Shown here piece by piece: positions 1-64,000 of a stretch of 64,000 bases of DNA. The translations under genes were made by a program, and so were the position numbers. The DNA lies in NCBI RefSeq assembly GCF_058153355.1, contig NZ_CM177019.1; one strand, 5' to 3'. Positions within the stretch are counted from its first letter, which is position 1, and each line of letters opens with the position of its first letter. The notes below the pieces were generated by a model. That model was not told where the DNA came from and searched no databases. It saw nothing but the letters and a program-made list of their open reading frames with translations.

Positions 1-667
1 GGATAAAAGACTGCTCTTCGTCCAGAGCTTCCAGCTTGCGACGCAGGTTTTTAATGTGGCTGTCGATGGTGCGGTCAGTTACTACGCGGTAGTCGTCATA
101 AAGGTGGTTCAACAACTGCTCGCGGGAGAACACTTTTCCTGGTTCATGAGAGAGTGTTTTCAGCAGACGAAATTCCGCAGGCGTCAGGTCAAGCATTTTA
201 CCGCGCCATGAAGCCTGAAAACGACCTTCGTCGATAATCAACGGGCTTTCAGCATCCTGTTGCTGCAACTCGCGCTGCGGTTTGCAACGGCGCAAAATGG
301 TTTTGACGCGCGCTACCACTTCCCGTGGGCTGTACGGCTTGCAGATATAATCATCTGCGCCAATCTCCAGTCCGAGCAGGCGGTCTATCTCTTCGATTTT
401 TGCCGTCACCATCACGACAGGAACATCGGAAAAACGACGAATCTCCCGACACAACGTCAGGCCATCGGTGCCAGGGAGCATCAGATCCAACAGGATCAGA
501 TCCGGTGGTGTCTGGCGCACATATGGCAGTACCTGATCGCCGTGGCTGATAAGCGTCGGCGCATAGCTCGCAGCACGCAGATAATCAATAAGCAACTGCC
601 CCAGCTTCGGTTCATCTTCCACGATCAAAATACGTGGCGTGTTTTCGTCGATTGGTAACTCGGTCAT
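1..667 (-). CDS. baeR: Response regulator BaeR (OmpR family); 3' end lies beyond the window edge
   Basis: Reverse-complement translation from 667 reads [22 protein letters not shown] (receiver-domain N-terminus); ATGA overlap with the baeS stop at 664-667; no stop codon before position 1. Not in the ORF track because it is truncated. Confidence 0.9.
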
Positions 668-2067
668 ACTTCTCTCTGTAAATCCCGTTCCAGCGGTAAC
701 TCTACTGTAATGCTTACCCCGCCAAAAGGCGAATGAGCGGCAACAATGCGACCATTATGTGCTTCAACAATGTTAAGACAAATCGCTAGCCCCAAGCCGG
801 AACCGCCGCTGGCACGGTTGCGGGAACCTTCGGTGCGATAAAAACGCTCAAACAATTTTTGCAGTTGATCGTCACTAACGCCCGGTGCACTGTCGGCAAA
901 GGTCAGACGCACCGTTTTGTCATGTTGCTCGGCAGAGATATGCAGGCTGCCGCTGCTGTCGGTATAGCGCAGGCTGTTTTCCAGTAAGTTATTGAACAAC
1001 TGCATTAAACGATCGCGATCGCCAAATACGGTAATGCTGTCTGGCAGGGAAAATTGCAGTTTCAGCCCGCGGCTGGCGAAACGCTCACGAAATGCGCCAC
1101 CCGCGACTTCCAGTAGCGGGATCAGATCCACCGACGATTTCTGGTAGGCGAGAGCGCCTTCATCAGACATCGACAATTGATGAAGATCATCCACCAGTTT
1201 GGTCAGTGTACCGACCTCTGCCTGTAAAGAAGCCACCGTCTCCGGCGTGAATTTACGCACGCCATCCTGAATAGCTTCCAGTTCGCCGCGCAGTACTGCT
1301 AAAGGTGTGCGCAGCTCGTGGGAGATATCGGCCATAAAATCGCGGCGCATCTGTTGGTTTTTCTCCAGCGTGCTGGCGAGCTGGTTGAAGTCTTGCGCCA
1401 GTTTGCCCAATTCATCTTCACTGGTGGGCGTCACGCGAGTAGTGAAATCGCCCGCTGCCAGTTTGTGTGTACCGTCCACCAGTCGTTTGACCGGAGCCAG
1501 CAAACCGCGCGCCAGTGGGAATGTCGCCAGCGCCGCTAACAAGGTAGATAAAGCGACAATCAGCCAACTGGTTTGCCTCTGTTGTCTGTCAAAATTGATA
1601 TCGGTATTGCGGGTCAGTCGTTCAACAGGGGAGGCGATCACCGCACCCACTTCCGCCCCATTGACCATAATGGGCCGCCGTGTGCCGTCTGGTGGAATCG
1701 GTGCTCGCGGGCCAACCAGCACTTTGTTGTTTTGATCAACCACCCAGAATTGCGTGCGCCAACCGTGTGGCGGCATACCGGGGCCGGGCTTATCTTCGTT
1801 GTTATCATGCTCCAGCGAACGTAGGATCTGAAATACAAAGCGATCGTTATTACGCAGGAAGCGCCAGTTCCCGTGCTGGGCGTACTGCTCACCAAGCGCA
1901 TCGCCGAGCATTTGCAGCCGTTGTTCATTTCCATGCTTGATGTAATCGATAAAGCCGCGCTCAAAACTGATACGTACCGCCCAGTGCATCGTGATCAATA
2001 AGACAATGCAGGTGGCGAAAATCGCCAGAAACAGTTTGCCGGTAATACCGGGTCGCCAGAATTTCAT
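664..2067 (-). CDS. baeS: Sensor histidine kinase BaeS
   Basis: 467-aa ORF; N-terminal TM segment, HAMP-like region, H-box [12 protein letters not shown]-terminal ATPase G-boxes (GGSGLGLAI); start overlaps the mdtD stop. Confidence 0.93.
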
Positions 2068-3479
2068 TGCGCGCTCCTTTTTCGCCGCGAAATAGCGACA
2101 TTTTGATGCGTATCGTTCGGCACTCTGGCAAAGACAAACGCCGGAAGGGCGATGATAAACGCCATGCTAAGCCAGGTGTACATAAAGACGGTTTGTGTGG
2201 TGCTGCTGTCTACACTGACATGCTGTGAACCAAAAAGCCCCAGCAACAGCCCGGCGATGGTGACGCCGATACTCATCGATAATTGCATAATCATCGACAG
2301 CAGGCTGTTGCCGCTGCTCGCCAGATTGTCTGGTAGATCTTTCAGCGTCAGGGTGTTCATGGAGGAGAAACGTGTCGAGTTGACCATTCCTTGTAAAAAC
2401 AGGACGAACGGCAAAACGTAGTACCAGCCCAGCAGAGCGGTAGTCATAAACAGCAGGGTGACCAGCGACAGGCCCAGCGTGGTCGCCACCAGTACCCGAC
2501 GGTAGCCAAAGCGATTCACCACCTGCACTACAATTCGCTTCATTCCCATGCTGCCGAGCACCATCGGGATCATCATCAGTCCGGCATGAAACGGTGAGAA
2601 GCCAAGGCCAATCTGTAAGAAAACCGGTGTCATAAAGGGCAACATGCCACTGCCGATACGTCCGGCAAAGCTCCCCGCCAGGCCCAGCGAAAAGGTACGA
2701 GTGCGGAACAGTTTCAGACTGAAAAGAGCGCGGTTGTTATTTCTGGCGTGCAGCAGATAAAGCACCAGTGCTACCACGCCAATTGCTGCCAGTCCGGCAA
2801 TCGCCAGCGGTGAAAGTCCCGTGCCTTTACTGCCATCCAGCGCCAGAGTTAATACCGCCATGCCAACCGCCAGCAATAAAAAGCCGGAGAGATCGAAGCG
2901 CCGCGTCTGCATGGTGTAGTTTGGCATTAACATCAGCGTGGCGATCGCACCGATAATCCCTACCGGTATGTTGATCAAAAAGATCCAATGCCAGGACGCG
3001 TATTCCACCAGCAGGCCGCCGAGCGCCGGACCCAATAGTGGGCCGACCTGACCGGGCAGCGTAACAAAGGTCATCGCCGCCATATATTGCTCGCGCGGTA
3101 CAATTTTCATCACCGTAAGCCTGCCGACCGGCACCATCATCGCGCCGCCAACGCCCTGTAACGCGCGTGCCAGCAACAGTTCGTTTAGCGTGGCAGAAAG
3201 CGCGCAAAACAGCGAACCGAGGGTAAACAGCACGATGGCGGTAAAGAAGATATTGCGTACGCCGACTTTGTCCGCCAGCCAGCCGCTGGCGGGCAGCATC
3301 ACCGCCACGGTCAGCACATAAGATACGATGACCATGTGCATATGTAGCGGACTTTCCCCAAGGCTTTGCGCCATTGAGGGAAGGGCGGTGTTTACGATGG
3401 TGGTGTCCAGCGACTGCATAAAGAAGCCGAAAGCCACAATCCACAATTGCCAGCGGGTGCTGTCGGGAAGATCTGTCAT
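2064..3479 (-). CDS. mdtD: MFS-family efflux transporter MdtD
   Basis: 471-aa highly hydrophobic ORF with many predicted TM helices; position between mdtC and baeS matches the mdtABCD-baeSR operon. Confidence 0.9.
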
Positions 3480-6400
3480 TTACTCGGTTACCGTTTGTTT
3501 AGGTTTACGCGAAAAACGCAGCCGCAGACGGTCAAAAAAGAGATACACCACTGGCGTGGTATACAGCGTCAGAAGCTGGCTCATTACCAGACCTCCGACA
3601 ATGGTGATCCCCAGGGGTTGGCGCAGCTCCGAGCCGTCACCGCCCGCCAATACCAACGGCAGCGCACCAAACAGCGCCGCCAGGGTAGTCATCATAATCG
3701 GGCGAAAACGCAGCAGACAGGCCTGGAAAATAGCTTCCTGCGGCGTCAGGTTACCGTGCCGTTGGGCTTCGAGCGCAAAATCGACCATCATTATGGCGTT
3801 TTTCTTCACGATGCCGATTAATAGCATGATCCCTATCAGGGCGATTAGGCTGAACGGGGCATTGAATAGCTCCAGCGCCAACAGCGCTCCAACGCCCGCC
3901 GAGGGCAGGGTGGAGAGAATCGTGAGCGGATGTACGTAACTCTCGTAAAGGATACCCAGTACGATATACACCGTGGCGATGGCTGCGATAATCAGGATCA
4001 CCTGCGAGTTCATCGTCTCCTGGAATACCTGCGCTGTTCCGGCAAAACTGCCGCGCACCGTCGAAGGCACACCTAGCTGGGTCATTGCGCGGTCAATCGC
4101 CGCACTGGCGTCCGAGAGCGATTTTCCGGTCGGCAAGTTGAACGAGATGGTCGAGGCCGCCGATAATCCCTGATGATTCACCGACAGCGGGGCATTCGCC
4201 GGTTGCCATTTAGCGAAATATGACAGCGGGATCGCTTTTCCTTCGTTATTAATGACGAACATTTTTTCCAGTGCACTGATGTCCTGGGTATAGCGCGGAT
4301 CCACTTCCATCACCACTTTATACTGGTTCATGGGCTGGTAAATGGTCGAGATTTGCCGCTGCCCGAAGGCGTTATTCAACAGGCTGTTGGCGGCCTGCAC
4401 GTCGATTCCCAGTCGTGCCATAGTGTCGCGGTCGTAAACCAGATTCATCTCCGCGCCGTTATCCTGCTGGTCGGAATTCACGTCCGCCAGTTCCGGTAAC
4501 GTTGCCAGTTTTTTGCGGATTTTCGGCTCCCATTCGCGCAGCGCCGCCAGGTCGTCGGAGAGCAACGTATACTGGTAACTGGCGTTCGACTGACGTCCGC
4601 CAACGCGAATATCCTGCACTGCCATCAGGAACAGATTCGCCCCCGGTTCTTTCGCCAGCTTCACCCGCAAACGGTCGATAATTTGCTGCGCCGTTTCGCT
4701 GCGTTCGTCGCGTGGCTTGAGGGTGATAAACATCATCCCACTGTTCACCCGCGAGCCACCGGTAAAGCCGGTGACATTATCCACTGCCGGATCGTCACGG
4801 ATAATTTTCATGAAATCCTGCAATTTGCCGCGCATCGCCTGAAACGAAATACTCTGATCCGCCTGTATCCCGCCCATCAGTACACCAGTGTCCTGCTCCG
4901 GGAAGAAGGTTTTCGGGATCGAGATATACAGCCAGATATTCAAAGCAATGGTGCCAAGCAGCACCACGCCCACCAGACGGGTATGATTGAGCACCCATTT
5001 CAGCGACTTGCCGTAGCCTTGTTGCAGAGCAACCAACATGCGACCAAAACCACGCAGACGCTTTTGCTCGCGCGGCTTGCTGGCTTTTAGCATCCAGCCG
5101 CACATCATCGGCGTTAACGTCAGGGAAACCAGCAACGAAATACCAATGGCGACAGAAAGCGTCACGGCAAATTCGCGTAACAGTCGGCCCGGCAATCCGC
5201 CCATCAGCAGCAGCGGCAGGAACACCGCCACCAGTGACAGACTCATCGACAGTACCGTAAAGCCGACTTCGCGAGTACCTTGCAGCGCGGCTTGCAACGG
5301 TTTCATTCCCGCTTCCAGATGACGGGCAATGTTTTCCAGCACCACGATGGCATCATCCACCACAAAGCCTGTAGCGATGGTCAGCGCCATTAACGAAAGA
5401 TTATTGAGACTGAAACCGCACAGGTACATCGCCGCAAACGTACCAATCAGCGAAACCGGCACCGCAACGGCGGGAATAATAGTGGCGCGACCCGAGCGCA
5501 GGAATAAAAAGACCACCAGAATCACCAGCGCCACCGAGATAATCAGCGTTTGCTCGACTTCCTCCAGCGAGGCGCGAATGGTGGGAGAGCGATCCTGGGC
5601 AATTTGCAGATCAATCGCCGCCGGAATGGTCTCCTGCAACTCCGGTAATTTTGCCCGGATGCTGTCTACCGTCTGGATAATATTGGCTTCCGGCAGCTTG
5701 CGGATCATCAGCAAAATAGCCGGTTTAGCGTTGGTCATCCCGGCGTTGCGCACATCCTGCACCGAATCGGTCACCGTCGCCACATCACCCAGACGAACCG
5801 CGCCGCCGTTGTTGTAATGAACAATCAGCGGTTGGTATTCGGCTGCGGTTTTTAGTTCATCGTTAGTCTGGATCTGCCAGCGGTGAGTGCCATCTTCCAG
5901 CGCGCCCTGCGGTTTACGCACGTTGGCATTGCTGATGGCAGTGCGCACATCGTCCAGTGACACGCCCTGATTAAACAGCGCCTGCGGATTCAGCCCAACG
6001 CGCACGGCGGGCAGTGAGCTGCCGCCAACATCGACATCACCGACACCGTCGATTTGCGAAATCGTCGGAGCCAACTGCGTCGAGGCAAAATCGTACAGTT
6101 CACCCTGCGAATAAGTATCGGATGTCAGCGTGAGGATCATAATTGGCGCATCCGACGGGTTCGCTTTGCGATAGGTCGGATGGCTGGGCATCCCACTGGG
6201 CAGCAAACTTTGTGCAGCGTTGATCGCCGCCTGCACATCGCGCGCTGCGCCGTTGATATCCCGGTCAAAATCAAACTGCAAAATAATACGCGTGCTGCCA
6301 AGCGAACTGCTGGAGGTCATTTCACTGACCCCGGCGATGCGCCCAAGTGAGCGCTCCAGCGGCGTGGCGACGGAAGACGCCATTGTCTCCGGTGATGCAC

Positions 6401-6557
6401 CGGGCAGCGAGGCGCTGACCATAATCACCGGAAAATCGACCTGCGGCAGCGGGGCGACCGGCAGCATACGGAAACCCAGTATGCCGCACAGGGTAATGGC
6501 GACCGACAGTAAAATCGTCGCCACCGGGCGGTAAATGAAGAGGGCAAAAAACTTCAC
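3480..6557 (-). CDS. mdtC: RND multidrug efflux pump subunit MdtC
   Basis: 1025-aa ORF with RND/AcrB-like architecture (TM segments alternating with large periplasmic loops); immediately follows mdtB. Confidence 0.94.
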
Positions 6558-9500
6558 TTACGCCTCCTCTTCATGACGGACAAAGCGACTTTTGGTCCAC
6601 AATGCCAGGCGGTCGAATAGCAGATAAATCACAGGCGTGGTAAACAGCGTCAGCACCTGGCTAACAATCAGGCCGCCGACCATGCCGATGCCTAACGGAC
6701 GACGTAGTTCCGCGCCGACTCCGGTGCTCAACATCAGCGGCAGCGCGCCAAGCAGTGCCGCCAGAGTGGTCATCAGGATCGGACGAAAACGCAGCAAACA
6801 GGCCTGGTAAATTGCATCGCGCGGCGACATGCCTTGCTCGCGCTCGGCAGCCAGCGCGAAGTCGATCATCATGATGGCGTTTTTCTTCACAATACCGATC
6901 AGCAAAATAATGCCGATGATTGCGATCACATCCAGTTCGCTACCGGCAATCAGCAACGCCAGCAGTGCGCCAACACCTGCCGTTGGCAACGTCGAGAGAA
7001 TGGTGATCGGGTGAATAAAGCTCTCGTACAGAATGCCGAGCACGATGTACATCGCCACCACTGCCGCGACAATCAGCCAGACAGTGCTGCCCAATGCCGA
7101 CTGGAAGGCGAGGGGGCTACCCTGGAACTGCGTGGTGATATCCACCGGCAGATTCAGCGTCTTTTCGGTGTCCATAATCGCCTGCACCGCATCGCCCAGC
7201 GAATAGTTATCTGGCACGTTAAAGGAGATGGTCGTTACCGGGAACTGATCCAGATGGTTGATGGAGAGCGGCGCAAAACGCTGCTCAATTTTGGCAATTG
7301 AGCTTAGCGGCACCACGCCACCGTCGCTGCTGGTCAGGCGAATGGTATCCAGCGCCGCAAGCCCTGGGGTATTTTCGGTATTGTGCTCCAGCACCACGCG
7401 ATACTGGTTAGCCTGAGTATAAATGGTGGAAATCAGTCGCTGACCAAACGCGTTGTACAGGGCGTTATCGACGTCCGCCATGCTGATCCCCAGACGGCTG
7501 GCGCTGTCGCGATCAACATTGACATACGCCAGCAGCCCTTTGTCCTGCCAGTCACTGGAGACATCAGAAAGCTGTGGCAGCTGCTGGAGTTTTTCCACGA
7601 GTTGCGGAACCCAGGTGCTGAGCGCATCCAGCGATGTGGCCTGCAAGGTAAACTGGTACTGGGTGCGGCTGACCTGAGTATCAATCGTCAGGTCCTGCGT
7701 TGGTTGCAGGAAGAGATCGACGCCCGGCACTTTATCTACTGCTGTTTGCAAACGGGCGATGACTTTTTGCACCCGATCATCACGTTCATCCAACGGTTTG
7801 AGGTTGATCTGTAAACGCGCACTGTTCAGCGACGGGTTAGTGCCATCAACGCCAACAAATGAGGTCAGGCTTTGCACCGCCGGATCCTGCAATATCACGT
7901 CCGCGACCTGGCGTTGCCGCTGGGCCATATTGGCAAAGGAGCTGGATTGCGGTGCCTGCAAGGTGCCCTGAATAATGCCGTTGTCCTGTACCGGGAAGAA
8001 ACCTTTCGGAATGAACACCCACAATAGAACGCTCAGCAGCAGCGTGCTGAGCGCCACGCTTAAGGTCAGCCACGGATGATTCAGCACTTTCGCCAGTCCA
8101 CGACCATAGGCGGCAATTATCCTGTCGAACATTTTTTCCGAGGCCCGGGAGAAGCGGTTCTGTTTACGCAGCGACTCCTGGCTGAGCATCCGCGCGCACA
8201 TCATCGGTGTCAGGGTCAGCGACACCACGGCTGAGATCAAAATCGCTACCGCCAGGGTAATGGCAAATTCGCGGAACAGTCGCCCGACGATATCGCCCAT
8301 AAACAGCAGCGGGATCAGCACTGCAATCAGAGAGAAAGTCAGTGAGATAATGGTAAAACCGATTTCACCTGCGCCCTTGAGCGCCGCTGCCAGTGGTTTT
8401 TCGCCTTTTTCGATATAGCGGGAAATGTTTTCGATCACCACGATGGCGTCGTCGACAACGAATCCGGTGGCGATGGTTAACGCCATCAGCGTCAGGTTAT
8501 TGATTGAAAAATCGAGAAACACCATAACCGCAAAGGTGCCAATTAACGACAGCGGCACGGCGACGCCAGGAATGATAGTCGCCGGAATATTGCGCAAAAA
8601 AAGGTAGATAATCATGACTACCAGCGCGATAGCCATCATCAATTCAAACTGGGTATCGTTGACCGATGCGCGGATATTGGTGGTACGGTCAGAAAGTACC
8701 GTCACCTTCACCGATTTCGGCAGACTCTCGGTGAGCTGTGGCAGCATCTGCCGGATGCTGTCGGCGGTGGAGATAATGTTAGCACCAGGCTGGCGCTGAA
8801 CATTCATCACAATGGCCTGTTCTTTATTTGCCCACGCCCCAAGCCAGCTATTTTCTGCACCTTGCTCTACGGTTGCGACATCGCCCAGACGAATCGGCGC
8901 GCCGTTCTGGTAGGCAATAATTAGCTGGCGATACTCTTCGGCGGATTGCATCTGGTCGTTCGCGGAAAGGGTGACCGCGCGGGAAGGGCCGTCGAGGCTA
9001 CCTTTAGCCGAGTTAACGTTAGCGCCGGTAATGGCGGTGCGCACGGTTTCGCTGGTCAGGCCGAGGGCGGCAATCGCCTGGGCGTTAAGTTTGACGCGAA
9101 CAGCCGGACGCTGACCGCCGGAAAGCGTCACCAGCCCGACGCCGGAAATCTGCGAGATCTTCTGCGCGACGCGGGTTTCCACCATATCTTCCACTTGCGT
9201 CATCGGCATGGCGGTTGAGGTAACAGCGAGCGTCATGATCGGCGGATCTGCCGGGTTCACTTTGCTGTATACCGGAGGGTTAGGCAGATCGCTCGGCAAC
9301 AGGTTAGTGGCGGCGTTAATCGCGGCCTGCACTTCCTGCTCGGCGACATCCAGCGGCAATGTTAGCTGGAATTGCAAGGTGATAACTGACGCGCCGCCGG
9401 AACTTTGCGATGACATCTGTTTCAGGCCAGACATCTGCCCAAATTGGCGTTCGAGCGGCGCAGTAACGGCGGAGGTCATGACATCCGGGCTGGCACCTGG

Positions 9501-9680
9501 GTAGAGGGTGACCACCTGAATGGTTGGATAGTCCACTTCCGGCAGCGCCGAAACGGGCAGGGCGCGATAACCGATAATCCCGGCGAGTAAGATCGCCACC
9601 ATCAGCAGCGTGGTGGCAACAGGACGCATAATAAACAGGCGCGACGGACCGCCTGTGCTGCTCGGGGGTAACACCTGCAT
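6558..9680 (-). CDS. mdtB: RND multidrug efflux pump subunit MdtB
   Basis: 1040-aa RND-type ORF, paralogous to the adjacent MdtC ORF (shared motifs such as IMMAFFFT and [10 protein letters not shown]). Confidence 0.94.
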
Positions 9681-10927
9681 CAGGAGCGTGCTCCTTTTTT
9701 AGCGTATTCGCGGCTGGTGGCTTTCTCTTCCGAAGTGGTGGCGCTTTGAGCTTCAACCACTTCCACTTTCGCCCCTTCGGTCAGACGATCAATGCCATCC
9801 GTCACTACGCGGTCGCCTGCAGAAATACCTGCGCGGATCACCACTTTCTGACTGTCCTGAATGCCCGGCGTCACCAGATGTTTGCTGACCTTGTTTTCGC
9901 TATTCAGCACCCAGACAAAATGGCCTTCGTTGCCCATTTGCAGGGCGGCGGTGGGGATCACCACGGCGTTTTGTTCGGTGTCGACTAACATGCGCGCGTT
10001 AACAAACTGATTGGGAAACAGCGCATCATCCTGATTATTAAAGCGTGCTTTCACTTTAATCGTACCGGTAGTGGCATCGATTTGGTTATCGAGACTTAAC
10101 AGCGTGCCTTCACTTAATTTCTTCGAGTTGGTGCGATCCCAGGCTTCAACAACCAGCGGTTTTCCGGCTTTTTGCGCCTGTACTACGGTAGTGATATCGC
10201 TTTCCGGCAGGGTAAAGAGCAAATCGATAGGATGCGTCTGGGTGATCACCACAATTCCGGTGGTATCACCACTGGAGATTTGGTTACCAACATCAACCTG
10301 CTTGAGACCAACGCGACCATCGACTGGTGCGGTGATGCGGCTCCAGTCGAGTTGCAGCTGCGCACTGGCGACGCTCGCTTCATCAGCCTTAATGGTACCT
10401 TCGGTTTCACTGACCAGCGCCTGTTGGGCATCCAATTCCTGACGGGAGACGAGATTGGTTTTTGCCAGTTGCTGATAACGCGCTAAATCACGGCGGGCGT
10501 TGGCTAGTGTGGCTTTATCTTTTGCCAGTTGCCCCTGAGCTTGTGCTAATGCAACTTTGAACTGGCTGGGGTCAATTTCTGCCAGTAAATCGCCTGCTTT
10601 GACCTGCTGACCCTCCTGGAAATGTAATGCCATCAGTTGACCATCTACGCGACTGCGCACCGTAACGGTGTTAGCAGCGGTAATCGTACCAAGCCCGGTG
10701 AGGTAACGCGGAACCGCCTGTTCCACGGCAGTTGCTGCCTGAACCGGGGCCAATGGGCCGGAACGCATACCACGGCGGCCACCGGCTGGCGACTGCTGTG
10801 CTTGCTTCGTCGCACCTGGCGCTGCGCTCTGGGATTCATTGCGGCCTTGCCAGAACCAGAAAGCGGCGATGGCGGCGATAACCACCACGATTACGATTAC
10901 CCAACGGGATTTATAACTGCCTTTCAT
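9680..10927 (-). CDS. mdtA: Membrane fusion (periplasmic adaptor) protein MdtA
   Basis: Chosen start is the internal ATG at 10925-10927, giving 415 aa beginning [26 protein letters not shown] (N-terminal membrane anchor). The 464-aa ORF-track form is an in-frame upstream extension. Coiled-coil/lipoyl region typical of HlyD-family adaptors. Confidence 0.88.
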
Positions 10928-10980
10928 CGTTAAGAGTTTCTCTTCCTGAAACGTTTCGCGGAATGATACTAGTGTAGCCA

Positions 10981-10998
10981 GCCAATAAGGGAGAAAAA
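10981..10998 (-). promoter_or_regulatory. Candidate BaeR-binding box upstream of mdtA
   Basis: Minus-strand sequence TTTTTCTCCCTTATTGGC, 54-71 nt upstream of the mdtA ATG; close to the BaeR box consensus TTTTTCTCCATDATTGGC as I recall it (one mismatch). Confidence 0.4.
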
Positions 10999-11159
10999 TG
11001 GAGGAATTATGAAACACTGTCGGGAATCGTCTGAATGACGGGCACTTTTGCGAGCACGCATCCAGTAATAACACAGGAAACTATTTTATCTACGCGTTAG
11101 CGATAGACTGCATTAAGGGCAAAAGGAGGTAGGCCGACGATTTCAGCGGGACGCTGAAA

Positions 11160-11297
11160 CGGGAAAGCCCCTCCCGAGGAAGGGGCCTTAAATAAGGAAA
11201 GGGTCATGATGAAGTGGATCATCATCGTGGTGCTCTTAGTCGTTAGCTACCCAGCTTACTAAGACTACCAGGGCGGGGGAAACCCCGCTCAACCCTC
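11160..11297 (-). ncRNA. sib: Predicted Sib-type antisense RNA (antitoxin) covering ibs copy 1; ends approximate
   Basis: Minus-strand promoter-like TTGACA (plus 11328-11333), 17-nt spacer, TATTTT (plus 11305-11310); minus-strand hairpin GCCCCTTCCTCGGGAGGGGC followed by a T-rich tract near 11165-11195 as terminator; transcript fully overlaps the ibs ORF. Confidence 0.45.
11206..11262 (+). CDS. ibs: Ibs-family type I toxin, 18 aa (MMKWIIIVVLLVVSYPAY), repeat copy 1
   Basis: Short hydrophobic ORF with an MMK start and PAY C-terminus, preceded by an AAGGAAAGGG Shine-Dalgarno-like sequence; matches the Ibs toxin pattern. Too short for the ORF track. Confidence 0.75.
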   Translation: MMKWIIIVVLLVVSYPAY

Positions 11298-11487
11298 ACT
11301 CCTGAAAATATGCCTTCACGGTCAGAATGTCAATCCGCAGGCTTTGCAGTCTGCGATCCTGCCAGCAAATATTCTTTGCGAGTCGTTACGCAATAATCAC
11401 AGATGAAACTATTTTATCTAAGCGTTAGCGATAGACTGCATTCAGGGCAAAAGGAGGTAGGCCGACGATTTCAGCGGGACGCTGAAA

Positions 11488-11625
11488 CGGGAAAGCCCCT
11501 CCCGAGGAAGGGGCCTTAAATAAGGAAAGGGTCATGATGAAGATACTCATCATCGTGGTGCTCTTAGTCATTAGCTTACCGGCTTACTAAGACTACCAGG
11601 GCGGGGGAAACCCCGCTCTACCCTC
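11488..11625 (-). ncRNA. sib: Predicted Sib-type antisense RNA covering ibs copy 2; ends approximate
   Basis: Same architecture as copy 1, shifted 328 bp; -10 element is TACTTT. Confidence 0.42.
11534..11590 (+). CDS. ibs: Ibs-family type I toxin, 18 aa (MMKILIIVVLLVISLPAY), repeat copy 2
   Basis: Same features as copy 1, exactly 328 bp downstream. Confidence 0.75.
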   Translation: MMKILIIVVLLVISLPAY

Positions 11626-11815
11626 ACTCCTGAAAGTATGCCTTCACAATCAGATTGTCAATCCGCAGGCTTTGTAGTCTGCGATCCTGCCAGCAAATAT
11701 TCTTTGCGAGACGTTACGCAATAATCACATGTGAAACTATTTTATCTGCAAGTTAGCGATAGACTGCTTGCATGGCGAAAGGAGGTAGGCCGCCGATTTC
11801 AGCGGGACGCTGAAA

Positions 11816-11953
11816 CGGGAAAGCCCCTCCCGAGGAAGGGGCCTTAAATAAGGAAAGGGTCATGATGAAGCTACTCATCATCGTGGTGCTCTTAGTTATT
11901 AGCTGGCCAGCTTACTAAGACTACCAGGGCGGGGGAAACCCCGCTCTACCCTC
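11816..11953 (-). ncRNA. sib: Predicted Sib-type antisense RNA covering ibs copy 3; ends approximate
   Basis: Same architecture; TTGACA retained, -10 degenerate (TAACTT), so expression is less certain. Confidence 0.38.
11862..11918 (+). CDS. ibs: Ibs-family type I toxin, 18 aa (MMKLLIIVVLLVISWPAY), repeat copy 3
   Basis: Same features as copy 1, 656 bp downstream. Confidence 0.75.
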   Translation: MMKLLIIVVLLVISWPAY

Positions 11954-12135
11954 ACTCCTGAAGTTATGTTACTCCACCCTTATTGTCAATCTGTAAGTCC
12001 ACGTTCTTGCGGGGCGAATAGCAAAACCCTCTGCGCTTATGGGCCGAATTCTGAAAGTTGCTTTGCCTGCTCTTATTTCATTATTGCAGTCGGTATGATA
12101 CCGGACCTCAATAATTCTCTAAGAAAGGATTTCTT

Positions 12136-12795
12136 ATGAGCGAACAAATCACGTTTGCCACCAGCGATTTTGCCAGTAACCCGGAACCACGTTGCCCCTG
12201 CATTTTGCTGTTGGATGTTTCTGGTTCGATGAGTGGTAGACCTATTAATGAACTTAACGCCGGATTGGTTACCTTTCGCGATGAACTGCTTGCCGATTCG
12301 CTGGCCTTAAAAAGAGTGGAACTCGGTATTGTGACGTTCGGCCCGGTGCATGTGGAACAACCATTTACCAGCGCCGCTAATTTTTTCCCGCCCATCCTGT
12401 TTGCCCAGGGCGATACACCAATGGGGGCCGCCATTACCAAAGCCCTGAATATGGTTGAGGAGCGCAAACGTGAGTATCGCGCCAATGGTATTTCCTATTA
12501 TCGTCCGTGGATTTTCCTGATTACCGATGGCGCACCAACCGATGAGTGGCAGGCTGCTGCCAACAAGGTGTTTCAGGGGGAAGAAGATAAGAAGTTTGCC
12601 TTCTTTTCCATCGGTGTTCAGGGGGCGGATATGAAGACGCTGGCCCAAATCAGCGTTCGTCAGCCTTTGCCACTGCAGGGATTACAATTCCGTGAACTGT
12701 TTAGCTGGTTATCCAGTTCGCTGCGTTCGGTTTCCCGCTCCACGCCGGGAACGGAAGTTGTACTGGAAGCGCCAAAAGGCTGGACGTCAGTGTGA
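12136..12795 (+). CDS. yegL: von Willebrand factor A (vWA) domain protein, TerY-like
   Basis: 219-aa ORF; MIDAS motif DVSGSMSG near the N-terminus ([11 protein letters not shown]) and later ITDGAPTD, typical of vWA / TerY proteins. Confidence 0.85.
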
Positions 12796-13553
12796 GCTGG
12801 CGTCTGGTTTATGCATCAGCCGTTGGAACGTCGCACATCAGCGCTGACTTGTCTTGCCAGGATGCCTGCCAGATGCAGGTTGCCTGGCTAGAAGACCAGC
12901 AGCCATTATTGTCGGTATTTGTCGCTGATGGCGCAGGCAGCGTCTCGCAGGGAGGCGAAGGTGCGAAGCTTGCCGTCAATGAAGCGATGGCTTATATATC
13001 GCAAAAAGTGCAGGGTGGGGAATTAGGGCTTAATGATGTTCTCGCCACGGATATTGTACTGACTATTCGTCAGCGACTTTTTGCCGAGGCAGAGGCCAAA
13101 GAATTAGCGGTTCGCGATTTTGCCTGCACATTTCTGGGACTGATTTCATCGCCTAACGGCACATTGATTATGCAGATTGGCGATGGTGGCGTGGTGGTAG
13201 ATTTGGGGCACGGTTTGCAATTGCCGCTCACGCCGATGGTGGGTGAATATGCCAACATGACGCATTTCATTACCGATGAAGATGCCGTTTCCAGACTGGA
13301 AACTTTCACCAGCACTGAGCGTGCGCATAGAGTTGCAGCATTTACGGATGGTATTCAGAGACTGGCGTTAAATATGCTGGATAATTCTCCGCATGTGCCT
13401 TTCTTTACCCCGTTTTTCAATGGACTGGCGTCAGCAACGCAGGAACAACTCGATTTATTACCTGAATTGTTAAAGCAGTTTTTGTCCAGCCCAGCGGTAA
13501 ACGAGCGTACCGATGATGATAAAACGTTAGCACTGGCTATGTGGACAGAATGA
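12792..13553 (+). CDS. yegK: PP2C-family Ser/Thr protein phosphatase (YegK; also called PphC if my recollection is right)
   Basis: 253-aa ORF starting with GTG at 12792, overlapping the yegL stop by 4 bp; metal-binding Asp/Gly motifs VADGAGS and MQIGDGG typical of PP2C phosphatases. Confidence 0.82.
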
Positions 13554-13562
13554 ACATCGCAT

Positions 13563-13590
13563 GGCGGTTGAAGACAACGGTTCAACCGCC
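13563..13590. terminator. Perfect 10-bp inverted repeat (GGCGGTTGAA, 8-nt loop, TTCAACCGCC) between convergent yegK and yegJ
   Basis: Hairpin read directly from the sequence; no strong T-tract on either side, so intrinsic-terminator function is uncertain. Confidence 0.35.
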
Positions 13591-13617
13591 AGTTTAAGCA
13601 ATCAATATAATGGCTGG

Positions 13618-14079
13618 CTAGCGAACTAACTTTGCTCTTAGCTCGTCGGCTTCTTCTTTTGGATAGGTGACCAATAAAGGATCAATGGTATAACCACCGT
13701 AAATTTTATCCCCGCGCGTATACATCCAGTCTGAAATATCTTCTTTCTTGATTTTCCACTCCTGGCCATATTCTACGTTTGTAACAATACCAGGGTCATT
13801 GCTTATTATACCAATAAACATGCCGTTAGAATAAGTCACATCCGTGAGCCAGAAATGCTCGGTTTCTCCGCGATCGGTTATCGGGGCTTTGACTGCGAAA
13901 GTATCAGCATCTTTTTTATTCATAACTTCGATGAATTGATCGGTTTCTTTCCGCGCATGTTTAATCGCGTCAGACATCGCCTTTTTATCATAACCTCCCG
14001 TCACTAACGTATCCGAAACTTCACTAAAGCCCGCGGTAGTAAAAAATAGCAGACACAACATAAGTAATATCTTTTTCAT
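13618..14079 (-). CDS. yegJ: Secreted or periplasmic protein of unknown function YegJ
   Basis: 153-aa ORF with N-terminal signal peptide MKKILLMLCLLFFTTAGFS; convergent with yegK and divergent from yegI. Confidence 0.8.
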   Translation of the reverse strand: MKKILLMLCLLFFTTAGFSEVSDTLVTGGYDKKAMSDAIKHARKETDQFIEVMNKKDADTFAVKAPITDRGETEHFWLTDVTYSNGMFIGIISNDPGIVTNVEYGQEWKIKKEDISDWMYTRGDKIYGGYTIDPLLVTYPKEEADELRAKLVR

Positions 14080-14279
14080 TTTTTCTCCAGAATCCCTGTG
14101 TAGTAAAAGTTAGCAAAAAACCTGTGGAAGTGAATCATTATCAGGTTGGAATTGAATTGTATCCTGATGAAATTGCATTATCATTTTTATTCTTGAGTGG
14201 GACTCTTCCAATATGGAAATAATTATAATGGGCAGTGTTATTATTCATTGAAATATAATATGACTGCCCTTGAAACATT

Positions 14280-16226
14280 ATGAAGAAAAATATAAAAGTA
14301 TTTACATCGACAGGTGAATTGACCACTCTCGGGCGTGAACTGGGCAAAGGTGGCGAAGGCGCGGTTTATGATATCGAGGAGTTTGTCGATAGCGTCGCCA
14401 AGATTTATCACACGCCGCCACCCGCCTTAAAACAGGACAAACTTGCCTTTATGGCTGCGACAGTTGACGCGCAGTTGCTGAATTATGTCACCTGGCCGCA
14501 AGCAACGCTTCATAGTGGACGAGGTGGGAAGGTTATCGGTTTTATGATGCCAAAAGTTTCTGGTAAAGAACCGATTCATATGATCTATAGCCCGGCACAT
14601 CGTCGCCAGAGTTACCCTCATTGTGCGTGGGATTTTCTCCTCTATGTTGCGCGCAATATTGCTTCATCTTTTGCTACGGTTCATGAGCACGGGCACGTCG
14701 TGGGTGACGTAAACCAGAACAGCTTTATGGTAGGTCGCGACAGCAAAGTGGTGTTGATCGATAGTGACTCCTTTCAGATTAACGCCAATGGCACACTGCA
14801 TTTATGCGAAGTCGGCGTGTCGCATTTTACGCCGCCAGAGCTGCAAACCTTGTCGTCATTTGTTGGCTTTGAACGCACAGAAAATCACGATAATTTTGGC
14901 CTTGCATTGCTGATTTTTCACGTCTTGTTTGGTGGGCGGCATCCTTATTCTGGTGTGCCGCTTATCTCTGATGCGGGTAATGCGCTGGAGACGGATATTG
15001 CCCATTTTCGTTATGCCTACGCGTCAGACAATCAGAGACGTGGCTTAAAACCGCCGCCACGATCGATTCCGCTATCGATGTTACCGGGTGATGTTGCAGC
15101 CATGTTTCAGCAGGCATTCACGGAAAGTGGCGTGGCAACCTCGCGTCCGACGGCAAAAGCGTGGGTAGCGGCACTGGATTCTCTACGCCAACAGTTAAAG
15201 AAATGTACCGTTTCAGCAATGCATGTTTACCCTGGTCATTTAACCGACTGCCCGTGGTGTACACTGGATAATCAAGGCGTTATCTATTTTATTGATCTTG
15301 GCGAAGAGGTGATTACCACCGGCGGTGATTTTGTGCTGGCGAAAGTCTGGGCGATGGTGATGGCGTCAGTAGCACCGCCAGCACTACAGTTACCATTACC
15401 CGCTCATTTCCAACCAGCTGGCAGGCCGCTTCCTTTAGGCCTGTTACGGCGTGAATACATTATTCTGATTGAGATCGCACTGTCAGCGTTATCGCTGTTG
15501 CTTTGCGGTCTTCAGGCAGAACCGCGTTATATTATTTTGGTGCCTGTGCTGGCGGCTATCTGGATTATTGGCAGTCTGACAAGCAAAGCTTACAAAGCAG
15601 AAGTCCAGCACCGTCGTGAGGTATTTAATCGTGCGAAAATGGACTATGACCATTTAGTCAGCCAGATCCAACAGTTGGGCGGGTTGGAAGGTTTTATCGC
15701 CAAACGGACGATGCTCGAAAAAATGAAGGACGAAATTCTCGGTTTACCGGAAGAAGAAAAGCGCGCGGTGGCAGCACTTCATGACACCGCAAGGGAACGG
15801 CAGAAGCAGAAGTTTCTGGAGGGATTTTTTATTGATGTTGCCTCTATTCCCGGCGTTGGCCCTGCGCGTAAAGCGGCGTTACGGTCTTTTGGTATTGAAA
15901 CAGCAGCAGATGTTACCCGTCGTGGTGTTAAGCAAGTGAAAGGGTTTGGTGACCATCTGACCCAGGCGGTTATCGACTGGAAAGCGAGTTGCGAACGCCG
16001 TTTTGTGTTCAGGCCGAATGAAGCGGTAACGCCAGCAGACAGACAAGCGGTAATGGCGAAAATGACCGCCAAACGACATCGGCTGGAATCGGCGCTGACT
16101 GTCGGCGCGACAGAGTTGCAGCGATTCCGCCTTCATGCTCCTGCACGGACCATGCCGTTGATGGAACCATTACGTCAGGCAGCGGAGAAACTGGCTCAGG
16201 CGCAGGCTGATTTAAGCCGCTGCTGA
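14280..16226 (+). CDS. yegI: Membrane-associated eukaryote-like Ser/Thr protein kinase YegI
   Basis: 648-aa ORF; kinase-like N-terminal half (GKGGEGAVYDI glycine-rich loop, VGDVNQNSFMV catalytic-loop-like, IDSDSFQ DFG-like), central hydrophobic segment, C-terminal helix-hairpin-helix-like motifs. Confidence 0.85.
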   Translation: MKKNIKVFTSTGELTTLGRELGKGGEGAVYDIEEFVDSVAKIYHTPPPALKQDKLAFMAATVDAQLLNYVTWPQATLHSGRGGKVIGFMMPKVSGKEPIHMIYSPAHRRQSYPHCAWDFLLYVARNIASSFATVHEHGHVVGDVNQNSFMVGRDSKVVLIDSDSFQINANGTLHLCEVGVSHFTPPELQTLSSFVGFERTENHDNFGLALLIFHVLFGGRHPYSGVPLISDAGNALETDIAHFRYAYASDNQRRGLKPPPRSIPLSMLPGDVAAMFQQAFTESGVATSRPTAKAWVAALDSLRQQLKKCTVSAMHVYPGHLTDCPWCTLDNQGVIYFIDLGEEVITTGGDFVLAKVWAMVMASVAPPALQLPLPAHFQPAGRPLPLGLLRREYIILIEIALSALSLLLCGLQAEPRYIILVPVLAAIWIIGSLTSKAYKAEVQHRREVFNRAKMDYDHLVSQIQQLGGLEGFIAKRTMLEKMKDEILGLPEEEKRAVAALHDTARERQKQKFLEGFFIDVASIPGVGPARKAALRSFGIETAADVTRRGVKQVKGFGDHLTQAVIDWKASCERRFVFRPNEAVTPADRQAVMAKMTAKRHRLESALTVGATELQRFRLHAPARTMPLMEPLRQAAEKLAQAQADLSRC

Positions 16227-16238
16227 GCCATTTTTCAA

Positions 16239-17591
16239 TTAACGAAACACCACTTCTGCCCAACGTGCCAGCCCGGCGGTAACCGACCCAAAGTCATCGC
16301 CGCCTGCAATTGGAATGCCCGGCAACTGTTCTGCCAGCGCTTTTTTAATCAGCGGTGATCGGGCGCTACCACCAGTCAGATAGATGACATCCGGTTTTTC
16401 CTGGGCGTTATCCAGCGCCAGTTGCACCTGTTCCAGAATTCGCGCCAGCGGCTGACTGAGGGCGTTTTCCAGTCCTTGTTGGCTAATCAGTGTTGCCAGT
16501 TCATCGCTGATAAACGGCAGCGATGCGCGGGTTTCCGCTGCGCTGGAAAGGGCGATTTTGCTCTCTTCCGCGCTGCGTACCAGCCGATAACTTAAACGCT
16601 GACGCCAGACTTTCTGTAACAGGGCCACTTTCTCCGGTTCGCGGGCGTCGCGTACCAGGTCGTTAAGCAGACGACCGTTAGCACTACTGTAGAAATCACT
16701 CTGCGCTGGTACATCGTTGATGGCAACCGCATTCCACCACGGCAGGATCGGCAGGGCGATGCCTTTTTCGGTTTCGCCACCCATGCCCAGTAACGGCATC
16801 AGGTTTTTAAACGCCAGCGCGATATCCAGATCGTTACCACCAATACGGCAACCACTATGACCCAGCAGGCTGGCTTCACGATCGAGACGCGAACGCCACT
16901 GTGGCCCCATTAGCAGTAAAGAACAGTCAGTCGTACCACCACCAATATCCACCACCAGCACCCGTTTTTCTTCCTGCAAGGTGGCTTCGTAATCCAGCCC
17001 AGCCGCCACCGGCTCGTACTGGAATACCACATCCTTAAACCCGGCACGCTTCGCTGCGCGCTCCAGAATCCCTTGTGCCTGGGCGTTTGCTTCATCGCCG
17101 CCCAGCCCCTGGAAGTTGATCGGGCGACCAATCACCGCCTGGGTAATCGCTTCTGGCAATTGCGCCTGCGCCTGTTGGCGAATGTGCAGCATCATTGCGC
17201 AGACCAGATCCTCAAACAGCGCTACCTGCTGCGGTTTTAAGCCGCTGGCACCGAGGAACGATTTTGGTGATTTCACAAACCACACTTCTTCCGGATCATC
17301 AATGTATTGTGCCAGTGAAGAAAGACCGAACTGCACGCTTTTCGCCGTGACATCGATATCTTCTTCGCGGTTATAACGAATTGCCCGACGTAATAGCGCC
17401 TGCGTTTCATTGTCGTCTGCCGGAACATCATGATGGCGGTACAGCCATTCGCTTACCGCTTCACGCGTTGGCGCGCAAAGCATTGAAGGCAGCAGCGTGC
17501 TGTCGTTTTCCATTTTCAGTAATTGCGGTTTACCGTCACGCATGACCGCCACTGAACAGTTTGCTGTACCGTAATCAAAACCAATAAACAC
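16239..17591 (-). CDS. yegD: Hsp70-family (actin-like ATPase) protein YegD
   Basis: Chosen start is the GTG at 17589-17591, giving 450 aa beginning (M)FIGFDYGTANCSVAV (phosphate-1 motif of Hsp70/actin fold); later VVDIGGGTTD. The ORF-track 471-aa form is an upstream extension. Confidence 0.85.
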   Translation of the reverse strand: MFIGFDYGTANCSVAVMRDGKPQLLKMENDSTLLPSMLCAPTREAVSEWLYRHHDVPADDNETQALLRRAIRYNREEDIDVTAKSVQFGLSSLAQYIDDPEEVWFVKSPKSFLGASGLKPQQVALFEDLVCAMMLHIRQQAQAQLPEAITQAVIGRPINFQGLGGDEANAQAQGILERAAKRAGFKDVVFQYEPVAAGLDYEATLQEEKRVLVVDIGGGTTDCSLLLMGPQWRSRLDREASLLGHSGCRIGGNDLDIALAFKNLMPLLGMGGETEKGIALPILPWWNAVAINDVPAQSDFYSSANGRLLNDLVRDAREPEKVALLQKVWRQRLSYRLVRSAEESKIALSSAAETRASLPFISDELATLISQQGLENALSQPLARILEQVQLALDNAQEKPDVIYLTGGSARSPLIKKALAEQLPGIPIAGGDDFGSVTAGLARWAEVVFR

Positions 17592-17663
17592 GAAATAATC
17601 CCCATGCCGGTGAAGAAGGGGCGTGACTTTAGCGAAATGTTGCCGTCGCGACAACCGGAATAT

Positions 17664-17677
17664 GAAAGCAAAGCGCA
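17664..17677 (+). promoter_or_regulatory. Ada box of the alkA promoter (GAAAGCAAAGCGCA)
   Basis: Matches the Ada-binding motif AAANNAAAGCGCA, ~50 nt upstream of the alkA ATG. Confidence 0.55.
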
Positions 17678-17724
17678 GCGTCTGAATAACGTTTATGCTG
17701 AAAGCGGATAAACAAGGAGAAGCG

Positions 17725-18573
17725 ATGTATACCCTGAACTGGCAGCCGCCATATGACTGGTCGTGGATGTTGGGATTTCTCGCCGCCCGCGCGGTGAGCG
17801 GCGTGGAAACGGTCGCTGACGATTTTTATGCCCGTAGTCTGGCGGTGGGCGAATATCGCGGCGTGGTGACTGCTATTCCGGATATAGCCAGCCATACTCT
17901 GCACATAAATTTAAGTGCAGGTTTAGAACCTGTTGCCGCTGAGTGTCTGGCGAAAATGAGCCGCCTGTTTGATCTGCAATGTCACCCGCAGATTGTTAAC
18001 GGTGCGTTGGGCAAGTTAGGCGCGGCGCGGCCCGGATTGCGTTTACCTGGTTGTGTTGATGCTTTTGAGCAGGGCGTGCGGGCGATTTTAGGCCAACTGG
18101 TGAGCGTGGCGATGGCGGCAAAATTGACCGCCAGAGTGGCACAGCTTTATGGCGAACGGCTGGATGATTTTCCGGATTATGTCTGCTTCCCCACGCCTCA
18201 GCGGCTGGCTGCAGCCGACCCGCAGGCATTAAAAGTGTTAGGTATGCCGTTGAAACGGGCAGAGGCGCTGATTCATCTGGCAAATGCGGCGCTGGAGGGC
18301 ACCTTACCAATGACAATACCGAGCGACGTAGAACAAGCGATGAAAACGCTGCAAACTTTTCCGGGTATCGGGCGCTGGACGGCGAATTATTTCGCCTTAC
18401 GTGGTTGGCAGGCGAAAGATGTTTTCCTGCCGGATGATTATCTGATTAAACAGCGATTTCCGGGAATGACACCGGCACAAATCCGCCGTTATGCCGAACG
18501 CTGGAAGCCCTGGCGTTCTTATGCGCTGTTGCATATCTGGTATACGGAAGGCTGGCAACCAGACGAAGCATGA
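17725..18573 (+). CDS. alkA: 3-methyladenine DNA glycosylase II (AlkA)
   Basis: Start chosen at the internal ATG (MYTLNWQPPYDWSWMLGFL...), giving 282 aa; HhH-GPD glycosylase region (FPGIGRWTANYFALRG). Confidence 0.92.
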   Translation: MYTLNWQPPYDWSWMLGFLAARAVSGVETVADDFYARSLAVGEYRGVVTAIPDIASHTLHINLSAGLEPVAAECLAKMSRLFDLQCHPQIVNGALGKLGAARPGLRLPGCVDAFEQGVRAILGQLVSVAMAAKLTARVAQLYGERLDDFPDYVCFPTPQRLAAADPQALKVLGMPLKRAEALIHLANAALEGTLPMTIPSDVEQAMKTLQTFPGIGRWTANYFALRGWQAKDVFLPDDYLIKQRFPGMTPAQIRRYAERWKPWRSYALLHIWYTEGWQPDEA

Positions 18574-18576
18574 CGT

Positions 18577-18668
18577 TGGTCGCCGGATGCGGTGCGAGCG
18601 CCTTATCCGGCCTGGGGAATGAGCGATTTGTAGGCATGATAAGACGCGTTAGCGTCGCATCAGGCAAT
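18577..18668. repeat. REP/BIME palindromic elements after alkA
   Basis: Contains GCCGGATGCGG...CGCCTTATCCGGCC and GTAGGCATGATAAGACGCG...CGTCGCATCAGGCA, the canonical REP inverted pair. Confidence 0.7.
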
Positions 18669-18682
18669 GGGCAAACGCTCCC

Positions 18683-21600
18683 TCAGTTAATCGCGAAATA
18701 ACTGCTATTCACCAGCAAATCCAGCGGTTGGGCATCGGCAATCACATCGCCATAAATCAGATCGACGCCGATGCCAGAAAGCGTATCCATCACTAAGGGT
18801 AAAACAACTGGCCCGGCGATAGTCTTCACCCCGAGTCGCTGAGCGTGCCCCTGAATAATCGTAATCAGCATCTCATCCATCAAATTACCCTGCACGCTGG
18901 CGCATAGCTCACCGTCAAGTAGCAGGTAATCTGCCATATTCGCTTTCAGCGTGTTGAAAATTTGCAGATCGCGACCCACCTGGCTGAGCACTATCCGACA
19001 TCCCGCCAGCCGTAGTTTTTGCACGCTTTCTGCGTGATCGAAAACCGCTTCTGCCGGAATAATCAGATGTAATAACCGTGGTGGTAGAGGGTTATTTTCC
19101 AGTTGCTCAAGCAGTTCATTCACCAGCGCGGCGCTACTCAAGCCGGCAACAGAAAGGGGGAGGGCGATGCTTAAGCCTTTACTGGCAATCGCTTTTGCGG
19201 TCTGCTGGAAAAATTCATGGAGTACCCGGCGGTCAAGAGCATGGTTAAGCGCCGGATCACCGAAGCTACGACGAAATGTTTGTTCATCAAAAATCTCGCC
19301 TTCGCAACCCCAGAGTTTTAGTGATATCAACCACAAATTACGCGCTTCCGGGATCCGTGGCGAAGCGACGCCGTGGGCGATCATCATCAACTGATTCTCT
19401 TTAATCATCCGCCACTGTTCATCAATCGACATCGCCGCCCGTTCGCTATGTGCGTCAGCTTGCTGCGGTTCGTAAACTGTCACCCGGCCGCGGCCACCAT
19501 TTTTGGAGGCATAACAGGCGATGTCAGCCTGCGACATCACTTCAACCGCCTGATGATTGTTGTCATCAATCAAGGTAATCCCGGCACTGGCACCTACCCG
19601 ATGTACACGTCCTTCCCATATAAAGTGATAGTCATTCACGGCGCTGATAATGCGTGTAGCGATAAAACGCGCACTTTCGACATTACAATCTGGCAGCAGC
19701 AGACCAAATTCATCGCCACCGAGTCGCGCAAGTACGTCGCTGGAGCGCAGCATACTCAGCATCAATGACGCCAGTTCGCGCAACAAAGCGTCGCCAGCGG
19801 CGTGTCCGGCGCTGTCATTCACCGCTTTAAAGCGATCAAGATCGATAAACACCAGGGCATGTCGCTGATGTGTACTGTTTACCGTTTGCAGCAGGATGCG
19901 TAGTTGCTTCTCAAAACTGGCGCGATTGGCGAGATGCGTCAGTGCATCATGGGAGGCGCTGTAGCTCAGCTGGCGCAGCATTTTGCGTGATTCGGTGACG
20001 TCCTGAATCACCAGAACCGAGCCTATATTGCTGCCGTCCAGAGTACTTAACGGTGTAATACTGTAATGCACGTCGTAGCTGCCGCCGCTCCGGCAGTGCA
20101 ACACCACATCTTGTTCAATCGCAGAACGTGAGGTGTCGGCACTGTAAATGTTCTCCATTAATGGCCCGTTGTCGCCAAAAGTAATATGCAACACCGTCAG
20201 GAGCGGAACACCTAACGCTTCTTCCTGCGTCCAGCCGCTCATCTTCTCCGCCACTGGATTCATAAAGGTAATTTTCATCGCCATGTCAATACAGACCACG
20301 GCTTCGCCGATGGAGTCCAGCGTAATATGCAGGCGCTCTTTTTCCTGAAACAGTGCCTCGTTAAGCTGTTTCACTTCAGTCATATCCATATTGATGCCAA
20401 GCAGGCGTTCAACTTCGCCTTCTTTATTCAGTACCCGGTTAGCGAGGGCGCGGATATGGCGAATACCGTCTTTCACGGTAATGCGAAATTCCAGTTTAAA
20501 GGGAGAGCGCGATTGCAATGAATCGCGAATCACTTTTTCGGCGTGCTGGCGATCTTCCGGCAGCACGCACTCGTACCACACCTGCCAGTTCGGTTTGATA
20601 TGCGGAGGAATTTCATACAGCTCGAACATCCGCTTATCCCAGCTAAAAATATTCGGCTTTAGCTCCCACTCCCAGATGCCAATCCCGCCCGCTTCGTTAG
20701 CCAGCGTGATGCGCTCCATCAGTTGCTGGTTCACCTGTTCGGTGCGTTTTAGCTCGTTAATGTCTTCAATCTGAGCGATAAAATAGAGCGGCGTACCATC
20801 GGTGTGGCGCACTAGTGAGACGGCAAGCAACGCCCAGACAACATCGCCATTGCGGTTGTAGTAGCGTTTTTCCATTGAATAGGTGTTTATTTCACCGCTT
20901 ATCAGCTTTTCAACCTGTTGCAGATCTTTATTGAGATCCTCCGGCCAGGTCAGTTGCTGAAAGGTGAGTCCGCGCAGTTCTTCCTGACTGTAACCGAGAA
21001 ACTGGCAGAGCGCTTTGTTGGATTGCAGCCATTGCCCCTCGGTGCCCACTAATGCCATGCCGATGGCGGAATATTCCATCGCGTTCCGAAAACGGGTTTC
21101 GCTTTCGGAAATGTGTTTGCGTTCCGCACGAAAGGCATACATCACCATCGTCATGATGTTGGCGGGCAGCAGGATCAGTAAAAACGGTAGCCACGGCATA
21201 TGGCTCATCAGGTACGTCCGCGGCGTAGCAAGCAGGGAGGGATCCGCGGCCATCATCAGCGACACCATCATCACCGTGGTAAGGAAAATCAAAAAGGCTT
21301 CCATTCGTGGCAGGCGCACGGCGCTCCACATCAGCAGCACAATAATGAAAGTAAAAGGCCACGGTAGATACAGCATCGAAAGCCAGCTTAACGTCAGTGT
21401 GATGGCTAACGTGAGCAGTGACTCAAAAAGCAACCTTGGGTTGCGATGGCGCAGCAGATAGTGTGGTTTAAATAACAATCCCAGCGGCACCAGTGCCAGG
21501 GCGCCGATGGATTCTGACAGTACCCATATCAAAAATGCCCTGAGAGGATCGTCTCCGGGCGTCAGCAGGACAACCAGAACACCCCCTAACAGAGGTGGAA

Positions 21601-22000
21601 CAATGGCGCTGCCGAATGCCAGACGCAGCCAGTCAGCCAGATTTTGCAATGGGTTATACCACGGCAGCAATTTACGCAGTAGCACTGCCCCGACCACGGC
21701 TTCAACAATATTGATGGTCGTCCAGGTCATGTTCAGCGAGCTGGTGGAAAAAAGCAGGATGGATGCGGCGATATTTCCCAGCGAGCAGCTCAGCGCTATT
21801 CCCGGCCACATGCGCCCGGCATGGCGATAAAACGCCACCATCATGATGGACGTCGGGAACCACAGTGGGGCGAGTTGGGTGCCAAACTGCGAAAGCTCAA
21901 GCGAGAAAAGGGTAAAGATAAACGAGACTAAACCTAAACTGACCAGGTGAAGCAGCGGGTGGGGCAGGGCAATTAATACATGCTGTGATTGTTTGCTCAT
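18683..22000 (-). CDS. dgcE: Diguanylate cyclase DgcE (YegE): membrane MASE1-like region, PAS domains, GGDEF, degenerate EAL
   Basis: 1105-aa ORF; hydrophobic N-terminal third; GGDEF motif present (ARLGGDEFGLL); C-terminal EAL-like region. Confidence 0.9.
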   Translation of the reverse strand: MSKQSQHVLIALPHPLLHLVSLGLVSFIFTLFSLELSQFGTQLAPLWFPTSIMMVAFYRHAGRMWPGIALSCSLGNIAASILLFSTSSLNMTWTTINIVEAVVGAVLLRKLLPWYNPLQNLADWLRLAFGSAIVPPLLGGVLVVLLTPGDDPLRAFLIWVLSESIGALALVPLGLLFKPHYLLRHRNPRLLFESLLTLAITLTLSWLSMLYLPWPFTFIIVLLMWSAVRLPRMEAFLIFLTTVMMVSLMMAADPSLLATPRTYLMSHMPWLPFLLILLPANIMTMVMYAFRAERKHISESETRFRNAMEYSAIGMALVGTEGQWLQSNKALCQFLGYSQEELRGLTFQQLTWPEDLNKDLQQVEKLISGEINTYSMEKRYYNRNGDVVWALLAVSLVRHTDGTPLYFIAQIEDINELKRTEQVNQQLMERITLANEAGGIGIWEWELKPNIFSWDKRMFELYEIPPHIKPNWQVWYECVLPEDRQHAEKVIRDSLQSRSPFKLEFRITVKDGIRHIRALANRVLNKEGEVERLLGINMDMTEVKQLNEALFQEKERLHITLDSIGEAVVCIDMAMKITFMNPVAEKMSGWTQEEALGVPLLTVLHITFGDNGPLMENIYSADTSRSAIEQDVVLHCRSGGSYDVHYSITPLSTLDGSNIGSVLVIQDVTESRKMLRQLSYSASHDALTHLANRASFEKQLRILLQTVNSTHQRHALVFIDLDRFKAVNDSAGHAAGDALLRELASLMLSMLRSSDVLARLGGDEFGLLLPDCNVESARFIATRIISAVNDYHFIWEGRVHRVGASAGITLIDDNNHQAVEVMSQADIACYASKNGGRGRVTVYEPQQADAHSERAAMSIDEQWRMIKENQLMMIAHGVASPRIPEARNLWLISLKLWGCEGEIFDEQTFRRSFGDPALNHALDRRVLHEFFQQTAKAIASKGLSIALPLSVAGLSSAALVNELLEQLENNPLPPRLLHLIIPAEAVFDHAESVQKLRLAGCRIVLSQVGRDLQIFNTLKANMADYLLLDGELCASVQGNLMDEMLITIIQGHAQRLGVKTIAGPVVLPLVMDTLSGIGVDLIYGDVIADAQPLDLLVNSSYFAIN

Positions 22001-22317
22001 TACCGCTTTATCCGCAAGGCCTGGTCGCCAGTATTCGTTTCTGTGTTTATGCTAGTACAAAAGTTTTACATTTTATATGCGAATTGCTCATAAAGTGACG
22101 TAAAGGCGGATAATTTGCGCAACTGCGTATAACATTTTTTACCTTGTATAAAACTGATCAACGTAATTTGCCACCGGGAATTATTCGTCAACAATTAACT
22201 CTGAGCGCGCGGCAACGCTATTCGACTGGTATCAGGCGGATGAAATCCCTATAATTGCCGCGTTTGGCGCTTCGTCGCCCCCTTCCTAACATCCAGGTTA
22301 ATCAGGTCGCTAAATAT

Positions 22318-22959
22318 ATGACTGATCAGTCTCATCAGTGCGTCATTATCGGTATCGCTGGCGCATCGGCTTCCGGCAAGAGTCTTATTGCCAGTACCCT
22401 TTATCGTGAATTACGTGAGCAAGTCGGTGATGAACACATCGGCGTAATTCCCGAAGACTGCTATTACAAAGATCAAAGCCATCTGTCGATGGAAGAACGC
22501 GTTAAGACCAACTACGACCATCCCAGCGCGATGGATCACAGCCTGCTGCTTGAGCATTTACAAGCATTGAAACGCGGCTCGGCAATTGACCTGCCGGTTT
22601 ACAGCTATGTTGAACATACGCGAATGAAAGAAACGGTGACGGTTGAGCCGAAGAAAGTCATCATTCTCGAAGGCATTTTGCTGCTGACGGATGCGCGTTT
22701 GCGTGACGAACTTAACTTCTCAATTTTCGTTGATACCCCGCTGGATATCTGCCTGATGCGCCGCATCAAGCGTGATGTTAACGAGCGTGGGCGTTCAATG
22801 GATTCAGTGATGGCGCAATATCAAAAAACTGTGCGCCCGATGTTCCTGCAATTCATTGAGCCTTCTAAACAATATGCGGACATTATCGTGCCGCGCGGCG
22901 GGAAAAACCGCATTGCGATCGATATATTGAAAGCGAAAATAAGTCAGTTCTTTGAATAA
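22318..22959 (+). CDS. udk: Uridine/cytidine kinase
   Basis: Start at the internal ATG ([22 protein letters not shown], Walker A), giving 213 aa; the ORF-track form has a 21-codon upstream extension. Confidence 0.93.
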
Positions 22960-23050
22960 GCTTGATAAATTGTGTACCGTTCAGTGATAACCTGGTATGC
23001 CCTTGACGTAATTGGCGTTAAGGGAGTGATGCGCGAAAGGAGAAAATGCC

Positions 23051-23632
23051 ATGCGTCTGTGTGACCGAGATATTGAAGCCTGGCTTGATGAAGGCCGTTT
23101 GTCGATCAACCCACGTCCGCCAGTGGAGCGTATTAACGGCGCGACGGTGGATGTACGCCTGGGCAATAAATTTCGTACCTTCCGTGGTCACACGGCAGCG
23201 TTTATCGATCTGAGCGGTCCCAAAGATGAAGTGAGCGCCGCGCTTGACCGCGTGATGAGCGATGAGATCGTTCTCGACGAGGGCGAGGCGTTCTATCTTC
23301 ACCCAGGAGAGCTGGCGCTGGCGGTGACGCTGGAGTCGGTGACGCTGCCAGCCGATCTGGTGGGCTGGCTGGACGGGCGTTCCTCTTTGGCGCGTCTGGG
23401 GCTGATGGTGCACGTCACCGCGCACCGCATCGATCCGGGCTGGTCTGGCTGCATTGTGCTGGAGTTCTACAACTCCGGTAAGCTGCCGCTGGCGCTGCGT
23501 CCGGGCATGTTAATTGGTGCGCTGAGCTTTGAGCCGCTTTCCGGCCCGGCGGCGCGACCTTACAACCGCCGTGAAGATGCGAAATATCGCAACCAGCAGG
23601 GCGCGGTAGCCAGCCGAATCGATAAAGACTAA
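23051..23632 (+). CDS. dcd: dCTP deaminase
   Basis: 193-aa [24 protein letters not shown]..., dUTPase-fold family; directly downstream of udk. Confidence 0.94.
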
Positions 23633-23653
23633 TTCAGGCCCATTGAGGATACC

Positions 23654-25507
23654 ATGAGACGATTTCTGACGACGCTGATGATACTCCTGGTCGTGCTGGT
23701 GGCCGGATTATCTGCGTTAGTGTTGCTGGTGAATCCGAATGATTTCCGCGACTATATGGTCAAGCAAGTTGCTGCACGTAGCGGTTATCAATTGCAGCTC
23801 GACGGGCCACTGCGTTGGCACGTCTGGCCGCAGCTTAGTATCCTCTCCGGGCGAATGTCTCTCACCGCCCAGGGCGCGACCCAGCCACTGGTTCGCGCCG
23901 ACAACATGCGCCTGGACGTGGCGCTTTTACCACTACTGAGTCATCAACTGAGCGTTAAGCAGGTGATGCTAAAAGGGGCAGTGATCCAACTGACGCCGCA
24001 GACGGAAGCGGTGCGCAGTGAAGACGCTCCGGTTGCACCTCGCGACAATACCTTGCCGGATCTGTCAGACGATCGCGGATGGTCGTTTGATATATCCAGT
24101 CTTAAGGTGGCGGACAGCGTTCTGGTGTTCCAGCATGAAGATGACGAGCAGGTGACAATCCGCAATATCCGCCTGCAAATGGAACAAGATCCCCAACATC
24201 GTGGCTCATTTGAGTTCTCCGGGCGGGTTAATCGCGATCAGCGCGATCTCACGATATCCCTTAACGGTACGGTAGATGCTTCTGATTATCCGCATGATTT
24301 AACGGCGGCTATTGAACAAATTAACTGGCAGTTGCAGGGTGCAGATTTACCAAAACAAGGTATTCAGGGGCAGGGGAGTTTCCAGGCCCAGTGGCAGGAG
24401 TCACATAAACGCCTTTCATTTAACCAAATTAGTTTGACCGCCAATGACAGTACGCTGAGCGGGCAAGCACAGGTTACGCTGACAGAGAAACCGGAATGGC
24501 AGCTGAGGCTGCAATTCCCGCAACTGAATCTTGACAACCTCATCCCGCTTAATGAAACCGCGAATGGTGAAAACGGTGCCGCGCAGCAGGGGCAGAGCCA
24601 ATCAACGTTGCCGCGCCCGGTTATTTCTTCGCGTATTGATGAACCGGCCTATCAGGGACTGCAAGGCTTTACGGCTGATATTTTGTTGCAGGCCAGTAAC
24701 GTGCGCTGGCGCGGAATGAATTTTACAGATGTTGCCACGCAAATGACCAACAAGTCGGGTCTGCTGGAAATTACTCAACTACAGGGCAAGCTTAACGGTG
24801 GACAGGTTTCACTGCCGGGCACGCTGGACGCGACATCAATAAATCCGCGGATAAACTTCCAGCCACGGCTGGAAAACGTTGAGATTGGTACCATTCTGAA
24901 GGCGTTTAACTATCCGATTTCGTTGACCGGAAAAATGTCACTGGCTGGTGATTTCTCCGGTGCTGACATAGATGCCGACGCATTCCGCCACAACTGGCAA
25001 GGACAGGCACATGTCGAAATGACCGACACGCGCATGGAAGGGATGAACTTCCAGCAGATGATTCAGCAAGCGGTAGAACGTAATGGTGGTGATGTGAAGG
25101 CCGCTGAAAACTTCGATAACGTAACGCGTCTTGACCGCTTTACCACCGATTTGACGTTGAAGGATGGCGTCGTGACGTTAAACGACATGCAAGGTCAATC
25201 GCCTGTGCTGGCGCTTACAGGGGAAGGCATGTTGAATCTGGCAGATCAAACCTGCGACACCCAGTTTGATATTCGGGTCGTGGGTGGCTGGAACGGGGAA
25301 AGCAAACTGATTGATTTCCTCAAAGAAACGCCAGTACCGCTGCGGGTTTATGGCAACTGGCAGCAACTCAATTACAGTCTGCAAGTGGATCAGTTACTGC
25401 GCAAACATCTACAGGACGAAGCGAAACGTCGCCTGAATGACTGGGCCGAGCGGAATAAAGATTCCCGCAATGGCAAAGATGTGAAGAAGTTGCTGGAGAA
25501 GATGTAG
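23654..25507 (+). CDS. asmA: Outer-membrane assembly protein AsmA
   Basis: 617-aa ORF with an N-terminal membrane anchor (MRRFLTTLMILLVVLVAGLSALVLLV) followed by a long Gln/Asn-rich soluble region typical of the AsmA family. Confidence 0.9.
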   Translation: MRRFLTTLMILLVVLVAGLSALVLLVNPNDFRDYMVKQVAARSGYQLQLDGPLRWHVWPQLSILSGRMSLTAQGATQPLVRADNMRLDVALLPLLSHQLSVKQVMLKGAVIQLTPQTEAVRSEDAPVAPRDNTLPDLSDDRGWSFDISSLKVADSVLVFQHEDDEQVTIRNIRLQMEQDPQHRGSFEFSGRVNRDQRDLTISLNGTVDASDYPHDLTAAIEQINWQLQGADLPKQGIQGQGSFQAQWQESHKRLSFNQISLTANDSTLSGQAQVTLTEKPEWQLRLQFPQLNLDNLIPLNETANGENGAAQQGQSQSTLPRPVISSRIDEPAYQGLQGFTADILLQASNVRWRGMNFTDVATQMTNKSGLLEITQLQGKLNGGQVSLPGTLDATSINPRINFQPRLENVEIGTILKAFNYPISLTGKMSLAGDFSGADIDADAFRHNWQGQAHVEMTDTRMEGMNFQQMIQQAVERNGGDVKAAENFDNVTRLDRFTTDLTLKDGVVTLNDMQGQSPVLALTGEGMLNLADQTCDTQFDIRVVGGWNGESKLIDFLKETPVPLRVYGNWQQLNYSLQVDQLLRKHLQDEAKRRLNDWAERNKDSRNGKDVKKLLEKM

Positions 25508-25523
25508 GTTACCAGGTGACCTG

Positions 25524-25566
25524 TCCTGTAGGCCTGATAAGACGCGTAAAGCGTCGCATCAGGCGT
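25524..25566. repeat. REP element after asmA
   Basis: GTAGGCCTGATAAGACGCGTAAAGCGTCGCATCAGGCG REP-type palindrome. Confidence 0.65.
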
Positions 25567-25958
25567 TCGCGGCGGCACCATTATATTCTGAATATGTAAG
25601 ATCGAAGGCTGTTCCGTTCACTTGATGTTCCTCGCTACTATGGAACGCTCAAGCCGGTGAACGTGCCAGGGTGGCTCAATCGCCACCACCCTGGCAACCC
25701 GGGCTCCCGGCGGTAAATCGCCGCTGGCGCGGTTCCCTCATCTTATTCCTTTCGGCTATCGGGTACGGGCGCGAGGTAACATCCCTGTAAAACGCGCCCT
25801 CAGCCCACATCCATGTGGGCTGCCCCGGCCTACAGGAAACGATTCGGCGATTTACAGCCGGACCCACACCCCCGCTGTAATGTCCATGTACCACAGACAA
25901 CGCTTCATTGCTGAAGTTATAAGGCGTCACGCAGCATCGGGTAAAATGACCGATACCA

Positions 25959-27542
25959 TCACACCTCGTACTCCATCTCGCCATCCTTACGCAGCGGTAT
26001 AATCTGCACCTTCTGCACGCGATGGCTTTCCACCTGCAACGTTTTAAGCAAATAATCCCCCACCTGAACTTCTTCGCCAGGTTTTGGAATACGCTGTAAA
26101 TATTCCATCAACAGCCCGGCAATGGTGTGATATTCACGTTTTTCATCCAGCGGCAGCGGCACATATTGCACCAGATCTTCCAGCGGCATATGACCATTCG
26201 CCGTCCAGGAACCGTCCGCATTCTTCTGAATATCATGGCGGGCGTCGATCTCTTCCACTTCGTTCGGTAAGTTACCGGCAATGGTTTCAGTGACGTCACT
26301 TAATGTCACAATCCCTTCCACCGAGCCAAACTCATCCACCACAAAAGCAAAGTGTGTGCGGGCATTACGGAACTGCTCCAGGGCAGGTAACAACGGCAAG
26401 GTTTCCGGGAACACCAGCGGCTGGCGAATCAACACCCGCAGGTTGAGCGGTTCGCCACGCAGTGACTGTTGTAGCAGGTCGATAACGTGAACAACACCGA
26501 GCAAATCTTCTGCGTCATCACCGTCGGTAACCACCAGCCGCGTATGCTGATTTCGCTCCAGCAACTGGCGGATCTCGTCTTCCGGCGCGTTGAGATCGAT
26601 ATGCTCAATATCGTGGCGCGACGTCATAATGCTGCTGACAGTACGCTGGTTAAGATTAAGTACCCGCTCAATCATCCGCCGTTCCTGCGGATTAAAGATC
26701 TGCTGGTTACCATGATCCACCAGCATGGACGCGGTTTCGGCGTCCAGTTCCGCATCTTCTTTTTGCCCGCTAAGCAGGCGCATTACCGCTTCGGTAGTCC
26801 GCTGGCGTAGCGTCTGGTTAGCGGAAAGAAAACGTCGCCGGTTAAAGATAGCCAACTGATTGAGCGCCTCGATCATCACCGAGAAACCAATGGCAGCGTA
26901 CAGGTAGCCTTTCGGAATGATGAAGCCGAAACCTTCTGCCACCAGGCTAAAGCCAATCATCAACAGGAAGCTTAAGCAGAGAATAACGATGGTCGGGTGA
27001 CTGTTAACAAATTGCGTTAACGGCTTGCTGGCCATCAACATCAGGCTGATAGCGATAACCACGGCGGCCATCATGACCAGTAAATGGTCGACCATCCCGA
27101 CGGCGGTAATCACTGAGTCGAGTGAGAAGATGGCGTCCAGTACCACAATTTGTGTCACCACCCCCCAGAACTTCGCACCTTTGCGTTGTGTGGGATTATT
27201 GCTGTCTTTCCCTTCCAGCCGTTCGTTCAGCTCCATCGTGGCTTTGAACAACAGGAAGAAACCACCAAACAGCATGATTAAGTCGCGGGCGCTAAAGGTA
27301 AACGAGCGGAAGCTGAACAGCGGTTGCGTCAGGGTGACCAGCCAGGAGATTGACGCCAGCAGTAACAGGCGCATTAACATCGCCAGCAACAGCCCGGTAA
27401 CCCGTGCGCGGTCGCGCTGCTTCGGCGGTAGTTTTTCGGCGAGGATGGCAATAAAGACCAGGTTATCAATGCCGAGGACCAGTTCGATCACAATCAGCGT
27501 GATTAACCCGGCCCAGATAGACGGATCGGCAATCCATTCCAT
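25959..27542 (-). CDS. yegH: Inner-membrane TerC-like / CBS-domain / CorC-HlyC protein YegH (UPF0053 family)
   Basis: Start at the internal ATG 27540-27542 ([34 protein letters not shown], the TerC-type GIDN motif), giving 527 aa; hydrophobic N-terminal half, soluble C-terminal half. Confidence 0.85.
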
Positions 27543-27983
27543 AGTAAGTACAAAACCTATTCGTTGTATGACAAATGTCACAATTCGATCATGGATAAAT
27601 CGGGGCAAAAATGCAATGTTGCAGCACTATTTATCTCATATTATTTGAGGGTAATAACCTCACATTATCCCTGAATTAAAAGTGGTAATAATAAAACATT
27701 ATTTAAGAAATATCGCATGTGGAGGCGCAATATTAAATATTGTCAACCTAAAGAAACTCCTAAAAACCATATTGAATGACACTTAATATAATTCTTAAAA
27801 ATAGCCAATTGCCGAATTGTTACCTTGCCTGCTATTCCGTTAGCTGTAACACTTCCTCCTGCATTATTGGAGAGCCAATATTCAATTACCATAATGTCAC
27901 CTTATATTCGGAAGTTAATTTCCGCAATAACCCTTGCTCATCAACGATTGTATGCAGAGAGGGTTTGAAAAATTAAGCTAAAT

Positions 27984-28022
27984 CAGTGTGTTGGTAGCTA
28001 AAAAGCCAGGGGCGGTAGCGTG
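27984..28022 (+). promoter_or_regulatory. JUMPstart element with ops motif (GGCGGTAGCGTG) in the wza leader
   Basis: CAGTGTGTTGGTAGCTAAAAAGCCAGGGGCGGTAGCGTG, ~180 bp upstream of wza; ops sites recruit RfaH for antitermination of long polysaccharide operons. Confidence 0.78.
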
Positions 28023-28200
28023 TCTGGATGCCTGAAAGACCAGTCTGAATTATTCTGTCAATAGCCTGCGGATGAAATCAATTTTTTTAGGACTGATGCC
28101 AGTTAAATTTTTATTCAATTAACTGCAAGGTAAATGTGCATGGCGACATTGCTATTAATAGTGCACAGGATAATTACTCTGCCAAAGTGATAAATAAACA

Positions 28201-29340
28201 ATGATGAAATCCAAAATGAAATTGATGCCATTATTGGTGTCAGTAACCTTGATAAGCGGTTGCACAGTACTTCCGGGCAGCAATATGTCGACGATGGGGA
28301 AAGACGTCATCAAACAGCAGGACGCTGATTTCGATCTCGACAAAATGGTGAATGTTTATCCGCTGACCCCGCGCCTGATTGACCAATTACGCCCACGTCC
28401 GAATGTAGCGCGCCCTAATATGACGCTGGAAAGTGAGATCGCGAATTACCAGTATCGCGTCGGGCCGGGGGACGTTCTTAATGTCACCGTCTGGGATCAC
28501 CCGGAACTCACCACGCCAGCCGGTCAGTACCGCAGCTCCAGCGACACCGGCAACTGGGTACAGCCTGACGGCACCATGTTCTACCCGTATATCGGCAAGG
28601 TCCACGTCGTGGGGAAAACGCTCGCTGAAATCCGCAGTGATATTACCGGGCGCTTAGCGACGTACATCGCTGACCCGCAGGTGGACGTTAATATCGCCGC
28701 CTTCCGCTCGCAAAAAGCCTATATCTCCGGCCAGGTGAATAAATCCGGTCAACAGGCGATTACCAACGTACCACTGACCATTCTCGATGCCATCAACGCC
28801 GCAGGTGGCCTGACCGACACCGCTGACTGGCGCAACGTGGTGCTAACACACAATGGTCGTGAAGAGCGCATTTCTTTGCAGGCGCTGATGCAAAACGGCG
28901 ACCTCAACCAGAATCGCCTGCTTTACCCCGGCGATATTCTCTACGTGCCACGTAATGATGATCTGAAAGTATTTGTGATGGGTGAAGTGAAGAAACAGAG
29001 CACCCTGAAAATGGACTTTAGCGGCATGACCCTGACTGAAGCTCTGGGCAATGCCGAAGGTATCGACATGACCACCTCCAACGCCAGCGGCATCTTTGTC
29101 ATTCGTCCGCTGAAAGGCGAGGGCGGGCGTAACGGCAAGATTGCCAATATCTACCAGCTGGATATGTCCGATGCCACGTCGCTGGTGATGGCGACAGAAT
29201 TCCGCCTGCAACCTTATGACGTGGTGTATGTCACCACCGCCCCGGTTTCCCGCTGGAACCGTCTGATCAATCAGTTGCTGCCAACTATTAGCGGTGTCCG
29301 TTACATGACGGATACAGCCAGCGACATTCATAACTGGTAA
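28201..29340 (+). CDS. wza: Outer-membrane polysaccharide export lipoprotein Wza
   Basis: 379-aa ORF; lipoprotein signal with lipobox LISGC; first gene of the colanic acid operon. Confidence 0.95.
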
Positions 29341-29345
29341 TCGTC

Positions 29346-29789
29346 ATGTTTAACAACATCTTAGTTGTCTGTGTCGGCAATATTTGCCGTTCCCCGACGG
29401 CGGAACGCTTACTGCAACGTTATCACCCGGAGCTGAAAGTGGAGTCCGCTGGACTCGGCGCGCTGGTCGGTAAGGGCGCTGATCCTACCGCTATCAGCGT
29501 CGCCGCAGAACATCAACTGTCTCTGGAAGGTCACTGTGCCCGTCAAATCAGCCGCCGTCTGTGTCGCAACTACGACCTGATTTTGACCATGGAAAAGCGC
29601 CATATCGAACGCTTATGCGAGATGGCACCCGAGATGCGCGGCAAAGTGATGCTGTTTGGTCACTGGGATAACGAATGTGAAATCCCCGATCCGTATCGCA
29701 AAAGCCGGGAAACGTTTGCAGCGGTGTACACATTACTTGAACGGTCTGCCCGCCAGTGGGCGCAGGCATTGAACGCAGAGCAGGTATAA
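29346..29789 (+). CDS. wzb: Low-molecular-weight protein-tyrosine phosphatase Wzb
   Basis: 147-aa ORF with the LMW-PTP P-loop CVGNICRSP (C-X5-R) at the N-terminus. Confidence 0.93.
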   Translation: MFNNILVVCVGNICRSPTAERLLQRYHPELKVESAGLGALVGKGADPTAISVAAEHQLSLEGHCARQISRRLCRNYDLILTMEKRHIERLCEMAPEMRGKVMLFGHWDNECEIPDPYRKSRETFAAVYTLLERSARQWAQALNAEQV

Positions 29790-29791
29790 GA

Positions 29792-31954
29792 ATGACAGAA
29801 AAAGTAAAACAACATGCCGCTCCGGTAACGGGCAGTGATGAAATCGATATTGGTCGCCTGGTCGGCACCGTCATTGAAGCGCGCTGGTGGGTGATTGGCA
29901 TCACCGCTGTATTTGCCCTCTGTGCCGTGGTTTACACCTTCTTCGCCACGCCGATTTATAGTGCCGACGCACTGGTACAAATCGAGCAAAACAGCGGCAA
30001 TTCGTTAGTGCAGGATATCGGATCGGCGTTAGCCAACAAACCGCCTGCATCGGACGCCGAGATCCAGTTGATTCGTTCGCGTCTGGTGCTTGGTAAAACG
30101 GTGGACGATCTCGACCTCGATATTGCAGTGAGCAAAAACACGTTCCCGATTTTCGGTGCGGGCTGGGATCGCCTGATGGGACGTCAGAACGAGACGGTGA
30201 AAGTGACCACCTTTAACCGCCCGAAAGAGATGGCGGATCAGGTGTTTACGCTTAATGTGCTGGACGATAAAAACTACACCCTGAGCAGCGACGGCGGCTT
30301 TAGCGCCCGTGGGCAAGCGGGCCAGATGCTGAAAAAAGAAGGCGTCACGCTGATGGTTGAAGCCATTCACGCCCGCCCGGGCAGTGAGTTTACCGTCACC
30401 AAATACTCCACGTTGGGGATGATCAACCAACTGCAAAACAGCCTGACGGTAACGGAGAACGGCAAAGACGCAGGCGTACTGAGCCTGACTTATACCGGTG
30501 AAGATCGCGAACAGATCCGCGACATTCTTAACAGCATCGCCCGTAACTATCAGGAACAAAATATTGAGCGCAAATCGGCGGAAGCGTCGAAAAGCCTCGC
30601 TTTCCTCGCGCAACAGTTACCGGAAGTACGTAGCCGCCTCGATGTTGCCGAAAACAAACTGAATGCCTTCCGTCAGGATAAAGATTCTGTTGATCTGCCG
30701 CTGGAAGCGAAAGCGGTGCTCGATTCGATGGTGAACATCGACGCGCAGTTGAACGAACTGACCTTTAAAGAGGCGGAAATCTCCAAGCTGTACACCAAAG
30801 TTCACCCGGCGTACCGCACGCTGCTGGAGAAACGTCAGGCGCTGGAAGAAGAGAAAGCCAAACTTAACGGTCGCGTAACGGCGATGCCGAAAACCCAGCA
30901 GGAGATTGTGCGCCTGACCCGCGATGTCGAGTCTGGTCAGCAGGTCTATATGCAACTGCTGAATAAAGAGCAGGAGCTGAAAATCACCGAAGCCAGCACC
31001 GTCGGCGATGTGCGCATTGTTGACCCGGCAATCACCCAGCCTGGCGTGCTGAAACCGAAGAAAGGGCTGATTATCCTCGGCGCGATTATCCTTGGCCTGA
31101 TGCTTTCTATCGTGGGTGTGCTGCTGCGCTCGTTGTTTAATCGCGGCATCGAAAGCCCGCAGGTGCTGGAAGAACACGGTATCAGCGTCTATGCCAGCAT
31201 CCCGCTGTCGGAATGGCAGAAAGCGCGCGATAGCGTCAAAACCATCAAAGGGATTAAACGCTATAAACAGAGCCAGCTACTGGCGATGGGGAATCCAACC
31301 GATCTGGCGATTGAAGCCATCCGCAGTCTGCGTACCAGTTTGCACTTCGCGATGATGCAGGCACAGAACAATGTGTTGATGATGACCGGGGTTAGCCCGT
31401 CAATCGGTAAAACCTTTGTCTGCGCCAACCTGGCGGCGGTGATCAGCCAGACCAATAAACGGGTGTTGTTGATCGACTGCGATATGCGCAAAGGCTACAC
31501 CCACGAGCTGCTGGGCACTAATAACGTTAATGGCCTGTCGGAAATTCTGATTGGTCAGGGCGATATTACTACCGCTGCTAAACCGACCTCTATTGCCAAA
31601 TTTGACCTGATCCCGCGCGGTCAGGTGCCGCCAAATCCTTCTGAACTGTTGATGAGCGAACGCTTTGCCGAACTGGTGAACTGGGCGAGTAAAAACTATG
31701 ACCTGGTGTTGATTGATACGCCGCCGATTCTGGCAGTGACCGATGCGGCAATTGTTGGTCGTCATGTTGGAACCACGTTAATGGTGGCGCGTTATGCGGT
31801 CAACACATTGAAAGAAGTGGAAACCAGTCTGAGCCGCTTTGAGCAAAACGGTATTCCGGTGAAAGGGGTGATTCTGAACTCCATCTTCCGCCGCGCCAGC
31901 GCGTATCAGGATTATGGCTATTACGAATACGAATATAAGTCGGATGCGAAATAA
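29792..31954 (+). CDS. wzc: Tyrosine autokinase / polysaccharide co-polymerase Wzc
   Basis: Start at the internal ATG (MTEKVKQHAAPVTG...), giving 720 aa; Walker A GVSPSIGKT; Tyr-rich C-terminal tail YQDYGYYEYEYKSDAK. Confidence 0.93.
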   Translation: MTEKVKQHAAPVTGSDEIDIGRLVGTVIEARWWVIGITAVFALCAVVYTFFATPIYSADALVQIEQNSGNSLVQDIGSALANKPPASDAEIQLIRSRLVLGKTVDDLDLDIAVSKNTFPIFGAGWDRLMGRQNETVKVTTFNRPKEMADQVFTLNVLDDKNYTLSSDGGFSARGQAGQMLKKEGVTLMVEAIHARPGSEFTVTKYSTLGMINQLQNSLTVTENGKDAGVLSLTYTGEDREQIRDILNSIARNYQEQNIERKSAEASKSLAFLAQQLPEVRSRLDVAENKLNAFRQDKDSVDLPLEAKAVLDSMVNIDAQLNELTFKEAEISKLYTKVHPAYRTLLEKRQALEEEKAKLNGRVTAMPKTQQEIVRLTRDVESGQQVYMQLLNKEQELKITEASTVGDVRIVDPAITQPGVLKPKKGLIILGAIILGLMLSIVGVLLRSLFNRGIESPQVLEEHGISVYASIPLSEWQKARDSVKTIKGIKRYKQSQLLAMGNPTDLAIEAIRSLRTSLHFAMMQAQNNVLMMTGVSPSIGKTFVCANLAAVISQTNKRVLLIDCDMRKGYTHELLGTNNVNGLSEILIGQGDITTAAKPTSIAKFDLIPRGQVPPNPSELLMSERFAELVNWASKNYDLVLIDTPPILAVTDAAIVGRHVGTTLMVARYAVNTLKEVETSLSRFEQNGIPVKGVILNSIFRRASAYQDYGYYEYEYKSDAK

Positions 31955-31969
31955 TGACGCCTGCATTCG

Positions 31970-32012
31970 CACCGCCCCGTAGGCCGGATAAGGCGCTCAC
32001 GCCGCATCCGGC
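31970..32012. repeat. REP element between wzc and wcaA
   Basis: GTAGGCCGGATAAGGCGCTCACGCCGCATCCGGCA REP-type palindrome. Confidence 0.6.
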
Positions 32013-32046
32013 AAGCAAACCAGCTCATAAGCCGGGAGAACAACCT

Positions 32047-32886
32047 ATGAAAGACAATCCGCTGATCTCAATCTATATGCCGACCTGGAACCGCCAACAA
32101 CTGGCGATTCGGGCGATACAATCGGTCTTGCGCCAGGACTACAGCAACTGGGAGATGATCATCGTGGATGATTGCTCCACCTCCTGGGAACAGCTTCAGC
32201 AGTACGTCACCGCCCTCAACGATCCGCGTATTACCTACATTCACAACGACATTAACAGCGGGGCGTGCGCGGTACGTAACCAGGCGATTATGCTGGCGCA
32301 AGGGGAATACATCACCGGGATCGATGATGATGATGAATGGACGCCCAACCGCCTGAGCGTCTTCCTCGCCCATAAACAGCAACTGGTCACCCACGCCTTT
32401 TTGTACGCTAACGACTACGTTTGTCAGGGCGAAGTCTATTCCCAACCGGCAAGTTTGCCGCTGTATCCCAAATCGCCGTATTCACGCCGCCTGTTCTACA
32501 AACGCAATATCATTGGCAATCAGGTCTTTACCTGGGCGTGGCGTTTCAAAGAGTGTTTGTTCGATACCGAACTGAAAGCGGCACAGGATTACGACATCTT
32601 CCTGCGGATGGTGGTGGAGTATGGCGAACCGTGGAAAGTGGAAGAAGCGACGCAGATCCTGCATATCAATCACGGTGAAATGCAGATCACCTCGTCACCG
32701 AAAAAATTCTCCGGATACTTCCACTTTTACCGCAAGCACAAAGACAAATTCGACCGGGCCAGCAAAAAATATCAGCTGTTTACCCTCTACCAGATCCGCA
32801 ATAAACGTATGACCTGGCGCACTTTGCTGACGCTGCTGTCGGTGCGTAACGGCAAACGTCTGGCTGATGGTATTCGGGGGCGCTAA
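32047..32886 (+). CDS. wcaA: Colanic acid glycosyltransferase WcaA (GT2)
   Basis: Start at the internal ATG (MKDNPLISIYMPTWNRQQ...), giving 279 aa; GT2 features (IIVDDCST, DDDDEW). The upstream ORF-track extension runs through the REP element. Confidence 0.88.
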   Translation: MKDNPLISIYMPTWNRQQLAIRAIQSVLRQDYSNWEMIIVDDCSTSWEQLQQYVTALNDPRITYIHNDINSGACAVRNQAIMLAQGEYITGIDDDDEWTPNRLSVFLAHKQQLVTHAFLYANDYVCQGEVYSQPASLPLYPKSPYSRRLFYKRNIIGNQVFTWAWRFKECLFDTELKAAQDYDIFLRMVVEYGEPWKVEEATQILHINHGEMQITSSPKKFSGYFHFYRKHKDKFDRASKKYQLFTLYQIRNKRMTWRTLLTLLSVRNGKRLADGIRGR

Positions 32887-32888
32887 AG

Positions 32889-33377
32889 ATGCTGGAAGAT
32901 CTGCGCGCCAACAGCTGGAGTTTACGCCCGTGCTGCATGGTTCTTGCCTATCGCGTTGCTCATTTTTGTTCGGTGTGGCGCAAAAAGAACGTCCTCAACA
33001 ATCTGTGGGCGGCCCCGCTGCTGGTGCTGTATCGCATTATCACCGAATGCTTTTTCGGTTATGAAATCCAGGCCGCCGCGACCATTGGCCGCCGCTTTAC
33101 TATCCATCACGGTTACGCCGTAGTGATCAATAAAAACGTGGTAGCGGGGGATGATTTCACCATTCGCCACGGCGTCACTATCGGCAATCGTGGTGCCGAT
33201 AACATGGCATGTCCACACATTGGCAACGGCGTCGAACTCGGAGCCAACGTCATTATTCTTGGTGATATCACGCTTGGTAACAACGTCACCGTGGGCGCGG
33301 GCAGCGTGGTGCTCGACTCTGTCCCGGACAACGCGCTGGTGGTGGGAGAAAAAGCGCGAGTGAAGGTAATTAAATGA
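32889..33377 (+). CDS. wcaB: Colanic acid acetyltransferase WcaB (hexapeptide-repeat family)
   Basis: 162-aa ORF with left-handed beta-helix hexapeptide repeats (IGNGVELGANVIILGDITLGNNVTVGAGSVV). Confidence 0.9.
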   Translation: MLEDLRANSWSLRPCCMVLAYRVAHFCSVWRKKNVLNNLWAAPLLVLYRIITECFFGYEIQAAATIGRRFTIHHGYAVVINKNVVAGDDFTIRHGVTIGNRGADNMACPHIGNGVELGANVIILGDITLGNNVTVGAGSVVLDSVPDNALVVGEKARVKVIK

Positions 33378-34591
33378 ATATTCTGCAATTTAATGTGCGA
33401 CTGGCGGAAGGCGGGGCAGCAGGTGTGGCGTTAGATCTCCACCAGCGTGCGCTGCAACAGGGGCTGGCGTCACATTTTATCTACGGCTACGGCAAAGGCG
33501 GCAAAGAGAGCGTCAGCCATCAGAACTATCCGCAGGTCATCAAACATACGCCGCGGATGACCGCAATGGCGAATATTGCCCTGTTTCGTCTGTTTAATCG
33601 CGATCTGTTTGGCAATTTCAATGAGTTATATCGCACCATTACTCGCACACCGGGTCCGGTGGTCCTGCATTTTCATGTGCTGCACAGCTACTGGCTAAAT
33701 CTTAAGAGCGTGGTGCGCTTTTGCGAAAAGGTGAAAAACCATAAACCGGACGTCACTCTGGTCTGGACGCTGCACGACCACTGGAGTGTAACCGGACGCT
33801 GTGCCTTTACCGACGGTTGCGAAGGCTGGAAAACGGGCTGCCAGAAATGCCCGACCTTAAATAACTATCCGCCGGTGAAGATTGATCGGGCGCACCAGCT
33901 GGTGGCGGGCAAACGCCTGTTATTTCGTGAGATGCTGGCGCTGGGCTGTCAGTTTATTTCCCCCAGCCAGCATGTGGCTGACGCTTTCAATAGCCTGTAC
34001 GGTCCAGGGCGTTGCCGGATTATCAATAACGGTATTGATATGGCAACCGAAGCGATTCTGGCGGATCTGCCTCCGGTGCGCGAAACTCAGGGCAAGCCGA
34101 AAATCGCGGTGGTGGCGCATGACCTGCGTTACGACGGTAAGACTAACCAGCAACTGGTGCGTGAGATGATGGCGCTGGGCGACAAAATTGAACTGCATAC
34201 CTTTGGTAAGTTCTCGCCGTTCACCGCTGGCAACGTGGTTAATCACGGCTTTGAAACTGACAAGCGCAAGTTGATGAGCGCGCTCAATCAGATGGATGCG
34301 CTGGTATTCAGTTCTCGCGTCGATAACTACCCGCTGATTTTGTGTGAGGCGTTATCAATTGGCGTGCCGGTGATTGCCACCCATAGCGACGCGGCACGGG
34401 AAGTGTTGCAAAAATCCGGCGGTAAAACCGTCAGCGAAGAAGACGTGCTGCAACTGGTGCAGTTAAGCAAACCGGAAATCGCGCAGGCGATATTTGGTAC
34501 CACGCTGGCTGAGTTCAGCCAACGCAGCCGCGCGGCCTACAGTGGACAACAGATGCTGGAGGAGTATGTCAACTTCTATCAGAATCTGTAG
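33374..34591 (+). CDS. wcaC: Colanic acid glycosyltransferase WcaC (GT4-like)
   Basis: 405-aa ORF overlapping the wcaB stop by 4 bp; position and size match wcaC. Confidence 0.88.
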   Translation: MNILQFNVRLAEGGAAGVALDLHQRALQQGLASHFIYGYGKGGKESVSHQNYPQVIKHTPRMTAMANIALFRLFNRDLFGNFNELYRTITRTPGPVVLHFHVLHSYWLNLKSVVRFCEKVKNHKPDVTLVWTLHDHWSVTGRCAFTDGCEGWKTGCQKCPTLNNYPPVKIDRAHQLVAGKRLLFREMLALGCQFISPSQHVADAFNSLYGPGRCRIINNGIDMATEAILADLPPVRETQGKPKIAVVAHDLRYDGKTNQQLVREMMALGDKIELHTFGKFSPFTAGNVVNHGFETDKRKLMSALNQMDALVFSSRVDNYPLILCEALSIGVPVIATHSDAAREVLQKSGGKTVSEEDVLQLVQLSKPEIAQAIFGTTLAEFSQRSRAAYSGQQMLEEYVNFYQNL

Positions 34592-35783
34592 CTACCTGTT
34601 GTTGCCGCTGATCTACCTGCTGGTTAACGTCAAAATCGCCCAGCTTGGCGAAAGTTTCCCCATCACCATCGTCACTTTTTTACCTGTCTTGTTACTGCTG
34701 TTTTTAGAGCGCATCAGCGTTAAAAAATTGATGATTGCCTTAGGGATTGGTGCGGGACTCACGGCGTTTAACTATCTGTTTGGTCAGTCGTTGGATGCCA
34801 GTAAATACGTCACTTCAACCATGCTGTTTGTCTATATTGTGATCATTATTGGCATGGTGTGGAGTATTCGCTTTAAAACGATTTCGCCACACAACCATCG
34901 CAAGATATTACGTTTCTTTTATCTGGTGGTCGGGTTGGTGGTGGCGCTGGCGGCGGTGGAGATGGCGCAAATTATCCTCACCGGCGGCAGCAGTATTATG
35001 GAGTCGATTTCCAAATATCTGATTTACAGCAACAGCTATGTACTGAATTTCATTAAATTCGGCGGCAAGCGCACGACAGCACTTTATTTCGAACCGGCAT
35101 TTTTCGCTCTGGCATTAATCTCAATTTGGCTCAGCATCAAACAGTTTGGTATCAAAACGCCTAAAACCGATGCTATGATTCTCGCAGGGATAATATTATC
35201 CGGATCGTTTTCAGGGGTTATGACCTTTATCCTGTTTTATTTGCTGGAGTGGGCATTTCAATATCTGAATAAAGAGGCGATTAAGAAAAAGTTACCGTTG
35301 GCATTGATTTCTCTGGCTGTATTCCTGGTTGGTGTGGTAATCGCGTTTCCTTATATTTCCACCCGTCTGGGCGATTTAGGTACGGAAGGATCGTCATCGT
35401 ATTATCGTATTGTCGGTCCGCTGGTGATGGTCGGTTATTCTTTGACCCATATTGACGGTGTAGTCAGATTTGGCTCACTTTATGAATATGTCGCATCATT
35501 CGGAATATTTAACGGTGCGGATGTCGGAAAAACCATAGACAATGGTTTGTATCTGCTGATTATTTATTTTTCCTGGTTCGCGGTGTTTTTATCGCTGTGG
35601 TACATGGGGAAAGTGATAAAAATGATGATCAACGCTTTTGGTGATAACCGCAATTTTCGCGTGCAATTATATCTTTTTACTCCGGTATCGCTGTTTTTTA
35701 CCGGTTCGATATTTAGCCCGGAATATGCATTTTTAATCGTCTGTCCGTTTATTTTGCGAAAAGCGTTAAATATTACGAGGTAA
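34566..35783 (+). CDS. wcaD: Colanic acid polymerase WcaD (Wzy-like integral membrane protein)
   Basis: Start at the internal ATG 34566 ([22 protein letters not shown]...), giving 405 aa; strongly hydrophobic multi-TM protein. Confidence 0.85.
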
Positions 35784-35793
35784 GAATAAGAAC

Positions 35794-36540
35794 ATGTTGC
35801 TTAGCATAATCACTGTCGCGTTTCGTAACCTCGAAGGGATAGTCAAAACACATGCCTCGCTGGCGCATCTGGCGCAGGCGGACGATATCAGCTTCGAATG
35901 GATTGTTGTCGATGGCGGTTCCAACGACGGTACCCGTGAGTATCTGGAAAATCTCAATGGTATCTATAACCTACGCTTTGTCAGCGAGCCAGATAACGGT
36001 ATCTACGACGCCATGAACAAGGGCATTGCGATGGCACAAGGCAAGTTCGCGTTGTTTCTCAACTCGGGCGATATTTTTCATCAGGATGCCGCAAATTTTG
36101 TCCGTAAGTTAAAAATGCAAAAAGATAACATGATGATCACCGGCGATGCGCTGCTGGATTTTGGCGACGGGCATAAAATTAAGCGTAGTGCTAAACCGGG
36201 CTGGTATATTTATCACAGCCTGCCCGCCAGTCATCAGGCGATATTTTTCCCGGTATCCGGTTTGAAAAAATGGCGTTATGACCTGGAATATAAAGTTTCT
36301 TCTGATTACGCGCTGGCAGCTAAAATGTATAAAGCAGGTTATGCATTTAAAAAACTCAATGGCCTGGTGTCTGAATTTTCCATGGGTGGGGTATCAACCA
36401 CCAATAATATGGAATTGTGTGCTGACGCGAAAAAAGTCCAACGGCAGATATTACATGTGCCTGGCTTCTGGGCAGAATTATCCTGGCATTTACGCCAGCG
36501 TACTACCTCAAAGACGAAAGCCTTATATAACAAAAGCTGA
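35794..36540 (+). CDS. wcaE: Colanic acid glycosyltransferase WcaE (GT2)
   Basis: 248-aa ORF; GT2 N-terminus [10 protein letters not shown]...[10 protein letters not shown]. Confidence 0.88.
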
Positions 36541-36555
36541 ATATAAGGGAAAACG

Positions 36556-37104
36556 ATGCAGGATTTAAGTGGATTCTCGGTGCCGAAAGGGTTCCGGGGT
36601 GGCAACGCTATTAAAGTGCAATTGTGGTGGGCAGTACAGGCAACATTATTTGCCTGGTCGCCACAAGTATTGTATCGCTGGCGGGCATTTTTATTACGTT
36701 TATTCGGCGCAAAAATAGGAAAAAACGTAGTTATTCGTCCGTCAGTAAAAATTACCTATCCGTGGAAATTAACCTTAGGTGATTACGCGTGGGTCGGCGA
36801 TGAGGTCAATTTATATACCCTCGGTGAAATAACCATTGGCGCACATTCGGTGATATCGCAAAAAAGTTATTTATGCACCGGGAGCCACGACCATGCAAGT
36901 CAACATTTCACCATTAACGCCACGCCTATTGTGATTGGCGAGAAATGCTGGCTGGCGACAGATGTTTTTGTTGCCCCTGGCGTCACGATCGGCGACGGCA
37001 CCGTCGTGGGGGCGCGAAGCAGTGTTTTTAAATCGCTTCCGGCAAATGTGGTTTGCCGGGGGAATCCCGCAGTGGTGATACGCGAACGCGTTGAAACTGA
37101 ATAA
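36556..37104 (+). CDS. wcaF: Colanic acid acetyltransferase WcaF (hexapeptide-repeat family)
   Basis: 182-aa ORF with hexapeptide repeats (IGDGTVVGARSSV). Confidence 0.9.
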   Translation: MQDLSGFSVPKGFRGGNAIKVQLWWAVQATLFAWSPQVLYRWRAFLLRLFGAKIGKNVVIRPSVKITYPWKLTLGDYAWVGDEVNLYTLGEITIGAHSVISQKSYLCTGSHDHASQHFTINATPIVIGEKCWLATDVFVAPGVTIGDGTVVGARSSVFKSLPANVVCRGNPAVVIRERVETE

Positions 37105-37130
37105 ATTCAAAAAATACAGAGGAATAAGAC

Positions 37131-38252
37131 ATGTCAAAAGTCGCTCTCATCACCGGTGTAACCGGACAAGACGGTTCTTACCTGGCAGAGTTTCTGCTGG
37201 AAAAAGGTTACGAGGTACATGGTATTAAGCGTCGTGCATCGTCATTCAACACCGAGCGCGTGGATCACATTTATCAGGATCCGCACACCTGCAACCCGAA
37301 ATTCCATCTGCATTATGGCGACCTGAGTGATACCTCCAACCTGACGCGCATTTTGCGTGAAGTGCAGCCGGATGAAGTGTACAACCTGGGCGCAATGAGC
37401 CACGTTGCGGTTTCTTTTGAGTCACCGGAATATACCGCAGACGTCGATGCGATGGGTACGCTACGCCTGCTCGAGGCGATCCGCTTCCTCGGTCTGGAAA
37501 AGAAAACCCGTTTCTATCAGGCTTCCACTTCTGAACTGTACGGTCTGGTGCAGGAAATTCCGCAGAAAGAAACCACGCCGTTCTACCCGCGATCTCCGTA
37601 TGCGGTCGCCAAACTGTACGCCTACTGGATCACCGTTAACTACCGCGAATCCTACGGCATGTACGCCTGTAACGGTATTCTCTTCAACCATGAATCCCCG
37701 CGCCGCGGCGAAACCTTCGTTACCCGCAAAATCACCCGCGCAATCGCCAATATCGCCCAGGGGCTGGAGTCGTGCCTGTACCTCGGCAATATGGATTCCC
37801 TGCGTGACTGGGGCCATGCCAAAGACTACGTAAAAATGCAGTGGATGATGCTGCAACAGGAACAGCCAGAAGATTTCGTTATCGCGACCGGCGTTCAGTA
37901 CTCCGTACGTCAGTTCGTGGAAATGGCGGCAGCACAGCTGGGCATCAAACTGCGCTTTGAAGGCACGGGCGTTGAAGAGAAGGGCATTGTGGTTTCCGTC
38001 ACCGGGCATGACGCGCCGGGCGTTAAACCGGGTGATGTGATTATCGCCGTTGACCCGCGTTACTTCCGTCCGGCAGAAGTTGAAACACTGCTCGGCGACC
38101 CGACCAAAGCGCACGAAAAACTGGGCTGGAAACCGGAAATCACCCTCAGAGAGATGGTGTCTGAAATGGTGGCTAATGACCTCGAAGCGGCGAAAAAACA
38201 CTCTCTGCTGAAATCTCACGGCTACGACGTGGCGATCGCGCTGGAGTCATAA
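37131..38252 (+). CDS. gmd: GDP-mannose 4,6-dehydratase
   Basis: 373-aa ORF; Rossmann motif [10 protein letters not shown]; SDR-type catalytic residues; highly conserved enzyme. Confidence 0.95.
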
Positions 38253-38254
38253 GC

Positions 38255-39220
38255 ATGAGTAGACAACGCATTTTTATCGCTGGCCATCGCGGGATGGTCG
38301 GTTCTGCCATCAGGCGGCAGCTCGAACAGCGCGGTGATGTGGAACTGGTATTACGCACCCGCGACGAGCTGAACCTGCTGGACAGCCGCGCCGTGCATGA
38401 TTTCTTTGCCAGCGAACGTATTGACCAGGTCTATCTGGCGGCGGCGAAAGTGGGCGGCATTGTTGCCAACAACACCTATCCGGCGGATTTCATCTACCAG
38501 AACATGATGATTGAGAGCAACATCATTCACGCCGCGCATCAGAACGACGTGAACAAACTGCTGTTTCTCGGATCGTCCTGCATCTACCCGAAACTGGCAA
38601 AACAGCCGATGGCAGAAAGCGAGCTGTTGCAGGGTACGCTGGAGCCGACCAACGAGCCTTATGCCATTGCCAAAATCGCCGGGATCAAACTGTGCGAATC
38701 TTACAACCGCCAGTATGGACGCGATTACCGCTCTGTCATGCCGACCAACCTGTACGGGCCGCACGACAATTTCCACCCGAGTAATTCGCATGTGATCCCA
38801 GCATTGCTGCGTCGCTTCCACGAGGCGACGGCACAGAATGCGCCGGACGTGGTGGTGTGGGGCAGCGGTACACCGATGCGCGAATTTCTGCACGTCGATG
38901 ATATGGCGGCGGCAAGCATTCATGTGATGGAGCTGGCGCACGAAGTCTGGCTGGAGAACACCCAGCCGATGCTGTCGCACATTAACGTCGGCACCGGCGT
39001 TGACTGCACTATCCGCGAGCTGGCGCAAACCATCGCCAAAGTGGTGGGTTACAAAGGTCGGGTGGTTTTTGATGCCAGCAAACCGGATGGTACGCCGCGC
39101 AAACTGCTGGATGTGACGCGCCTGCATCAGCTTGGCTGGTATCACGAAATCTCACTGGAAGCGGGGCTTGCCAGCACTTACCAGTGGTTCCTTGAGAATC
39201 AAGACCGCTTTCGGGGGTAA
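38255..39220 (+). CDS. fcl: GDP-L-fucose synthase (GDP-4-keto-6-deoxymannose epimerase/reductase)
   Basis: 321-aa ORF; N-terminal [12 protein letters not shown](P)-binding motif; follows gmd. Confidence 0.95.
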
Positions 39221-39222
39221 TG

Positions 39223-39702
39223 ATGTTTTTACGTCTGGAAGACTTTGCCACGGTAGTGCGCTCCACCCCGCTTGTCTCTCTCGACTTTATTGTCGAGAAC
39301 AGTCGCGGCGAGTTTCTGCTTGGCAAAAGAACCAACCGCCCGGCGCAGGGTTACTGGTTTGTGCCGGGAGGGCGCGTGCAGAAAGACGAAACGCTGGAAG
39401 CCGCATTTGAGCGGCTGACGATGGCGGAACTGGGGCTGCGTCTGCCGATAACAGCAGGCCAGTTTTACGGTGTCTGGCAGCACTTTTATGACGATAACTT
39501 CTCCGGCACGGATTTCACCACTCACTATGTGGTGCTCGGTTTTCGCTTCAGAGTAGCGGAAGAAGAGCTGTTACTGCCGGATGAGCAGCATGACGATTAC
39601 CGCTGGCTGACGCCGGACGCGCTGCTCGCCAGTAACGATGTTCACGCTAACAGCCGCGCCTATTTTCTCGCTGAGAAGCGTGCCGGAGTACCCGGATTAT
39701 GA
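39223..39702 (+). CDS. gmm: GDP-mannose mannosyl hydrolase (Nudix)
   Basis: 159-aa form starting at the second ATG (39223); an ATG at 39220 overlaps the fcl stop and would give 160 aa. Nudix-fold protein in the GDP-fucose block. Confidence 0.85.
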
Positions 39703-40922
39703 AAATACTGGTCTACGGCATTAACTACTCGCCGGAGTTAACCGGCATCGGCAAATACACCGGCGAGATGGTGGAATGGCTGGCGGCACAAGGTCATGAG
39801 GTGCGGGTCATTACCGCACCGCCTTACTACCCGCAATGGCAGGTGGGTGAGAACTATTCCGCCTGGCGCTACAAACGAGAAGAGGGGGCCGCCACGGTGT
39901 GGCGCTGCCCGCTGTACGTGCCAAAACAGCCGAGCACCCTGAAACGCTTGTTGCATCTCGGCAGTTTTGCCGTCAGCAGTTTCTTTCCACTGATGGCGCA
40001 ACGTCGCTGGAAGCCGGATCGCATTATCGGCGTAGTGCCAACGCTGTTTTGCACGCCGGGAATGCGCCTGCTGGCGAAGCTCTCTGGTGCGCGTACCGTG
40101 CTGCATATTCAGGATTACGAAGTGGACGCCATGCTGGGGCTGGGCCTTGCCGGAAAAGGCAAAGGCGGCAAAGTGGCACAGCTGGCAACGGCGTTCGAAC
40201 GTAGCGGACTGCATAACGTCGATAACGTCTCCACGATTTCGCGTTCGATGATGAATAAAGCCATCGAAAAAGGCGTGGCGGCGGAAAACGTCATCTTCTT
40301 CCCCAACTGGTCGGAAATTGCCCGTTTTCAGCATGTTGCAGATGCCGATGTTGACGCCCTTCGTAACCAGCTTGACCTGCCGGATAACAAAAAAATCATT
40401 CTTTACTCCGGCAATATTGGTGAAAAGCAGGGGCTGGAAAACGTTATTGAAGCTGCCGATCGTCTGCGCGATGAACCGCTGATTTTTGCCATTGTCGGGC
40501 AGGGCGGCGGCAAAGCGCGGCTGGAAAAAATGGCGCAGCAGCGTGGACTGCGCAACATGCAATTTTTCCCGCTGCAATCGTATGACGCGTTACCCGCACT
40601 GCTGAAGATGGGCGATTGCCATCTGGTGGTGCAAAAACGCGGCGCGGCAGATGCCGTATTGCCGTCGAAACTGACCAATATTCTGGCGGTAGGCGGTAAC
40701 GCGGTGATTACCGCAGAGGCCCACACAGAACTGGGGCAGCTTTGCGAAACCTTTCCGGGCATTGCGGTTTGCGTAGAACCGGAATCGGTCGAGGCGCTGG
40801 TGGCGGGGATCCGTCAGGCGCTCCTGCTGCCCAAACACAACACGGTGGCACGTGAATATGCCGAACGCACACTCGATAAAGAGAACGTGTTACGTCAATT
40901 TATAAATGATATTCGGGGATAA
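39699..40922 (+). CDS. wcaI: Colanic acid glycosyltransferase WcaI (GT4)
   Basis: 407-aa ORF overlapping the gmm stop by 4 bp; GT-B fold features. Confidence 0.9.
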
Positions 40923-40924
40923 TT

Positions 40925-42361
40925 ATGGCGCAGTCGAAACTCTATCCAGTTGTGATGGCAGGTGGCTCCGGTAGCCGCTTATGGCCGCTTTCCCGCGTAC
41001 TTTACCCCAAGCAGTTTTTATGCCTGAAAGGCGATCTCACCATGCTGCAAACCACCATCTGCCGCCTGAACGGCGTGGAGTGCGAAAGCCCGGTGGTGAT
41101 TTGCAATGAGCAGCACCGCTTTATTGTCGCGGAACAGCTGCGTCAACTGAACAAACTCACCGAGAACATTATTCTCGAACCGGCAGGGCGTAACACTGCA
41201 CCTGCCATTGCACTGGCGGCGCTGGCGGCAAAACGTCATAGCCCGGAGAGCGACCCGTTAATGCTGGTGCTGGCGGCGGATCATGTGATTGCCGATGAAG
41301 ACGCGTTCCGTGCCGCCGTGCGTAATGCCATGCCATATGCCGAAGCGGGCAAGCTGGTGACCTTTGGCATTGTGCCGGATCTACCAGAAACCGGTTATGG
41401 CTATATTCGTCGCGGTGAAGTGTCTGCGGGTGAGCAGGATACGGTGGCCTTTGAAGTGGCGCAGTTTGTCGAAAAACCGAATCTGGAAACCGCCCAGGCC
41501 TATGTGGCAAGTGGCGAATATTACTGGAACAGCGGCATGTTCCTGTTCCGCGCCGGACGCTATCTCGAAGAACTGAAAAAATATCGCCCGGATATTCTCG
41601 ATGCCTGTGAAAAAGCGATGAGCGCCGTCGATCCGGATCTTGATTTTATTCGTGTGGATGAAGAAGCGTTTCTCGCCTGCCCGGAAGAGTCGGTGGATTA
41701 CGCGGTCATGGAACGTACGGCAGATGCCGTTGTGGTACCGATGGATGCGGGCTGGAGCGATGTCGGCTCCTGGTCCTCATTATGGGAAATTAGCGCCCAC
41801 ACCGCCGAGGGCAACGTTTGCCACGGTGATGTGATTAATCACAAAACCGAAAACAGCTATGTGTATGCCGAATCTGGCCTGGTCACCACCGTCGGGGTGA
41901 AAGATCTGGTGGTGGTGCAGACCAAAGATGCGGTGCTGATTGCCGACCGTAACGCGGTACAGGATGTGAAAAAAGTAGTCGAGCAGATCAAAGCCGATGG
42001 TCGCCATGAGCATCGGGTACATCGCGAAGTCTATCGCCCGTGGGGCAAATATGACTCTATCGACGCGGGCGACCGCTACCAGGTGAAACGCATCACCGTG
42101 AAACCGGGCGAAGGCTTGTCGGTACAGATGCACCATCACCGCGCGGAACACTGGGTGGTGGTCGCGGGAACGGCAAAAGTCACTATTGACGGTGATATCA
42201 AACTGCTTGGTGAAAACGAGTCCATTTATATTCCGCTGGGGGCGACGCACTGCCTGGAAAACCCGGGGAAAATTCCGCTCGATTTAATTGAAGTGCGCTC
42301 CGGCTCTTATCTCGAAGAGGATGATGTGGTGCGCTTCGCGGATCGCTACGGACGGGTGTAA
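40925..42361 (+). CDS. cpsB: Mannose-1-phosphate guanylyltransferase (ManC)
   Basis: 478-aa ORF; N-terminal nucleotidyltransferase motif [12 protein letters not shown]; C-terminal cupin domain. Confidence 0.93.
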
Positions 42362-42470
<109 letters not shown>

Positions 42471-42553
42471 GCGAAACCGCGGTGTAAATAACGACAAAAA
42501 TAAAATTGGCCGCTTCGGTCAGGGCCAACTATTGCCTGAAAAAGGGTAACGAC

Positions 42554-43924
42554 ATGAAAAAATTAACCTGCTTTAAAGCCTATGATATTCGCGGGAAATT
42601 AGGCGAAGAACTGAATGAAGATATTGCCTGGCGTATTGGGCGTGCCTATGGCCAATTTCTCAAACCGAAAACCATTGTGTTAGGCGGTGATGTCCGCCTC
42701 ACCAGCGAAACCTTAAAACTGGCGCTGGCAAAAGGTTTACAGGATGCGGGCGTTGACGTGCTGGATATCGGTATGTCCGGCACCGAAGAGATCTATTTCG
42801 CCACGTTCCATCTCGGCGTGGATGGCGGCATTGAAGTTACTGCCAGCCATAATCCGATGGATTACAACGGCATGAAGCTGGTGCGCGAGGGGGCTCGCCC
42901 GATCAGCGGTGATACCGGACTGCGCGACGTCCAGCGTCTAGCTGAAGCCAACGACTTTCCTCCCGTCGATGAAACCAAACGCGGTCGCTATCAGCAAATC
43001 AACCTGCGTGACGCTTACGTTGATCACCTGTTCGGTTATATCAACGTCAAAAACCTCACGCCGCTCAAGCTGGTGATCAACTCCGGGAACGGCGCAGCGG
43101 GTCCAGTAGTGGACGCCATTGAAGCCCGCTTTAAAGCCCTCGGCGCGCCCGTGGAATTAATCAAAGTACACAACACACCGGACGGCAATTTCCCCAACGG
43201 TATTCCTAACCCGCTGCTGCCTGAATGCCGCGACGACACCCGCAATGCGGTCATCAAACACGGCGCGGATATGGGCATTGCTTTTGATGGCGATTTTGAC
43301 CGCTGTTTCCTGTTTGACGAAAAAGGGCAGTTTATCGAGGGCTACTACATTGTCGGTCTGCTGGCAGAAGCATTCCTCGAAAAAAATCCCGGCGCGAAGA
43401 TCATCCACGATCCGCGTCTTTCCTGGAACACCGTTGATGTGGTGACTGCCGCAGGCGGCACGCCGGTGATGTCGAAAACCGGACACGCCTTTATTAAAGA
43501 ACGTATGCGCAAGGAAGACGCCATCTACGGTGGCGAAATGAGCGCCCACCACTATTTCCGTGATTTTGCTTACTGCGATAGCGGCATGATCCCGTGGCTG
43601 CTGGTCGCTGAACTGGTATGCCTGAAAGGAAAAACGCTGGGCGAACTGGTGCGTGACCGCATGGCAGCGTTTCCGGCAAGCGGTGAGATCAACAGCAAAC
43701 TGGCGCAACCCGTTGAGGCGATTAACCGCGTCGAACAGCATTTTAGCCGCGAGGCGCTGGCGGTGGATCGTACTGATGGCATCAGCATGACCTTTGCCGA
43801 CTGGCGCTTTAACCTGCGCTCTTCCAACACCGAACCGGTCGTACGCCTGAATGTGGAATCGCGCGGTGATGTGCCGCTGATGGAAGCGCGAACGCGAACT
43901 CTGCTGACGTTGCTGAACGAGTAA
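42554..43924 (+). CDS. cpsG: Phosphomannomutase (ManB)
   Basis: Start at the internal ATG ([20 protein letters not shown]...), giving 456 aa; phosphoserine active-site motif TASHNP. Confidence 0.93.
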
Positions 43925-44045
43925 TGTCATTACTTTCCCCCTCACCCTGACGCTCTACTGCCTGCGGAGAGAAGTGAGCACGGAACTTTATTCTCCCCCT
44001 CGCCCCTTTGGGGAGAGGGCCGGGGTGAGGGGCGAGGCGACAATA
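43925..44045. repeat. GC-rich composite palindromic intergenic element (not a canonical REP)
   Basis: CCCCCTCACCC (near 43937) pairs with GGGTGAGGGG (near 44020); inner inverted repeats CTCCCC/GGGGAG and CTCGCCCC/GGGGCGAG. Resembles a recurrent small E. coli intergenic repeat; family name not assigned. Confidence 0.5.
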
Positions 44046-44059
44046 GAACAGGAACAACG

Positions 44060-45454
44060 ATGACAAATCTAAAAAAGCGCGAGCGAGCGAAAACCAATGC
44101 ATCGTTAATCTCTATGGTGCAACGCTTTTCAGATATCACCATCATGTTTGCCGGACTATGGCTGGTTTGCGAAGTGAGCGGACTGTCATTCCTCTACATG
44201 CACCTGTTGGTGGCACTGATTACGCTGGTGGTGTTCCAGATGTTGGGCGGCATCACCGATTTTTATTGCTCATGGCGCGGTGTTCGGGCAGCGACAGAAT
44301 TTGCCCTGCTGCTACAAAACTGGACCTTAAGCGTGATTTTCAGCGCCGGACTGGTGGCGTTCAACAATGATTTCGACACGCAACTGAAAATCTGGCTGGC
44401 GTGGTATGCGCTGACCAGTATCGGACTGGTGGTTTGCCGTTCGTGTATTCGTATTGGGGCGGGCTGGCTGCGTAATCATGGCTATAACAAGCGTATGGTC
44501 GCGGTGGCGGGGGATTTAGCCGCCGGGCAAATGCTGATGGAGAGCTTCCGTAACCAGCCGTGGTTAGGGTTTGAAGTGGTGGGCGTTTACCACGACCCGA
44601 AACCGGGCGGCGTTTCTAACGACTGGGCGGGTAACCTGCAACAGCTGGTCGAGGATGCTAAAGCAGGCAAGATTCATAACGTCTATATCGCGATGCAAAT
44701 GTGCGACGGCGCGCGAGTGAAAAAACTGGTCCATCAACTGGCGGACACCACCTGTTCGGTGCTGCTGATCCCCGATGTCTTTACCTTCAACATTCTCCAT
44801 TCACGTCTTGAAGAGATGAACGGCGTTCCGGTGGTGCCGCTTTACGACACGCCGCTTTCCGGGGTTAACCGCCTGCTCAAACGTGCGGAAGATATTGTGC
44901 TGGCGACGCTGATCTTGCTGCTGATCTCCCCTGTGCTGTGCTGCATTGCGCTGGCGGTGAAACTGAGCTCACCGGGGCCGGTTATTTTCCGCCAGACTCG
45001 CTACGGCATGGATGGCAAACCGATCAAAGTATGGAAGTTCCGTTCCATGAAAGTGATGGAGAACGACAAAGTGGTGACCCAGGCGACGCAGAACGATCCG
45101 CGCGTTACTAAAGTGGGGAACTTTCTGCGCCGCACCTCGCTGGACGAATTGCCGCAATTTATCAATGTACTGACCGGGGGGATGTCGATTGTGGGGCCAC
45201 GTCCGCACGCGGTGGCGCATAACGAACAGTATCGCCAGCTCATTGAAGGCTACATGCTGCGCCATAAAGTGAAACCGGGCATTACCGGCTGGGCGCAGAT
45301 TAACGGCTGGCGCGGCGAAACCGACACGCTGGAGAAAATGGAAAAACGCGTCGAGTTCGACCTTGAGTACATCCGCGAATGGAGCGTCTGGTTCGATATC
45401 AAAATCGTTTTCCTGACGGTATTCAAGGGCTTCGTTAACAAAGCGGCATATTGA
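44060..45454 (+). CDS. wcaJ: UDP-glucose:undecaprenyl-phosphate glucose-1-phosphate transferase WcaJ (initiating transferase)
   Basis: 464-aa ORF; N-terminal TM helices; C-terminal bacterial sugar-transferase domain with the conserved IVGPRPH motif. Confidence 0.92.
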   Translation: MTNLKKRERAKTNASLISMVQRFSDITIMFAGLWLVCEVSGLSFLYMHLLVALITLVVFQMLGGITDFYCSWRGVRAATEFALLLQNWTLSVIFSAGLVAFNNDFDTQLKIWLAWYALTSIGLVVCRSCIRIGAGWLRNHGYNKRMVAVAGDLAAGQMLMESFRNQPWLGFEVVGVYHDPKPGGVSNDWAGNLQQLVEDAKAGKIHNVYIAMQMCDGARVKKLVHQLADTTCSVLLIPDVFTFNILHSRLEEMNGVPVVPLYDTPLSGVNRLLKRAEDIVLATLILLLISPVLCCIALAVKLSSPGPVIFRQTRYGMDGKPIKVWKFRSMKVMENDKVVTQATQNDPRVTKVGNFLRRTSLDELPQFINVLTGGMSIVGPRPHAVAHNEQYRQLIEGYMLRHKVKPGITGWAQINGWRGETDTLEKMEKRVEFDLEYIREWSVWFDIKIVFLTVFKGFVNKAAY

Positions 45455-45455
45455 T

Positions 45456-46934
45456 ATGAGCTTACGTGAAAAAACCATCAGCGGCGCGAAGTGGTCGGCG
45501 ATTGCCACGGTGATCATCATCGGCCTCGGGCTAGTGCAGATGACCGTGCTGGCGCGGATTATCGACAATCACCAGTTCGGCCTGCTGACCGTGTCGCTGG
45601 TGATCATCGCGCTGGCAGATACGCTTTCTGACTTCGGTATCGCTAGCTCGATTATTCAGCGAAAAGAAATCAGTCACCTTGAACTCACCACGTTGTACTG
45701 GCTGAACGTCGGGCTGGGGATCGTGGTGTGCGTGGCGGTGTTTTTGTTGAGTGATCTCATCGGCGACGTGCTGAATAACCCGGACCTGGCACCGTTGATT
45801 AAAACATTGTCGTTGGCGTTTGTGGTGATCCCCCACGGGCAACAGTTTCGCGCGTTGATGCAGAAGGAGCTGGAGTTCAACAAAATCGGCATGATCGAAA
45901 CCAGCGCGGTGCTGGCAGGCTTCACTTTTACGGTGGTTAGCGCCCATTTCTGGCCGCTGGCGATGACCGCGATCCTCGGTTATCTGGTCAATAGTGCAGT
46001 AAGAACGCTGCTGTTTGGCTACTTTGGTCGAAAAATTTATCGCCCCGGTCTGCATTTCTCGCTGGCGTCGGTGGCACCAAACTTACGTTTTGGTGCCTGG
46101 CTGACGGCGGACAGCATCATCAACTATCTCAATACCAACCTTTCAACGCTGGTGCTGGCGCGTATTCTCGGCGCGGGCGTGGCAGGGGGATACAACCTGG
46201 CGTACAACGTGGCCGTTGTGCCGCCGATGAAACTGAACCCAATCATCACCCGCGTGTTGTTTCCGGCATTTGCCAAAATTCAGGACGACACCGAAAAGCT
46301 GCGCGTCAACTTCTACAAGCTGCTGTCGGTGGTGGGGATTATCAACTTTCCGGCGCTGCTGGGGCTGATGGTGGTGTCGAATAACTTTGTACCGCTGGTC
46401 TTTGGTGAGAAGTGGAACAGCATTATTCCGGTGCTGCAATTGCTGTGTGTGGTGGGGCTACTGCGCTCAGTGGGTAACCCGATTGGTTCGCTACTGATGG
46501 CGAAAGCGCGGGTCGATATCAGCTTTAAATTCAACGTATTCAAAACATTTCTGTTTATTCCGGCGATTGTTATTGGTGGGCAGATGGCGGGCGCAATCGG
46601 CGTCACGCTCGGTTTCCTGCTGGTGCAGATTATCAACACCATTCTGAGTTACTTCGTGATGATTAAACCGGTGCTCGGTTCCAGTTATCGCCAGTACATC
46701 CTGAGTTTGTGGCTGCCGTTTTATCTCTCGTTGCCGACGCTGGGGGTCAGTTATGCGCTGGGCATTGTGCTGAAAGGGCAACTGGCGCTGGGGATGCTGC
46801 TGGCGGTGCAAATAGCCGCGGGCGTGCTGGCGTTTGTGGTGATGATTGTGCTGTCGCGCCATCCGCTGGTGGTGGAAGTGAAGCGCCAGTTTTGTCGCAG
46901 CGAAAAAATGAAAATGCTTTTACGGGCGGGGTGA
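45456..46934 (+). CDS. wzxC: Colanic acid repeat-unit flippase WzxC
   Basis: 492-aa polytopic membrane protein of the polysaccharide-biosynthesis (Wzx) family. Confidence 0.9.
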   Translation: MSLREKTISGAKWSAIATVIIIGLGLVQMTVLARIIDNHQFGLLTVSLVIIALADTLSDFGIASSIIQRKEISHLELTTLYWLNVGLGIVVCVAVFLLSDLIGDVLNNPDLAPLIKTLSLAFVVIPHGQQFRALMQKELEFNKIGMIETSAVLAGFTFTVVSAHFWPLAMTAILGYLVNSAVRTLLFGYFGRKIYRPGLHFSLASVAPNLRFGAWLTADSIINYLNTNLSTLVLARILGAGVAGGYNLAYNVAVVPPMKLNPIITRVLFPAFAKIQDDTEKLRVNFYKLLSVVGIINFPALLGLMVVSNNFVPLVFGEKWNSIIPVLQLLCVVGLLRSVGNPIGSLLMAKARVDISFKFNVFKTFLFIPAIVIGGQMAGAIGVTLGFLLVQIINTILSYFVMIKPVLGSSYRQYILSLWLPFYLSLPTLGVSYALGIVLKGQLALGMLLAVQIAAGVLAFVVMIVLSRHPLVVEVKRQFCRSEKMKMLLRAG

Positions 46935-46949
46935 GTTGTTGTTTTCGGT

Positions 46950-47255
46950 TCCGACAACGGTTGCCGGGTGCAGCGTAAAACGCCTTATCCGTCCTACGGT
47001 TCTGTGCTCGGGACCTGTAGGCCTGATAAGACGCGTCAGCGTCGCATCAGGCACTGAATGCCGGATGCGGCGTGAACGCCTTATCCGTCCTACGGTTCTG
47101 TGCTCGGGACCTGTAGGCCTGATAAGACGCGTCAGCGTCGCATCAGGCACTGAATGCCGGATGCGGCGTGAACGCCTTATCCGGCCTACGGTTCTGTGCT
47201 CGGGTCTTGTAGGCCTGATAAGACGCGCCAGCGTCGCATCAGGCAAAAAGCGGCA
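46950..47255. repeat. Tandem array of three ~97-bp REP/BIME units
   Basis: The block GCCGGATGCGGCGTGAACGCCTTATCCG(T/G)CCTACGGTTCTGTGCTCGGG...GTAGGCCTGATAAGACGCG(T/C)CAGCGTCGCATCAGGCA recurs three times. Confidence 0.85.
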
Positions 47256-47305
47256 ACGAAAAAAACAAACGCAGCCTCACCTGGCATCAAATTTATGAGG
47301 AAAAA

Positions 47306-48586
47306 ATGAAATTACTTATTCTGGGCAACCACACTTGCGGCAATCGTGGCGACAGCGCCATCCTGCGCGGCTTACTTGATGCCATCAACATTCTCAATCC
47401 ACACGCCGAAGTGGATGTGATGAGCCGCTATCCGGTCAGTTCTTCCTGGCTGCTCAACCGCCCGGTAATGGGCGATCCGCTGTTCCTGCAAATGAAACAA
47501 CACAACAGCGCAGCGGGCGTTGTCGGGCGCGTTAAAAAAGTCCTCCGTCGCCGCTACCAGCATCAGGTACTGCTCTCGCGCGTCACCGACACTGGCAAGT
47601 TGCGTAATATCGCCATCGCCCAGGGATTCACTGACTTCGTGCGCCTGCTGTCAGGTTACGACGCCATTATTCAGGTCGGCGGATCGTTTTTTGTCGATCT
47701 CTACGGCGTGCCACAGTTTGAACATGCACTTTGCACGTTTATGGCGAAAAAGCCGCTGTTTATGATTGGTCACAGCGTTGGCCCGTTCCAGGATGAGCAA
47801 TTTAACCAACTGGCGAACTATGTCTTTGGTCGCTGTGACGCGCTGATCCTGCGCGAATCGGTCAGCCTTGATCTGATGAAACGCAGCAATATCACCACTG
47901 CAAAAGTTGAACATGGCGTCGATACCGCGTGGCTGGTCGATCACCACACAGAAGACTTCACCGCCAGCTATGCCGTTCAACACTGGCTGGACGTTGCCGC
48001 ACAACAGAAAACGGTAGCCATTACCCTGCGCGAACTGGCACCGTTCGACAAACGTCTCGGCACCACTCAGCAAGCGTATGAAAAAGCCTTTGCCGGGGTG
48101 GTCAATCGCATTCTCGACGAAGGGTATCAGGTGATTGCGCTCTCCACCTGTACGGGCATCGACAGCTATAACAAAGACGACCGCATGGTGGCGCTCAATC
48201 TGCGCCAGCACATCAGCGATCCTGCCCGTTATCACGTGGTGATGGATGAACTCAACGATCTGGAAATGGGCAAAATTCTCGGTGCCTGTGAACTCACCGT
48301 CGGTACGCGCCTGCACTCCGCCATTATCTCAATGAACTTTGCCACCCCGGCGATTGCCATCAACTATGAACATAAATCCGCCGGGATCATGCAGCAGCTG
48401 GGGCTGCCAGAGATGGCAATTGATATCCGTCATTTATTAGACGGCAGCCTGCAAGCGATGGTTGCGGATACCTTAGGCCAACTTCCGGCGCTGAACGCAC
48501 GACTTAATGAAGCTGTCAGTCGTGAGCGTCATACAGGAATGCAGATGGTGCAATCTGTGCTTGAACGCATCGGGGAGGTGAAATGA
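47306..48586 (+). CDS. wcaK: Colanic acid pyruvyl transferase WcaK
   Basis: 426-aa ORF MKLLILGNHTCGNRGDSAILRGLLDAI..., polysaccharide pyruvyl transferase family. Confidence 0.9.
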   Translation: MKLLILGNHTCGNRGDSAILRGLLDAINILNPHAEVDVMSRYPVSSSWLLNRPVMGDPLFLQMKQHNSAAGVVGRVKKVLRRRYQHQVLLSRVTDTGKLRNIAIAQGFTDFVRLLSGYDAIIQVGGSFFVDLYGVPQFEHALCTFMAKKPLFMIGHSVGPFQDEQFNQLANYVFGRCDALILRESVSLDLMKRSNITTAKVEHGVDTAWLVDHHTEDFTASYAVQHWLDVAAQQKTVAITLRELAPFDKRLGTTQQAYEKAFAGVVNRILDEGYQVIALSTCTGIDSYNKDDRMVALNLRQHISDPARYHVVMDELNDLEMGKILGACELTVGTRLHSAIISMNFATPAIAINYEHKSAGIMQQLGLPEMAIDIRHLLDGSLQAMVADTLGQLPALNARLNEAVSRERHTGMQMVQSVLERIGEVK

Positions 48587-49803
48587 AGGTCGGCTTCTTT
48601 TTACTGAAATTTCCGCTGTCGTCGGAAACCTTCGTCCTCAACCAAATTACCGCGTTTATTGATATGGGCTTTGAGGTGGAGATTGTCGCGCTGCAAAAAG
48701 GTGACACCCAGAACACCCACGCGGCATGGACGAAATACAACCTTGCCGCCAGAACCCGCTGGTTACAGGACGAACCTACGGGCAAAGTGGCGAAGCTGCG
48801 CCACCGCGCCAGCCAGACCTTACGCGGCATTCATCGTAAAAATACCTGGCATGCGCTCAACCTCAAACGCTATGGTGCCGAGTCGCGGAACCTGATTTTG
48901 TCTGCCATTTGTGGTCAGGTCGCAACACCGTTTCGCGCCGATGTGTTCATCGCTCATTTTGGCCCTGCGGGGGTAACCGCAGCAAAACTACGCGAACTGG
49001 GTGTCATTCGCGGCAAAATTGCCACCATCTTCCACGGTATTGATATCTCCAGTCGGGAAGTGCTCAACCACTACACTCCCGAATATCAACAACTGTTTCG
49101 CCGTGGCGACCTGATGTTACCGATAAGCGATCTGTGGGCCGGAAGGCTGCAAAAAATGGGCTGCCCCAGAGAAAAAATCGCCGTATCGCGCATGGGCGTG
49201 GACATGACGCGCTTTAGCCTGCGTCCGGTGAAAGCACCCGCAACGCCGCTGGAAATCATTTCCGTCGCACGCTTAACCGAGAAAAAAGGTCTGCATGTGG
49301 CGATTGAAGCCTGCCGTCAGTTGAAAGAGCAGGGCGTGGCATTTCGCTATCGCATCCTCGGCATTGGCCCGTGGGAAAGACGCCTGCGCACCCTCATCGA
49401 ACAATATCAACTGGAAGATGTGATAGAGATGCCAGGCTTTAAACCGAGCCATGAAGTGAAGGCGATGCTCGACGACGCGGATGTCTTCCTGTTGCCATCG
49501 GTAACGGGTGCGGACGGCGATATGGAAGGCATTCCGGTGGCGCTGATGGAGGCGATGGCGGTCGGCATTCCGGTAGTTTCTACTCTGCATAGCGGAATTC
49601 CGGAACTGGTAGAGGCCGATAAATCCGGCTGGCTGGTGCCTGAGAACGATGCTCGCGCACTGGCGCAACGACTGGCGACGTTTAGCCAACTGAACACCGA
49701 CGAACTGGCTCCGGTCGTCAAACGTGCTCGCGAAAAAGTCGAACATGATTTTAACCAGCAGGTGATTAATCGAGAACTCGCCAGCTTGCTGCAAGCTTTA
49801 TAG
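48583..49803 (+). CDS. wcaL: Colanic acid glycosyltransferase WcaL (GT4)
   Basis: 406-aa ORF overlapping the wcaK stop by 4 bp; GT-B fold. Confidence 0.9.
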
Positions 49804-49813
49804 AGGAGAAAGC

Positions 49814-51208
49814 ATGCCATTTAAAAAACTCTCCCGACGTACCTTCCTGACGGCAAGCTCCGCGCTTGCCTTCCTCCATACCCCTTTCGCCCGTGCACTT
49901 CCCGTCCGACAAAGCGTTAATATCAGTGACTACAATCCGCACGACTGGATCGCCTCATTTAAGCAGGCCTTCAGCGAAGGGCAAACGGTCGTCGTGCCTG
50001 CCGGATTTGTTTGTGACAACATTAATACCGGTATCTTCATCCCTGCCGGTAAAGCAATACGCATCCTCGGTAGCCTGCGCGGCAACGGCAAAGGGCGATT
50101 TGTCTTACAGGACGGCAGCCAGGTGACAGGGGAGAAGGGCGGCAGTATGCATAACATCACCCTGGATGTGCGTGGTTCTGACTGCACCATCAAAGGGCTG
50201 ACTATGAGCGGCTTTGGGCCGGTAACGCAGATTTACATCGGGGGAAAAAACAAACGGGTCATGCGTAACCTGACCATCGATAACCTCACTGTCAGCCACG
50301 CTAATTACGCCATTTTACGCCAGGGATTTCATAACCAGATTATCGGTGCCAACATCACCAATTGTAAGTTCAGTGACTTACAGGGCGACGCCATTGAATG
50401 GAATGTGGCGATTAACGACAGTGATATTTTGATATCTGACCATGTCATCGAGCGCATCAACTGTACCAACGGCAAAATCAACTGGGGCATCGGCATAGGT
50501 CTTGCGGGAAGCACTTATGATAATAATTACCCGGAAGACCAGGCAGTGAAAAACTTTGTCGTGGCGAATATCACGGGATCGGATTGTCGGCAGTTGATCC
50601 ATGTTGAAAATGGTAAACATTTTGTTATTCGTAATATCAAAGCCCGCAATATCACGCCGGATTTCAGTAAGAAAGCAGGTATTGATAACGCCACAGTCGC
50701 TATTTACGGTTGTGACAATTTCGTGATTGATAATATTGAAATGATTAATAGCGCCGGAATGTTAATCGGCTATGGGGTAATTAAAGGCAAATATCTCTCG
50801 ATACCGCAAAATTTCCGAGTGAATAATATTCAACTGGATAACACCCATCTTGCTTATAAATTGCGCGGCATCCAAATCTCCGCCGGGAATGCTCTCTCCT
50901 TTGTGGCACTGACTAACATTGAGATGAAGCGTGCGTCGCTGGAGTTACACAACAAACCGCAACATCTTTTTATGCGAAATATCAAGGTGATGCAGGAATC
51001 CTCAGTTGGACCCGCATTGAGCATGAACTTCGACATGCGCAAAGACGTTCGCGGCGTCTTTATGGCGAAAGAAGAAACACTGCTGTCTCTTGCAAATGTT
51101 CATGCGGTGAATGAAAGAGGGCAAAGCTCCGTCGATATCGACAGGATTAATCACCATATTGTTAATGTGGAAAAGATTAACTTTAGATTGCCGGAACGGT
51201 GGGAGTAG
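49814..51208 (+). CDS. wcaM: Colanic acid biosynthesis protein WcaM (Tat-type signal, beta-helix-like)
   Basis: 464-aa ORF with twin-arginine-like signal [15 protein letters not shown]; last gene of the colanic acid cluster. Confidence 0.88.
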
Positions 51209-51365
51209 ATTTGCGACCATTCATAAACTTACTGGATATAATGTTCTAAAAGATTATAATCCTCACACTAACTGTTAAAGCTGGGGCTGGGCAGCATTGA
51301 CTACTCAGGGAAGGTACTCATCTTTATCTTGTGTTTCTTACGTAACAACCAGACTAAAGTGATTT

Positions 51366-52361
51366 ATGAACGATAACGTTTTGCTCATAGGAGCTTCCGG
51401 ATTCGTAGGAACCCGACTACTTGAAACGGCAATTGCTGACTTTAATATCAAGAACCTGGACAAACAGCAGAGCCACTTTTATCCAGAAATCACACAGATT
51501 GGCGATGTTCGTGATCAACAGGCACTCGACCAGGCGTTAGCCGGTTTTGACACTGTTGTGCTACTGGCAGCGGAACACCGCGATGACGTCAGCCCTACTT
51601 CTCTCTATTATGATGTCAATGTTCAGGGTACCCGCAATGTGCTGGCGGCCATGGAAAAAAATGGCGTTAAAAATATCATCTTTACCAGTTCCGTTGCTGT
51701 TTATGGTTTGAACAAACACAACCCTGACGAAAACCATCCACACGACCCTTTCAACCACTACGGCAAAAGTAAGTGGCAGGCAGAGGAAGTGCTGCGTGAA
51801 TGGTATAACAAAGCACCAACAGAACGTTCATTAACCATCATCCGTCCTACCGTTATCTTCGGTGAACGCAACCGCGGTAACGTCTATAACTTGCTGAAAC
51901 AGATCGCTGGCGGCAAGTTTATGATGGTGGGCGCAGGGACTAACTATAAGTCCATGGCTTATGTTGGAAACATTGTTGAGTTTATCAAGTACAAACTGAA
52001 GAATGTTGCCGCAGGTTATGAGGTTTATAACTACGTTGATAAGCCAGACCTGAACATGAACCAGTTGGTTGCTGAAGTTGAACAAAGCCTGAACAAAAAG
52101 ATCCCTTCTATGCACTTGCCTTACCCACTAGGAATGCTGGGTGGATATTGCTTTGATATCCTGAGCAAAATTACGGGCAAAAAATACGCTGTCAGCTCAG
52201 TGCGCGTGAAAAAATTCTGCGCAACAACACAGTTTGACGCAACGAAAGTGCATTCTTCAGGTTTTGTGGCACCGTATACGCTGTCGCAAGGTCTGGATCG
52301 AACTCTGCAGTATGAATTCGTCCATGCCAAAAAAGACGACATAACGTTTGTTTCTGAGTAA
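51366..52361 (+). CDS. gne: NAD-dependent sugar nucleotide epimerase, probably UDP-GlcNAc 4-epimerase (Gne-like)
   Basis: 331-aa ORF; Rossmann motif LIGASGFVG; sits between wcaM and galF, where gne lies in several E. coli serogroups with GalNAc-containing O antigens. Family call is solid; substrate is inferred. Confidence 0.6.
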   Translation: MNDNVLLIGASGFVGTRLLETAIADFNIKNLDKQQSHFYPEITQIGDVRDQQALDQALAGFDTVVLLAAEHRDDVSPTSLYYDVNVQGTRNVLAAMEKNGVKNIIFTSSVAVYGLNKHNPDENHPHDPFNHYGKSKWQAEEVLREWYNKAPTERSLTIIRPTVIFGERNRGNVYNLLKQIAGGKFMMVGAGTNYKSMAYVGNIVEFIKYKLKNVAAGYEVYNYVDKPDLNMNQLVAEVEQSLNKKIPSMHLPYPLGMLGGYCFDILSKITGKKYAVSSVRVKKFCATTQFDATKVHSSGFVAPYTLSQGLDRTLQYEFVHAKKDDITFVSE

Positions 52362-52603
52362 TGCAGGCGAGTCAGAGAAAAAAGGACCAGGTTGGACTAC
52401 GATTATTCGGAAAGAGGTACTGATTAAATTATCAGTATGTGGATTTCCGAGTAATCCGAGTAACCCAGATGCTGATGGTGTGTAGTGTTATCGTAAGGTT
52501 TAATCAAAGTTATGCGGAACTAAGCTTTGCTATATAGCCATAACGCTTGGCTAACCTATGGCAATAATTTACGCACTATCAGCCACTTAGAGGTAGGAAA
52601 ATA

Positions 52604-53497
52604 ATGACGAATTTAAAAGCAGTTATACCGGTAGCAGGTCTTGGGATGCATATGTTGCCTGCCACTAAGGCGATTCCCAAAGAGATGCTACCGATCGTCG
52701 ACAAGCCAATGATTCAGTACATTGTTGACGAGATTGTGGCTGCAGGGATCAAAGAAATCCTCCTGGTAACTCACGCGTCCAAGAACGCGGTCGAAAACCA
52801 CTTCGACACCTCTTATGAATTAGAATCTCTCCTTGAGCAGCGCGTGAAGCGTCAACTGTTGGCGGAAGTACAATCTATCTGTCCGCCGGGCGTGACCATT
52901 ATGAACGTGCGTCAGGGTGAACCTTTAGGTTTAGGCCACTCCATCTTATGTGCGCGACCTGCCATTGGTGACAACCCATTTATCGTGGTACTGCCAGACG
53001 TAGTGATCGACGACGCCAGCGCCGACCCGCTGCGCTACAACCTTGCTGCCATGATTGCGCGCTTCAACGAAACGGGCCGTAGCCAGGTGCTGGCAAAACG
53101 TATGCCGGGTGACCTCTCTGAATACTCCGTCATCCAGACCAAAGAACCGCTGGACCGTGAAGGTAAAGTCAGCCGCATTGTTGAATTTATCGAAAAACCG
53201 GATCAGCCGCAGACGCTGGACTCAGACATCATGGCCGTAGGTCGCTATGTGCTTTCTGCCGATATTTGGCCGGAACTAGAACGCACTCAGCCTGGTGCAT
53301 GGGGGCGTATTCAGCTGACTGATGCTATTGCCGAACTGGCGAAAAAACAGTCCGTTGATGCCATGCTGATGACTGGAGACAGCTACGACTGCGGTAAAAA
53401 AATGGGCTATATGCAGGCGTTTGTGAAGTACGGACTGCGTAACCTGAAAGAAGGGGCGAAGTTCCGCAAAGGTATTGAGAGGTTGTTGAATGATTAA
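52604..53497 (+). CDS. galF: UTP-glucose-1-phosphate uridylyltransferase regulatory paralog GalF
   Basis: 297-aa ORF; nucleotidyltransferase N-terminus [26 protein letters not shown]; canonical 5' flank of the O-antigen locus. Confidence 0.92.
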
Positions 53498-53746
53498 AAA
53501 CATGAACAAATATAACGGTAAATAAGAGAAATTGTAACGGCAGTGAGGATTTGCGGCGAAGCTCAAACGTGGCGAATATCCCTGTCGTTATTTATTAATA
53601 AATCATCGTACTAACAATGGAATAAAAAAGTGCCTTGTTTTAAGTTTTACAGGATATTCCTTGTTTCTGGAGGAGATTGATAAGACAATCAGCATCTGAA
53701 TTTATCAGAACTTGTGTGTCTTGCTGATTACATTGTTATATTCATG

Positions 53747-53785
53747 TAGTGTACTGGTAGCTGTGGAGCCAGGGGCGGTAGCGTG
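53747..53785 (+). promoter_or_regulatory. JUMPstart element with ops motif (GGCGGTAGCGTG at 53774-53785) heading the O-antigen cluster
   Basis: TAGTGTACTGGTAGCTGTGGAGCCAGGGGCGGTAGCGTG, ~60 bp upstream of wzx; near-identical core to the copy upstream of wza. Confidence 0.78.
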
Positions 53786-53842
53786 CATTAATATTCACAA
53801 TATATTCTTTTAAATGTAAGCAGAATTAATCGAACCTAAATA

Positions 53843-55357
53843 ATGTCACGTAACAAAATAATCATAAAGAATACTATGTTTTTGGCAACAAGAACCTTAG
53901 TTTCTTTAAGTGTTTCATTTTACACAACAAGAATAGTTATACAACAGTTGGGGGCGGCAGACTATGGCTTATTTAATATCATTTATGGAGTTGTAACATT
54001 TTTTACATTCGTAGTCACCGCGATGAATGATTCTGTACAGCGTTATATTGCAATAGGTGTTGGTTCACAAAAAATATCGGTTATTAGAGATGCTGTAAAA
54101 AATAGTATGTTTATATTTGTTATATCTGCTTTCATATTGGCAGTATGTCTTCTTTTGGCAAGGGGGGTGATCATACATAATATTTTAAATATACCTAAAG
54201 ATTCTATTGAAAATGCAAGTGTGTTATATTTGGTTGCAGTATTTTCAATAACCATACTTATAATTCAGACGCCACTTAATGCGATGGTGTTAGCATACGA
54301 GAAAATGTCATTTTACGCATACATGATGATATTTGAAATGGTAGCTAAAATGAGTATGGCTTTGTTACTAACTTTACTGGAAAAAGATAAGGTCATTGTA
54401 TATTCAATACTTTTAGGTTCTATTTCTTTTTTTAACTTGTTGGTTTATTTATGCTACTGCTTGATATGTTTTAAAAAATCAATGTTTGGTGGGAGAATAA
54501 AATTTAGAGTGCTGAAAGAAATTTCAACTTTTTCATTTTGGAATATATTTGGTAATTTCTCTTACATGTGCAGAGTTCAGGGAGTGAACATTGTAATTAA
54601 TATGTTTTACGCTATAGCCGTGAATGCAGCATATGCGATTTCGATTACTGTTTTAAATGCAATTAATACACTTACGCAATCATTAATTACAGCATTAAGG
54701 CCTCAAATATTTAAATCATATGGCGAATGTGATTTAAAAAGATATAATCATCTAGTTCTCTTTGGTTCAAAATATACATTTTCAATATTGTTTCTGTTAA
54801 GTAGCCCTGTAATTCTATGTGCGGATGAGTTGTTAAAGATATGGCTTGATATTGTACCAGATTATACAGTTGAATTTGTGAGGTTGGTCATTGTTGTGGC
54901 TTTTATTGATAGTTTTTCATATAGCATGATTGCTGGTATTCAGGCTACGGGTAGGATTAAAACATATCAACTAGTTGTTAGTTTAATTGTCCTAATTAAT
55001 TTGCCGTTAACCTTTATTTTGTTTAAGGCAGGAAATAATGTTTTAAGTATGTTTTATCCATTTATTGTTACTGCCATTATCAATCAAGGTTTAAGGTTGT
55101 ATTTTATCTATATCAATGCAGGTTTTGATTATAAGAAGTATTTCACTGTTGTGATCTATCCTTGCTTGTTAGCTGTATGCTTATCGTTAGTGACAGATAT
55201 TTCAATTAAAAAAATGCTTCCATTTAACAGTGTTATTGATGTTTTAATTGTGTGTATTTTTATTTTTTCATTCAATACAATAATTTTTTATTGGGTTGTA
55301 GTTTCTAAAAAGGAAAAAAAATGGTTATTAGAAACCCTGAAAAGAAAAGTGAAATAA
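53843..55357 (+). CDS. wzx: O-antigen flippase Wzx (polysaccharide biosynthesis / MOP family)
   Basis: 504-aa AT-rich ORF, almost entirely hydrophobic with ~12 predicted TM helices; first gene after galF and JUMPstart. Confidence 0.7.
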   Translation: MSRNKIIIKNTMFLATRTLVSLSVSFYTTRIVIQQLGAADYGLFNIIYGVVTFFTFVVTAMNDSVQRYIAIGVGSQKISVIRDAVKNSMFIFVISAFILAVCLLLARGVIIHNILNIPKDSIENASVLYLVAVFSITILIIQTPLNAMVLAYEKMSFYAYMMIFEMVAKMSMALLLTLLEKDKVIVYSILLGSISFFNLLVYLCYCLICFKKSMFGGRIKFRVLKEISTFSFWNIFGNFSYMCRVQGVNIVINMFYAIAVNAAYAISITVLNAINTLTQSLITALRPQIFKSYGECDLKRYNHLVLFGSKYTFSILFLLSSPVILCADELLKIWLDIVPDYTVEFVRLVIVVAFIDSFSYSMIAGIQATGRIKTYQLVVSLIVLINLPLTFILFKAGNNVLSMFYPFIVTAIINQGLRLYFIYINAGFDYKKYFTVVIYPCLLAVCLSLVTDISIKKMLPFNSVIDVLIVCIFIFSFNTIIFYWVVVSKKEKKWLLETLKRKVK

Positions 55358-56703
55358 CAATAAAAGATGTTATAGACAATGAACTCTGTACTGGTTGTGG
55401 AGTTTGTATTTCGGAAGATAGTAGCAAAACCTCCTTTATGAAATGGAATTCTGAAGGTTTTTATGAGCCATGTTTCTCTCCTGTATCAACATTATTCAAT
55501 ATGCAGCGTGTTTGTCCCTTTAACTTAAGTAGGGATACATTAGTGAATGAGGATGAACTTGCGCATGAGTTTTTTGATGGTAAGGGATATTTAGATTCTG
55601 AGGTTGGGTTTTATAAAAAAATATATGTGGGTTATTCTAAACATTTTAGAGAGACTTCATCCTCCGGTGGTATAGCTACATATGTATTTGAACAACTTCT
55701 TAGACGTAAGTATGTTGATGCTCTATTTATAGTTAGGGAGCTTGGTGGTTCATATGGATATCAAGTCTTCGATAATCCAGAACATATTAAGGATATGTCT
55801 AAAACAAGATATTATCCTGTAACGCTAGAAAAGTTATTTGATAATATTTATAAGCTTAATGGTAGAGTGGCCGTTTCAGGAGTGGCATGTTTTATTAAAG
55901 CCATTAGGCTCAAACAACATTACCATCCAGAACTGAAAGAGAAAATACCATTCCTTGTTGGTATAATTTGTGGAGGACTCAAAAGTCGATATTACACTGA
56001 TTATTTATCACAGTCTGCTGGTTGTGTCAGTGAGTACCAAAATGCTGAGTATCGAGTGAAAAAGAAAGATAGTCATGCTCTTGACTATCGTTTCACATGT
56101 GTTGAGAAATCAAATAATATAATTCATTCTGTTGATATGCAAAGAATGGGGGATATGTGGGGTTCAGGGCTATTTAAGGCAAACGCATGTGACTATTGTG
56201 ATGATGTTACAACCGAACTCGCAGACATATCATTGGGTGATGCCTGGATTTCGCCATACAATATGGATGGAGCTGGTAATAATGTAGTTGTATGTCGCTC
56301 CACCACAGCTCATGAAATTATTTTATCTGGGATTGAGAAAAAAGACTTAGAATTAACGGAACTCGAATTAGAGCAGTTGAAATTGTCACAACAAGGAAGT
56401 TTTAACCACAGGCATAAAGGATTATTATATAGAATAAAAAATGCAGAGAAAAATAATCGCTTAGTGCCTGTTAAGAGGAAAAGATTCTTACGCTCTATAT
56501 CTTTTTTATTAAAGTTAATTCAAAAACAACGATCAGTTACAAGGAGAAAAAGCATAGAGATATGGATGGAAACTCAAAATTCAGCAACTTTCGATAAGAA
56601 AATGAAGGGATATTTATTCACGTTGCGTTGGTTAACAGTGGTCAATAGGAAATTAAGTCGGATGTTCAAGATTGTTTCTCTAAATAGAATGGGTAAAAAA
56701 TGA
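55321..56703 (+). CDS. Fe-S protein resembling coenzyme F420 hydrogenase/dehydrogenase beta subunit (FrhB-like); probable partner of the adjacent pyruvyl transferase
   Basis: 460-aa ORF with ferredoxin-like CTGCGVC motif near the N-terminus and further Cys residues (CDYCDD); overlaps the wzx end by 37 bp, so the true start may lie downstream. Confidence 0.5.
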   Translation: MVIRNPEKKSEITIKDVIDNELCTGCGVCISEDSSKTSFMKWNSEGFYEPCFSPVSTLFNMQRVCPFNLSRDTLVNEDELAHEFFDGKGYLDSEVGFYKKIYVGYSKHFRETSSSGGIATYVFEQLLRRKYVDALFIVRELGGSYGYQVFDNPEHIKDMSKTRYYPVTLEKLFDNIYKLNGRVAVSGVACFIKAIRLKQHYHPELKEKIPFLVGIICGGLKSRYYTDYLSQSAGCVSEYQNAEYRVKKKDSHALDYRFTCVEKSNNIIHSVDMQRMGDMWGSGLFKANACDYCDDVTTELADISLGDAWISPYNMDGAGNNVVVCRSTTAHEIILSGIEKKDLELTELELEQLKLSQQGSFNHRHKGLLYRIKNAEKNNRLVPVKRKRFLRSISFLLKLIQKQRSVTRRKSIEIWMETQNSATFDKKMKGYLFTLRWLTVVNRKLSRMFKIVSLNRMGKK

Positions 56704-57836
56704 AAGTTGCAATATTAACTCAACCATTACATACGAATTATGGTGGCACATTACAAGCCTATGCATTACAAAAAGTCTTGATTAATTTGGGACATGAACC
56801 AGAGACTATTAATTATAGGTCGAAAATTAAGAGGCCACTATTTATCCGTGTTGTGTTGTCAAAAATTAAAAGGATAGTATTATGCCGAAAAATCACATTT
56901 GATTTTACAACACAAGATAGAATTAATATTAGGAAGCATCATCAATCTTTCATTGATACAAGATTAAACTATTCAGAGGAGATTAACGGTACTGAGGGGT
57001 TGAGAGATTATATTTTAAAAAATAATTACGGTGCTGTAATAATAGGTAGTGATCAGACATGGAGACCAATATATTCGCCTAGAATAGATTCATTTTTTCT
57101 CGATTTTTTAAGTGATGTAAACGATATAAAAAAAATGGCATATGCAGCATCTTTTGGTACTGATAAATGGGAGTTCACGGAGTCACAAACTAATTTATTT
57201 AAATTGTTACTTTCAAAATTTGACTATGTTTCAGTTAGAGAGTCCTCAGGAGTCAAATTATGTAGTGAAAAATTTGGTTTGAAAGCAGAGTTGGTTTTAG
57301 ATCCGACATTGCTATTGACATTCGAAGATTATACTCATTTATTAGACAATGACTATATTAATCTTCATAAGGGAAAGGTGTTTAGTTATGTACTTGATGA
57401 GAATTACGACAAAAAAAACTTTATAGACACAGTAGCAAGTACTCTCCGCACAACGTCATTTTATACTTACCCTAAAAAAATCACTAAAGATGAATATGTG
57501 ATTAGAAATTATTCCGAGTATGAATATCCGCCAATAGAATATTGGATTTCTTCGTTTAAGGCCGCTGAATTTATTGTAACAGATTCATTTCATGGAACAG
57601 TATTTTCTATTATTTTTAACAAACCCTTCATCGCCATTGCAAATGAAGAGAGAGGAAAGGCTAGATTTACGTCACTATTGGAAATGTTTGGTCTTGAAAG
57701 ACGACTTGTGAGTAATTTAGATGATGTTGATTTAAAGCTTGTAAATGAAAAAATTAACTATGGCCCCATAAATGAAAAAATTGCTTATTTTAGAGAAGAG
57801 TGCCTTAAAAAGTTGCAGTTAATGCTAATAAAATAA
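56700..57836 (+). CDS. Polysaccharide pyruvyl transferase (WcaK/CsaB family)
   Basis: 378-aa ORF; N-terminus MKVAILTQPLHTNYGGTLQAYAL parallels the WcaK N-terminus MKLLILGNHTCGNRGDSAIL in this same window; 4-bp overlap with the upstream gene. Confidence 0.55.
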   Translation: MKVAILTQPLHTNYGGTLQAYALQKVLINLGHEPETINYRSKIKRPLFIRVVLSKIKRIVLCRKITFDFTTQDRINIRKHHQSFIDTRLNYSEEINGTEGLRDYILKNNYGAVIIGSDQTWRPIYSPRIDSFFLDFLSDVNDIKKMAYAASFGTDKWEFTESQTNLFKLLLSKFDYVSVRESSGVKLCSEKFGLKAELVLDPTLLLTFEDYTHLLDNDYINLHKGKVFSYVLDENYDKKNFIDTVASTLRTTSFYTYPKKITKDEYVIRNYSEYEYPPIEYWISSFKAAEFIVTDSFHGTVFSIIFNKPFIAIANEERGKARFTSLLEMFGLERRLVSNLDDVDLKLVNEKINYGPINEKIAYFREECLKKLQLMLIK

Positions 57837-57882
57837 TCAGATTATGTATGTCTCTCTACAATTAAAATATGAATGTTGATCG

Positions 57883-58887
57883 ATGAAGAATTGTAAAGTA
57901 TCTGTAATTATTCCGGTCTATAATGCGGAAAAATATATACAACGTTGTATTTTAAGCTTATTAAAGCAGACATTAGATGATGTTGAAATTATCATCATTG
58001 ATGATGGTTCTACTGATAATTCACTTTCTATAATAAAAGAAACTGTTGCATTGCATACTGCTAGTAGAGCTCGCCAAAAGAGAATCAATATAATCTCTCG
58101 AGAAAACAAAGGAGTTGCCTATACACGAAGTCAGGGATTGAGACTTTCGCAGGGGGAATTTATCATTCATTTTGATAGTGATGATTGGGCAAAATCCAAT
58201 ATGCTGGAGGAAATGTATAAGACAATTGTTTCCAATAATGCAGACATGGTTATATGCGATTATTTTTTAGTGAAGAATAATAAAGAAATACTTATAAAAC
58301 AGAGAGTGGAGTATGAGCCAAAGAAATGTATTAGATATCTACTGACTGGTGAGCTAGAAGGATTTACATGGAACAAACTAATTAGAAAAAAATATATCGA
58401 TAAAAATAAAATTGATTTTGTTAATAAAATTACTTATATGGAGGATTTTTTGTTCATATTAAGTGTGTTACTACACAATCCTAAAATTATTTTTCAGGAT
58501 TGTGCATATTATTATTATCAAAAAAGCAATCCTAAATCTCTAACTAGCCATGCTAGTGTGGATAGGCTTTCTGAAATGATTAAAGCCGTAAGTGAAATAG
58601 AAAAGAAGATAAATAAATATAATTTACAAAAGTATCTGAATAACGAGTTTCAATTGTTTAAGTTAAAACAAAAAATTTGGTTTATATCTATAAGTAAGTT
58701 AAATGTTAATGATAATGTATGGAATCTCTTTCCTGAAACAAATCCATTTATATCAAAGGTAAATGTGCTTTTTTATTATAAAATAGTGCTTTTTCTTGAT
58801 AGTATTAAACTGCGTTTTTTTTCAAATAAGATCATTTATCTCATTGGATTGGTGCAGGCTTTATTACAAGAAAGGAAAGAGAAGTGA
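57883..58887 (+). CDS. Glycosyltransferase family 2
   Basis: 334-aa ORF; VSVIIPVYNAEKYI, IIIIDDGSTDNS, later DSDD (DXD). Confidence 0.72.
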   Translation: MKNCKVSVIIPVYNAEKYIQRCILSLLKQTLDDVEIIIIDDGSTDNSLSIIKETVALHTASRARQKRINIISRENKGVAYTRSQGLRLSQGEFIIHFDSDDWAKSNMLEEMYKTIVSNNADMVICDYFLVKNNKEILIKQRVEYEPKKCIRYLLTGELEGFTWNKLIRKKYIDKNKIDFVNKITYMEDFLFILSVLLHNPKIIFQDCAYYYYQKSNPKSLTSHASVDRLSEMIKAVSEIEKKINKYNLQKYLNNEFQLFKLKQKIWFISISKLNVNDNVWNLFPETNPFISKVNVLFYYKIVLFLDSIKLRFFSNKIIYLIGLVQALLQERKEK

Positions 58888-59672
58888 TACCAAAAATAAT
58901 TCATTACTGCTGGTTCGGTCGCTCTCCATTGTCGGAATTAACAAAGCAGTGCATTGCAAGCTGGGAGAAATATTGTCCTGAATATAAAATCATAAGATGG
59001 GATGAAAATAATGTCGATTTGAATTCTTGTTCTTTTGTTAGACAAGCTTATAAAGAAAAAAAATGGGCGTTCGTTTCTGATTATGTAAGGCTTAAAGTGG
59101 TTAATGAATATGGCGGTATCTATCTTGATACAGATGTTGAATTAATAAAGCCATTAGATGATTTGTTAATATATCCTGCATATATAGGCTTTGAAATTAA
59201 CAAGGAATGGTATGTAAATTCTGGTTTGGGGTTCGGTTCTGTTAATAATAATCCGGTTTTAGAATCATTAATTATGGAGTATGAAAATATTAATTTTGTA
59301 AATGAGGATGGGACTCTAAATATAACGCCGTGCCCCATAAGAGAAACAAAAGCATTAACAAAAATAGGTTTAATTCCTGATGGTCAATGTCAATCTTTTG
59401 ATAATATAGTGATTTTTTCTGCAGATTATTTTTGTCCTGTATCTATAACAGGTGAGAGAAATTTTTCTGATAAAACATATTCAATACATCATTACGATGC
59501 TAGTTGGTTTTCTGAGCAAAAGAGAAAAGGCCTGCAACGTAAAAAGAGATTTATAAAACTATTCGGCAACCTAATAGGCACATATATTAATAAACCTTTT
59601 ATTTTTGTAGATGAATGTCGCGAGTTCGGATTAGTTAAAGCAATCAAGAATATGCGTTCCAATTTTCCTTAA
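58884..59672 (+). CDS. Glycosyltransferase with DXD sugar-binding region (Gly_transf_sug / Och1-like family)
   Basis: 262-aa ORF; N-terminus IPKIIHYCWFGRSPL, then YLDTDVELIKPLDD; characteristic of this small retaining glycosyltransferase family. Confidence 0.65.
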   Translation: MIPKIIHYCWFGRSPLSELTKQCIASWEKYCPEYKIIRWDENNVDLNSCSFVRQAYKEKKWAFVSDYVRLKVVNEYGGIYLDTDVELIKPLDDLLIYPAYIGFEINKEWYVNSGLGFGSVNNNPVLESLIMEYENINFVNEDGTLNITPCPIRETKALTKIGLIPDGQCQSFDNIVIFSADYFCPVSITGERNFSDKTYSIHHYDASWFSEQKRKGLQRKKRFIKLFGNLIGTYINKPFIFVDECREFGLVKAIKNMRSNFP

Positions 59673-59745
59673 TTTTTAGTGTTAAGGAATAAGTTTCGTT
59701 AAAATACTTTATTCATTTAATTAATAAAGGTTTAATGGTGATTAG

Positions 59746-60849
59746 ATGTACTTTCTTTTGTTCTTCTCAATATTTTATTTTGTATACGTAATCTTAATAG
59801 GAACATTATGTCATAACTATAAAGCCCTTTTGATTTTTTCACTAATCCCTCTGACAATAGTGTCAGGTATAAGATATAATGTCGGCTTTGATTTTATGTC
59901 ATATGTTGATTACTTCAATCAACTCAAATATTCAAATGATATATATCTAGATTCTACCTTTAAGTATATAAGCTACTTTACCTATTATATAGGAGGTAAC
60001 GAACAGATTTTGTTTCTGATATATGCGGTTTTTTATTCGGTTGCACTTTATTTTTTAATAAAACTGGTATTGGAAAATTATATAACGGAAATAAATAATT
60101 TTTATACTATTGGACTTGTGTTATCATTTTATTCGTTTTATTTTTTATTATCATTTAATCAAATTAGGGCTGTATTATCAGCTCTAATACTATGTTATGG
60201 GCTATTAAAAAATAAAATAGATTTTTCTTTTATAATAACAATTACATTAAGTATTCTTTTTCACTCTGCAGCAATGTTCATTTTACCTCTTTATTTTGTC
60301 CTAAGAAAAATAAATGTAACAGTTCTGTTGGTGATATTCCCTTTTTTGGTTGTTGCTTCATTCTTTAATATTTTTTCAGATATTGTGAGATTCATTCTGA
60401 CATTGCTAAATAGTCGTTTTTTAACATATTTTAACTCTGAATATTTTGTTCCAAGGACGGGAATGGAAAAAATGTATAGTATGATCTCAATGATTATTGT
60501 TTTGGGAATGGTTGTTTGTTTGTCTAAATTATTACCTAAAAAGTTTGATTTAATGATAAAGTTTGTTATTCTTTTTGTTCTACTTAGAGCGATGTCAATT
60601 GATATATTGATTTTTGCTAGGTTTAGTGATTTTCTTAAACCAATGGCTATAATTCTTATATTTACCGCTGTTTATTTTTCTTCGAATAAAGTGCGACCTA
60701 GAATTATCCTTCCTTTTTATTTAATTATGACATTGTTTCTCTGTATTTTTAATATAATAATCGGATCGAATATAACTAAGGGGAACTATTATACTTATGG
60801 TTATAACATTTGCTTTTTTGGCAATAAATGTATAGATAAATTTTATTAG
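59746..60849 (+). CDS. wzy: Candidate O-antigen polymerase Wzy (EpsG-like polytopic membrane protein)
   Basis: 367-aa, extremely AT-rich, ~10 predicted TM segments with no soluble domain; placement among the glycosyltransferases is typical of wzy. Assignment is by architecture only. Confidence 0.5.
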   Translation: MYFLLFFSIFYFVYVILIGTLCHNYKALLIFSLIPLTIVSGIRYNVGFDFMSYVDYFNQLKYSNDIYLDSTFKYISYFTYYIGGNEQILFLIYAVFYSVALYFLIKLVLENYITEINNFYTIGLVLSFYSFYFLLSFNQIRAVLSALILCYGLLKNKIDFSFIITITLSILFHSAAMFILPLYFVLRKINVTVLLVIFPFLVVASFFNIFSDIVRFILTLLNSRFLTYFNSEYFVPRTGMEKMYSMISMIIVLGMVVCLSKLLPKKFDLMIKFVILFVLLRAMSIDILIFARFSDFLKPMAIILIFTAVYFSSNKVRPRIILPFYLIMTLFLCIFNIIIGSNITKGNYYTYGYNICFFGNKCIDKFY

Positions 60850-60859
60850 TAATTGTCAT

Positions 60860-61927
60860 TTGATACTTCTGGTATTTATGGAAAAATATATGAATAACTT
60901 TTCTTGTAAAGAACCCCCTTCATTTATTGAAAATAAAATTATATTATCAATTATTCTTCCTGTATATAACGTATCAGAGTATTTAATTGAGTGCCTAAAC
61001 AGTTTGCTGTTAGACGTTCATGAACGTTATCTTAATAGATGTGAAGTAATTGTGGTTGATGATGGTTCAACTGATAATTCATTTGAATTAATGAGAGAGT
61101 ATTCTTTGAAATATCCTGAATCTATTAAGATTTATTCGAAATTCAATGGTGGTCTCTCAGATGCAAGAAACTATGGATTATTAAAATCTTCAGGTAAATA
61201 TATTTCTTTTGTTGATTCAGATGATGTTGTTAATAGAGGTTTTATAAAGGAAATCATCAATTTCATTGATGCCTATGATTTTGATATATTGTCATTTGAC
61301 TTCATGAAGTTTTTTAATAATAATGATGCTCTTATTCTTTCACAAATAGATGAATTCTCCAAAATGGCAGAAAGAGTAGATTCGGAGTTCTACAAGTCCA
61401 AGCCTGTTTTTGCTTGGAATAAAGTTTATCGACGTTCTCTTTTCGACAATGAAGTATTTCCTAAGGGGTGGTATTATGAAGATGTTGCATTAATTCCGTT
61501 ATTATTAGATAGAGCAAAAGTTTTATACCATATTAATAGCGTTTGTTATTTTTATAGACAGAGACAAGGAGCAATCACTTTTTTTTATGACAATAAATAT
61601 CTTGATATTTTAAAAGGAGTGTCTTTTTTATATGACAGGTCACAATCTTCATTCATTAAAACGATAATTATAAATCAGTTTTTTACTTTAACCTTACTAT
61701 CTTTAAGATTGCCGACTGATAATTATTTCATGAATATGAGGGGGATTATTGATACCTATTGTGAAAAATTTGACTTGGATTCCTTTGAGCCTAAACTAAT
61801 ATTAAAACACATTCCTTTTTTATTGCTTAAAAAATTGAAGTCGCTGTGTGTTTATCCACTGTATTTATTTAAACCTGCAGTTTTTTTACATAAACAAATT
61901 AAACATTTTAGAGGAAAACTAAAGTGA
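60860..61927 (+). CDS. Glycosyltransferase family 2 (start codon uncertain)
   Basis: 355-aa ORF; ILSIILPVYNVSEYL, VIVVDDGSTDNS, FVDSDD. The true start may be the internal ATG at MNNFSC. Confidence 0.7.
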   Translation: MILLVFMEKYMNNFSCKEPPSFIENKIILSIILPVYNVSEYLIECLNSLLLDVHERYLNRCEVIVVDDGSTDNSFELMREYSLKYPESIKIYSKFNGGLSDARNYGLLKSSGKYISFVDSDDVVNRGFIKEIINFIDAYDFDILSFDFMKFFNNNDALILSQIDEFSKMAERVDSEFYKSKPVFAWNKVYRRSLFDNEVFPKGWYYEDVALIPLLLDRAKVLYHINSVCYFYRQRQGAITFFYDNKYLDILKGVSFLYDRSQSSFIKTIIINQFFTLTLLSLRLPTDNYFMNMRGIIDTYCEKFDLDSFEPKLILKHIPFLLLKKLKSLCVYPLYLFKPAVFLHKQIKHFRGKLK

Positions 61928-63033
61928 AATATGATTATATAATTATAGGTAGCGGTCTTTTTGGGAGTGTGTTTGCACATGAATTAGGGAAAATGAAAAA
62001 AAAGGTCAAGGTTATTGAGCGTCGTGATCATGTTGGTGGTAATGTATATTGTGAGAATATTGAAGGAATTAATGTTCATAAATATGGCGCACATATATTC
62101 CATACTAACGATAAAGAAATATGGGATTATGTAAATCAATTTGTAGAGTTTAATAGATATACAAATTCACCATTAGCTTTTTCAAAAGGTAAAATTTATA
62201 ATTTACCTTTTAACATGAATACCTTTAATCAACTCTGGGGGGCTATTACTCCTCAACATGCGAAAGAAATTATTAAAAAGCAAAGCGGTGAAATAAGTGG
62301 AAATAAACCAAGGAATCTTGAAGAGCAAGCTATTTCTTTGGTGGGACGAGATATTTATAATTGTTTGATTAAGGAGTACACTGAGAAACAATGGGGACGA
62401 CCTTGCACTGAATTGCCATCATTTATTATAAAACGACTCCCTGTTAGGTTTACATACGATAATAACTATTTTAATGACCAGTATCAAGGAATACCAGTCG
62501 GTGGTTACAATAAATTAATCGATGCATTATTAAATGGTATTGAAGTTCAAACATGCACTGACTATTTTGAAGAGAAGAAATATTGGGATTCTATTGCAAA
62601 GAAAATTATTTATACAGGGCCTATTGATAAGTTTTATTGCTATAAATTTGGAGCTTTGGATTATCGATCATTAAAATTTGAGCATGAATTACTGAATGTC
62701 GATAATTTTCAAGGGAATGCTGTTGTAAATTATATAGACAAAAAATTCCCATTCACTCGTATAATAGAACATAAATTTTTTGAATTTGGTGAACAGCATA
62801 ATACTCTCATTACTCGAGAGTACCCAAAAGAATTCGAAGAAGGCGATGAGTATTACTATCCTGTCAATGATGAAAAAAATATGCAAATCTATAAAATGTA
62901 TTATAATCTTTCTAAACAGGAAAGTAATGTGATTTTTGGTGGACGTCTTGCGGAATATAAATATTATGACATGCATCAAGTTATCAAATCAGCTTTAAAT
63001 GCATTCCGAAAAGAGGTACGTTTAGGTGAATAA
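61924..63033 (+). CDS. glf: UDP-galactopyranose mutase
   Basis: 369-aa ORF; FAD-binding YDYIIIGSGLFGSVFA, then KYGAHIFHTNDK...GGRLAEYKYYDMHQVI; very similar to the E. coli K-12 Glf sequence as I remember it. Confidence 0.85.
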   Translation: MKYDYIIIGSGLFGSVFAHELGKMKKKVKVIERRDHVGGNVYCENIEGINVHKYGAHIFHTNDKEIWDYVNQFVEFNRYTNSPLAFSKGKIYNLPFNMNTFNQLWGAITPQHAKEIIKKQSGEISGNKPRNLEEQAISLVGRDIYNCLIKEYTEKQWGRPCTELPSFIIKRLPVRFTYDNNYFNDQYQGIPVGGYNKLIDALLNGIEVQTCTDYFEEKKYWDSIAKKIIYTGPIDKFYCYKFGALDYRSLKFEHELLNVDNFQGNAVVNYIDKKFPFTRIIEHKFFEFGEQHNTLITREYPKEFEEGDEYYYPVNDEKNMQIYKMYYNLSKQESNVIFGGRLAEYKYYDMHQVIKSALNAFRKEVRLGE

Positions 63034-63940
63034 AGAAGTAATCGCAGTTATTGTAACCTATAATAGAAAAGCATTATTGCTGAAAGTTATAGATGCTGTT
63101 ATTAACCAAAGTTATCCACTAAAAAAAATATTGATAATAGATAATAATAGTACTGATGGTACGGAGATGTTTATTTCAAATAGGCTCTCTGACGTGGTGA
63201 AGTATAAAAATACGGGGGATAATTTAGGGGGGGCTGGCGGGTTTTATAGAGGATTCATAGAGGCGGAAAAATATGGCTATGATTATCTTTGGTTAATGGA
63301 CGATGATTTTATGCCTACAGTGAATTGTCTTGAAATATTAATATCAAATAGCCCTGATGGTATTGTCCAACCTGTTAGATATAACTTGGATGAAACTTGT
63401 GCAGAGCTTTCTCCATTAACTTATGATTTATCTAACCCATTTAAGTTAAACCCTAAAGGTACACCATTAAAAAATTACTTAAATACAATTGGTAATAAAT
63501 CTGCGAAGGTAGATATTGAAGCTATTCCATTTGAAGGTCCATTGATTTCACGAAAGGTTGTTGAAAAAATAGGCTATCCAGAGCCTAAGTTTTTTATTTT
63601 TTGTGATGACATTGAATACGCTATTAAAGCTAAAAGAAAGGGGATTCCCATCCAGTGCAATCTTAAAGCCAAGGCATACCGCCTTTTGGTCAACAATCAA
63701 GGTAATGATCTTCTTTCCTGGAAAGGATATTTTATGCTTCGAAATCTTTTCTACCTGCATAAAACGTATGGGACCAATTTCCTTGTTAGACAAAAACCTA
63801 TCGTATTGGGATTAGGATATGCATTGTCGTGTGTATTGAAATGCAATTTTTCTCAACTTCCCGTTATATGGCGTGCTTTTTGGGATTCATCTACGTTAAG
63901 AAATACCGAAAAATTCAGGCCCGAAATGAGAAGTAAATAA
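63026..63940 (+). CDS. Glycosyltransferase family 2, plausibly a galactofuranosyltransferase
   Basis: 304-aa ORF; VIAVIVTYNRKALL, IIDNNSTDGT, LMDDDF; sits directly after glf. Acceptor and donor specificity are inferred from context only. Confidence 0.62.
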   Translation: MNKEVIAVIVTYNRKALLLKVIDAVINQSYPLKKILIIDNNSTDGTEMFISNRLSDVVKYKNTGDNLGGAGGFYRGFIEAEKYGYDYLWLMDDDFMPTVNCLEILISNSPDGIVQPVRYNLDETCAELSPLTYDLSNPFKLNPKGTPLKNYLNTIGNKSAKVDIEAIPFEGPLISRKVVEKIGYPEPKFFIFCDDIEYAIKAKRKGIPIQCNLKAKAYRLLVNNQGNDLLSWKGYFMLRNLFYLHKTYGTNFLVRQKPIVLGLGYALSCVLKCNFSQLPVIWRAFWDSSTLRNTEKFRPEMRSK

Positions 63941-64000
63941 TTTATTATTATGTTTTTATTAATTAATGTCGATTTTTACTAAAATTCTTAACACGATATT

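Follow-up and report, generated by a model that had tools for sequence, protein, structure and literature searches.

The stretch of DNA analysed here, called the window, is 64,000 nucleotides long, and its positions 27543–28200 are the control region, well studied before, of wza-wcaM, the colanic-acid (slime capsule) operon of E. coli. The region separates wza from its divergent neighbour, yegH. Both genes were identified from the list of open reading frames and from RefSeq annotation, that of yegH being available in K-12 and in a strain whose spacer is 100% identical.

25959–27542, minus strand: yegH, encoding a TerC-family membrane protein, the divergent neighbour
27543–28200: yegH–wza intergenic control region, 658 bp, AT-rich
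28201–29340, plus strand: wza, 379 aa, gene 1 of the colanic acid operon

The yegH start codon (minus strand) occupies 27542–27540 and the wza ATG begins at 28201, with 658 bp between them. The GC content of this spacer is 0.30–0.41, as against 0.50–0.60 in the genes on either side, and the initial annotation of an AT-rich gap of about 660 bp between divergent genes is thus borne out. Of 5426 complete E. coli genomes, 4818 contain the spacer at a coverage of at least 80%. Its identity is 100% with strain MEI005 and 97.9% with K-12, from which it differs by 14 SNPs. All but one of these fall in variable spacers; the exception (27990) lies within the JUMPstart element, in its variable part. The four Rcs-type boxes (S0–S3), the TGTCAA motif, the core promoter and the ops element, all described below, are identical in MG1655. 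For annotation, the coordinates of the elements are fixed both for this strain and for MG1655, where the coordinate is 2165444 minus the window position. An open reading frame of 49 aa within the spacer (27743–27892, minus strand), called a 'hypothetical protein' by PGAP, was rejected as a spurious annotation, since a stop codon interrupts it in K-12 and only 2 of 76 species have it intact. It overlaps S2, S3 and the promoter.

The downstream half of the spacer carries a JUMPstart element with its ops motif, and a second copy lies further along the window.

27984–28022, plus strand: JUMPstart, 39 bp, Rfam RF01707; identity to the window averages 0.87 over 76 species
28011–28022, plus strand (the non-template strand, same strand as wza): ops, GGCGGTAGCGTG, 190 nt before the wza ATG
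53747–53785, plus strand: second JUMPstart, RF01707, 54.7 bits, with ops at 53774–53785, between galF and wzx

The coordinates given earlier for the first element are exactly those returned by the Rfam model: the match at 27984–28022 on the plus strand scores 53.8 bits (E=1.6e-9; gathering score 35) and covers model positions 1–38 of 38, that is, the full length. The exact ops sequence, GGCGGTAGNNTG, was found at two places in the 64 kb, 28011–28022 and 53774–53785, both on the plus strand. The two ops elements reported before are thus the only exact matches, where 0.11 would be expected by chance per window, and none of 100 shuffles yielded two. The ops core, GGCGGTAGnnTG, lies on the coding-sense strand of the downstream operon. 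The second JUMPstart is flanked by galF (52604–53497) and by a wzx of the O124/O164 O-antigen family (53843–55357), and galF–JUMPstart–wzx is the order with which O-antigen clusters usually begin. When wza orthologues with 3-kb flanks were taken from 80 Enterobacteriaceae species, about 75 of them had GGCGGTAG at 186–199 nt ahead of the wza start codon. In the alignment of 76 species, the ops 12-mer is 98% conserved.

The proposal that both polysaccharide operons are under RfaH control agrees with published ChIP data from strain CFT073 (PMC9765446, Hustmyer et al. 2022). There, GGCGGTAGCGTG lies at -190 of wza and carries an RfaH signal in an hns stpA double mutant, while in the wild type, H-NS lies over the wza promoter and RfaH is found on the O-antigen (wzx) ops. 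According to the same study, RfaH loading at wza is cryptic unless initiation is de-silenced. PMC9976346 also describes the colanic operon as activated by RcsA/RcsB and, with reference to Stout 1996 and Hobbs and Reeves 1994, as subject to JUMPstart-RfaH antitermination. The RfaH inference for both operons is supported by the ChIP data and these earlier descriptions, but it is not new.

The position of the wza promoter was approached with a position weight matrix for sigma-70, which was run over the plus strand of 76 orthologous regions.

27825–27853, plus strand: putative core sigma-70 promoter of wza, with -35 TTGCCT at 27825–27830, a 17-bp spacer and an extended -10, TGtAACACT, at 27845–53
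27859–27861, plus strand: transcription start deduced from the position of the -10

A promoter whose -10 ends at the equivalent of window positions 27850–27854 is among the top three in 74 of the 76 species and is the top one in the window itself. In the wza promoter block (27824–53), the identity of the -35 is 0.97 and the majority-base frequency of the -10 is 0.96. A simple consensus scan missed TTGCCT-17-TGtAACACT because only 7 of its 12 hexamer positions match. The sole promoter match of that scan, TGGAGA-16-CATAAT (27868–95), is not conserved, and neither is a perfect TATAAT at 27787–92, inside S3. Both were set aside as the wza promoter and the wza -10, respectively, and are regarded as minor alternatives.

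The -10 at 27845–53 implies a start near 27860, which would place the Rcs boxes upstream of the promoter and leave a leader of only about 341 nt. The promoter found in 74 of the 76 species therefore speaks against the earlier description of the whole ~660 bp as leader. Relative to this putative start, JUMPstart would lie at about +125 and ops at about +152, downstream of the promoter and ahead of wza, and the element would thus be transcribed as part of the leader. Reporter constructs that carry the segment from JUMPstart to the ATG alone would omit the conserved promoter as well as all the Rcs boxes.

Within the leader, the blocks at 28048–66, 28085–110 and 28160–200 are 80–100% conserved, and the last of these adjoins the start codon.

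28160–28200, plus strand: translation-initiation region, ending in ctctgccaaagtgataaataaacaATG; identity 0.87 over 76 species; without a Shine-Dalgarno sequence

A GGAG-like motif is absent from the sequence 5–10 nt ahead of the wza ATG, and the alignments show that this pre-ATG sequence is nearly invariant between genera. A role of the leader through RNA structure was considered and rejected. The only structures returned by RNAalifold on 24 genera were the small hairpins of JUMPstart; compensatory pairs numbered 0, no covarying structure was found, and the JUMPstart RNA folds no more stably than its shuffles (z = 0.28). That this RNA is not unusually stable fits with ops acting at the level of DNA, through the non-template strand. 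As for the missing Shine-Dalgarno sequence, Burmann and colleagues are said to have reported in 2012 that RfaH can couple ribosomes to messages of this kind.

The upstream half of the spacer was studied through a conservation footprint, for which 76 orthologous upstream regions were aligned with ops as the anchor. These 76 species share kinship, and the conservation counts are thus not independent events. The spacer resolves into discrete conserved blocks, with a mean identity to the window of 0.72–0.98 (0.57 for S0), between spacers at 0.32–0.44. Ahead of the promoter, the blocks are the following.

27625–27638, plus strand: S0, CACTATTTATCTCA, a decayed RcsAB-type box in E. coli, centred at about -229 from the deduced start
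27704–27717, plus strand: S1, TAAGAAATATCGCA, candidate RcsAB box, 484–497 bp upstream of the wza ATG, centred at about -150
27741–27746, plus strand: TGTCAA motif, invariant, 98% identity over 76 species
27749–27766, plus strand: S2, TAAAGAAACTCCTA (box 27749–27762), with an A-tract, RcsAB-type, at about -105
27784–27801, plus strand: S3, TAATATAATTCTTA (box 27784–27797), with an A-tract, RcsAB-type, at about -70

S1 is the RcsAB-like sequence reported before at about 500 bp from wza, and it is indeed present at that place. The RcsAB consensus, TaAGaatatTCctA, is quoted in PMC4325325 and PMC3950696. S1 agrees with it at 9 of 14 positions. All six capitalised positions (T1, A/G3, G4, T10, C11, A14) are among these, and no other sequence in the spacer matches all six. 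The match is thus partial, as had been said, but slightly better than described. The scan of the spacer for the full consensus found nothing within 3 mismatches.

Could such a match be a chance resemblance in AT-rich DNA, without any Rcs function? The window contains 29 copies of the six-position pattern, TNRGN5TCNNA, where 50 are expected, and about 0.45 chance matches are expected per upstream region of ~470 bp. At 9/14, S1 is also surpassed on the full consensus by three other 14-mers of the spacer, all at 10/14: S2 and another site, the latter counted once per strand. The pattern match of S1 alone is no better than chance, and bare consensus scanning is uninformative as evidence for RcsAB. 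It is the conservation across species, and not the pattern match, that marks S1 as more than chance. Its block has an identity of 0.72 over 76 species, whereas the spacers on either side have 0.34–0.36. All seven Rcs key positions are present in 50 of 76 species, and T-N-R-G-N5-T-C-N-N-A is kept at the aligned position in 50 of 75. Most genera read TAGGAwATATCGCA, the substitutions across species are confined to the allowed set TAAGA, TAGGA and TCGGA, and at the equivalent position in Atlantibacter, TGAGGATATTCCTA matches the consensus at 12 of 14 positions. S1 is also free of the SNPs that separate the spacer from that of K-12. A chance origin is thus improbable. Another explanation for the same conservation is that S1 is kept for the sake of divergent yegH, providing the -10 of a promoter on the minus strand whose -35 would be TTGACA, the complement of 27741–46. 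In 30 of 76 species, the top three predictions include a minus-strand promoter whose -10 ends at about 27715–27719; in Enterobacter, it reads TTGACA-17-ATATAT. In E. coli, however, about 26 bp separate TTGACA from the core of S1 and no -10 fits. The S1 positions outside the -10 hexamer (T1, G4, A5, C11, A14) are equally conserved, and the start of yegH is at least 160 bp further on. A yegH promoter is therefore an unlikely reason for the conservation of S1, and the search for promoters over the 76 species found no consistent one that accounts for TGTCAA. On balance, the evidence tilts slightly towards S1 being a functional Rcs site. As the RcsAB site of this region, it is upheld by its conservation in 50 of 75 species, but it is not the single candidate, since at least two more conserved boxes, S2 and S3, are present.

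The mapped operator may indeed be one of these. S2, possibly together with S3, has a nearly even chance of being the functional RcsAB operator mapped at wza (Wehland and Bernhard 2000), in which case S1 would be auxiliary or weak. S2 is the most universally conserved of the boxes: over 76 species, T1 is found in 76, each position of TCCTA in 71–74, and T10, C11 and A14 in 74 each. In the most distant genera, it takes the canonical form without a shift of register, namely TGAGGATAATCCTA in Franconibacter, TGAGGCTAATCCTA in Atlantibacter, and TCAGGTTAATCCTA, whereas S1 is lost in about one-third of the species. Its distance of about -105 from the deduced start fits the cps RcsAB box, which we take to lie roughly 100 bp upstream, and S2 followed by its A-tract resembles a box of the rcsA promoter, TAAGGATTATCCGAAAAA. 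Against this, S2 has a degenerate left half in E. coli, with A in place of G4 (a G is found there in 13 of the 76 species) and 5 of 7 key positions. It is S1, and not S2, that matches all the capitalised positions, and S1 is the only E. coli box with two half-sites of the kind contacted by RcsB, TAAGA and, on the complement, TGCGA. In crystal structures, RcsB contacts the G and A of the half-sites TTAGGAA and TCTAAGA (PMC5829831). That S1 is the experimentally mapped box is possible, though somewhat short of an even chance. Roughly, then, the expectation for the mapped box is shared between S2, at close to even, and S1, a little below, with the remainder going to S3. A full-text search of the open literature with the 14-mers of S1 and S2 gave irrelevant matches only, and a search for the wza promoter, RcsAB and the start site found no paper giving coordinates.

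Whichever of them is the mapped box, the other boxes also bear the marks of Rcs sites. In E. coli, S0, S2 and S3 each have one perfect RcsB-type half. The right halves of S2 and S3 match the RcsB contact half-sites of PMC5829831, and these half-sites (TCCTA and TCTTA) are 93–100% conserved, position by position, in about 75 species; for TCTTA of S3, the count is 71–74 of 74 species per position. Both boxes match the consensus at 10 of 14 positions, but G4 is absent in most species, and another cause of their conservation could therefore apply. From their parallels with the boxes of the rcsA promoter, S2 and S3 are nevertheless credible as Rcs boxes too. S0, with all seven key positions in 23 of 76 species, is strong and near-palindromic in Enterobacter, Lelliottia, Trabulsiella and others, where it reads TGAGATTTCTCTTA or TGAGATTAATCTTA. 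The latter variant is rarer, being found in 2 species, and its reverse complement, TAAGATTAATCTCA, is identical at 13 of 14 positions (one base off) to the RcsAB box of K. pneumoniae galF, TAAGATTATTCTCA (PMC3438125).

It can be suggested, tentatively and with the odds rather against it, that the wza promoter carries an evolutionarily fluid array of three to four Rcs boxes, at about -70, -105, -150 and -229, instead of a single operator. The individual boxes would strengthen or decay by genus, while the half-sites of S2 and S3 persist. If such an array exists, it would point to cooperative or oligomeric binding of RcsAB that displaces H-NS. Under the same reading, additional, undescribed inputs would be suggested by TGTCAA and by the strong conservation of a start region that lacks a Shine-Dalgarno sequence. 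The multi-box footprint is a modest refinement of the Rcs activation of capsule genes. The reading from which this work set out is essentially right yet incomplete, as S1 is one of several Rcs-type boxes and is outside the leader.

Taken together, the elements very probably serve a control in two stages: initiation driven by the Rcs boxes over H-NS silencing, followed by elongation through wza-wcaM under JUMPstart/ops-RfaH. The system as such is known. The promoter, its dependence on RcsAB and the leader with JUMPstart/ops-RfaH have been in the literature since the 1990s, and the occupancy by RfaH has been seen by ChIP. The present contribution consists of the elements with their coordinates and conservation. 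In the proposed scheme, the AT-rich upstream half (about 27600–27860) would be silenced by H-NS, as the literature indicates, and would present an array of RcsAB/RcsB-type boxes before a weak sigma-70 promoter, both the promoter and its start being placed by prediction. S1, S2 and S3 are all upstream of this putative promoter, and the Rcs activation of the operon is taken from the literature. Once the Rcs phosphorelay is active and RcsA is stable, the boxes would be bound by RcsA-RcsB~P, the occupancy of each of them being part of the model, so that H-NS is overcome and initiation is activated. About 150 nt into the ~341-nt leader, JUMPstart would be transcribed, and the non-template ops would pause RNA polymerase and load RfaH, for whose occupancy we rely on the published work. 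RfaH would then suppress termination that depends on Rho and H-NS over the 23 kb of the operon. In the model, it probably also aids the recruitment of ribosomes at the wza start, which is devoid of a Shine-Dalgarno sequence.

The closest known system is the cps/wza promoter region of E. coli K-12 (Stout 1996; Wehland and Bernhard 2000, as cited in PMC9976346 and PMC2478693). The locus is the same, and the spacer measures 658 bp in either strain. The O-antigen cluster differs, being of the O124/O164 type in this strain and O16 in K-12. The leader resembles those of other JUMPstart/ops-RfaH operons (rfb/O-antigen, rfa/waaQ, hly and kps), where, as at wza, the leader of a long operon for surface polysaccharides contains, on the non-template strand, a 39-bp JUMPstart ending in GGCGGTAGCGTG. 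The distance from ops to the first gene is 190 nt at wza, in contrast to about 70 nt at the O-antigen ops (in this window; -71 in CFT073).

In the upstream half, the likeness is to the promoter of rcsA. This gene is autoregulated via two RcsAB boxes, box1 and box2, which lie in AT-rich DNA bound by H-NS, some 170 bp ahead of the start (PMC11879457). The region of these boxes in MG1655 reads ...TGAATTGCCATTAATATAATTCCGTAACG...CCTAAGGATTATCCGAAAAA..., and the 12-mer TTAATATAATTC is common to S3 and the box1 region. It is the longest word shared, and a word of such length is reached in 9 of 500 shuffles. Both promoters thus have two RcsAB-type boxes, about 33–35 bp apart and far upstream, in AT-rich, H-NS-bound DNA, and S2 followed by AAAA is the counterpart of the rcsA box named above. 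The order of the box types, however, is reversed at wza, which adds S1 and the decayed S0 further upstream. A similar pairing of modules is found in the cps locus of K. pneumoniae (PMC3438125), where promoter P1, of galF, has an RcsAB box and promoter P2, of wzi, has a JUMPstart, the former module serving initiation and the latter RfaH-dependent elongation. In Klebsiella, the two modules are at two separate promoters, whereas at wza both are on one transcription unit.

One published ‘wza promoter’-lacZ fusion has primers equivalent to positions 28000-28198 of the window, i.e., only the leader from JUMPstart to the ATG; this fusion showed no response to regulation (PMC11112850). As judged from the primer positions, it contains neither the conserved core promoter nor any Rcs box identified here, and the lack of these elements may be the reason for its unresponsiveness.

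Upstream of the fused segment lies an annotated reading frame:

27743-27892, minus strand: 49-aa ‘hypothetical protein’, annotated in many RefSeq E. coli genomes

It overlaps the conserved candidate Rcs boxes and the promoter. The gene call is spurious: the frame is interrupted by a stop codon in K-12 and intact in only two of the 76 species.

Several other conserved motifs are present in the yegH-wza spacer. Directly 5' of the candidate box S2 lies an invariant TGTCAA (27741-27746; 98% identity across the 76 species), and the conserved TGTCAAT recurs at 28054-28060 in the transcribed leader. Neither a known factor nor a consistent promoter accounts for these motifs. Despite having no Shine-Dalgarno sequence, the translation-initiation region of wza (28160-28215; …CTCTGCCAAAGTGATAAATAATCAATGATGAAATCC) is near-invariant from genus to genus, and the cross-genus alignment gave no covarying RNA structure there. 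At the other end of the spacer, the conserved blocks at 27569-27620, namely the palindrome TGACAAATGTCA, GATCATGGATAA and AAAATGCAAT, adjoin the yegH start and are common to several genera. Presumably, these are promoter or operator elements of yegH.

RNA elements in the window matched by Rfam

11191-11333, minus strand: SIB RNA, full-length
11519-11661, minus strand: SIB RNA, full-length
11847-11989, minus strand: SIB RNA, full-length
42500-42549, plus strand: algC RNA motif, 76.6 bits
47020-47090, minus strand: naRNA4
47116-47186, minus strand: naRNA4

The three tandem SIB copies (136-140 bits each) represent the Sib antitoxin sRNA of the Ibs/Sib type I toxin-antitoxin. The algC motif is inside the wca operon, flanked by the cpsB/manC ORF (40925-42361) and the cpsG/manB ORF, and is therefore directly upstream of the phosphomannomutase gene. 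naRNA4 is a REP-derived nucleoid-associated RNA; the pair is apparently a REP/BIME cluster, either within the wca genes or after them.

The O-antigen cluster 3' of galF opens with an O124/O164-family wzx flippase (53843-55357). The strain is of an uncommon O-type, since only 5 of the 5426 complete genomes carry at least 80% of 52300-55300. In the spacer directly upstream of galF lies a match to the Rcs pattern, TCGGATTACTCGGA (52446-52459, minus strand). This candidate site is reminiscent of the RcsAB box that Klebsiella has upstream of galF.

Follow-up and report, generated by a model that had tools for sequence, protein, structure and literature searches.

The GC-rich palindromic element between cpsG and wcaJ is almost certainly a member of the repeat family known as BoxC, PIT element or TMECO and, judged from its sequence, it reads as a head-to-head pair in which a decayed minus-strand copy is followed by a 23-nt spacer and an intact plus-strand copy. 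The explanation that we consider best as a whole, and probably the right one, joins this BoxC pair to a stem-loop in the operon mRNA and to an indel-prone stretch of DNA. The main outcome is a name for a repeat that the first-pass annotation had left unnamed; the family, which is non-coding, GC-rich and found at intergenic sites of E. coli and related Enterobacteriaceae, dates from descriptions of the 1990s, with further studies in 2000 and 2015. The present analysis adds the decayed inverted partner, an estimate of how frequent the long and short alleles are at this site, and the conservation of a hairpin at the same slot across genera.

The window is the whole stretch of 64,000 nt that was analysed, and the gene names are those that RefSeq gives to a 99.9% identical region of strain CP8-3_Sichuan. 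Both genes lie on the plus strand, with the TAA stop codon of cpsG at 43922-43924 and the ATG of wcaJ at 44060, leaving a gap of 135 nt (43925-44059) that is slightly longer than the interval 43925-44045 marked at first pass. A composite palindromic element fills this gap, as had been described: all the reported motifs are present, and nested C-rich and G-rich inverted repeats occupy positions 43937-44037. In one of them (I1), CCCCTCACCC (43938-43947) pairs with GGGGTGAGGGG (44022-44032) inside 19-nt arms that are 84% complementary; in another (I6), CCTCGCCCCT (43998-44007) pairs with AGGGGCGAGG at 10 of 10 positions, and the central TTTGGGGAGAGGG lies at 44007-44019. The window contains a single copy of the 37-nt core and a single match to a degenerate 22-nt version of it, where shuffles lead one to expect 0.00, and no further copies of the core were found within the 64 kb even at 3 mismatches. 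The coordinates of the features are given in Table 1.

Table 1. Features of the cpsG-wcaJ gap (window coordinates; sequences of the left copy are read on the plus strand)
Feature	Position	Strand	Remarks
Decayed inverted BoxC/TMECO copy	43937..43973	-	17/19 match to TMECO reverse complement
Left copy, CC-CCCTCACCC	43939-43947		reverse complement of G2, intact
Left copy, TGA (loop 2), then CGCTCTACT			reverse complement of G1, 6/9
Left copy, end: GCCTG (loop 1), then CGGAGAGAA			reverse complement of C block, 6/9
Spacer and T-rich leader GTGAGCACGGAACTTTATTCTCC between the copies	43974..43996	+	23 nt; 3' part within the repeated unit
Intact BoxC/PIT/TMECO, type B 'mm'	43997..44032	+	consensus fit, K-12 identity, multi-copy
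C block CCCTCGCCC	43997-44005	+	
Loop CTTTG between C block and G1		+	
G1 GGGAGAGGG	44011-44019	+	
Loop CCG between G1 and G2		+	
G2 GGGTGAGGG, then G	44023-44031	+	
Extra overlapping G block AGGGGCGAGG	44028..44037	+	sole perfect partner of C block CCTCGCCCCT
Predicted long outer stem in cps operon mRNA	43938..44033 (43938-43949 with 44022-44033)	+	encloses two hairpins
wcaJ ribosome-binding region GAACAGGAACAACG and ATG	44046..44062	+	conserved; outside the structure, not sequestered

The right half of the element is an intact copy of the family. The published consensus, CCCTCNCCC N3-6 GGGNGAGGG N3 GGGNGAGGG, with a final position that may be G, T, C or absent (PMC4666352), is matched at 43997-44031 on the plus strand and nowhere else in the window, and the stretch from 43997 to 44032 is identical at 36 of 36 positions to TMECO no. 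3 of K-12 MG1655 (282101-282136), a type B element with one mismatched triplet. The first-pass proposal that the element belongs to a small intergenic repeat family of E. coli other than REP is in agreement with this consensus fit and identity. The 'mismatched' C block finds a perfect partner only in the extra G block of the window copy, GGGGCGAGG (44029-44037), and the same GGGGTGAGGGGCGAGG tail is present at the orthologous site of Enterobacter hormaechei (L031).

A blastn search of 5426 complete E. coli genomes with the 135-nt gap as query gave matches at 28,042 places in 4610 of them, with a median of 6 and a maximum of 15 places per genome, all chromosomal except for 15 on plasmids. The repeated part corresponds to approximately 43978-44039 of the window, the matches to other genomic copies beginning at 43978-43988. 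The copies that were sampled lie in unrelated intergenic regions, namely yagA-yagE (read directly from the HB101 sequence), lldD-trmL and araA-araD, all three with a T-rich leader of a similar kind ahead of them, and, upstream of flgN, between genes for a glycosyltransferase and a hypothetical protein (L009). The single-copy result that would have spoken against a repeat family was thus not obtained for the right half of the element; in the left half, 43915-43992 is found at exactly one place per genome in 500 genomes, always adjoining cpsG. A left half as repetitive as the right one is ruled out, since it is single-copy and specific to the cpsG-wcaJ locus.

The presence of BoxC at this site is already known, because TMECO no. 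391 in Table S8 of Holder et al. (2015) lists the same cpsG-wcaJ site in the O26:H11 strain 11368 (NC_013361 2875141-2875106; PMC4666352). The sequence of no. 391 is exactly that of the window copy, the K-12 and O26 catalogue entries being the same sequence, and in the RefSeq record of NC_013361 its interval falls between the start of wcaJ (2875078) and the end of cpsG (2875214). The site is not in the Table S8 list for O55:H7 RM12579, a strain in which a point mutation in the G2, or third, block (GGGGTGCGGGG) breaks the strict consensus. As for the names, BoxC was described in the 1990s, the element was rediscovered as a 'potential intrastrand triplex' (PIT) by Hoyne & Maher (2000), and TMECO is the name given by Holder et al. 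in 2015 (PMC4666352); 'BoxC' is also listed in a survey of stem-loop repeat families (PMC2267715). The Rfam searches gave no match at the element when the whole window was scanned at the gathering level, and at E <= 10 the region 43500-44500 yielded chance-level matches only (E 1.7-8, with bit scores far under the gathering cut-offs); Rfam holds no model for BoxC. Earlier papers on BoxC are reportedly those of Bergler in 1992 and Bachellier in 1996.

An assignment of the element to REP/BIME or to another named family such as ERIC/IRU, or its reading as a unique local palindrome that belongs to no family, draws on the presence of an intergenic GC-rich palindrome in an operon where REP elements are found as well (47020-47186), and retains a negligible probability. 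The REP sequence GCCGGATG...CATCCGGC is absent from the element, which agrees with the distinction from REP made at first pass, and the REP-derived Rfam model naRNA4 matches 47020-47186 only. The element gave no Rfam match even at E <= 10, and its core is multi-copy and identical to a catalogued BoxC/TMECO; copy number and catalogued identity have together already refuted the three identities. The two naRNA4 matches (RF02564; 47020-47090 and 47116-47186, minus strand) lie just downstream of ORF 45456-46934, which follows wcaJ, and the same operon thus has a REP/BIME pair in another intercistronic gap.

The left half appears to be a second copy, inverted and decayed, and we read the element as a head-to-head pair because this half matches the TMECO reverse complement and is inverted relative to the right copy. 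Positions 43937-43955 (CCCCTCACCCTGACGCTCT) agree with the TMECO reverse complement (CCCCTCACCCTAACCCTCT) at 17 of 19 positions over G2, loop and G1, and the local alignment score of 28 was reached by 1 of 1000 dinucleotide shuffles (15.9 +/- 2.5). By direct reading of the sequence, CGCTCTACT, GCCTG and CGGAGAGAA align with CCCTCTCCC, loop and GGGAGAGGG, with 6 of 9 positions matching in each block. Closely spaced inverted pairs, which are frequent in the family, combine type A with type B; on its own strand loop 2 of the left copy is TCA, which is neither the canonical TTA of type A nor the CCG of type B. The left copy is collinear with intact minus-strand copies at lldD-trmL (L007), at L009 and in Kluyvera (L058 and L066), and the head-to-head layout is that of the intact pairs at lldD-trmL (K-12 TMECO 17 and 18) and L009; the same inverted-pair layout is shared with the orthologous cpsG-wcaJ site in Kluyvera, Enterobacter and Lelliottia.

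The element resembles known BoxC/PIT/TMECO elements in its exact consensus match, in being type B with one mismatched triplet, intergenic, multi-copy and chromosomal, and in what appears to be an inverted partner, as at five K-12 sites. It differs from them in the poor condition of this partner, whose G1 and C blocks retain only 6 of 9 positions each, in a short spacer (23 nt, as compared with 59 nt at lldD-trmL), in the extra overlapping G block that pairs perfectly with the C block, and in the location of the pair inside an operon, between co-directional genes. In HB101, what remains of an inverted partner, CCCCAAAGGGGAGAGGGGAC (L006 1482-1500), likewise stands ahead of the yagA-yagE copy, the K-12 copy whose sequence is that of the window core. 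In many cases, 'solo' TMECOs may be pairs of which one member has decayed.

The site is polymorphic in E. coli. A 736-nt query across the gap was covered to at least 80% by matches in 4647 genomes, and most of these matches consisted of two alignment pieces and were 81 nt shorter. K-12 and most strains carry a gap of 54 nt, TGTCGGATCTTCCCTTACCCCACTGCGGGTAAGGGGCTAATAACAGGAACAACG, where a plain hairpin (CCCTTACCC/GGGTAAGGG) takes the place of the outer stem of the long allele (alignment A1). The long allele is present in about 500-508 of the 5426 complete genomes (around 9%), including O26, O145:H28 and O55:H7 strains and many others, the rest being mostly short. Among the long alleles, the variation comprises 1-nt deletions in the C and G runs, a substitution in a loop, the G2 point change of O55:H7 and, in strain E69, a 7-bp deletion between the near-repeats GGGGTGAGG and GGGGCGAGG.

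The hairpin of the short allele in K-12 and Citrobacter (CCCTTACCCC-loop-GGGTAAGGGG) is similar to the long element in its position, in the polarity of a C arm followed by a G arm and in its distance to the wcaJ ribosome-binding site, and also in its arms, which look like the outer blocks of the BoxC pair but carry one compensatory difference (TTA/TAA as against TCA/TGA). It differs in being single-copy and 81 nt shorter and in having no third block, so that no triplex is possible. The short form is nearly unchanged in Citrobacter koseri, C. sedlakii, C. amalonaticus and E. whittamii. An origin of the short allele by recent simple deletion of the long one was rejected, given that the two alleles diverge at many positions in their stems and on both flanks (A1) and also because the short form is common to these Citrobacter species and E. 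whittamii.

The flanks of the gap were compared at the loci L001-L005, L010 and L070. Neither the single-nucleotide differences in the nearest 390 nt of cpsG nor those in the nearest 390 nt of wcaJ separate long from short alleles, and the 5' end of wcaJ in the long-allele strain C5 is identical to that of the short-allele K-12. Recent import of the long allele together with its flanks was rejected on the same 390-nt differences. As the flanking SNPs do not sort by allele, the long/short polymorphism would be either old relative to local recombination or recurrent, and the flanks of the site point to a mosaic, recombining region. Between E. coli strains, the last 390 nt of cpsG show 10-24 differences and the first 390 nt of wcaJ 0-13, a ratio of approximately two.

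Considering the slot beyond E. coli, one scan of genome contigs with WcaJ gave 60 Enterobacteriaceae loci, with no Salmonella or Klebsiella among those returned, and the gap could be extracted from 57 of them; together with the window and K-12 this makes 59 gaps. A hairpin, a fused palindromic TMECO or a TMECO pair is present at the same place in 56 of the 59. Plain hairpins with a C arm and a G arm, in gaps of 45-68 nt, are found in E. whittamii, Citrobacter, Kosakonia, Silvania, Yokenella, some Lelliottia and some Enterobacter, several of them being CCCTCTCCC-loop-GGGAGAGGG, that is, a TMECO minus its third block. Fused palindromic TMECOs or full inverted pairs, some of them decayed, occur in the Enterobacter cloacae complex, Kluyvera, Lelliottia sp., Pseudenterobacter, Leclercia and Phytobacter. 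The 36-nt core is identical in Kluyvera (L046 and L066) and in Enterobacteriaceae bacterium RIT714 (L029), where the WcaJ protein is just 71-85% identical, and this identity despite the divergence of WcaJ suggests homogenisation or spread of the core. In RIT714 the gap reaches 247 nt and contains about three tandem copies (1024-1158 of that locus) of a 41-43-nt unit, formed by the BoxC C block, its loop and a partial G block, which sit within, and are flanked by, an intact inverted TMECO pair.

No hairpin was found in three of the 59 gaps: Citrobacter sp. MGH106 (L030) has lost the stem and has a gap of 39 nt, Enterobacter sp. EA-1 (L068) has a gap of only 20 nt, and Siccibacter colletis (L048) carries an unrelated gap of 139 nt. 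Because these three lack it, the hairpin appears to be dispensable in at least some backgrounds, and the three species could be used as natural knock-outs.

A stable RNA structure is predicted for the plus strand of 43922-44062, with -57.6 kcal/mol (z = -3.5) and 0 of 200 dinucleotide shuffles as stable; the minus strand gives -54.0 kcal/mol (z = -2.2). The outermost blocks are complementary in the head-to-head layout and hence form the long outer stem of the predicted fold, which ends 17 nt ahead of the wcaJ ATG. Across the 59 gaps the median z is -3.1, with z < -2 in 46 of them, and the structure ends at a median of 10 nt before the ATG, leaving free the conserved ribosome-binding region AACAGGAACAACG; this region is invariant in alignments A1 and A3 and nearly invariant across genera. 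In the 12 short alleles of Escherichia and Citrobacter the 11-bp stem has 96% of its cells paired, whereas slid controls pair only 41-63%, and three pairs are changed on both sides (C-G to U-A, U-A to C-G and G-C to A-U), a covariation score reached by 0 of 500 shuffles. The loop of the short allele is variable and a U-G pair is kept at the base of the stem. The sense strand folds better than the antisense at 40 loci as opposed to 17, in counts that are not corrected for phylogenetic relatedness, and this bias is a weak hint of RNA-level constraint.

At the DNA level, oligonucleotides of type B mm form a stable intrastrand purine-motif triplex in vitro, as seen by CD and NMR, with a Tm of about 70°C; the triplex signal was not detected in the duplex form nor supported by in vivo DMS footprinting, and purine-motif triplexes do not form in RNA (PMC4666352). 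For the strand of the element as DNA we obtained only a hairpin, of -12.9 kcal/mol, with ViennaRNA, whose model does not include triplexes. The element is similar to the mirror repeats of H-DNA, or intramolecular triplexes, in the potential of its G-rich strand for a purine-motif (G-G-C) intrastrand triplex, established in vitro for this type of sequence, and differs in being a short three-block motif, H-DNA being a long homopurine mirror repeat, and in that DMS footprinting did not support a BoxC triplex in vivo.

With respect to function, the element lies within a transcription unit, between co-directional genes, and would be transcribed as part of the wza-wcaM polycistronic colanic-acid mRNA. 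There the outer blocks CCCCTCACCC and GGGGTGAGGG would pair and enclose two smaller hairpins, giving a very stable stem-loop between the cpsG stop codon and the wcaJ Shine-Dalgarno sequence that would cover neither. Such a passive RNA structure may act in the manner of REP as a barrier to 3'->5' exonucleases, buffering the upstream segment, or alternatively as a processing boundary that would determine how much of the wcaJ-distal part of the transcript is present relative to the cpsG-proximal part; it would not serve as a terminator, nor as a promoter. As DNA, the single-stranded element could form an intrastrand triplex or a hairpin, leading to small indels and to turnover of the long and short alleles. 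REP/BIME elements in intercistronic gaps, for example malE-malF, are the model for the proposed action as a 3'-exonuclease barrier, and the element resembles them as a GC-rich palindromic repeat in the intercistronic gap of a long operon that would be transcribed into a stem-loop, but the BoxC sequence family is unrelated to them. We know of no evidence of a cognate transposase of the RAYT/TnpA-REP type for BoxC, and of no demonstrated stabilising effect.

We advance the passive stem-loop role in the cps mRNA, as decay barrier or processing boundary, only as a tentative possibility. The role of mRNA stabiliser suggested at first pass is plausible in that it fits the conserved hairpin slot, and the RNA reading is further favoured by the sense-strand bias, the U-G pair at the stem base and the free ribosome-binding site; against it, E. 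coli tolerates both the 135-nt and the 54-nt versions of the gap, and TMECOs show no orientation bias relative to genes (PMC4666352), a reason to doubt that the family in general functions at the RNA level. Template-switch ('quasipalindrome') correction can likewise produce compensatory changes in a DNA palindrome even when the RNA is not under selection. The main rival reading is a purely DNA-level repeat, selfish or neutral, whose structure-forming sequence (an intrastrand purine-motif triplex, a hairpin or a cruciform on single-stranded DNA) has no role in the cps mRNA, persists at this slot by palindrome-templated repair and gene conversion, keeps its symmetry by template-switch repair and has local instability as its sole effect. 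DNA instability is evident in the indels and decay among the long alleles and in the 41-43-nt tandem expansion of one species (RIT714), and this reading would also accommodate the coexistence of two alleles with unsorted flanking SNPs, the identical 36-nt core shared by E. coli, Kluyvera and RIT714 at 71-85% WcaJ identity, the stable triplex of type B mm oligonucleotides in vitro, the greater variability of TMECO loci between strains as compared with controls, and a family with neither orientation bias nor promoter or terminator activity (PMC4666352). We regard it as rather unlikely: the footprinting and duplex results speak against a stable triplex (PMC4666352), and it leaves unexplained both the sense-strand folding bias and the hairpin held at the same position before wcaJ in nearly every genus, including plain hairpins incapable of a triplex.

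A third reading, in which the element is an attenuator or intrinsic terminator that lowers read-through from cpsG to wcaJ, as the first-pass annotation had entertained, is very improbable. A very stable GC-rich stem does lie directly upstream of wcaJ, and less WcaJ, a membrane-bound initiating transferase, than upstream proteins would be physiologically sensible. However, the stem is followed by CGAGGCGACAATAGAACAGG without a U run, so that no U-tract terminator is present; the 3' flank of the element is CGAGGCGACAATAG, across genera this flank is A-rich, and the terminator scan found nothing terminator-like at 43937-44045. Its only match nearby was a weak AT-rich hairpin over the cpsG stop codon (43905-43929, plus strand; 10 pairs, 3 of them G-C), and the 2 sites found in the scanned region against 1.0 expected are at chance level. 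Promoter-like sites for sigma-70 (-35/-10 hexamers with 16-18 nt spacing) were likewise absent from 43500-44500, and in the assays summarised in PMC4666352 PIT elements neither acted as promoters or terminators nor affected RNA polymerase. Stronger than the passive stem-loop that we favour, and distinctly improbable in our estimation, would be a slot occupied by a selected cis-acting RNA stem-loop of the colanic-acid operon, kept across Enterobacteriaceae, of which the BoxC/TMECO pairs would be interchangeable elaborations, arising from or decaying into the hairpin. If it were true, BoxC would have its first demonstrable function at cpsG-wcaJ, with a natural allelic series made up of the plain hairpin, the fused palindrome, the inverted pair, the tandem expansion and the deletions of MGH106 and EA-1.

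In the literature searched we found no report since 2015 on TMECO or BoxC function, and no paper on a cpsG-wcaJ stem-loop. A copy inside a well-studied operon, with two alleles in E. coli and hairpins in nearly all relatives, constitutes a convenient natural system for asking whether BoxC has an effect as RNA, on the stability of the operon mRNA or on the relative dosage of WcaJ, or only destabilises DNA.

Other features were observed in the window. On the 5' side of cpsG, the Rfam algC RNA motif (RF02929) matches 42500-42549 on the plus strand with 76.6 bits (E 3e-15), mostly in the gap between the end of cpsB (42361) and the annotated cpsG start. It is overlapped by the mechanical ORF 42506-43924 (TTG start, 472 aa), and translation probably does not include the N-terminal residues by which this ORF exceeds the annotated CpsG of 456 aa. 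Three tandem SIB RNA genes (RF00113, 136-140 bits) at 11191-11333, 11519-11661 and 11847-11989 on the minus strand constitute a Sib/Ibs type I toxin-antitoxin array. Two JUMPstart elements (RF01707) at 27984-28022 and 53747-53785 on the plus strand are presumably the leaders of the colanic-acid operon and the O-antigen cluster.

Follow-up and report, generated by a model that had tools for sequence, protein, structure and literature searches.

The spacer between wzxC and wcaK in this strain is occupied by a tandem array of three head-to-tail REP doublets, and we are confident that this array is a BIME-2 element, that it is the strain's own allele of the K-12 locus REP144, and that it is non-coding; its origin and its effects on the surrounding operon are probably those we propose below. 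REP elements as a class have been described since the 1980s-90s, and the element class, the K-12 copy and the polymorphism at this site are already known. Here we describe the identity, anatomy, coding status, polymorphism and predicted RNA structure of the array, together with the ops site of its host operon, in a 64,000-nucleotide stretch of contig NZ_CM177019.1 (assembly GCF_058153355.1), which we refer to as the window.

The array sits inside the long wza-wcaM colanic acid operon, in a spacer of 371 nt (46935-47305). The names wzxC and wcaK follow RefSeq annotation in E. coli genomes that are nearly identical to the window; E. coli VL7S7 matches best, with spacer flanks that are 100% identical. 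The features that frame the array are as follows.

45456 to 46934, plus strand: wzxC, colanic acid repeat-unit flippase (open reading frame; named wzxC in matching RefSeq genomes)
46932 to 46934, plus strand: wzxC stop codon, TGA
47297 to 47308, plus strand: wcaK Shine-Dalgarno sequence (GAGG) and ATG, read from the sequence and unpaired in the predicted fold
47306 to 48586, plus strand: wcaK, colanic acid pyruvyl transferase (open reading frame and RefSeq annotation of matching genomes), with its ATG at 47306

Identity of at least 99% over the whole region is found in only 2 of 5473 matching records. VL7S7 itself carries an IS1 in wcaE (L011:8778-9547), where the window (36081-36088) is without IS1 and the wcaE region is intact; the two sequences are 99.7% identical downstream, across the O124/O164-type O-antigen cluster, and 98.2% identical on the upstream side of the IS1 position.

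A single tandem array is detected by Tandem Repeats Finder at 46962-47245, with a period of 96, 2.9 copies, 95% matches and no indels, and a repeat search likewise finds three copies at 96-nt spacing, of which 46979-47074 and 47075-47170 are 100% identical. This identity between two units points to a recent duplication. Together with matches to the REP consensus sequences and the RefSeq gene names, these results confirm the initial annotation in placing a REP/BIME tandem array between wzxC and wcaK. Its description of three near-identical units of ~97 bp was right in the number of units; the period is 96 nt and only the first unit measures 97 nt, which is probably where the figure arose.

Each unit is made of a 34-nt Y REP on the plus strand, a 19-nt linker, an inverted Z2 REP of 36 nt and a 7-nt linker, which sum to 96, and alignment of the units with MAFFT places the additional nucleotide of the first unit in its longer Y loop. 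The inverted REP pair that had been read into each unit is borne out in all three, with Y on the plus strand and Z2 inverted. Consensus searches across the window gave four Y and five Z2 matches, and none in 100 shuffles; two of the Y and three of the Z2 matches fall within the array, where Y copy 1 is too diverged for a three-mismatch search and is plain in the sequence. The GTAG at the foot of each REP reads GTAGGCC on the plus strand in every Z2 and CCTAC (GTAG on the minus strand) in every Y. Hairpin free energies below are predictions in kcal/mol.

46963 to 46997, plus strand: Y REP copy 1, diverged, with a loop 1 nt longer; hairpin dG -10.5
46998 to 47016: S linker 1 (GGTTCTGTGCTCGGGACCT), from the sequence and the unit alignment
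47017 to 47052, minus strand: Z2 REP copy 1 (inverted), 0 mismatches to the Z2 consensus
47053 to 47059: short linker from Z2 to the next Y (ACTGAAT), from the sequence and the unit alignment
47060 to 47093, plus strand: Y REP copy 2, 1 mismatch to the Y consensus; hairpin dG -14.8
47094 to 47112: S linker 2, from the sequence and the unit alignment
47113 to 47148, minus strand: Z2 REP copy 2, 0 mismatches; hairpin dG -21.9, z -5.5
47149 to 47155: short linker (ACTGAAT), from the sequence
47156 to 47189, plus strand: Y REP copy 3, exact consensus, 0 mismatches
47190 to 47208: S linker 3, in the GGGTCTT form that all examined alleles carry in their last unit
47209 to 47244, minus strand: Z2 REP copy 3, 1 mismatch to the Z2 consensus

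Elsewhere in the window there is a single Y REP at 31979-32012 (minus strand) between wzc and wcaA, a single Y/Z2 doublet at the cpsB-cpsG junction, 42383-42416 (plus) and 42428-42463 (minus), and, further upstream, an isolated Z2 REP at 18630-18665 (minus). REPs are present at every loose junction of the colanic acid operon, in agreement with an earlier report (PMC3158064).

BIME-2 elements are defined by inverse z2 and y REPs joined by a short S linker, by conserved tandem copies with short flanking linkers, and additionally by a conserved GTAG, the lack of an IHF site and a number of units that varies between strains at each locus (PMC3333891). Every one of these sequence-level features is present here: three Y REPs on the plus strand alternate with three Z2 REPs on the minus strand, the linkers are the 19-nt S and the 7-nt spacer with no long L (34 + 19 + 36 + 7 = 96), the tandem copies are conserved to the degree given above, GTAG stands at every Y and every Z2, the array lies wholly within the spacer and is thus extragenic, and across E. 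coli the number of units ranges from 0 to 6 in 96-nt steps. The K-12 copy, REP144, spans 2118467-2118652 and is listed for the tandem pair wzxC/wcaK (supplement of bioRxiv 10.64898/2026.03.23.713779). It shares with the window array its site, its flanks, the Y/S/Z2 unit and the signatures of the first and last units; it differs in that the K-12 MG1655 spacer is 275 nt long and holds two units, as against three units in 371 nt in the window, two of these being 100% identical. The unit also resembles the mobile doublets of REPIN-RAYT systems, being 96 nt long with two inverted REPs and a conserved GTAG, and occurring in variable copy number, as models of TnpA_REP amplification predict (PMC3333891). 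A REPIN hairpin of ~100 nt with two inverted REPs finds its counterpart in the 93-nt Y-S-Z2 segment, predicted to form one long hairpin (dG -55 kcal/mol, z -7.7).

BIME-1 (RIP/RIB) elements resemble the window array in that a Y REP is paired with a second REP in inverse orientation; they differ in having a z1 partner and a long L linker that carries an IHF site, and in occurring as a single copy (PMC3333891), all of which are absent here. IHF binding, which the initial annotation had offered next to gyrase binding, is not supported: the REPs are Z2, the linkers are short, there is no L linker, and the IHF consensus WATCAANNNNTTR has no match anywhere in the array. The general association of some BIMEs with IHF would speak for an IHF-binding BIME-1 element. 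Because the REPs are z2 (0-1 mismatches) and the array is without an IHF consensus, and with linkers of 19 and 7 nt in a tandem unit, we consider that identification next to impossible and retain BIME-2.

The length of the spacer varies widely between strains. With the two 400-nt flanks alone as the megablast query, 4661 of 5426 complete E. coli genomes were matched, and spacer lengths were read from 59 rows with both flanks, evenly stepped down the ranking.

Spacer of about 71 nt: 0 units, 7 of 59 genomes
Spacer of 179 nt: 1 unit, 7 of 59 genomes
Spacer of 275 nt: 2 units, 15 of 59 genomes, a count inflated by K-12 laboratory derivatives
Spacer of 371-373 nt: 3 units, 9 of 59 genomes
Spacer of 466-468 nt: 4 units, 7 of 59 genomes
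Spacer of 563-565 nt: 5 units, 7 of 59 genomes
Spacer of 660 nt: 6 units, 1 of 59 genomes
Spacer of 145 or 167 nt: partial internal deletion, 2 of 59 genomes
Spacer of 161 nt: unrelated sequence, 4 of 59 genomes

Parsing one example of each length class upheld the counts of 0 to 6 units. REP copy number, which the initial annotation had suggested comparing across strains, thus does vary in whole-unit steps, and part of this variation has been published before: REP indels at wcaK-wzxC were reported in 2011, and O157 strains show a change in sequence similarity at the spacer (PMC3158064). The end units keep their signatures in every allele (an AA loop in the first, the GGGTCTT linker in the last) and the internal units are mosaic, as would be expected if internal units undergo unequal exchange or slippage with one another. 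REP doublets are thought to have been spread by a single-copy REP-associated transposase (TnpA_REP/RAYT), and the array, once in place, would gain and lose whole 96-nt units by unequal recombination, replication slippage or TnpA_REP-mediated strand exchange, growth and shrinkage of this kind giving rise to the series of 0 to 6 units across E. coli. Related genomes share one length, with two units in all four K-12 rows and four units in all five rows of equal score, so the array changes slowly and does not hypermutate. Two alleles fall outside the whole-unit series, one of 145 nt with a Y REP and only the last few bases of a Z2 (L005:401-545) and one of 167 nt whose Z2 is short of about 12 nt (L010:401-567), and they indicate that the array also decays by internal deletion. 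In a test for a recombination junction, the 400 nt on either side of the spacer were set against nine alleles; left and right mismatch counts differed modestly (for example 8 vs 17 and 13 vs 7), with no clear discontinuity at this resolution.

The allele without units shows what surrounds the array.

46935 to 46947, plus strand: left arm (GTTGTTGTTTTCG) of an older hairpin enclosing the array; closes the whole array in the minimum free energy (MFE) fold
46952 to 46959: left copy of an 8-nt flanking direct repeat (CGACAACG), from the sequence
47251 to 47258: right copy of the 8-nt flanking direct repeat (CGGCAACG), from the sequence
47257 to 47271, plus strand: right arm of the older hairpin, degenerate in sequence; predicted by the MFE fold to pair with 46935-46945

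In the empty allele L002 (401-471), GTTGTTGTTTTCG pairs with CGAAAACAACAAC over 13 bp without a mismatch, in a hairpin that immediately follows the wzxC stop codon (predicted RNA dG -17.8, z -5.1), and the 8-nt repeat is present in a single copy, CGGCAACG. In filled alleles the array lies in the loop of this hairpin, bracketed by the direct repeat CG(A/G)CAACG. The repeat could be the footprint of an insertion or a microhomology used for deletion; since by our own estimate a 7-of-8 match between two flanks of ~25 nt has a chance probability of roughly 0.1, we leave it uninterpreted. A 25-nt direct repeat that brackets the spacer (46902-46926 and 47300-47324) was considered as a target duplication and rejected, because the wzxC tail EKMK(T/M)LLRAG, ending at the stop codon, is conserved in genera with spacers of 13-17 nt. 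The last codons of wzxC (GAAAAAATGAAAATGCTT...) match the ribosome-binding site and start of wcaK (GAAAAAATGAAATTACTT...) at 20 of 25 positions, a resemblance that, given this conservation of the wzxC tail, is old or coincidental and unrelated to the array. An inverted repeat at 46708-46736 and 47251-47279, 76% complementary and partly inside the wzxC coding sequence, was treated as chance.

Two long open reading frames cross the array.

46920 to 47246, minus strand: repeat-derived pseudo-ORF of 108 codons with a TTG start, subjected to the same tests as the plus-strand frame
46936 to 47298, plus strand: repeat-derived pseudo-ORF of 120 codons with a TTG start, unannotated in RefSeq and without a Pfam family

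The initial annotation had listed both of these frames of more than 100 codons, with their internally repeated peptide, and they are present exactly as listed (108 and 120 aa). Both contain a 32-residue peptide repeat (RLIRPTVLCSGPVGLIRRVSVASGTECRMRRE) in register, because the 96-nt period is in frame (96 = 32 x 3). The accompanying claim that three does not divide the unit length was wrong; with a period of that kind each unit would fall in a different frame. The judgement that the frames are artefacts stands on annotation, Pfam, protein look-up, the pattern of variation and their absence from empty sites. None of the ten RefSeq records inspected (K-12 MG1655 and nine PGAP-annotated genomes) has a CDS in the spacer, no Pfam family lies above threshold for either product, neither exact product occurs among ~15 billion public protein sequences, and the frames are missing altogether from the empty-site alleles and the unrelated 161-nt alleles. 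Across 21 aligned units from six alleles (MAFFT), 18 substituted columns are distributed over codon positions as 5/9/4 and 9/5/4 in the two frames. Third positions are not in excess, and the variable positions are concentrated in the S linker (7 of its 19 nt), the REP loops and the mismatch positions. One might argue that one or both frames encode real repeat proteins, given that each exceeds 100 codons and that copy changes by whole units preserve the frame. With TTG starts, no annotation, family or database match, alleles that lack the frames entirely, variation devoid of a codon pattern, and a sequence wholly accounted for by two REP consensus sequences, the chance of this is negligible. 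The array codes for nothing, and both long ORFs are repeat artefacts.

Species-representative genomes were scanned with a DNA pattern, which gave 120 loci (L012-L131), 75 of them with wzxC directly upstream of wcaK. Across these 75 enterobacterial genomes the median spacer is 30 nt, and in 47 it is at most 40 nt (usually 13-40 nt), little more than a ribosome-binding site. The spacer reaches 100 nt or more in 16 of the 75 (100-271 nt), where it is filled by different families of small palindromic repeats: Box C-like elements, seen in several genera and at least eight genomes (for example L125, L130, L094, L050 and L096), GTAG REP pairs in three Citrobacter genomes (L072, L074 and L090) as well as in E. 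coli, and an ERIC-like element in one genome (L034). Because the long spacers hold different repeat families, the junction has been colonised repeatedly and independently. The 161-nt E. coli allele (L004:401-561, from SCU-122; NEBExpress and two other sampled genomes have a spacer of the same length) shares no sequence with the BIME array and contains a Box C-like core (CCCCCTCACCCTAACCCTCTCCCCAGGGGGCGAGGGGAC). Such recurrence could in principle reflect recurrent selection for a structured intercistronic element at the wzxC-wcaK junction, with the 0 to 6 units acting as a heritable dial on the expression of wcaK-wcaL-wcaM relative to the upstream genes. We consider this improbable; if it were true, the dial would set the transcription or mRNA stability that reaches wcaK-wcaL-wcaM, the last decoration and assembly steps, and the independent arrival of Box C-like, REP-pair and ERIC-like elements at this junction in other genera would represent convergence and not mere tolerance.

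At the RNA level the array is predicted to be highly structured. For the sense RNA of the 371-nt spacer the MFE is -185.8 kcal/mol, where shuffled sequences give -130 ± 5 (z = -10.4), single REP hairpins are predicted at -10.5 to -21.9 kcal/mol, and a Y-S-Z2 doublet, folded as the one long hairpin described above, reaches -55 kcal/mol as sense RNA and -45.8 kcal/mol as antisense RNA. The plus-strand RNA would fold into six very stable hairpins, or into three longer doublet hairpins. The wcaK Shine-Dalgarno sequence and start codon are unpaired in the MFE fold. The first REP stem begins 28 nt after the wzxC stop codon, which puts it beyond the 15 nt within which REPs are reported to influence how the upstream gene is translated (summary in bioRxiv 10.1101/2024.07.17.603846). 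A sigma-70-like promoter was detected on neither strand of 46400-47800, and no intrinsic-terminator pattern was found in or adjoining the array, the sole terminator-like match lying inside wcaK at 47741-47759.

The Rfam family naRNA4 (RF02564) models the Y-linker-Z2 unit of REP325, a Y/Z2 array transcribed from the yjdM promoter (PMC4550694), and its matches to the window raise the idea that the array encodes naRNA4-like nucleoid-associated small RNAs that condense the chromosome with HU. REP325 is likewise a Y/Z2 array, and two matches, at 47116-47186 (79.7 bits) and 47020-47090 (72.9 bits), exceed the gathering score of 59.5. Both are on the minus strand, antisense to the operon; on the transcribed plus strand the scores are 55.4 and 49.0 bits, under the gathering score, and neither strand of 46400-47800 offers a promoter-like site, so that none was found for an antisense transcript either. 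The inter-hairpin linker is moreover 6 nt shorter than that of the model, and a 2026 preprint from the laboratory that proposed naRNA4 (shared author S. Adhya) reports no measurable nucleoid compaction by REP325/naRNA4. We have rejected membership in naRNA4, since the threshold is passed only antisense to the operon, and hold the production of such RNAs here to be very unlikely. A further Rfam match, to MIR2646, is spurious (32.8 bits against a gathering score of 245).

REP325 is nonetheless the best-studied functional analogue of the window array, being a stabiliser of its upstream gene and a partial Rho-dependent terminator. The two arrays have the same REP types in a tandem, intra-operon arrangement, and the naRNA4 model matches the Z2-linker-Y junction of the window array. 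They differ in that REP325 (yjdM-yjdN) has six Y/Z2 units and the window array three, in the reverse of the REP325 orientation relative to operon transcription, with the 6-nt shorter inter-hairpin linker and no U spacers, in a host operon under RfaH control. From this and other REPs we infer possible effects of the site on RNA stability, attenuation and gyrase. By analogy, the hairpins would most likely block 3'-to-5' exonucleases and so protect the upstream wza...wzxC message, and they may slightly lower read-through into wcaKLM; the suggestion in the initial annotation that the array splits the operon into differently stabilised transcript segments is in this respect plausible. Tandem gene pairs with REPs are upstream-biased genome-wide. 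Against such a bias at this site, mean K-12 RNA-seq counts are about 36 for wzxC and about 91 for wcaK in the one table available, from conditions in which the operon is essentially off.

RfaH-modified polymerase resists Rho, and the leader of the colanic acid operon contains the site for RfaH recruitment.

28011 to 28022, plus strand: ops/JUMPStart core (GGCGGTAGCGTG), about 190 nt upstream of wza, in the operon leader

Exact ops cores number two in the window against 0.11 expected, the second being at 53774-53785 (plus strand) between galF and the O-antigen cluster, and an RfaH ChIP signal is present on wza-wcaM (PMC9765446). Because the operon has an ops site and recruits RfaH, strong Rho-dependent termination at the array is unlikely and attenuation would be weak at most. 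An in-vitro Rho-binding screen lists a NusG-dependent peak antisense to the 3' end of wzxC (supplement of bioRxiv 10.64898/2026.03.23.713779); its K-12 coordinates (NC_000913.3, 2118651-2118749, plus strand) correspond to ~46866-46964 on the minus strand of the window, and its overlap with REP144 is 1 nt.

In the DNA itself, the Y REPs probably serve as gyrase sites. Gyrase cleavage is enriched genome-wide in BIME-2 elements, prefers y REPs and rises when transcription is blocked, and the cleaved BIME-2 elements are only a subset of the class (PMC6379681). Since the array is a BIME-2, gyrase binding, as the initial annotation supposed, is plausible for it as a member of an enriched class; a look-up by gene name in the Topo-seq supplements of that paper did not turn up wzxC/wcaK. 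A rival proposal would place the main role of the array here, as a strong gyrase site that works independently of transcription, or as a topological insulator, midway along a highly inducible operon of 20 kb. Its three y REPs and the cleavage pattern of the class are in keeping with that proposal; the restriction of cleavage to a subset of BIME-2 elements, the missing entry for this site and the existence of strains with 0 units count against it, and we regard it as possible but doubtful.

Alternatively, the array may be selfish or simply neutral, a tolerated REPIN cluster at one of the operon's few non-overlapping gene junctions, with no measurable effect on expression or topology. Since many strains have an empty site and most other genera a spacer of 13-40 nt, no function is required at this position: empty-site alleles such as L002 are common (7 of the 59 sampled genomes), the short spacer predominates in other genera (47 of 75), and no constraint is obvious in a copy number that ranges from 0 to 6. 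REPs are found at the operon's other loose junctions too (31979-32012 at wzc/wcaA and 42383-42463 at cpsB/cpsG). Fragments of REP325 with 2-4 hairpins, moreover, show no detectable Rho dependence, so a six-hairpin array may do little. Against pure neutrality, REPs as a class measurably affect neighbouring genes and the distribution of gyrase, and an mRNA structure of -186 kcal/mol is unlikely to be invisible to exonucleases. Neutrality is thus a serious prospect, to which we give appreciable weight while continuing to favor a BIME-2 array with the modest stabilising, weakly attenuating and gyrase-binding effects proposed above.

For annotation, the consequence is that neither of the two ORFs of more than 100 codons should be called a gene, and both genome assembly and typing schemes need to allow for spacers at this junction that differ in length by steps of 96 nt. 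For the biology of REP arrays, a natural series of 0 to 6 units within a well-understood, inducible, RfaH-controlled operon would offer a convenient test bed in the ongoing debate on whether such arrays act as stabilisers, as attenuators or as neither.

Follow-up and report, generated by a model that had tools for sequence, protein, structure and literature searches.

Assignment of the epimerase gene between wcaM and galF as gnu, the probable source of the initiating GalNAc of an O124-type O unit

The wcaM-galF interval and the adjoining O-antigen cluster

We analysed a 64,000-nt stretch of contig NZ_CM177019.1 (assembly GCF_058153355.1), referred to here in its full length as the window, in which an open reading frame of 331 codons plus stop lies between wcaM and galF. 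The initial annotation described this ORF as an NAD-dependent epimerase gene, and its coordinates, its Rossmann motif and both of its flanks (51209-51365, 157 bp; 52362-52603, 242 bp) were confirmed by the ORF listing and a Pfam search. The features discussed below are as follows.

27984-28022, + strand: second JUMPstart, at the head of the colanic acid operon (Rfam)
49814-51208, + strand: wcaM, last gene of the colanic acid cluster and upstream neighbour (ORF, RefSeq)
51223-52586, no strand assigned: presence/absence block of 1,364 bp, comprising gnu, its leader and most of the gnu-galF spacer (K-12 comparison)
51233-51260, + strand: candidate sigma-70 promoter of gnu, TGGATA-16 nt-TATAAT (consensus scan, 10/12 matches; cross-genus conservation)
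51366-52361, + strand: gnu coding sequence, 331 aa and stop (ORF, identity to ECs_2847, RefSeq product name, motifs, AlphaFold model)
52401-52456, + strand: conserved stem-loop, about 40 nt downstream of gnu (folding, inverted repeat, covariation)
52604-53497, + strand: galF, downstream neighbour (ORF, RefSeq)
53747-53785, + strand: JUMPstart element, start of the O-antigen operon (Rfam RF01707, 54.7 bits, E = 9.3e-10)
53843-63940, + strand: O124-type O-antigen cluster (ORFs, Pfam, RefSeq names in strain VL7S7)
56700-57836: intact pyruvyl-transferase-family gene (genome comparison)

The ORF starts with ATG and its translation opens with MNDNVLLIGASGFVGTRLL (MNDNVLLIGASGFVG). Its product matches PF01370 (NAD-dependent epimerase/dehydratase) with E = 8.5e-31, and its RefSeq name and motifs fit an undecaprenyl-pyrophosphate-GlcNAc (UndPP-GlcNAc) 4-epimerase of the extended short-chain dehydrogenase/reductase (SDR) type. 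The motif LIGASGFVG occupies residues 7-15, with GxxGxxG at 9-15, and D32 is also marked. S109, Y132 and K136 align with S124, Y149 and K153 of GalE, and across 46 homologues G9-G15, S108/S109, Y132 and K136 are invariant or nearly so. The protein is identical over all 331 residues to ECs_2847 of O157 Sakai, and the same sequence, WP_000999466.1, is that of O55:H7 and of strain VL7S7. At 37141.8 Da, the mass computed for it agrees with that listed for Z3206 (37141 Da) in a study of the O157 proteome, where Z3206 was observed and showed enrichment in insoluble fractions of high density (PMC3210124). The exact sequence is found on more than 1000 contigs, and a megablast search of 5426 complete E. 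coli genomes placed the locus in 1323 of them, about a quarter; with the O157 orthologue seen in the proteome, the gene is therefore not a chance ORF. The RefSeq product name among those 1323 genomes is N-acetyl-alpha-D-glucosaminyl-diphospho-ditrans,octacis-undecaprenol 4-epimerase, and Gnu is the name used in most sources; the older Sakai record still labels ECs_2847 as "gne, UDP-galactose 4-epimerase". The identity of the gene, its context and the conservation of its catalytic residues are thus established here. Three antisense ORFs of 65-94 aa within gnu were considered and rejected as unsupported.

The two JUMPstart elements head the colanic acid and O-antigen operons, and gnu and galF are situated between these operons. 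The O-antigen cluster contains nine ORFs in the order wzx, FrhB-like gene, pyruvyl-transferase-family gene, GT2, GT32, wzy, GT2, glf and GT2, and Pfam analysis of these nine ORFs found neither an epimerase nor an initiating transferase. The window is 99.7% identical without gaps over 27.8 kb to strain VL7S7, whose cluster is annotated as O124/O164-family; this cluster is rare, being present in 5/5426 complete E. coli genomes. A 1-bp deletion splits the pyruvyl-transferase gene in three of these five genomes, whereas the window has it intact. Since O164 has been attributed to a frameshift in wfeP (PMC7685785), we infer an O124-type genotype for the window. The O-unit structure was accordingly taken, by cluster type, from the literature on O124/O164: the O124 unit has a Galp-Galf-GalpNAc main chain with a GlcLA-Glc side chain and contains no GlcNAc (PMC7685785). 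GalNAc is the sole N-acetylhexosamine of this unit and must therefore be its WecA-derived first sugar.

Some further observations were made in the window. The 3' end of wcaM (50700-51260) is 99.8% identical to that of VL7S7 and about 96-97% identical to that of most E. coli, and the GC content drops from about 55% to about 42% inside wcaM, from about 50300 onward; the tract of recombination by which the O-antigen region arrived may reach into wcaM. Three tandem Sib antitoxin RNA genes lie on the minus strand at 11191-11333, 11519-11661 and 11847-11989 (RF00113, 136-140 bits each). At this locus K-12 has two copies, sibA and sibB, and the strain may thus carry an extra Sib/Ibs copy. Two naRNA4/REP325-type units (RF02564) are found on the minus strand of the wzxC-wcaK spacer at 47020-47090 and 47116-47186, a pair that also appears as a self-match of the window shifted by 96 bp. 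An algC RNA motif was detected by Rfam on the plus strand of the cpsB-cpsG spacer (42500-42549).

The gnu block, its flanking signals and its homologues

K-12 was expected to have no gene at this position, and this is the case: K-12 MG1655 and CFT073 have only a 174-bp spacer between wcaM and galF. K-12 and the window are homologous up to 51222, which is 14 bp past the end of wcaM, and again from 52587, which leaves 17 bp to the galF start codon. Thus gnu is carried on a 1,364-bp block (51223-52586, 43.8% GC) that replaces 142 bp of K-12, and those 142 bp gave no BLAST match to the block at a word size of 7. In gnu-less genomes the matches to the wcaM end likewise stop at 51222.

The flanks had been taken as a sign of independent promoter control of the gene. 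For the upstream flank this is plausible. A consensus scan of 51000-54000 returned seven promoter-like sites against 5.1 expected, which is not above chance, and one of these candidates places a -10 box at 51255-51260, some 105 nt ahead of the gnu start codon. To compare this site across species, gnu loci were collected by one degenerate-motif scan of representative genomes and 200 bp upstream of each was aligned. In the 13 enterobacterial loci listed, from about ten genera, the box is TATAAT in 11 and TATACT in two, and the bases around it vary widely. Conservation of the box within variable surroundings makes a promoter of gnu's own plausible, and by this comparison the gene would be transcribed from near 51233-51260 with a leader of about 100 nt. 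The upstream spacer (51209-51365) showed no unusual folding (z = +0.5). A motif in the leader, CTCAGGGAAG (51304-51313), is kept in nine of the 13 aligned loci, again with variable surroundings. The downstream flank, by contrast, says little about the control of gnu; what it contains is a conserved hairpin and the sequence leading up to galF.

The 242-nt spacer between gnu and galF has a folding energy of -75.3 kcal/mol (z = -4.5 against shuffled sequences). The two arms of its hairpin, 52401-52413 and 52444-52456, enclose a variable loop of about 30 nt, and the stem core, TCGGAAA...TTTCCGA, is kept in 10 loci from other enterobacterial genera or species. Over these 10 loci the hairpin has 12 pairs with 92.5% of cells paired, and three of the 12 pairs are changed on both sides. 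Its covariation score of 0.32 compares with 0.18 in shuffled alignments, none of which reached 0.32 in 500 trials, and every slid control also scored below the hairpin. G-U pairs occur on the plus strand, which fits an RNA made in the direction of gnu and galF. The hairpin is not followed by a U-run and is therefore not a classical intrinsic terminator; the consensus scan of 51000-54000 likewise found no terminator-like hairpin after wcaM or gnu, and neither flank of gnu gave a match in Rfam. The K-12 spacer aligns convincingly only with the 3' part, adjoining galF, and we accordingly make no claim of a hairpin older than gnu.

Some 30 nt ahead of the galF start codon (window 52565-52590), K-12 has CTATAAT and other genera have CTATACT, whereas gnu-positive E. 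coli have TTACGCA. With this -10 box replaced, galF may rely on transcription through gnu, and we speculate that in gnu-positive E. coli it could be transcribed from the gnu promoter.

The motif scan for gnu homologues gave at least 120 loci; it used a single 10-residue motif and the set is biased accordingly. Among the matches listed, about 13 enterobacterial loci show the wcaM-gnu-galF synteny with 82-98% protein identity, in Citrobacter, Enterobacter, Trabulsiella, Pseudescherichia, Cedecea, Siccibacter and Buttiauxella. Most of the other matches listed are from Bacteroidota (53-77% identity, at least about 100 genomes), including Marinifilum, Saccharicrinis, Prolixibacteraceae, Rikenella, Alistipes, Muribaculaceae, Bacteroides and Sphingobacterium, with a few from other phyla; the closer homologues, at 60-77%, occur in many Bacteroidota. 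Homologues outside the enterobacteria (example loci: L044, 1301-2284; L033, 6245-7228; L114, 619-1602) lie in polysaccharide clusters, and the upstream neighbour was a GT2 gene in all five loci examined. For comparison, the Gnu proteins of E. coli and Y. pseudotuberculosis are only about 50% identical (PMC3682973). In a rough neighbour-joining tree of the motif-biased set, drawn without support values, the enterobacterial Gnu proteins form one clade nested among those of Bacteroidota, which hints at an old transfer of gnu between phyla.

Taken together, these surroundings would describe a gnu-galF unit that is co-transcribed, with the hairpin as an intercistronic RNA stabiliser or processing site, and a gnu gene acquired long ago across phyla. 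We offer this picture tentatively and consider it rather unlikely to hold as a whole.

Assignment as Gnu and its proposed role

The main question is which 4-epimerase the gene encodes. The galE-like gene found shortly before the O157 cluster had at first been named gne (PMC3682973). [quoted passage not shown] Cunneen, Liu, Wang and Reeves applied gnu to the clade D genes and kept gne for the GalE-like clade A (PMC3682973), and this division of labour has been restated since (PMC7685785; PMC9680116). In a survey of 115 serogroups and Yersinia, the presence of gnu tracks GalNAc as the first sugar; presence or absence was as expected in 104 of the 115 serogroups, and for both O124 and O164 Table S2 lists one main-chain GalNAc with the entries "need gnu", "gnu present and correct" and "gne absent and correct" (PMC3682973). 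We concluded that the ORF is gnu, encoding GlcNAc-PP-undecaprenol 4-epimerase (EC 5.1.3.26), with a probability of about 0.93. The substrate specificity in this assignment is that which PMC3682973 and later papers report for the identical protein.

In the pathway that we propose, WecA, encoded elsewhere in the genome, would form UndPP-GlcNAc on the cytoplasmic side of the inner membrane. Gnu, presumably with tightly held NAD, would by analogy with GalE use Tyr132, Lys136 and Ser109 to oxidise the lipid-linked GlcNAc at C4, and reduction of the resulting 4-keto intermediate from the opposite face would yield UndPP-GalNAc. [quoted passage not shown] The chemistry is very probably the transient 4-keto mechanism of GalE, as judged from the aligned catalytic residues and the NDP-sugar epimerase fold. 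An AlphaFold model built on the homologue alignment (pLDDT 90.3, pTM 0.89) has NDP-sugar 4-epimerases and dehydratases as its nearest solved folds in Foldseek (TM 0.70-0.76, about 20% identity). A PDB sequence search together with Foldseek found no close solved structure, the best relatives being about 20% identical; structures this distant confirm the fold and cannot settle the substrate.

The same fold and catalytic residues would also suit a soluble UDP-GlcNAc 4-epimerase, Gne, that supplies UDP-GalNAc to WecA or to a glycosyltransferase; UDP-GlcNAc 4-epimerases are found at TM 0.76 to the model, the gene correlates with GalNAc in O units (PMC3682973), and older annotations of the identical O157 gene read gne or UDP-galactose 4-epimerase. 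The gnu-type gene of O157 was reportedly first published, in 2002, as that of a UDP-GlcNAc epimerase. The sequence comparisons go against such an enzyme: Gnu is 30% identical to K-12 GalE over 299 aa (E = 8e-19) and 27% identical over 161 aa to the epimerase in the O6 cluster of CFT073, counted as gne in PMC3682973, whereas these two are 49% identical to each other over their full length. The GalE model TIGR01179 scored 71.4 bits on Gnu, below its cut-off of 262.3; as no NCBIfam model reached its cut-off in the scan, family scans alone would leave Gnu a generic SDR epimerase. E. coli O86 requires both kinds of gene, the upstream one for its first GalNAc and the in-cluster one for its second (PMC3682973), and the two types therefore do not replace each other. 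The identical protein is reported to be inactive on UDP-GlcNAc and to act on UndPP-GlcNAc (PMC3682973; PMC7685785; PMC9680116), and these published assays largely refute a Gne function, which we consider very improbable. The proposed name gne (UDP-GlcNAc 4-epimerase) is accordingly out of date; the suggested comparison with Z3206 and GalE did place the gene with the O157 protein and apart from GalE-type enzymes, but that O157 protein is itself now Gnu.

An SDR with another chemistry (4-keto-sugar reductase, dehydratase, or sterol/hopanoid-type dehydrogenase) that adjoins the O-antigen cluster by chance is more improbable still. The top sub-threshold families are of this kind (HpnA, a hopanoid-associated sugar epimerase; LegB dehydratase; OleD reductases; 3-beta-HSD), the sterol dehydrogenase NSDHL is among the best PDB sequence matches, and a reductase falls within clade C of the published tree (PMC3682973). 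All of these family matches, however, are far under their curated cut-offs, the biochemistry reported for the identical protein is 4-epimerisation (PMC3682973), and presence of the gene follows GalNAc as first sugar in the survey cited above. Least probable of all is a gnu that this strain does not use and that came along as a passenger when the O-antigen locus recombined: the survey has 10 cases of gnu or gne present though unpredicted (PMC3682973), so that presence of gnu alone is no proof of use, and gnu is on a swappable block, but the reading frame is undamaged, its product matches the active O157 protein in every residue, and the O124/O164 unit needs GalNAc first with no other route in the cluster, for which reason a pseudogene or hitch-hiker was rejected.

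With the gene assigned as gnu, the expected link with GalNAc in the O unit was borne out by an O124/O164-type cluster with one main-chain GalNAc, and a more exact prediction becomes possible: where GalNAc or a related sugar had been expected at any place in the unit, GalNAc is now predicted to initiate it. An O124-type unit in which GalNAc is the only possible WecA-derived sugar is exactly the situation that requires Gnu. The name Gnu, unlike Gne, implies a synthesis started by WecA in which the first, lipid-linked sugar is GalNAc, and this fixes the biological repeat unit and the polymerisation linkage of the O124-type antigen. In glycoengineering, Gnu could serve to build glycans beginning with GalNAc. 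Beyond the naming, the finding is routine annotation, ordinary for a strain with a GalNAc-initiated O unit; Gnu and its occurrence in O124/O164 are already known in full, down to the serogroup, and the hairpin, the altered galF -10 box and the relationship to Bacteroidota are the only possibly new material here.

Comparison with known 4-epimerases

Gnu shares with the Gne/GalE enzymes of clade A the extended SDR fold, the GxxGxxG motif, the Ser/Tyr/Lys catalytic residues and probably the 4-keto epimerisation chemistry. It differs from them in its substrate, which is reported to be a lipid-linked sugar and not a nucleotide sugar, and in gene position: gnu is outside the O-antigen operon, upstream of galF and JUMPstart, whereas true Gne genes are inside the clusters. 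Gnu falls outside clade A, with the GalE model unreached, the gene outside the O-antigen cluster and the single GalNAc being the first sugar.

The clade B enzymes GnaB, WbpP and WbgU are, like Gnu, SDR 4-epimerases of N-acetylhexosamine derivatives, and WbgU (3lu1) is among the structural neighbours of the Gnu model. The genes of this clade (UDP-GlcNAcA 4-epimerases) are always paired with a WbpO/GnaA dehydrogenase gene (PMC3682973). In contrast, gnu adjoins wcaM and galF, with no WbpO/GnaA gene adjacent or in the cluster, and the O124 unit, unlike clade B polysaccharides, is without GalNAcA (PMC7685785).

The closest system is Gnu of O157:H7 (Z3206/ECs_2847, clade D). It has the identical protein in the same position between wcaM and galF, spacer DNA that is 98.6% identical to that of the window, and the same role in an O unit starting with GalNAc. 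Only the downstream O-antigen cluster differs, being O124-type in the window and O157 in the reference system.

Follow-up and report, generated by a model that had tools for sequence, protein, structure and literature searches.

Results

Gene content and serogroup of the locus

The window, by which we mean the whole stretch of 64,000 nucleotides that was analysed, contains downstream of galF an AT-rich block (53843-63940) of nine genes. The block is about 10.2 kb long, has a GC content of about 30% and begins immediately 3' of a JUMPstart element. All nine genes lie on the + strand, in the order wzx, FrhB-like reductase, pyruvyl transferase, GT2, GT32, wzy, GT2, glf, GT2. The genes and their left flank are:

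51223..52586, + strand: gnu island (Pfam, annotation, cross-strain comparison)
52604..53497, + strand: galF, conserved left flank of the O-antigen locus, GC 0.513 (ORF, Pfam NTP_transferase, RefSeq annotation of a near-identical genome)
53498..53842, + strand: galF-wzx intergenic region, 345 bp, GC 0.35, with putative promoter, leader and JUMPstart (alignment, BLAST, composition)
53843..55357, + strand: wzx, O124/O164-family O-unit flippase, GC 0.296 (Pfam MatE, RefSeq annotation)
55321..56703, + strand: FrhB/FdhB-like putative reductase of the F420 hydrogenase beta-subunit family (PF04432, PF04422)
56700..57836, + strand: polysaccharide pyruvyl transferase family, 378 aa, intact (PF04230)
57883..58887, + strand: glycosyltransferase family 2 (Pfam, annotation)
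58884..59672, + strand: glycosyltransferase family 32, DXD (Pfam, annotation)
59746..60849, + strand: wzy, O124/O164-family polymerase, GC 0.257, the lowest of the block (Pfam EpsG, annotation)
60890..61927, + strand: glycosyltransferase family 2 (Pfam, annotation; RefSeq start, the mechanical ORF runs from 60860)
61924..63033, + strand: glf, UDP-galactopyranose mutase, GC 0.311, GC3 0.225 (annotation, composition)
63026..63940, + strand: glycosyltransferase family 2, last gene of the cluster (RefSeq annotation)

The components that define a Wzx/Wzy-dependent O-antigen cluster are all present, namely a MatE-type wzx, an EpsG-type wzy, three GT2 genes and one GT32 gene. In strain VL7S7, which differs from the window at 5 sites in 16.6 kb, gnd starts at the window-equivalent position 64022, 22 bp past the window end, and the block therefore lies between galF and gnd. 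The succession of galF, a 39-bp JUMPstart, the O-antigen cluster and gnd is the published layout (PMC4732683).

Five genomes that are annotated with O124/O164 wzx and wzy match the block with at least 99.8% identity over 10.6 kb. Among 5426 complete E. coli genomes the block is carried by five, and in each of the others at most 16% of it is covered. The sequence-only reading had called this DNA serotype-specific and had proposed to compare the galF-gnd interval among strains. The comparison bears this out: the same slot is occupied in the loci of K-12, 00_3230, O157, O55, O6, O145 and JMF1 by clusters whose first genes come from various families, rfbB being the first gene in two of the loci, and none of these genes is homologous to the wzx of the window. 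Gene order and content of the block are those of the E. coli O124/O164 (= Shigella dysenteriae type 3) cluster. The O124 serogroup is associated with enteroinvasive E. coli, and its O antigen is identical to that of S. dysenteriae type 3.

The published O-unit of O124 contains Galf, GalNAc as the first sugar and a Glc-GlcLA side branch (PMC7685785), and the gene set in the window fits this structure. Judging from it, the FrhB/FdhB-like reductase probably serves the lactyl group of glucolactilic acid, and the pyruvyl transferase gene is probably the wfeP of the same publication. O164 differs from O124 by a frameshift in wfeP, a gene of glucolactilic acid synthesis (PMC7685785, a review). We found nothing of substance that sets the window apart from the O124/O164 cluster. 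The pyruvyl transferase gene is split into two CDS in TUM18780, the O164 form, and its intact reading frame in the window indicates the O124 form. The window can thus be typed as carrying an O124-form cluster, which is useful for its annotation.

Part of the serotype-linked DNA is found outside the JUMPstart-gnd interval, in the gnu island upstream of galF. The island is missing from K-12. The gnu gene (51366-52361; formerly gne, Z3206) lies between wcaM and galF, as it does in O157, O55 and further serogroups with GalNAc as initiating sugar, and we found no difference to them. The Gnu protein (WP_000999466.1) is the same in O157:H7 and O55:H7, and the wcaM-gnu-galF segment shares about 96-97% DNA identity with both strains. 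Gnu, the GlcNAc-PP-undecaprenol 4-epimerase, produces GalNAc as the initiating sugar (PMC7685785). Despite its location upstream of galF, gnu belongs functionally with the O-antigen cluster.

Base composition at the end of galF

53468..53498, no strand: G+C step from 0.525 to 0.305 (change point and largest adjacent-window step)

A Bernoulli maximum-likelihood fit to the 64-kb window places the change point in G+C at 53468, 30 bp before the galF stop, with 0.525 to the left, 0.305 to the right and a log-likelihood gain of 878 nats. The biggest difference between adjacent 500-bp windows within the 64 kb is located at 53491 (0.536 to 0.338). Over positions 1-50000 such windows have a mean GC of 0.530 (sd 0.042), over 53498-64000 a mean of 0.304 (sd 0.029). 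A sharp boundary near 53500 had been proposed from the letters alone, with a GC profile lacking a step there named as the outcome that would refute it; the sliding profile shows the same drop, and it is the largest in the window. The accompanying description of the upstream genes as GC-balanced is correct only in part. The stretch 50245-53467 forms an intermediate shoulder with a mean of 0.46 that includes gnu (0.454), the 3' two-thirds of wcaM (0.44) and intergenic spacers of 0.37-0.41. The right edge is seen in the near-identical genome VL7S7, with a change point at locus position 16605, the window-equivalent of 64004, and a gnd of GC 0.505.

A step of this kind would also result if an assembly chimera had joined unrelated DNA, a reading that nothing favours except the abruptness of the change. 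The junction recurs, with 99.4-100% identity, in complete genomes that were sequenced independently and come from different sources, and the conserved JUMPstart spans galF-side and cluster-side sequence. Given five concordant genomes we reject an assembly artefact, to which we attach a practically negligible probability.

Codon and amino acid composition of the block

The nine block genes have GC3 values of 0.225-0.286, compared with 0.495-0.713 in the six genes just upstream; overall, GC3 is about 0.25 in the block and about 0.60 on the host side. A greedy ATG-ORF set, which includes eight of the nine block genes, some with shortened starts, gave 0.225-0.304 for the block versus 0.418-0.713 for 34 genes before 49810. 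The proposed check of codon adaptation was run as a codon index trained on these 34 upstream genes of the window itself, instead of a classical CAI with Sharp-Li E. coli weights, and the upstream genes (0.666 +/- 0.05, minimum 0.569) and the block genes (0.47 +/- 0.03, maximum 0.536) occupy disjoint ranges. The fraction of F, I, N, K and Y residues is 0.30-0.45 in the block and 0.20-0.31 upstream. Runs of A/T of at least 8 bases number 194 in the block versus 11-40 in upstream stretches of equal length, and the longest run has 22 bases compared with 9-13 upstream. The AT-biased codons, the enrichment in Ile, Lys, Asn and Phe and the long A/T runs that the sequence-only reading had remarked upon are thus all found. 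Promoter-like sites are about 30 times as frequent in the block (63, compared with 2 in a part of the colanic acid operon of the same length), as expected from composition alone.

One may ask whether the AT-richness is simply a by-product of the encoded proteins, since Ile, Phe, Leu, Asn and Lys abound in the membrane proteins Wzx and Wzy. Indeed, their genes rank among the most AT-rich of the block (wzy: GC 0.257, F+I+N+K+Y 0.45; wzx: GC 0.296, F+I+N+K+Y 0.37). However, it is the synonymous position that deviates most, and it does so in nine of nine genes. Soluble enzymes, too, are low in GC3 (glf 0.225, the reductase 0.27, the pyruvyl transferase 0.254), while wzxC, the colanic acid flippase in the same window, has a GC3 of 0.713. 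The non-coding spacers inside the block, with a GC of 0.21-0.22, likewise argue against this reading. The GC3 values lead us to reject amino acid composition as the explanation, and we regard it as highly improbable.

The JUMPstart leader and the homology boundary

53661..53689, + strand: putative sigma-70 promoter, -35 TTGTTT (53661-53666), 17-nt spacer, -10 GACAAT (53684-53689) (invariant columns)
53747..53785, + strand: JUMPstart, 39 bp, hairpin CUGGU...GCCAG (Rfam RF01707, 54.7 bits)
53774..53785, + strand: ops, the RfaH loading signal, GGCGGTAGCGTG (exact match)
53786..53797, no strand: end of similarity between serogroups, a homology/recombination boundary (BLAST and alignment)
27984..28022, + strand: second JUMPstart/ops, upstream of wza in the colanic acid operon (Rfam and ops match)

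A JUMPstart with ops had been read at 53747-53785, and the Rfam RF01707 match has exactly these coordinates. The match scores well above the gathering score of 35 bits, covers model positions 1-38, which is the full length, and contains zero non-canonical pairs. The 3' end of the element carries the defining ops sequence GGCGGTAGnnTG, and GGCGGTAG is a stretch within ops. The ops dodecamer occurs twice in the window, where 0.28 occurrences are expected by chance. The element lies on the sense strand of all nine genes, in the non-coding leader, 58 nt before the wzx ATG. Across serogroups, the JUMPstart shares 82-90% identity with its counterparts in seven other E. coli strains that were aligned, and ops is unchanged in all eight sequences, the window included. 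Thus, the element agrees with the Rfam family in its full-length match, its exact ops, its preserved hairpin and its leader position on the operon strand; it differs at position 1, a T where the consensus has C, and this T is shared by O145 and JMF1. The 3' part of the element is nearly identical to that of the copy upstream of wza.

Upstream of the JUMPstart, CTTGTTTC and T.AGA.AAT are invariant columns when the window is aligned with the seven other strains. We take the TTGTTT/GACAAT pair within the leader region as a conserved, weak promoter-like pair, from which a transcription start near 53696 would follow. A consensus scan of 53300-54000 returned zero promoters on the + strand and zero terminators; it missed this pair because the -35 matches the consensus at only three of six positions. 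The only structured element in the leader is the JUMPstart hairpin: the predicted folding stability of 53698-53860 is not above that of shuffled sequence (z = +1.39), and an Rfam E-value scan of 53600-53900 returned nothing besides the JUMPstart. Upstream of wzx we could not recognise a Shine-Dalgarno sequence.

BLAST matches to other serogroups extend from galF across the JUMPstart and stop at 53785-53797. galF itself is matched by most E. coli genomes with about 93-97% identity. The intergenic region is homologous among serogroups to about 53793, yet it is only about 72% identical to that of most E. coli. After 53797, identity to other serogroups drops to 25-52%. At least 69% of the complete genomes that were searched have a diverged version of this scaffold, which consists of galF, AT-rich intergenic DNA and the 39-bp JUMPstart. 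The earlier proposal that the JUMPstart marks the boundary is hence right for the boundary of homology, at about 53786-53797, but not for the GC step, which lies about 280-300 bp upstream at the end of galF. This offset of about 280 bp arises because AT-richness (GC 0.35) already characterises the promoter and leader region that the serogroups share. For annotation, the cassette boundary should be placed at about 53786-53797 rather than at the GC step.

We have very little doubt that the step represents the left border of an O124-type O-antigen gene cluster in an E. coli, located behind the galF/JUMPstart scaffold.

Origin and age of the block

In its composition the block is foreign to E. coli, which points to an origin in low-GC bacteria. 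Two classical marks of an island are present, the deviation in composition and codon usage and the patchy strain distribution (5 of 5426 genomes), and they support the horizontal acquisition that the sequence-only reading had proposed. One way to account for such DNA is a recent delivery from a low-GC donor by an integrase or IS element, with which the sharp compositional edges on both sides and the rarity of the block would agree. However, ORFs, Pfam and the annotation of the near-identical genome reveal zero integrase, transposase, tRNA or IS between 53498 and 64000, and all ORFs of at least 80 aa in this interval are biosynthetic, none of them a mobility gene. Furthermore, the block fills the same galF-gnd slot that is used by the non-homologous clusters of other serogroups, and its edges coincide with the conserved JUMPstart and gnd. 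A donor scan with the pyruvyl transferase in 100,044 species-representative genomes yielded 78 pattern matches and no true relative, which also speaks against delivery from a low-GC donor. Lacking mobility genes and sitting in the standard slot, the block is not a mobile island in our judgement, and this explanation appears very unlikely to us. Since mobility genes are absent, strains most likely swap the block through homologous recombination within its conserved flanks.

A scan with Glf peptide patterns, whose many K, N, I, Y and F residues bias the search toward AT-rich genomes, gave 554 relatives; beyond four Enterobacterales these are only 62-68% identical (Flavobacteriia, Firmicutes) and their composition is native there. 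In Flavobacterium, Tenacibaculum and Enterococcus glf has a GC of 0.30-0.32, equal to that of the host genome. In the four Enterobacterales hosts, each of another genus, its GC is 0.31-0.37, with far flanks of about 0.5 where measurable. Neither the pyruvyl transferase nor the Glf scan found a donor lineage.

59717..63946, + strand: 3' module wzy-GT2-glf-GT2, common to Escherichia albertii NBRC 107761 (87.9% DNA identity)

The import need not be recent. The 3' half of the block may be as old as the split of E. coli and E. albertii, as its genes are 84-92% identical to those of E. albertii, in the range of the adjacent gnd (91.5%) and ugd (87.1%). It could therefore be argued that O-antigen alleles, or at least wzy-GT2-glf-GT2, were present in the common ancestor and persist as a balanced polymorphism, and that the AT-richness is actively maintained, for example because a low expression gated by H-NS and RfaH is advantageous, instead of being a fading trace of transfer. 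Such long residence would also fit with both copies of the module, in E. coli O124 and in E. albertii, still having about 30% GC, with the low GC of glf across four enterobacterial genera and with the absence of mobility genes in the block. However, the evidence is one cross-species comparison, and the E. albertii locus lacks a counterpart of the 5' half, from wzx to GT32. It is known that gnd recombines along with O-antigen loci, so that equal divergence could equally reflect co-transfer of a single segment. Moreover, long residence addresses the age of the block and not its ultimately foreign composition. We consider it a possible, although rather unlikely, alternative to a recent import. 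The fetched part of the E. albertii locus contains no JUMPstart, even with 3 mismatches allowed, and the cluster runs past the fetched flank.

Taken one step further, the 30% GC might be a stable property of a very old, modular, trans-species polymorphism and not the decaying footprint of an import, a proposal that we put forward as speculative and probably not correct. A module as diverged as gnd and ugd that has not drifted to host GC in either species would imply selection for AT-rich cassettes. If so, cassettes would be kept AT-rich, for instance to stay under the H-NS and RfaH-ops gate, and whole modules would recombine at short intergenic junctions such as 59673-59745. The AT-richness persists in a module that may date back about as far as the divergence of E. 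coli from E. albertii.

Discussion

Clusters of low GC between galF and gnd, the 39-bp JUMPstart and control by ops and RfaH are textbook knowledge, and the O124/O164 cluster has already been sequenced and interpreted. The block illustrates clearly why an operon of high AT content needs an antiterminator that is loaded at ops. By analogy to other strains, transcription of the O124 operon would start about 50 nt upstream of the JUMPstart, and RNA polymerase would expose ops on the non-template strand, pause and load RfaH. RfaH would then exclude NusG and suppress Rho-dependent termination and the pausing imposed by H-NS and StpA along the AT-rich operon. It may also help to bring ribosomes to genes with poor Shine-Dalgarno sequences, of which wzx would be an example here. 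In E. coli CFT073, RfaH acts as a counter-silencer of H-NS-StpA on operons led by ops, an O-antigen operon included (PMC9765446). The operon in the window resembles this system in being AT-rich (30% GC), strain-specific, devoted to the cell envelope and equipped with ops in its 5' leader, and it shows the roughly 30-fold excess of promoter-like sites over the native colanic acid operon nearby. Occupancy by H-NS and RfaH is known for CFT073, whereas for the O124 operon we infer it from this likeness. The JUMPstart could hence be seen as a portable licence, such that any AT-rich cassette placed behind it would obtain full expression.

The G+C step and the codon bias of the O-antigen block

In a sliding profile of 500-bp windows, the distal colanic acid genes lie at about 0.53-0.56 G+C and 53000-53499 is still at 0.526; the values then fall to 0.34 at 53500-53999 and remain at 0.24-0.37 up to the window end. 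A Bernoulli change-point search across all 64 kb found the single best break at 53468, where G+C changes from 0.525 on the left to 0.305 on the right with a log-likelihood gain of 878 nats, and nowhere in the window do neighbouring 500-bp windows differ more than at 53491. With the last base of the galF stop codon at 53497, the step falls at the end of galF. The mean G+C of 500-bp windows is 0.530 (sd 0.042) in 1-50000 and 0.304 (sd 0.029) in 53498-64000. The step near 53500 proposed by the sequence-only reading is thus present in the profile, in the change point and in the top adjacent-window difference.

The bias extends to the coding sequences. GC3 is 0.225-0.286 in the nine block genes, and the six genes immediately preceding them have 0.495-0.713; in a greedy ATG-ORF set, which includes all block genes but one, some of them with truncated starts, the ranges are 0.225-0.304 for the block and, for 34 genes before 49810, 0.418-0.713. 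When a codon index was trained on those 34 genes, they scored 0.666 +/- 0.05 and the block genes 0.47 +/- 0.03, with disjoint ranges. The fraction of F+I+N+K+Y residues rises from 0.20-0.31 upstream to 0.30-0.45, and we counted 194 A/T runs of 8 or more bases in the block versus 11-40 in upstream stretches of equal length. The AT-biased codons, the Ile/Lys/Asn/Phe-rich proteins and the long A/T runs noticed by eye are all borne out by these values. AT-richness as a by-product of protein composition was rejected, because the synonymous position deviates most; the soluble enzymes of the block are AT-rich to the same degree as its membrane proteins.

JUMPstart marks the cassette edge

The right edge comes from the near-identical E. 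coli genome VL7S7, in which low G+C ends at window-equivalent 64004 and gnd (G+C 0.505) starts at 64022. The block is thus bounded on both sides, a cassette of about 10.5 kb between galF and gnd. The window itself stops 22 bp short of gnd. All nine block genes, assigned from ORFs and domain families, are co-directional and follow the JUMPstart.

Features of the O-antigen region and of the colanic acid leader
27984-28022 (+), second JUMPstart/ops (53.8 bits), in front of wza, colanic acid operon
51366-52361, gnu, on the island 51223-52586, encoding GlcNAc-PP-undecaprenol 4-epimerase
53747-53785, JUMPstart, Rfam RF01707, 54.7 bits (gathering score 35), full model, hairpin intact
53774-53785, ops dodecamer GGCGGTAGCGTG
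53843-55357, wzx
55321-56703, FrhB/FdhB-like putative reductase
56700-57836, polysaccharide pyruvyl transferase
57883-58887, GT2
58884-59672, GT32
59746-60849, wzy (EpsG family)
60890-61927, GT2
61924-63033, glf
63026-63940, GT2

The element at 53747-53785 shows every testable feature of a JUMPstart, and its coordinates had been read exactly. We aligned the DNA from galF to the first gene between the window and seven E. coli strains (K-12/O16, 00_3230, O157, O55, O6, O145 and JMF1).

Identity to the window in the seven-strain alignment
galF 3' end, 62-82%
5' part of the galF-wzx spacer, 30-70%
53656-53695, 55-80%
JUMPstart, 82-90%
after 53797, 25-52% (background)

Across 3748 genomes, BLAST matches stop at 53785-53797. 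Some 300 bp thus separate the G+C step (53468) from the homology break (about 53786-53797), and this interval is shared, AT-rich regulatory DNA (G+C 0.35). Hence the earlier proposal that JUMPstart marks the composition boundary holds for the edge of homology, which is that of the cassette, and fails for the G+C step, which lies about 300 bp upstream.

The second JUMPstart/ops sits inside an AT-rich stretch (27531-28251), and the 3' 31 bases of the two copies are nearly identical; the window therefore carries two ops-led operons. Between 47400 and 64000 the window and VL7S7 differ at five positions only, and two of these, 53744 (A/G) and 53747 (T/C), lie at the JUMPstart 5' edge, 3 bp from each other. 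At JUMPstart position 1 the window has T, as do O145 and JMF1, where the consensus is C.

An O124-form cluster with an upstream gnu

The stretch 53400-64000 is 99.8-100% identical to 5 of 5426 complete E. coli genomes, and none of the others covers more than 16% of it. RefSeq names wzx and wzy of these five genomes "O124/O164 family". The O124 unit is Galp-Galf-GalNAc with a GlcLA-Glc side branch, and the O164 variant has been ascribed to a wfeP frameshift (PMC7685785). The pyruvyl transferase family gene is intact here and split in TUM18780, and we therefore assign the window to the O124 form; the block has all testable features of a Wzx/Wzy O-antigen cluster of this form. The pyruvyl transferase is translationally coupled to the FrhB/FdhB-like (F420 hydrogenase beta-subunit family) protein (55321-57836). 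By analogy with MurA/MurB, the pair could plausibly make the lactyl ether of glucolactilic acid through enolpyruvyl transfer and reduction.

Upstream of the block, segmentation gave three G+C tiers: 0.53 (1-50244), 0.46 (50245-53467) and 0.305 beyond. The description of the upstream DNA as GC-balanced is thus right for the first tier and wrong for the second. The first step, at about 50245, falls within wcaM (49814-51208; first 430 bp 0.549, remainder 0.439) and is not particular to this strain, because K-12 wcaM has an identical internal pattern. Between wcaM and galF, a 1364-bp island (51223-52586) takes the place of 142 bp of K-12, which lacks it; 1308 of 5426 E. coli genomes have the island. 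Its Gnu protein is identical to the O157:H7 and O55:H7 copies. A gnu upstream of galF is a mark of GalNAc-starting O antigens, O124 among them (PMC7685785), and hence gnu belongs to the serotype-linked genes outside the JUMPstart-gnd interval.

Leader and proposed expression

Within the spacer alignment CTTGTTTC (53660-53667) and T.AGA.AAT (53681-53689) are invariant. A -35 TTGTTT and a -10 GACAAT separated by 17 nt plausibly form a weak sigma-70 promoter with a start near 53696, which a consensus promoter scan did not call. Leader folding gave no structure above chance except the JUMPstart hairpin, and the sequence upstream of the wzx ATG holds no Shine-Dalgarno-like motif.

The anatomy is that of the window; the mechanism is drawn from established work on other strains. 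Transcription would start at the weak putative promoter in the conserved spacer, and polymerase paused at ops would load RfaH. RfaH would then keep NusG out, suppress Rho-dependent termination and H-NS/StpA-imposed pausing over AT-rich DNA, and help to translate genes with poor ribosome-binding sites. Promoter-like matches number 63 in the block and 2 in a colanic acid operon stretch of the same length, exactly the composition-based expectation, and this is consistent with the RfaH/H-NS picture. The finding is correct and already known, every part matching published descriptions: the galF/JUMPstart/O-AGC/gnd layout (PMC4732683), the O124/O164 cluster with gnu (PMC7685785) and counter-silencing by RfaH/ops (PMC9765446). 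The overall interpretation of the sequence-only reading is supported, with refinements to the boundary, the upstream G+C and the age.

Origin and age of the block

"Horizontally acquired" is a reasonable reading of the composition. A mobile island was considered and rejected: no mobility genes occur among the annotated genes and domains of the block, in which no hallmark of such islands (mobility genes, att site) was seen, and the slot is the one used by every serogroup.

The block is a mosaic of two modules. The 3' module (59717-63946; wzy, GT2, glf, GT2) is 87.9% DNA-identical to positions 7794-12023 of the O-antigen locus of Escherichia albertii NBRC 107761, the 5' half of that cluster is unrelated, and the junction lies within the 74-bp GT32-wzy spacer. 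Per-gene identity of the module (84-92%) is on par with the adjacent gnd (91.5%) and ugd (87.1%), and from these sequences the module could date back to about the split of E. coli and E. albertii. It is still about 30% G+C in both species, and therefore recency of acquisition is not established; the AT-richness of this shared module seems to have been kept for a long time.

A scan of 100,044 species-representative genomes gave no close relative of the pyruvyl transferase. For Glf, amino-acid identity is 91% in E. albertii, 77% in Mixta, 72% in Winslowiella and 71% in Buttiauxella, followed at 61-68% by mostly Flavobacteriia, other Bacteroidota, Firmicutes and a few other groups. In Enterobacterales glf is compositionally alien (G+C 0.31-0.37 versus about 0.5 in the far flanks, compared at two loci only, Mixta and Winslowiella, where the flanks lie outside the cluster), while the 0.30-0.32 of Flavobacterium, Tenacibaculum and Enterococcus glf is native. 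This fits, weakly, a low-GC origin, the relatives being of low identity and the search peptides favouring AT-rich genomes.

Other observations

wcaE and dgcE are intact in the window (35794-36540 and 18683-22000, compared with the VL7S7 locus), whereas in VL7S7 wcaE is interrupted by IS1A and dgcE is frameshifted; the strain behind the window is thus not VL7S7 but one with the same O-antigen cluster and fewer IS elements. An algC RNA motif (RF02929, 76.6 bits) lies at 42500-42549 (+), directly upstream of cpsG (phosphomannomutase) in the colanic acid operon, and two naRNA4 matches (RF02564; REP-type) lie at 47020-47090 and 47116-47186 (-) in the wzxC-wcaK spacer. Three tandem SIB antitoxin RNAs (RF00113, 136-140 bits; 11191-11333, 11519-11661 and 11847-11989, -) imply as many type I toxin-antitoxin modules (ibs/sib) in the mdtA-yegL interval, a site at which K-12 has two. 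In place of this arrangement VL7S7 has an IS421 insertion near ibs.
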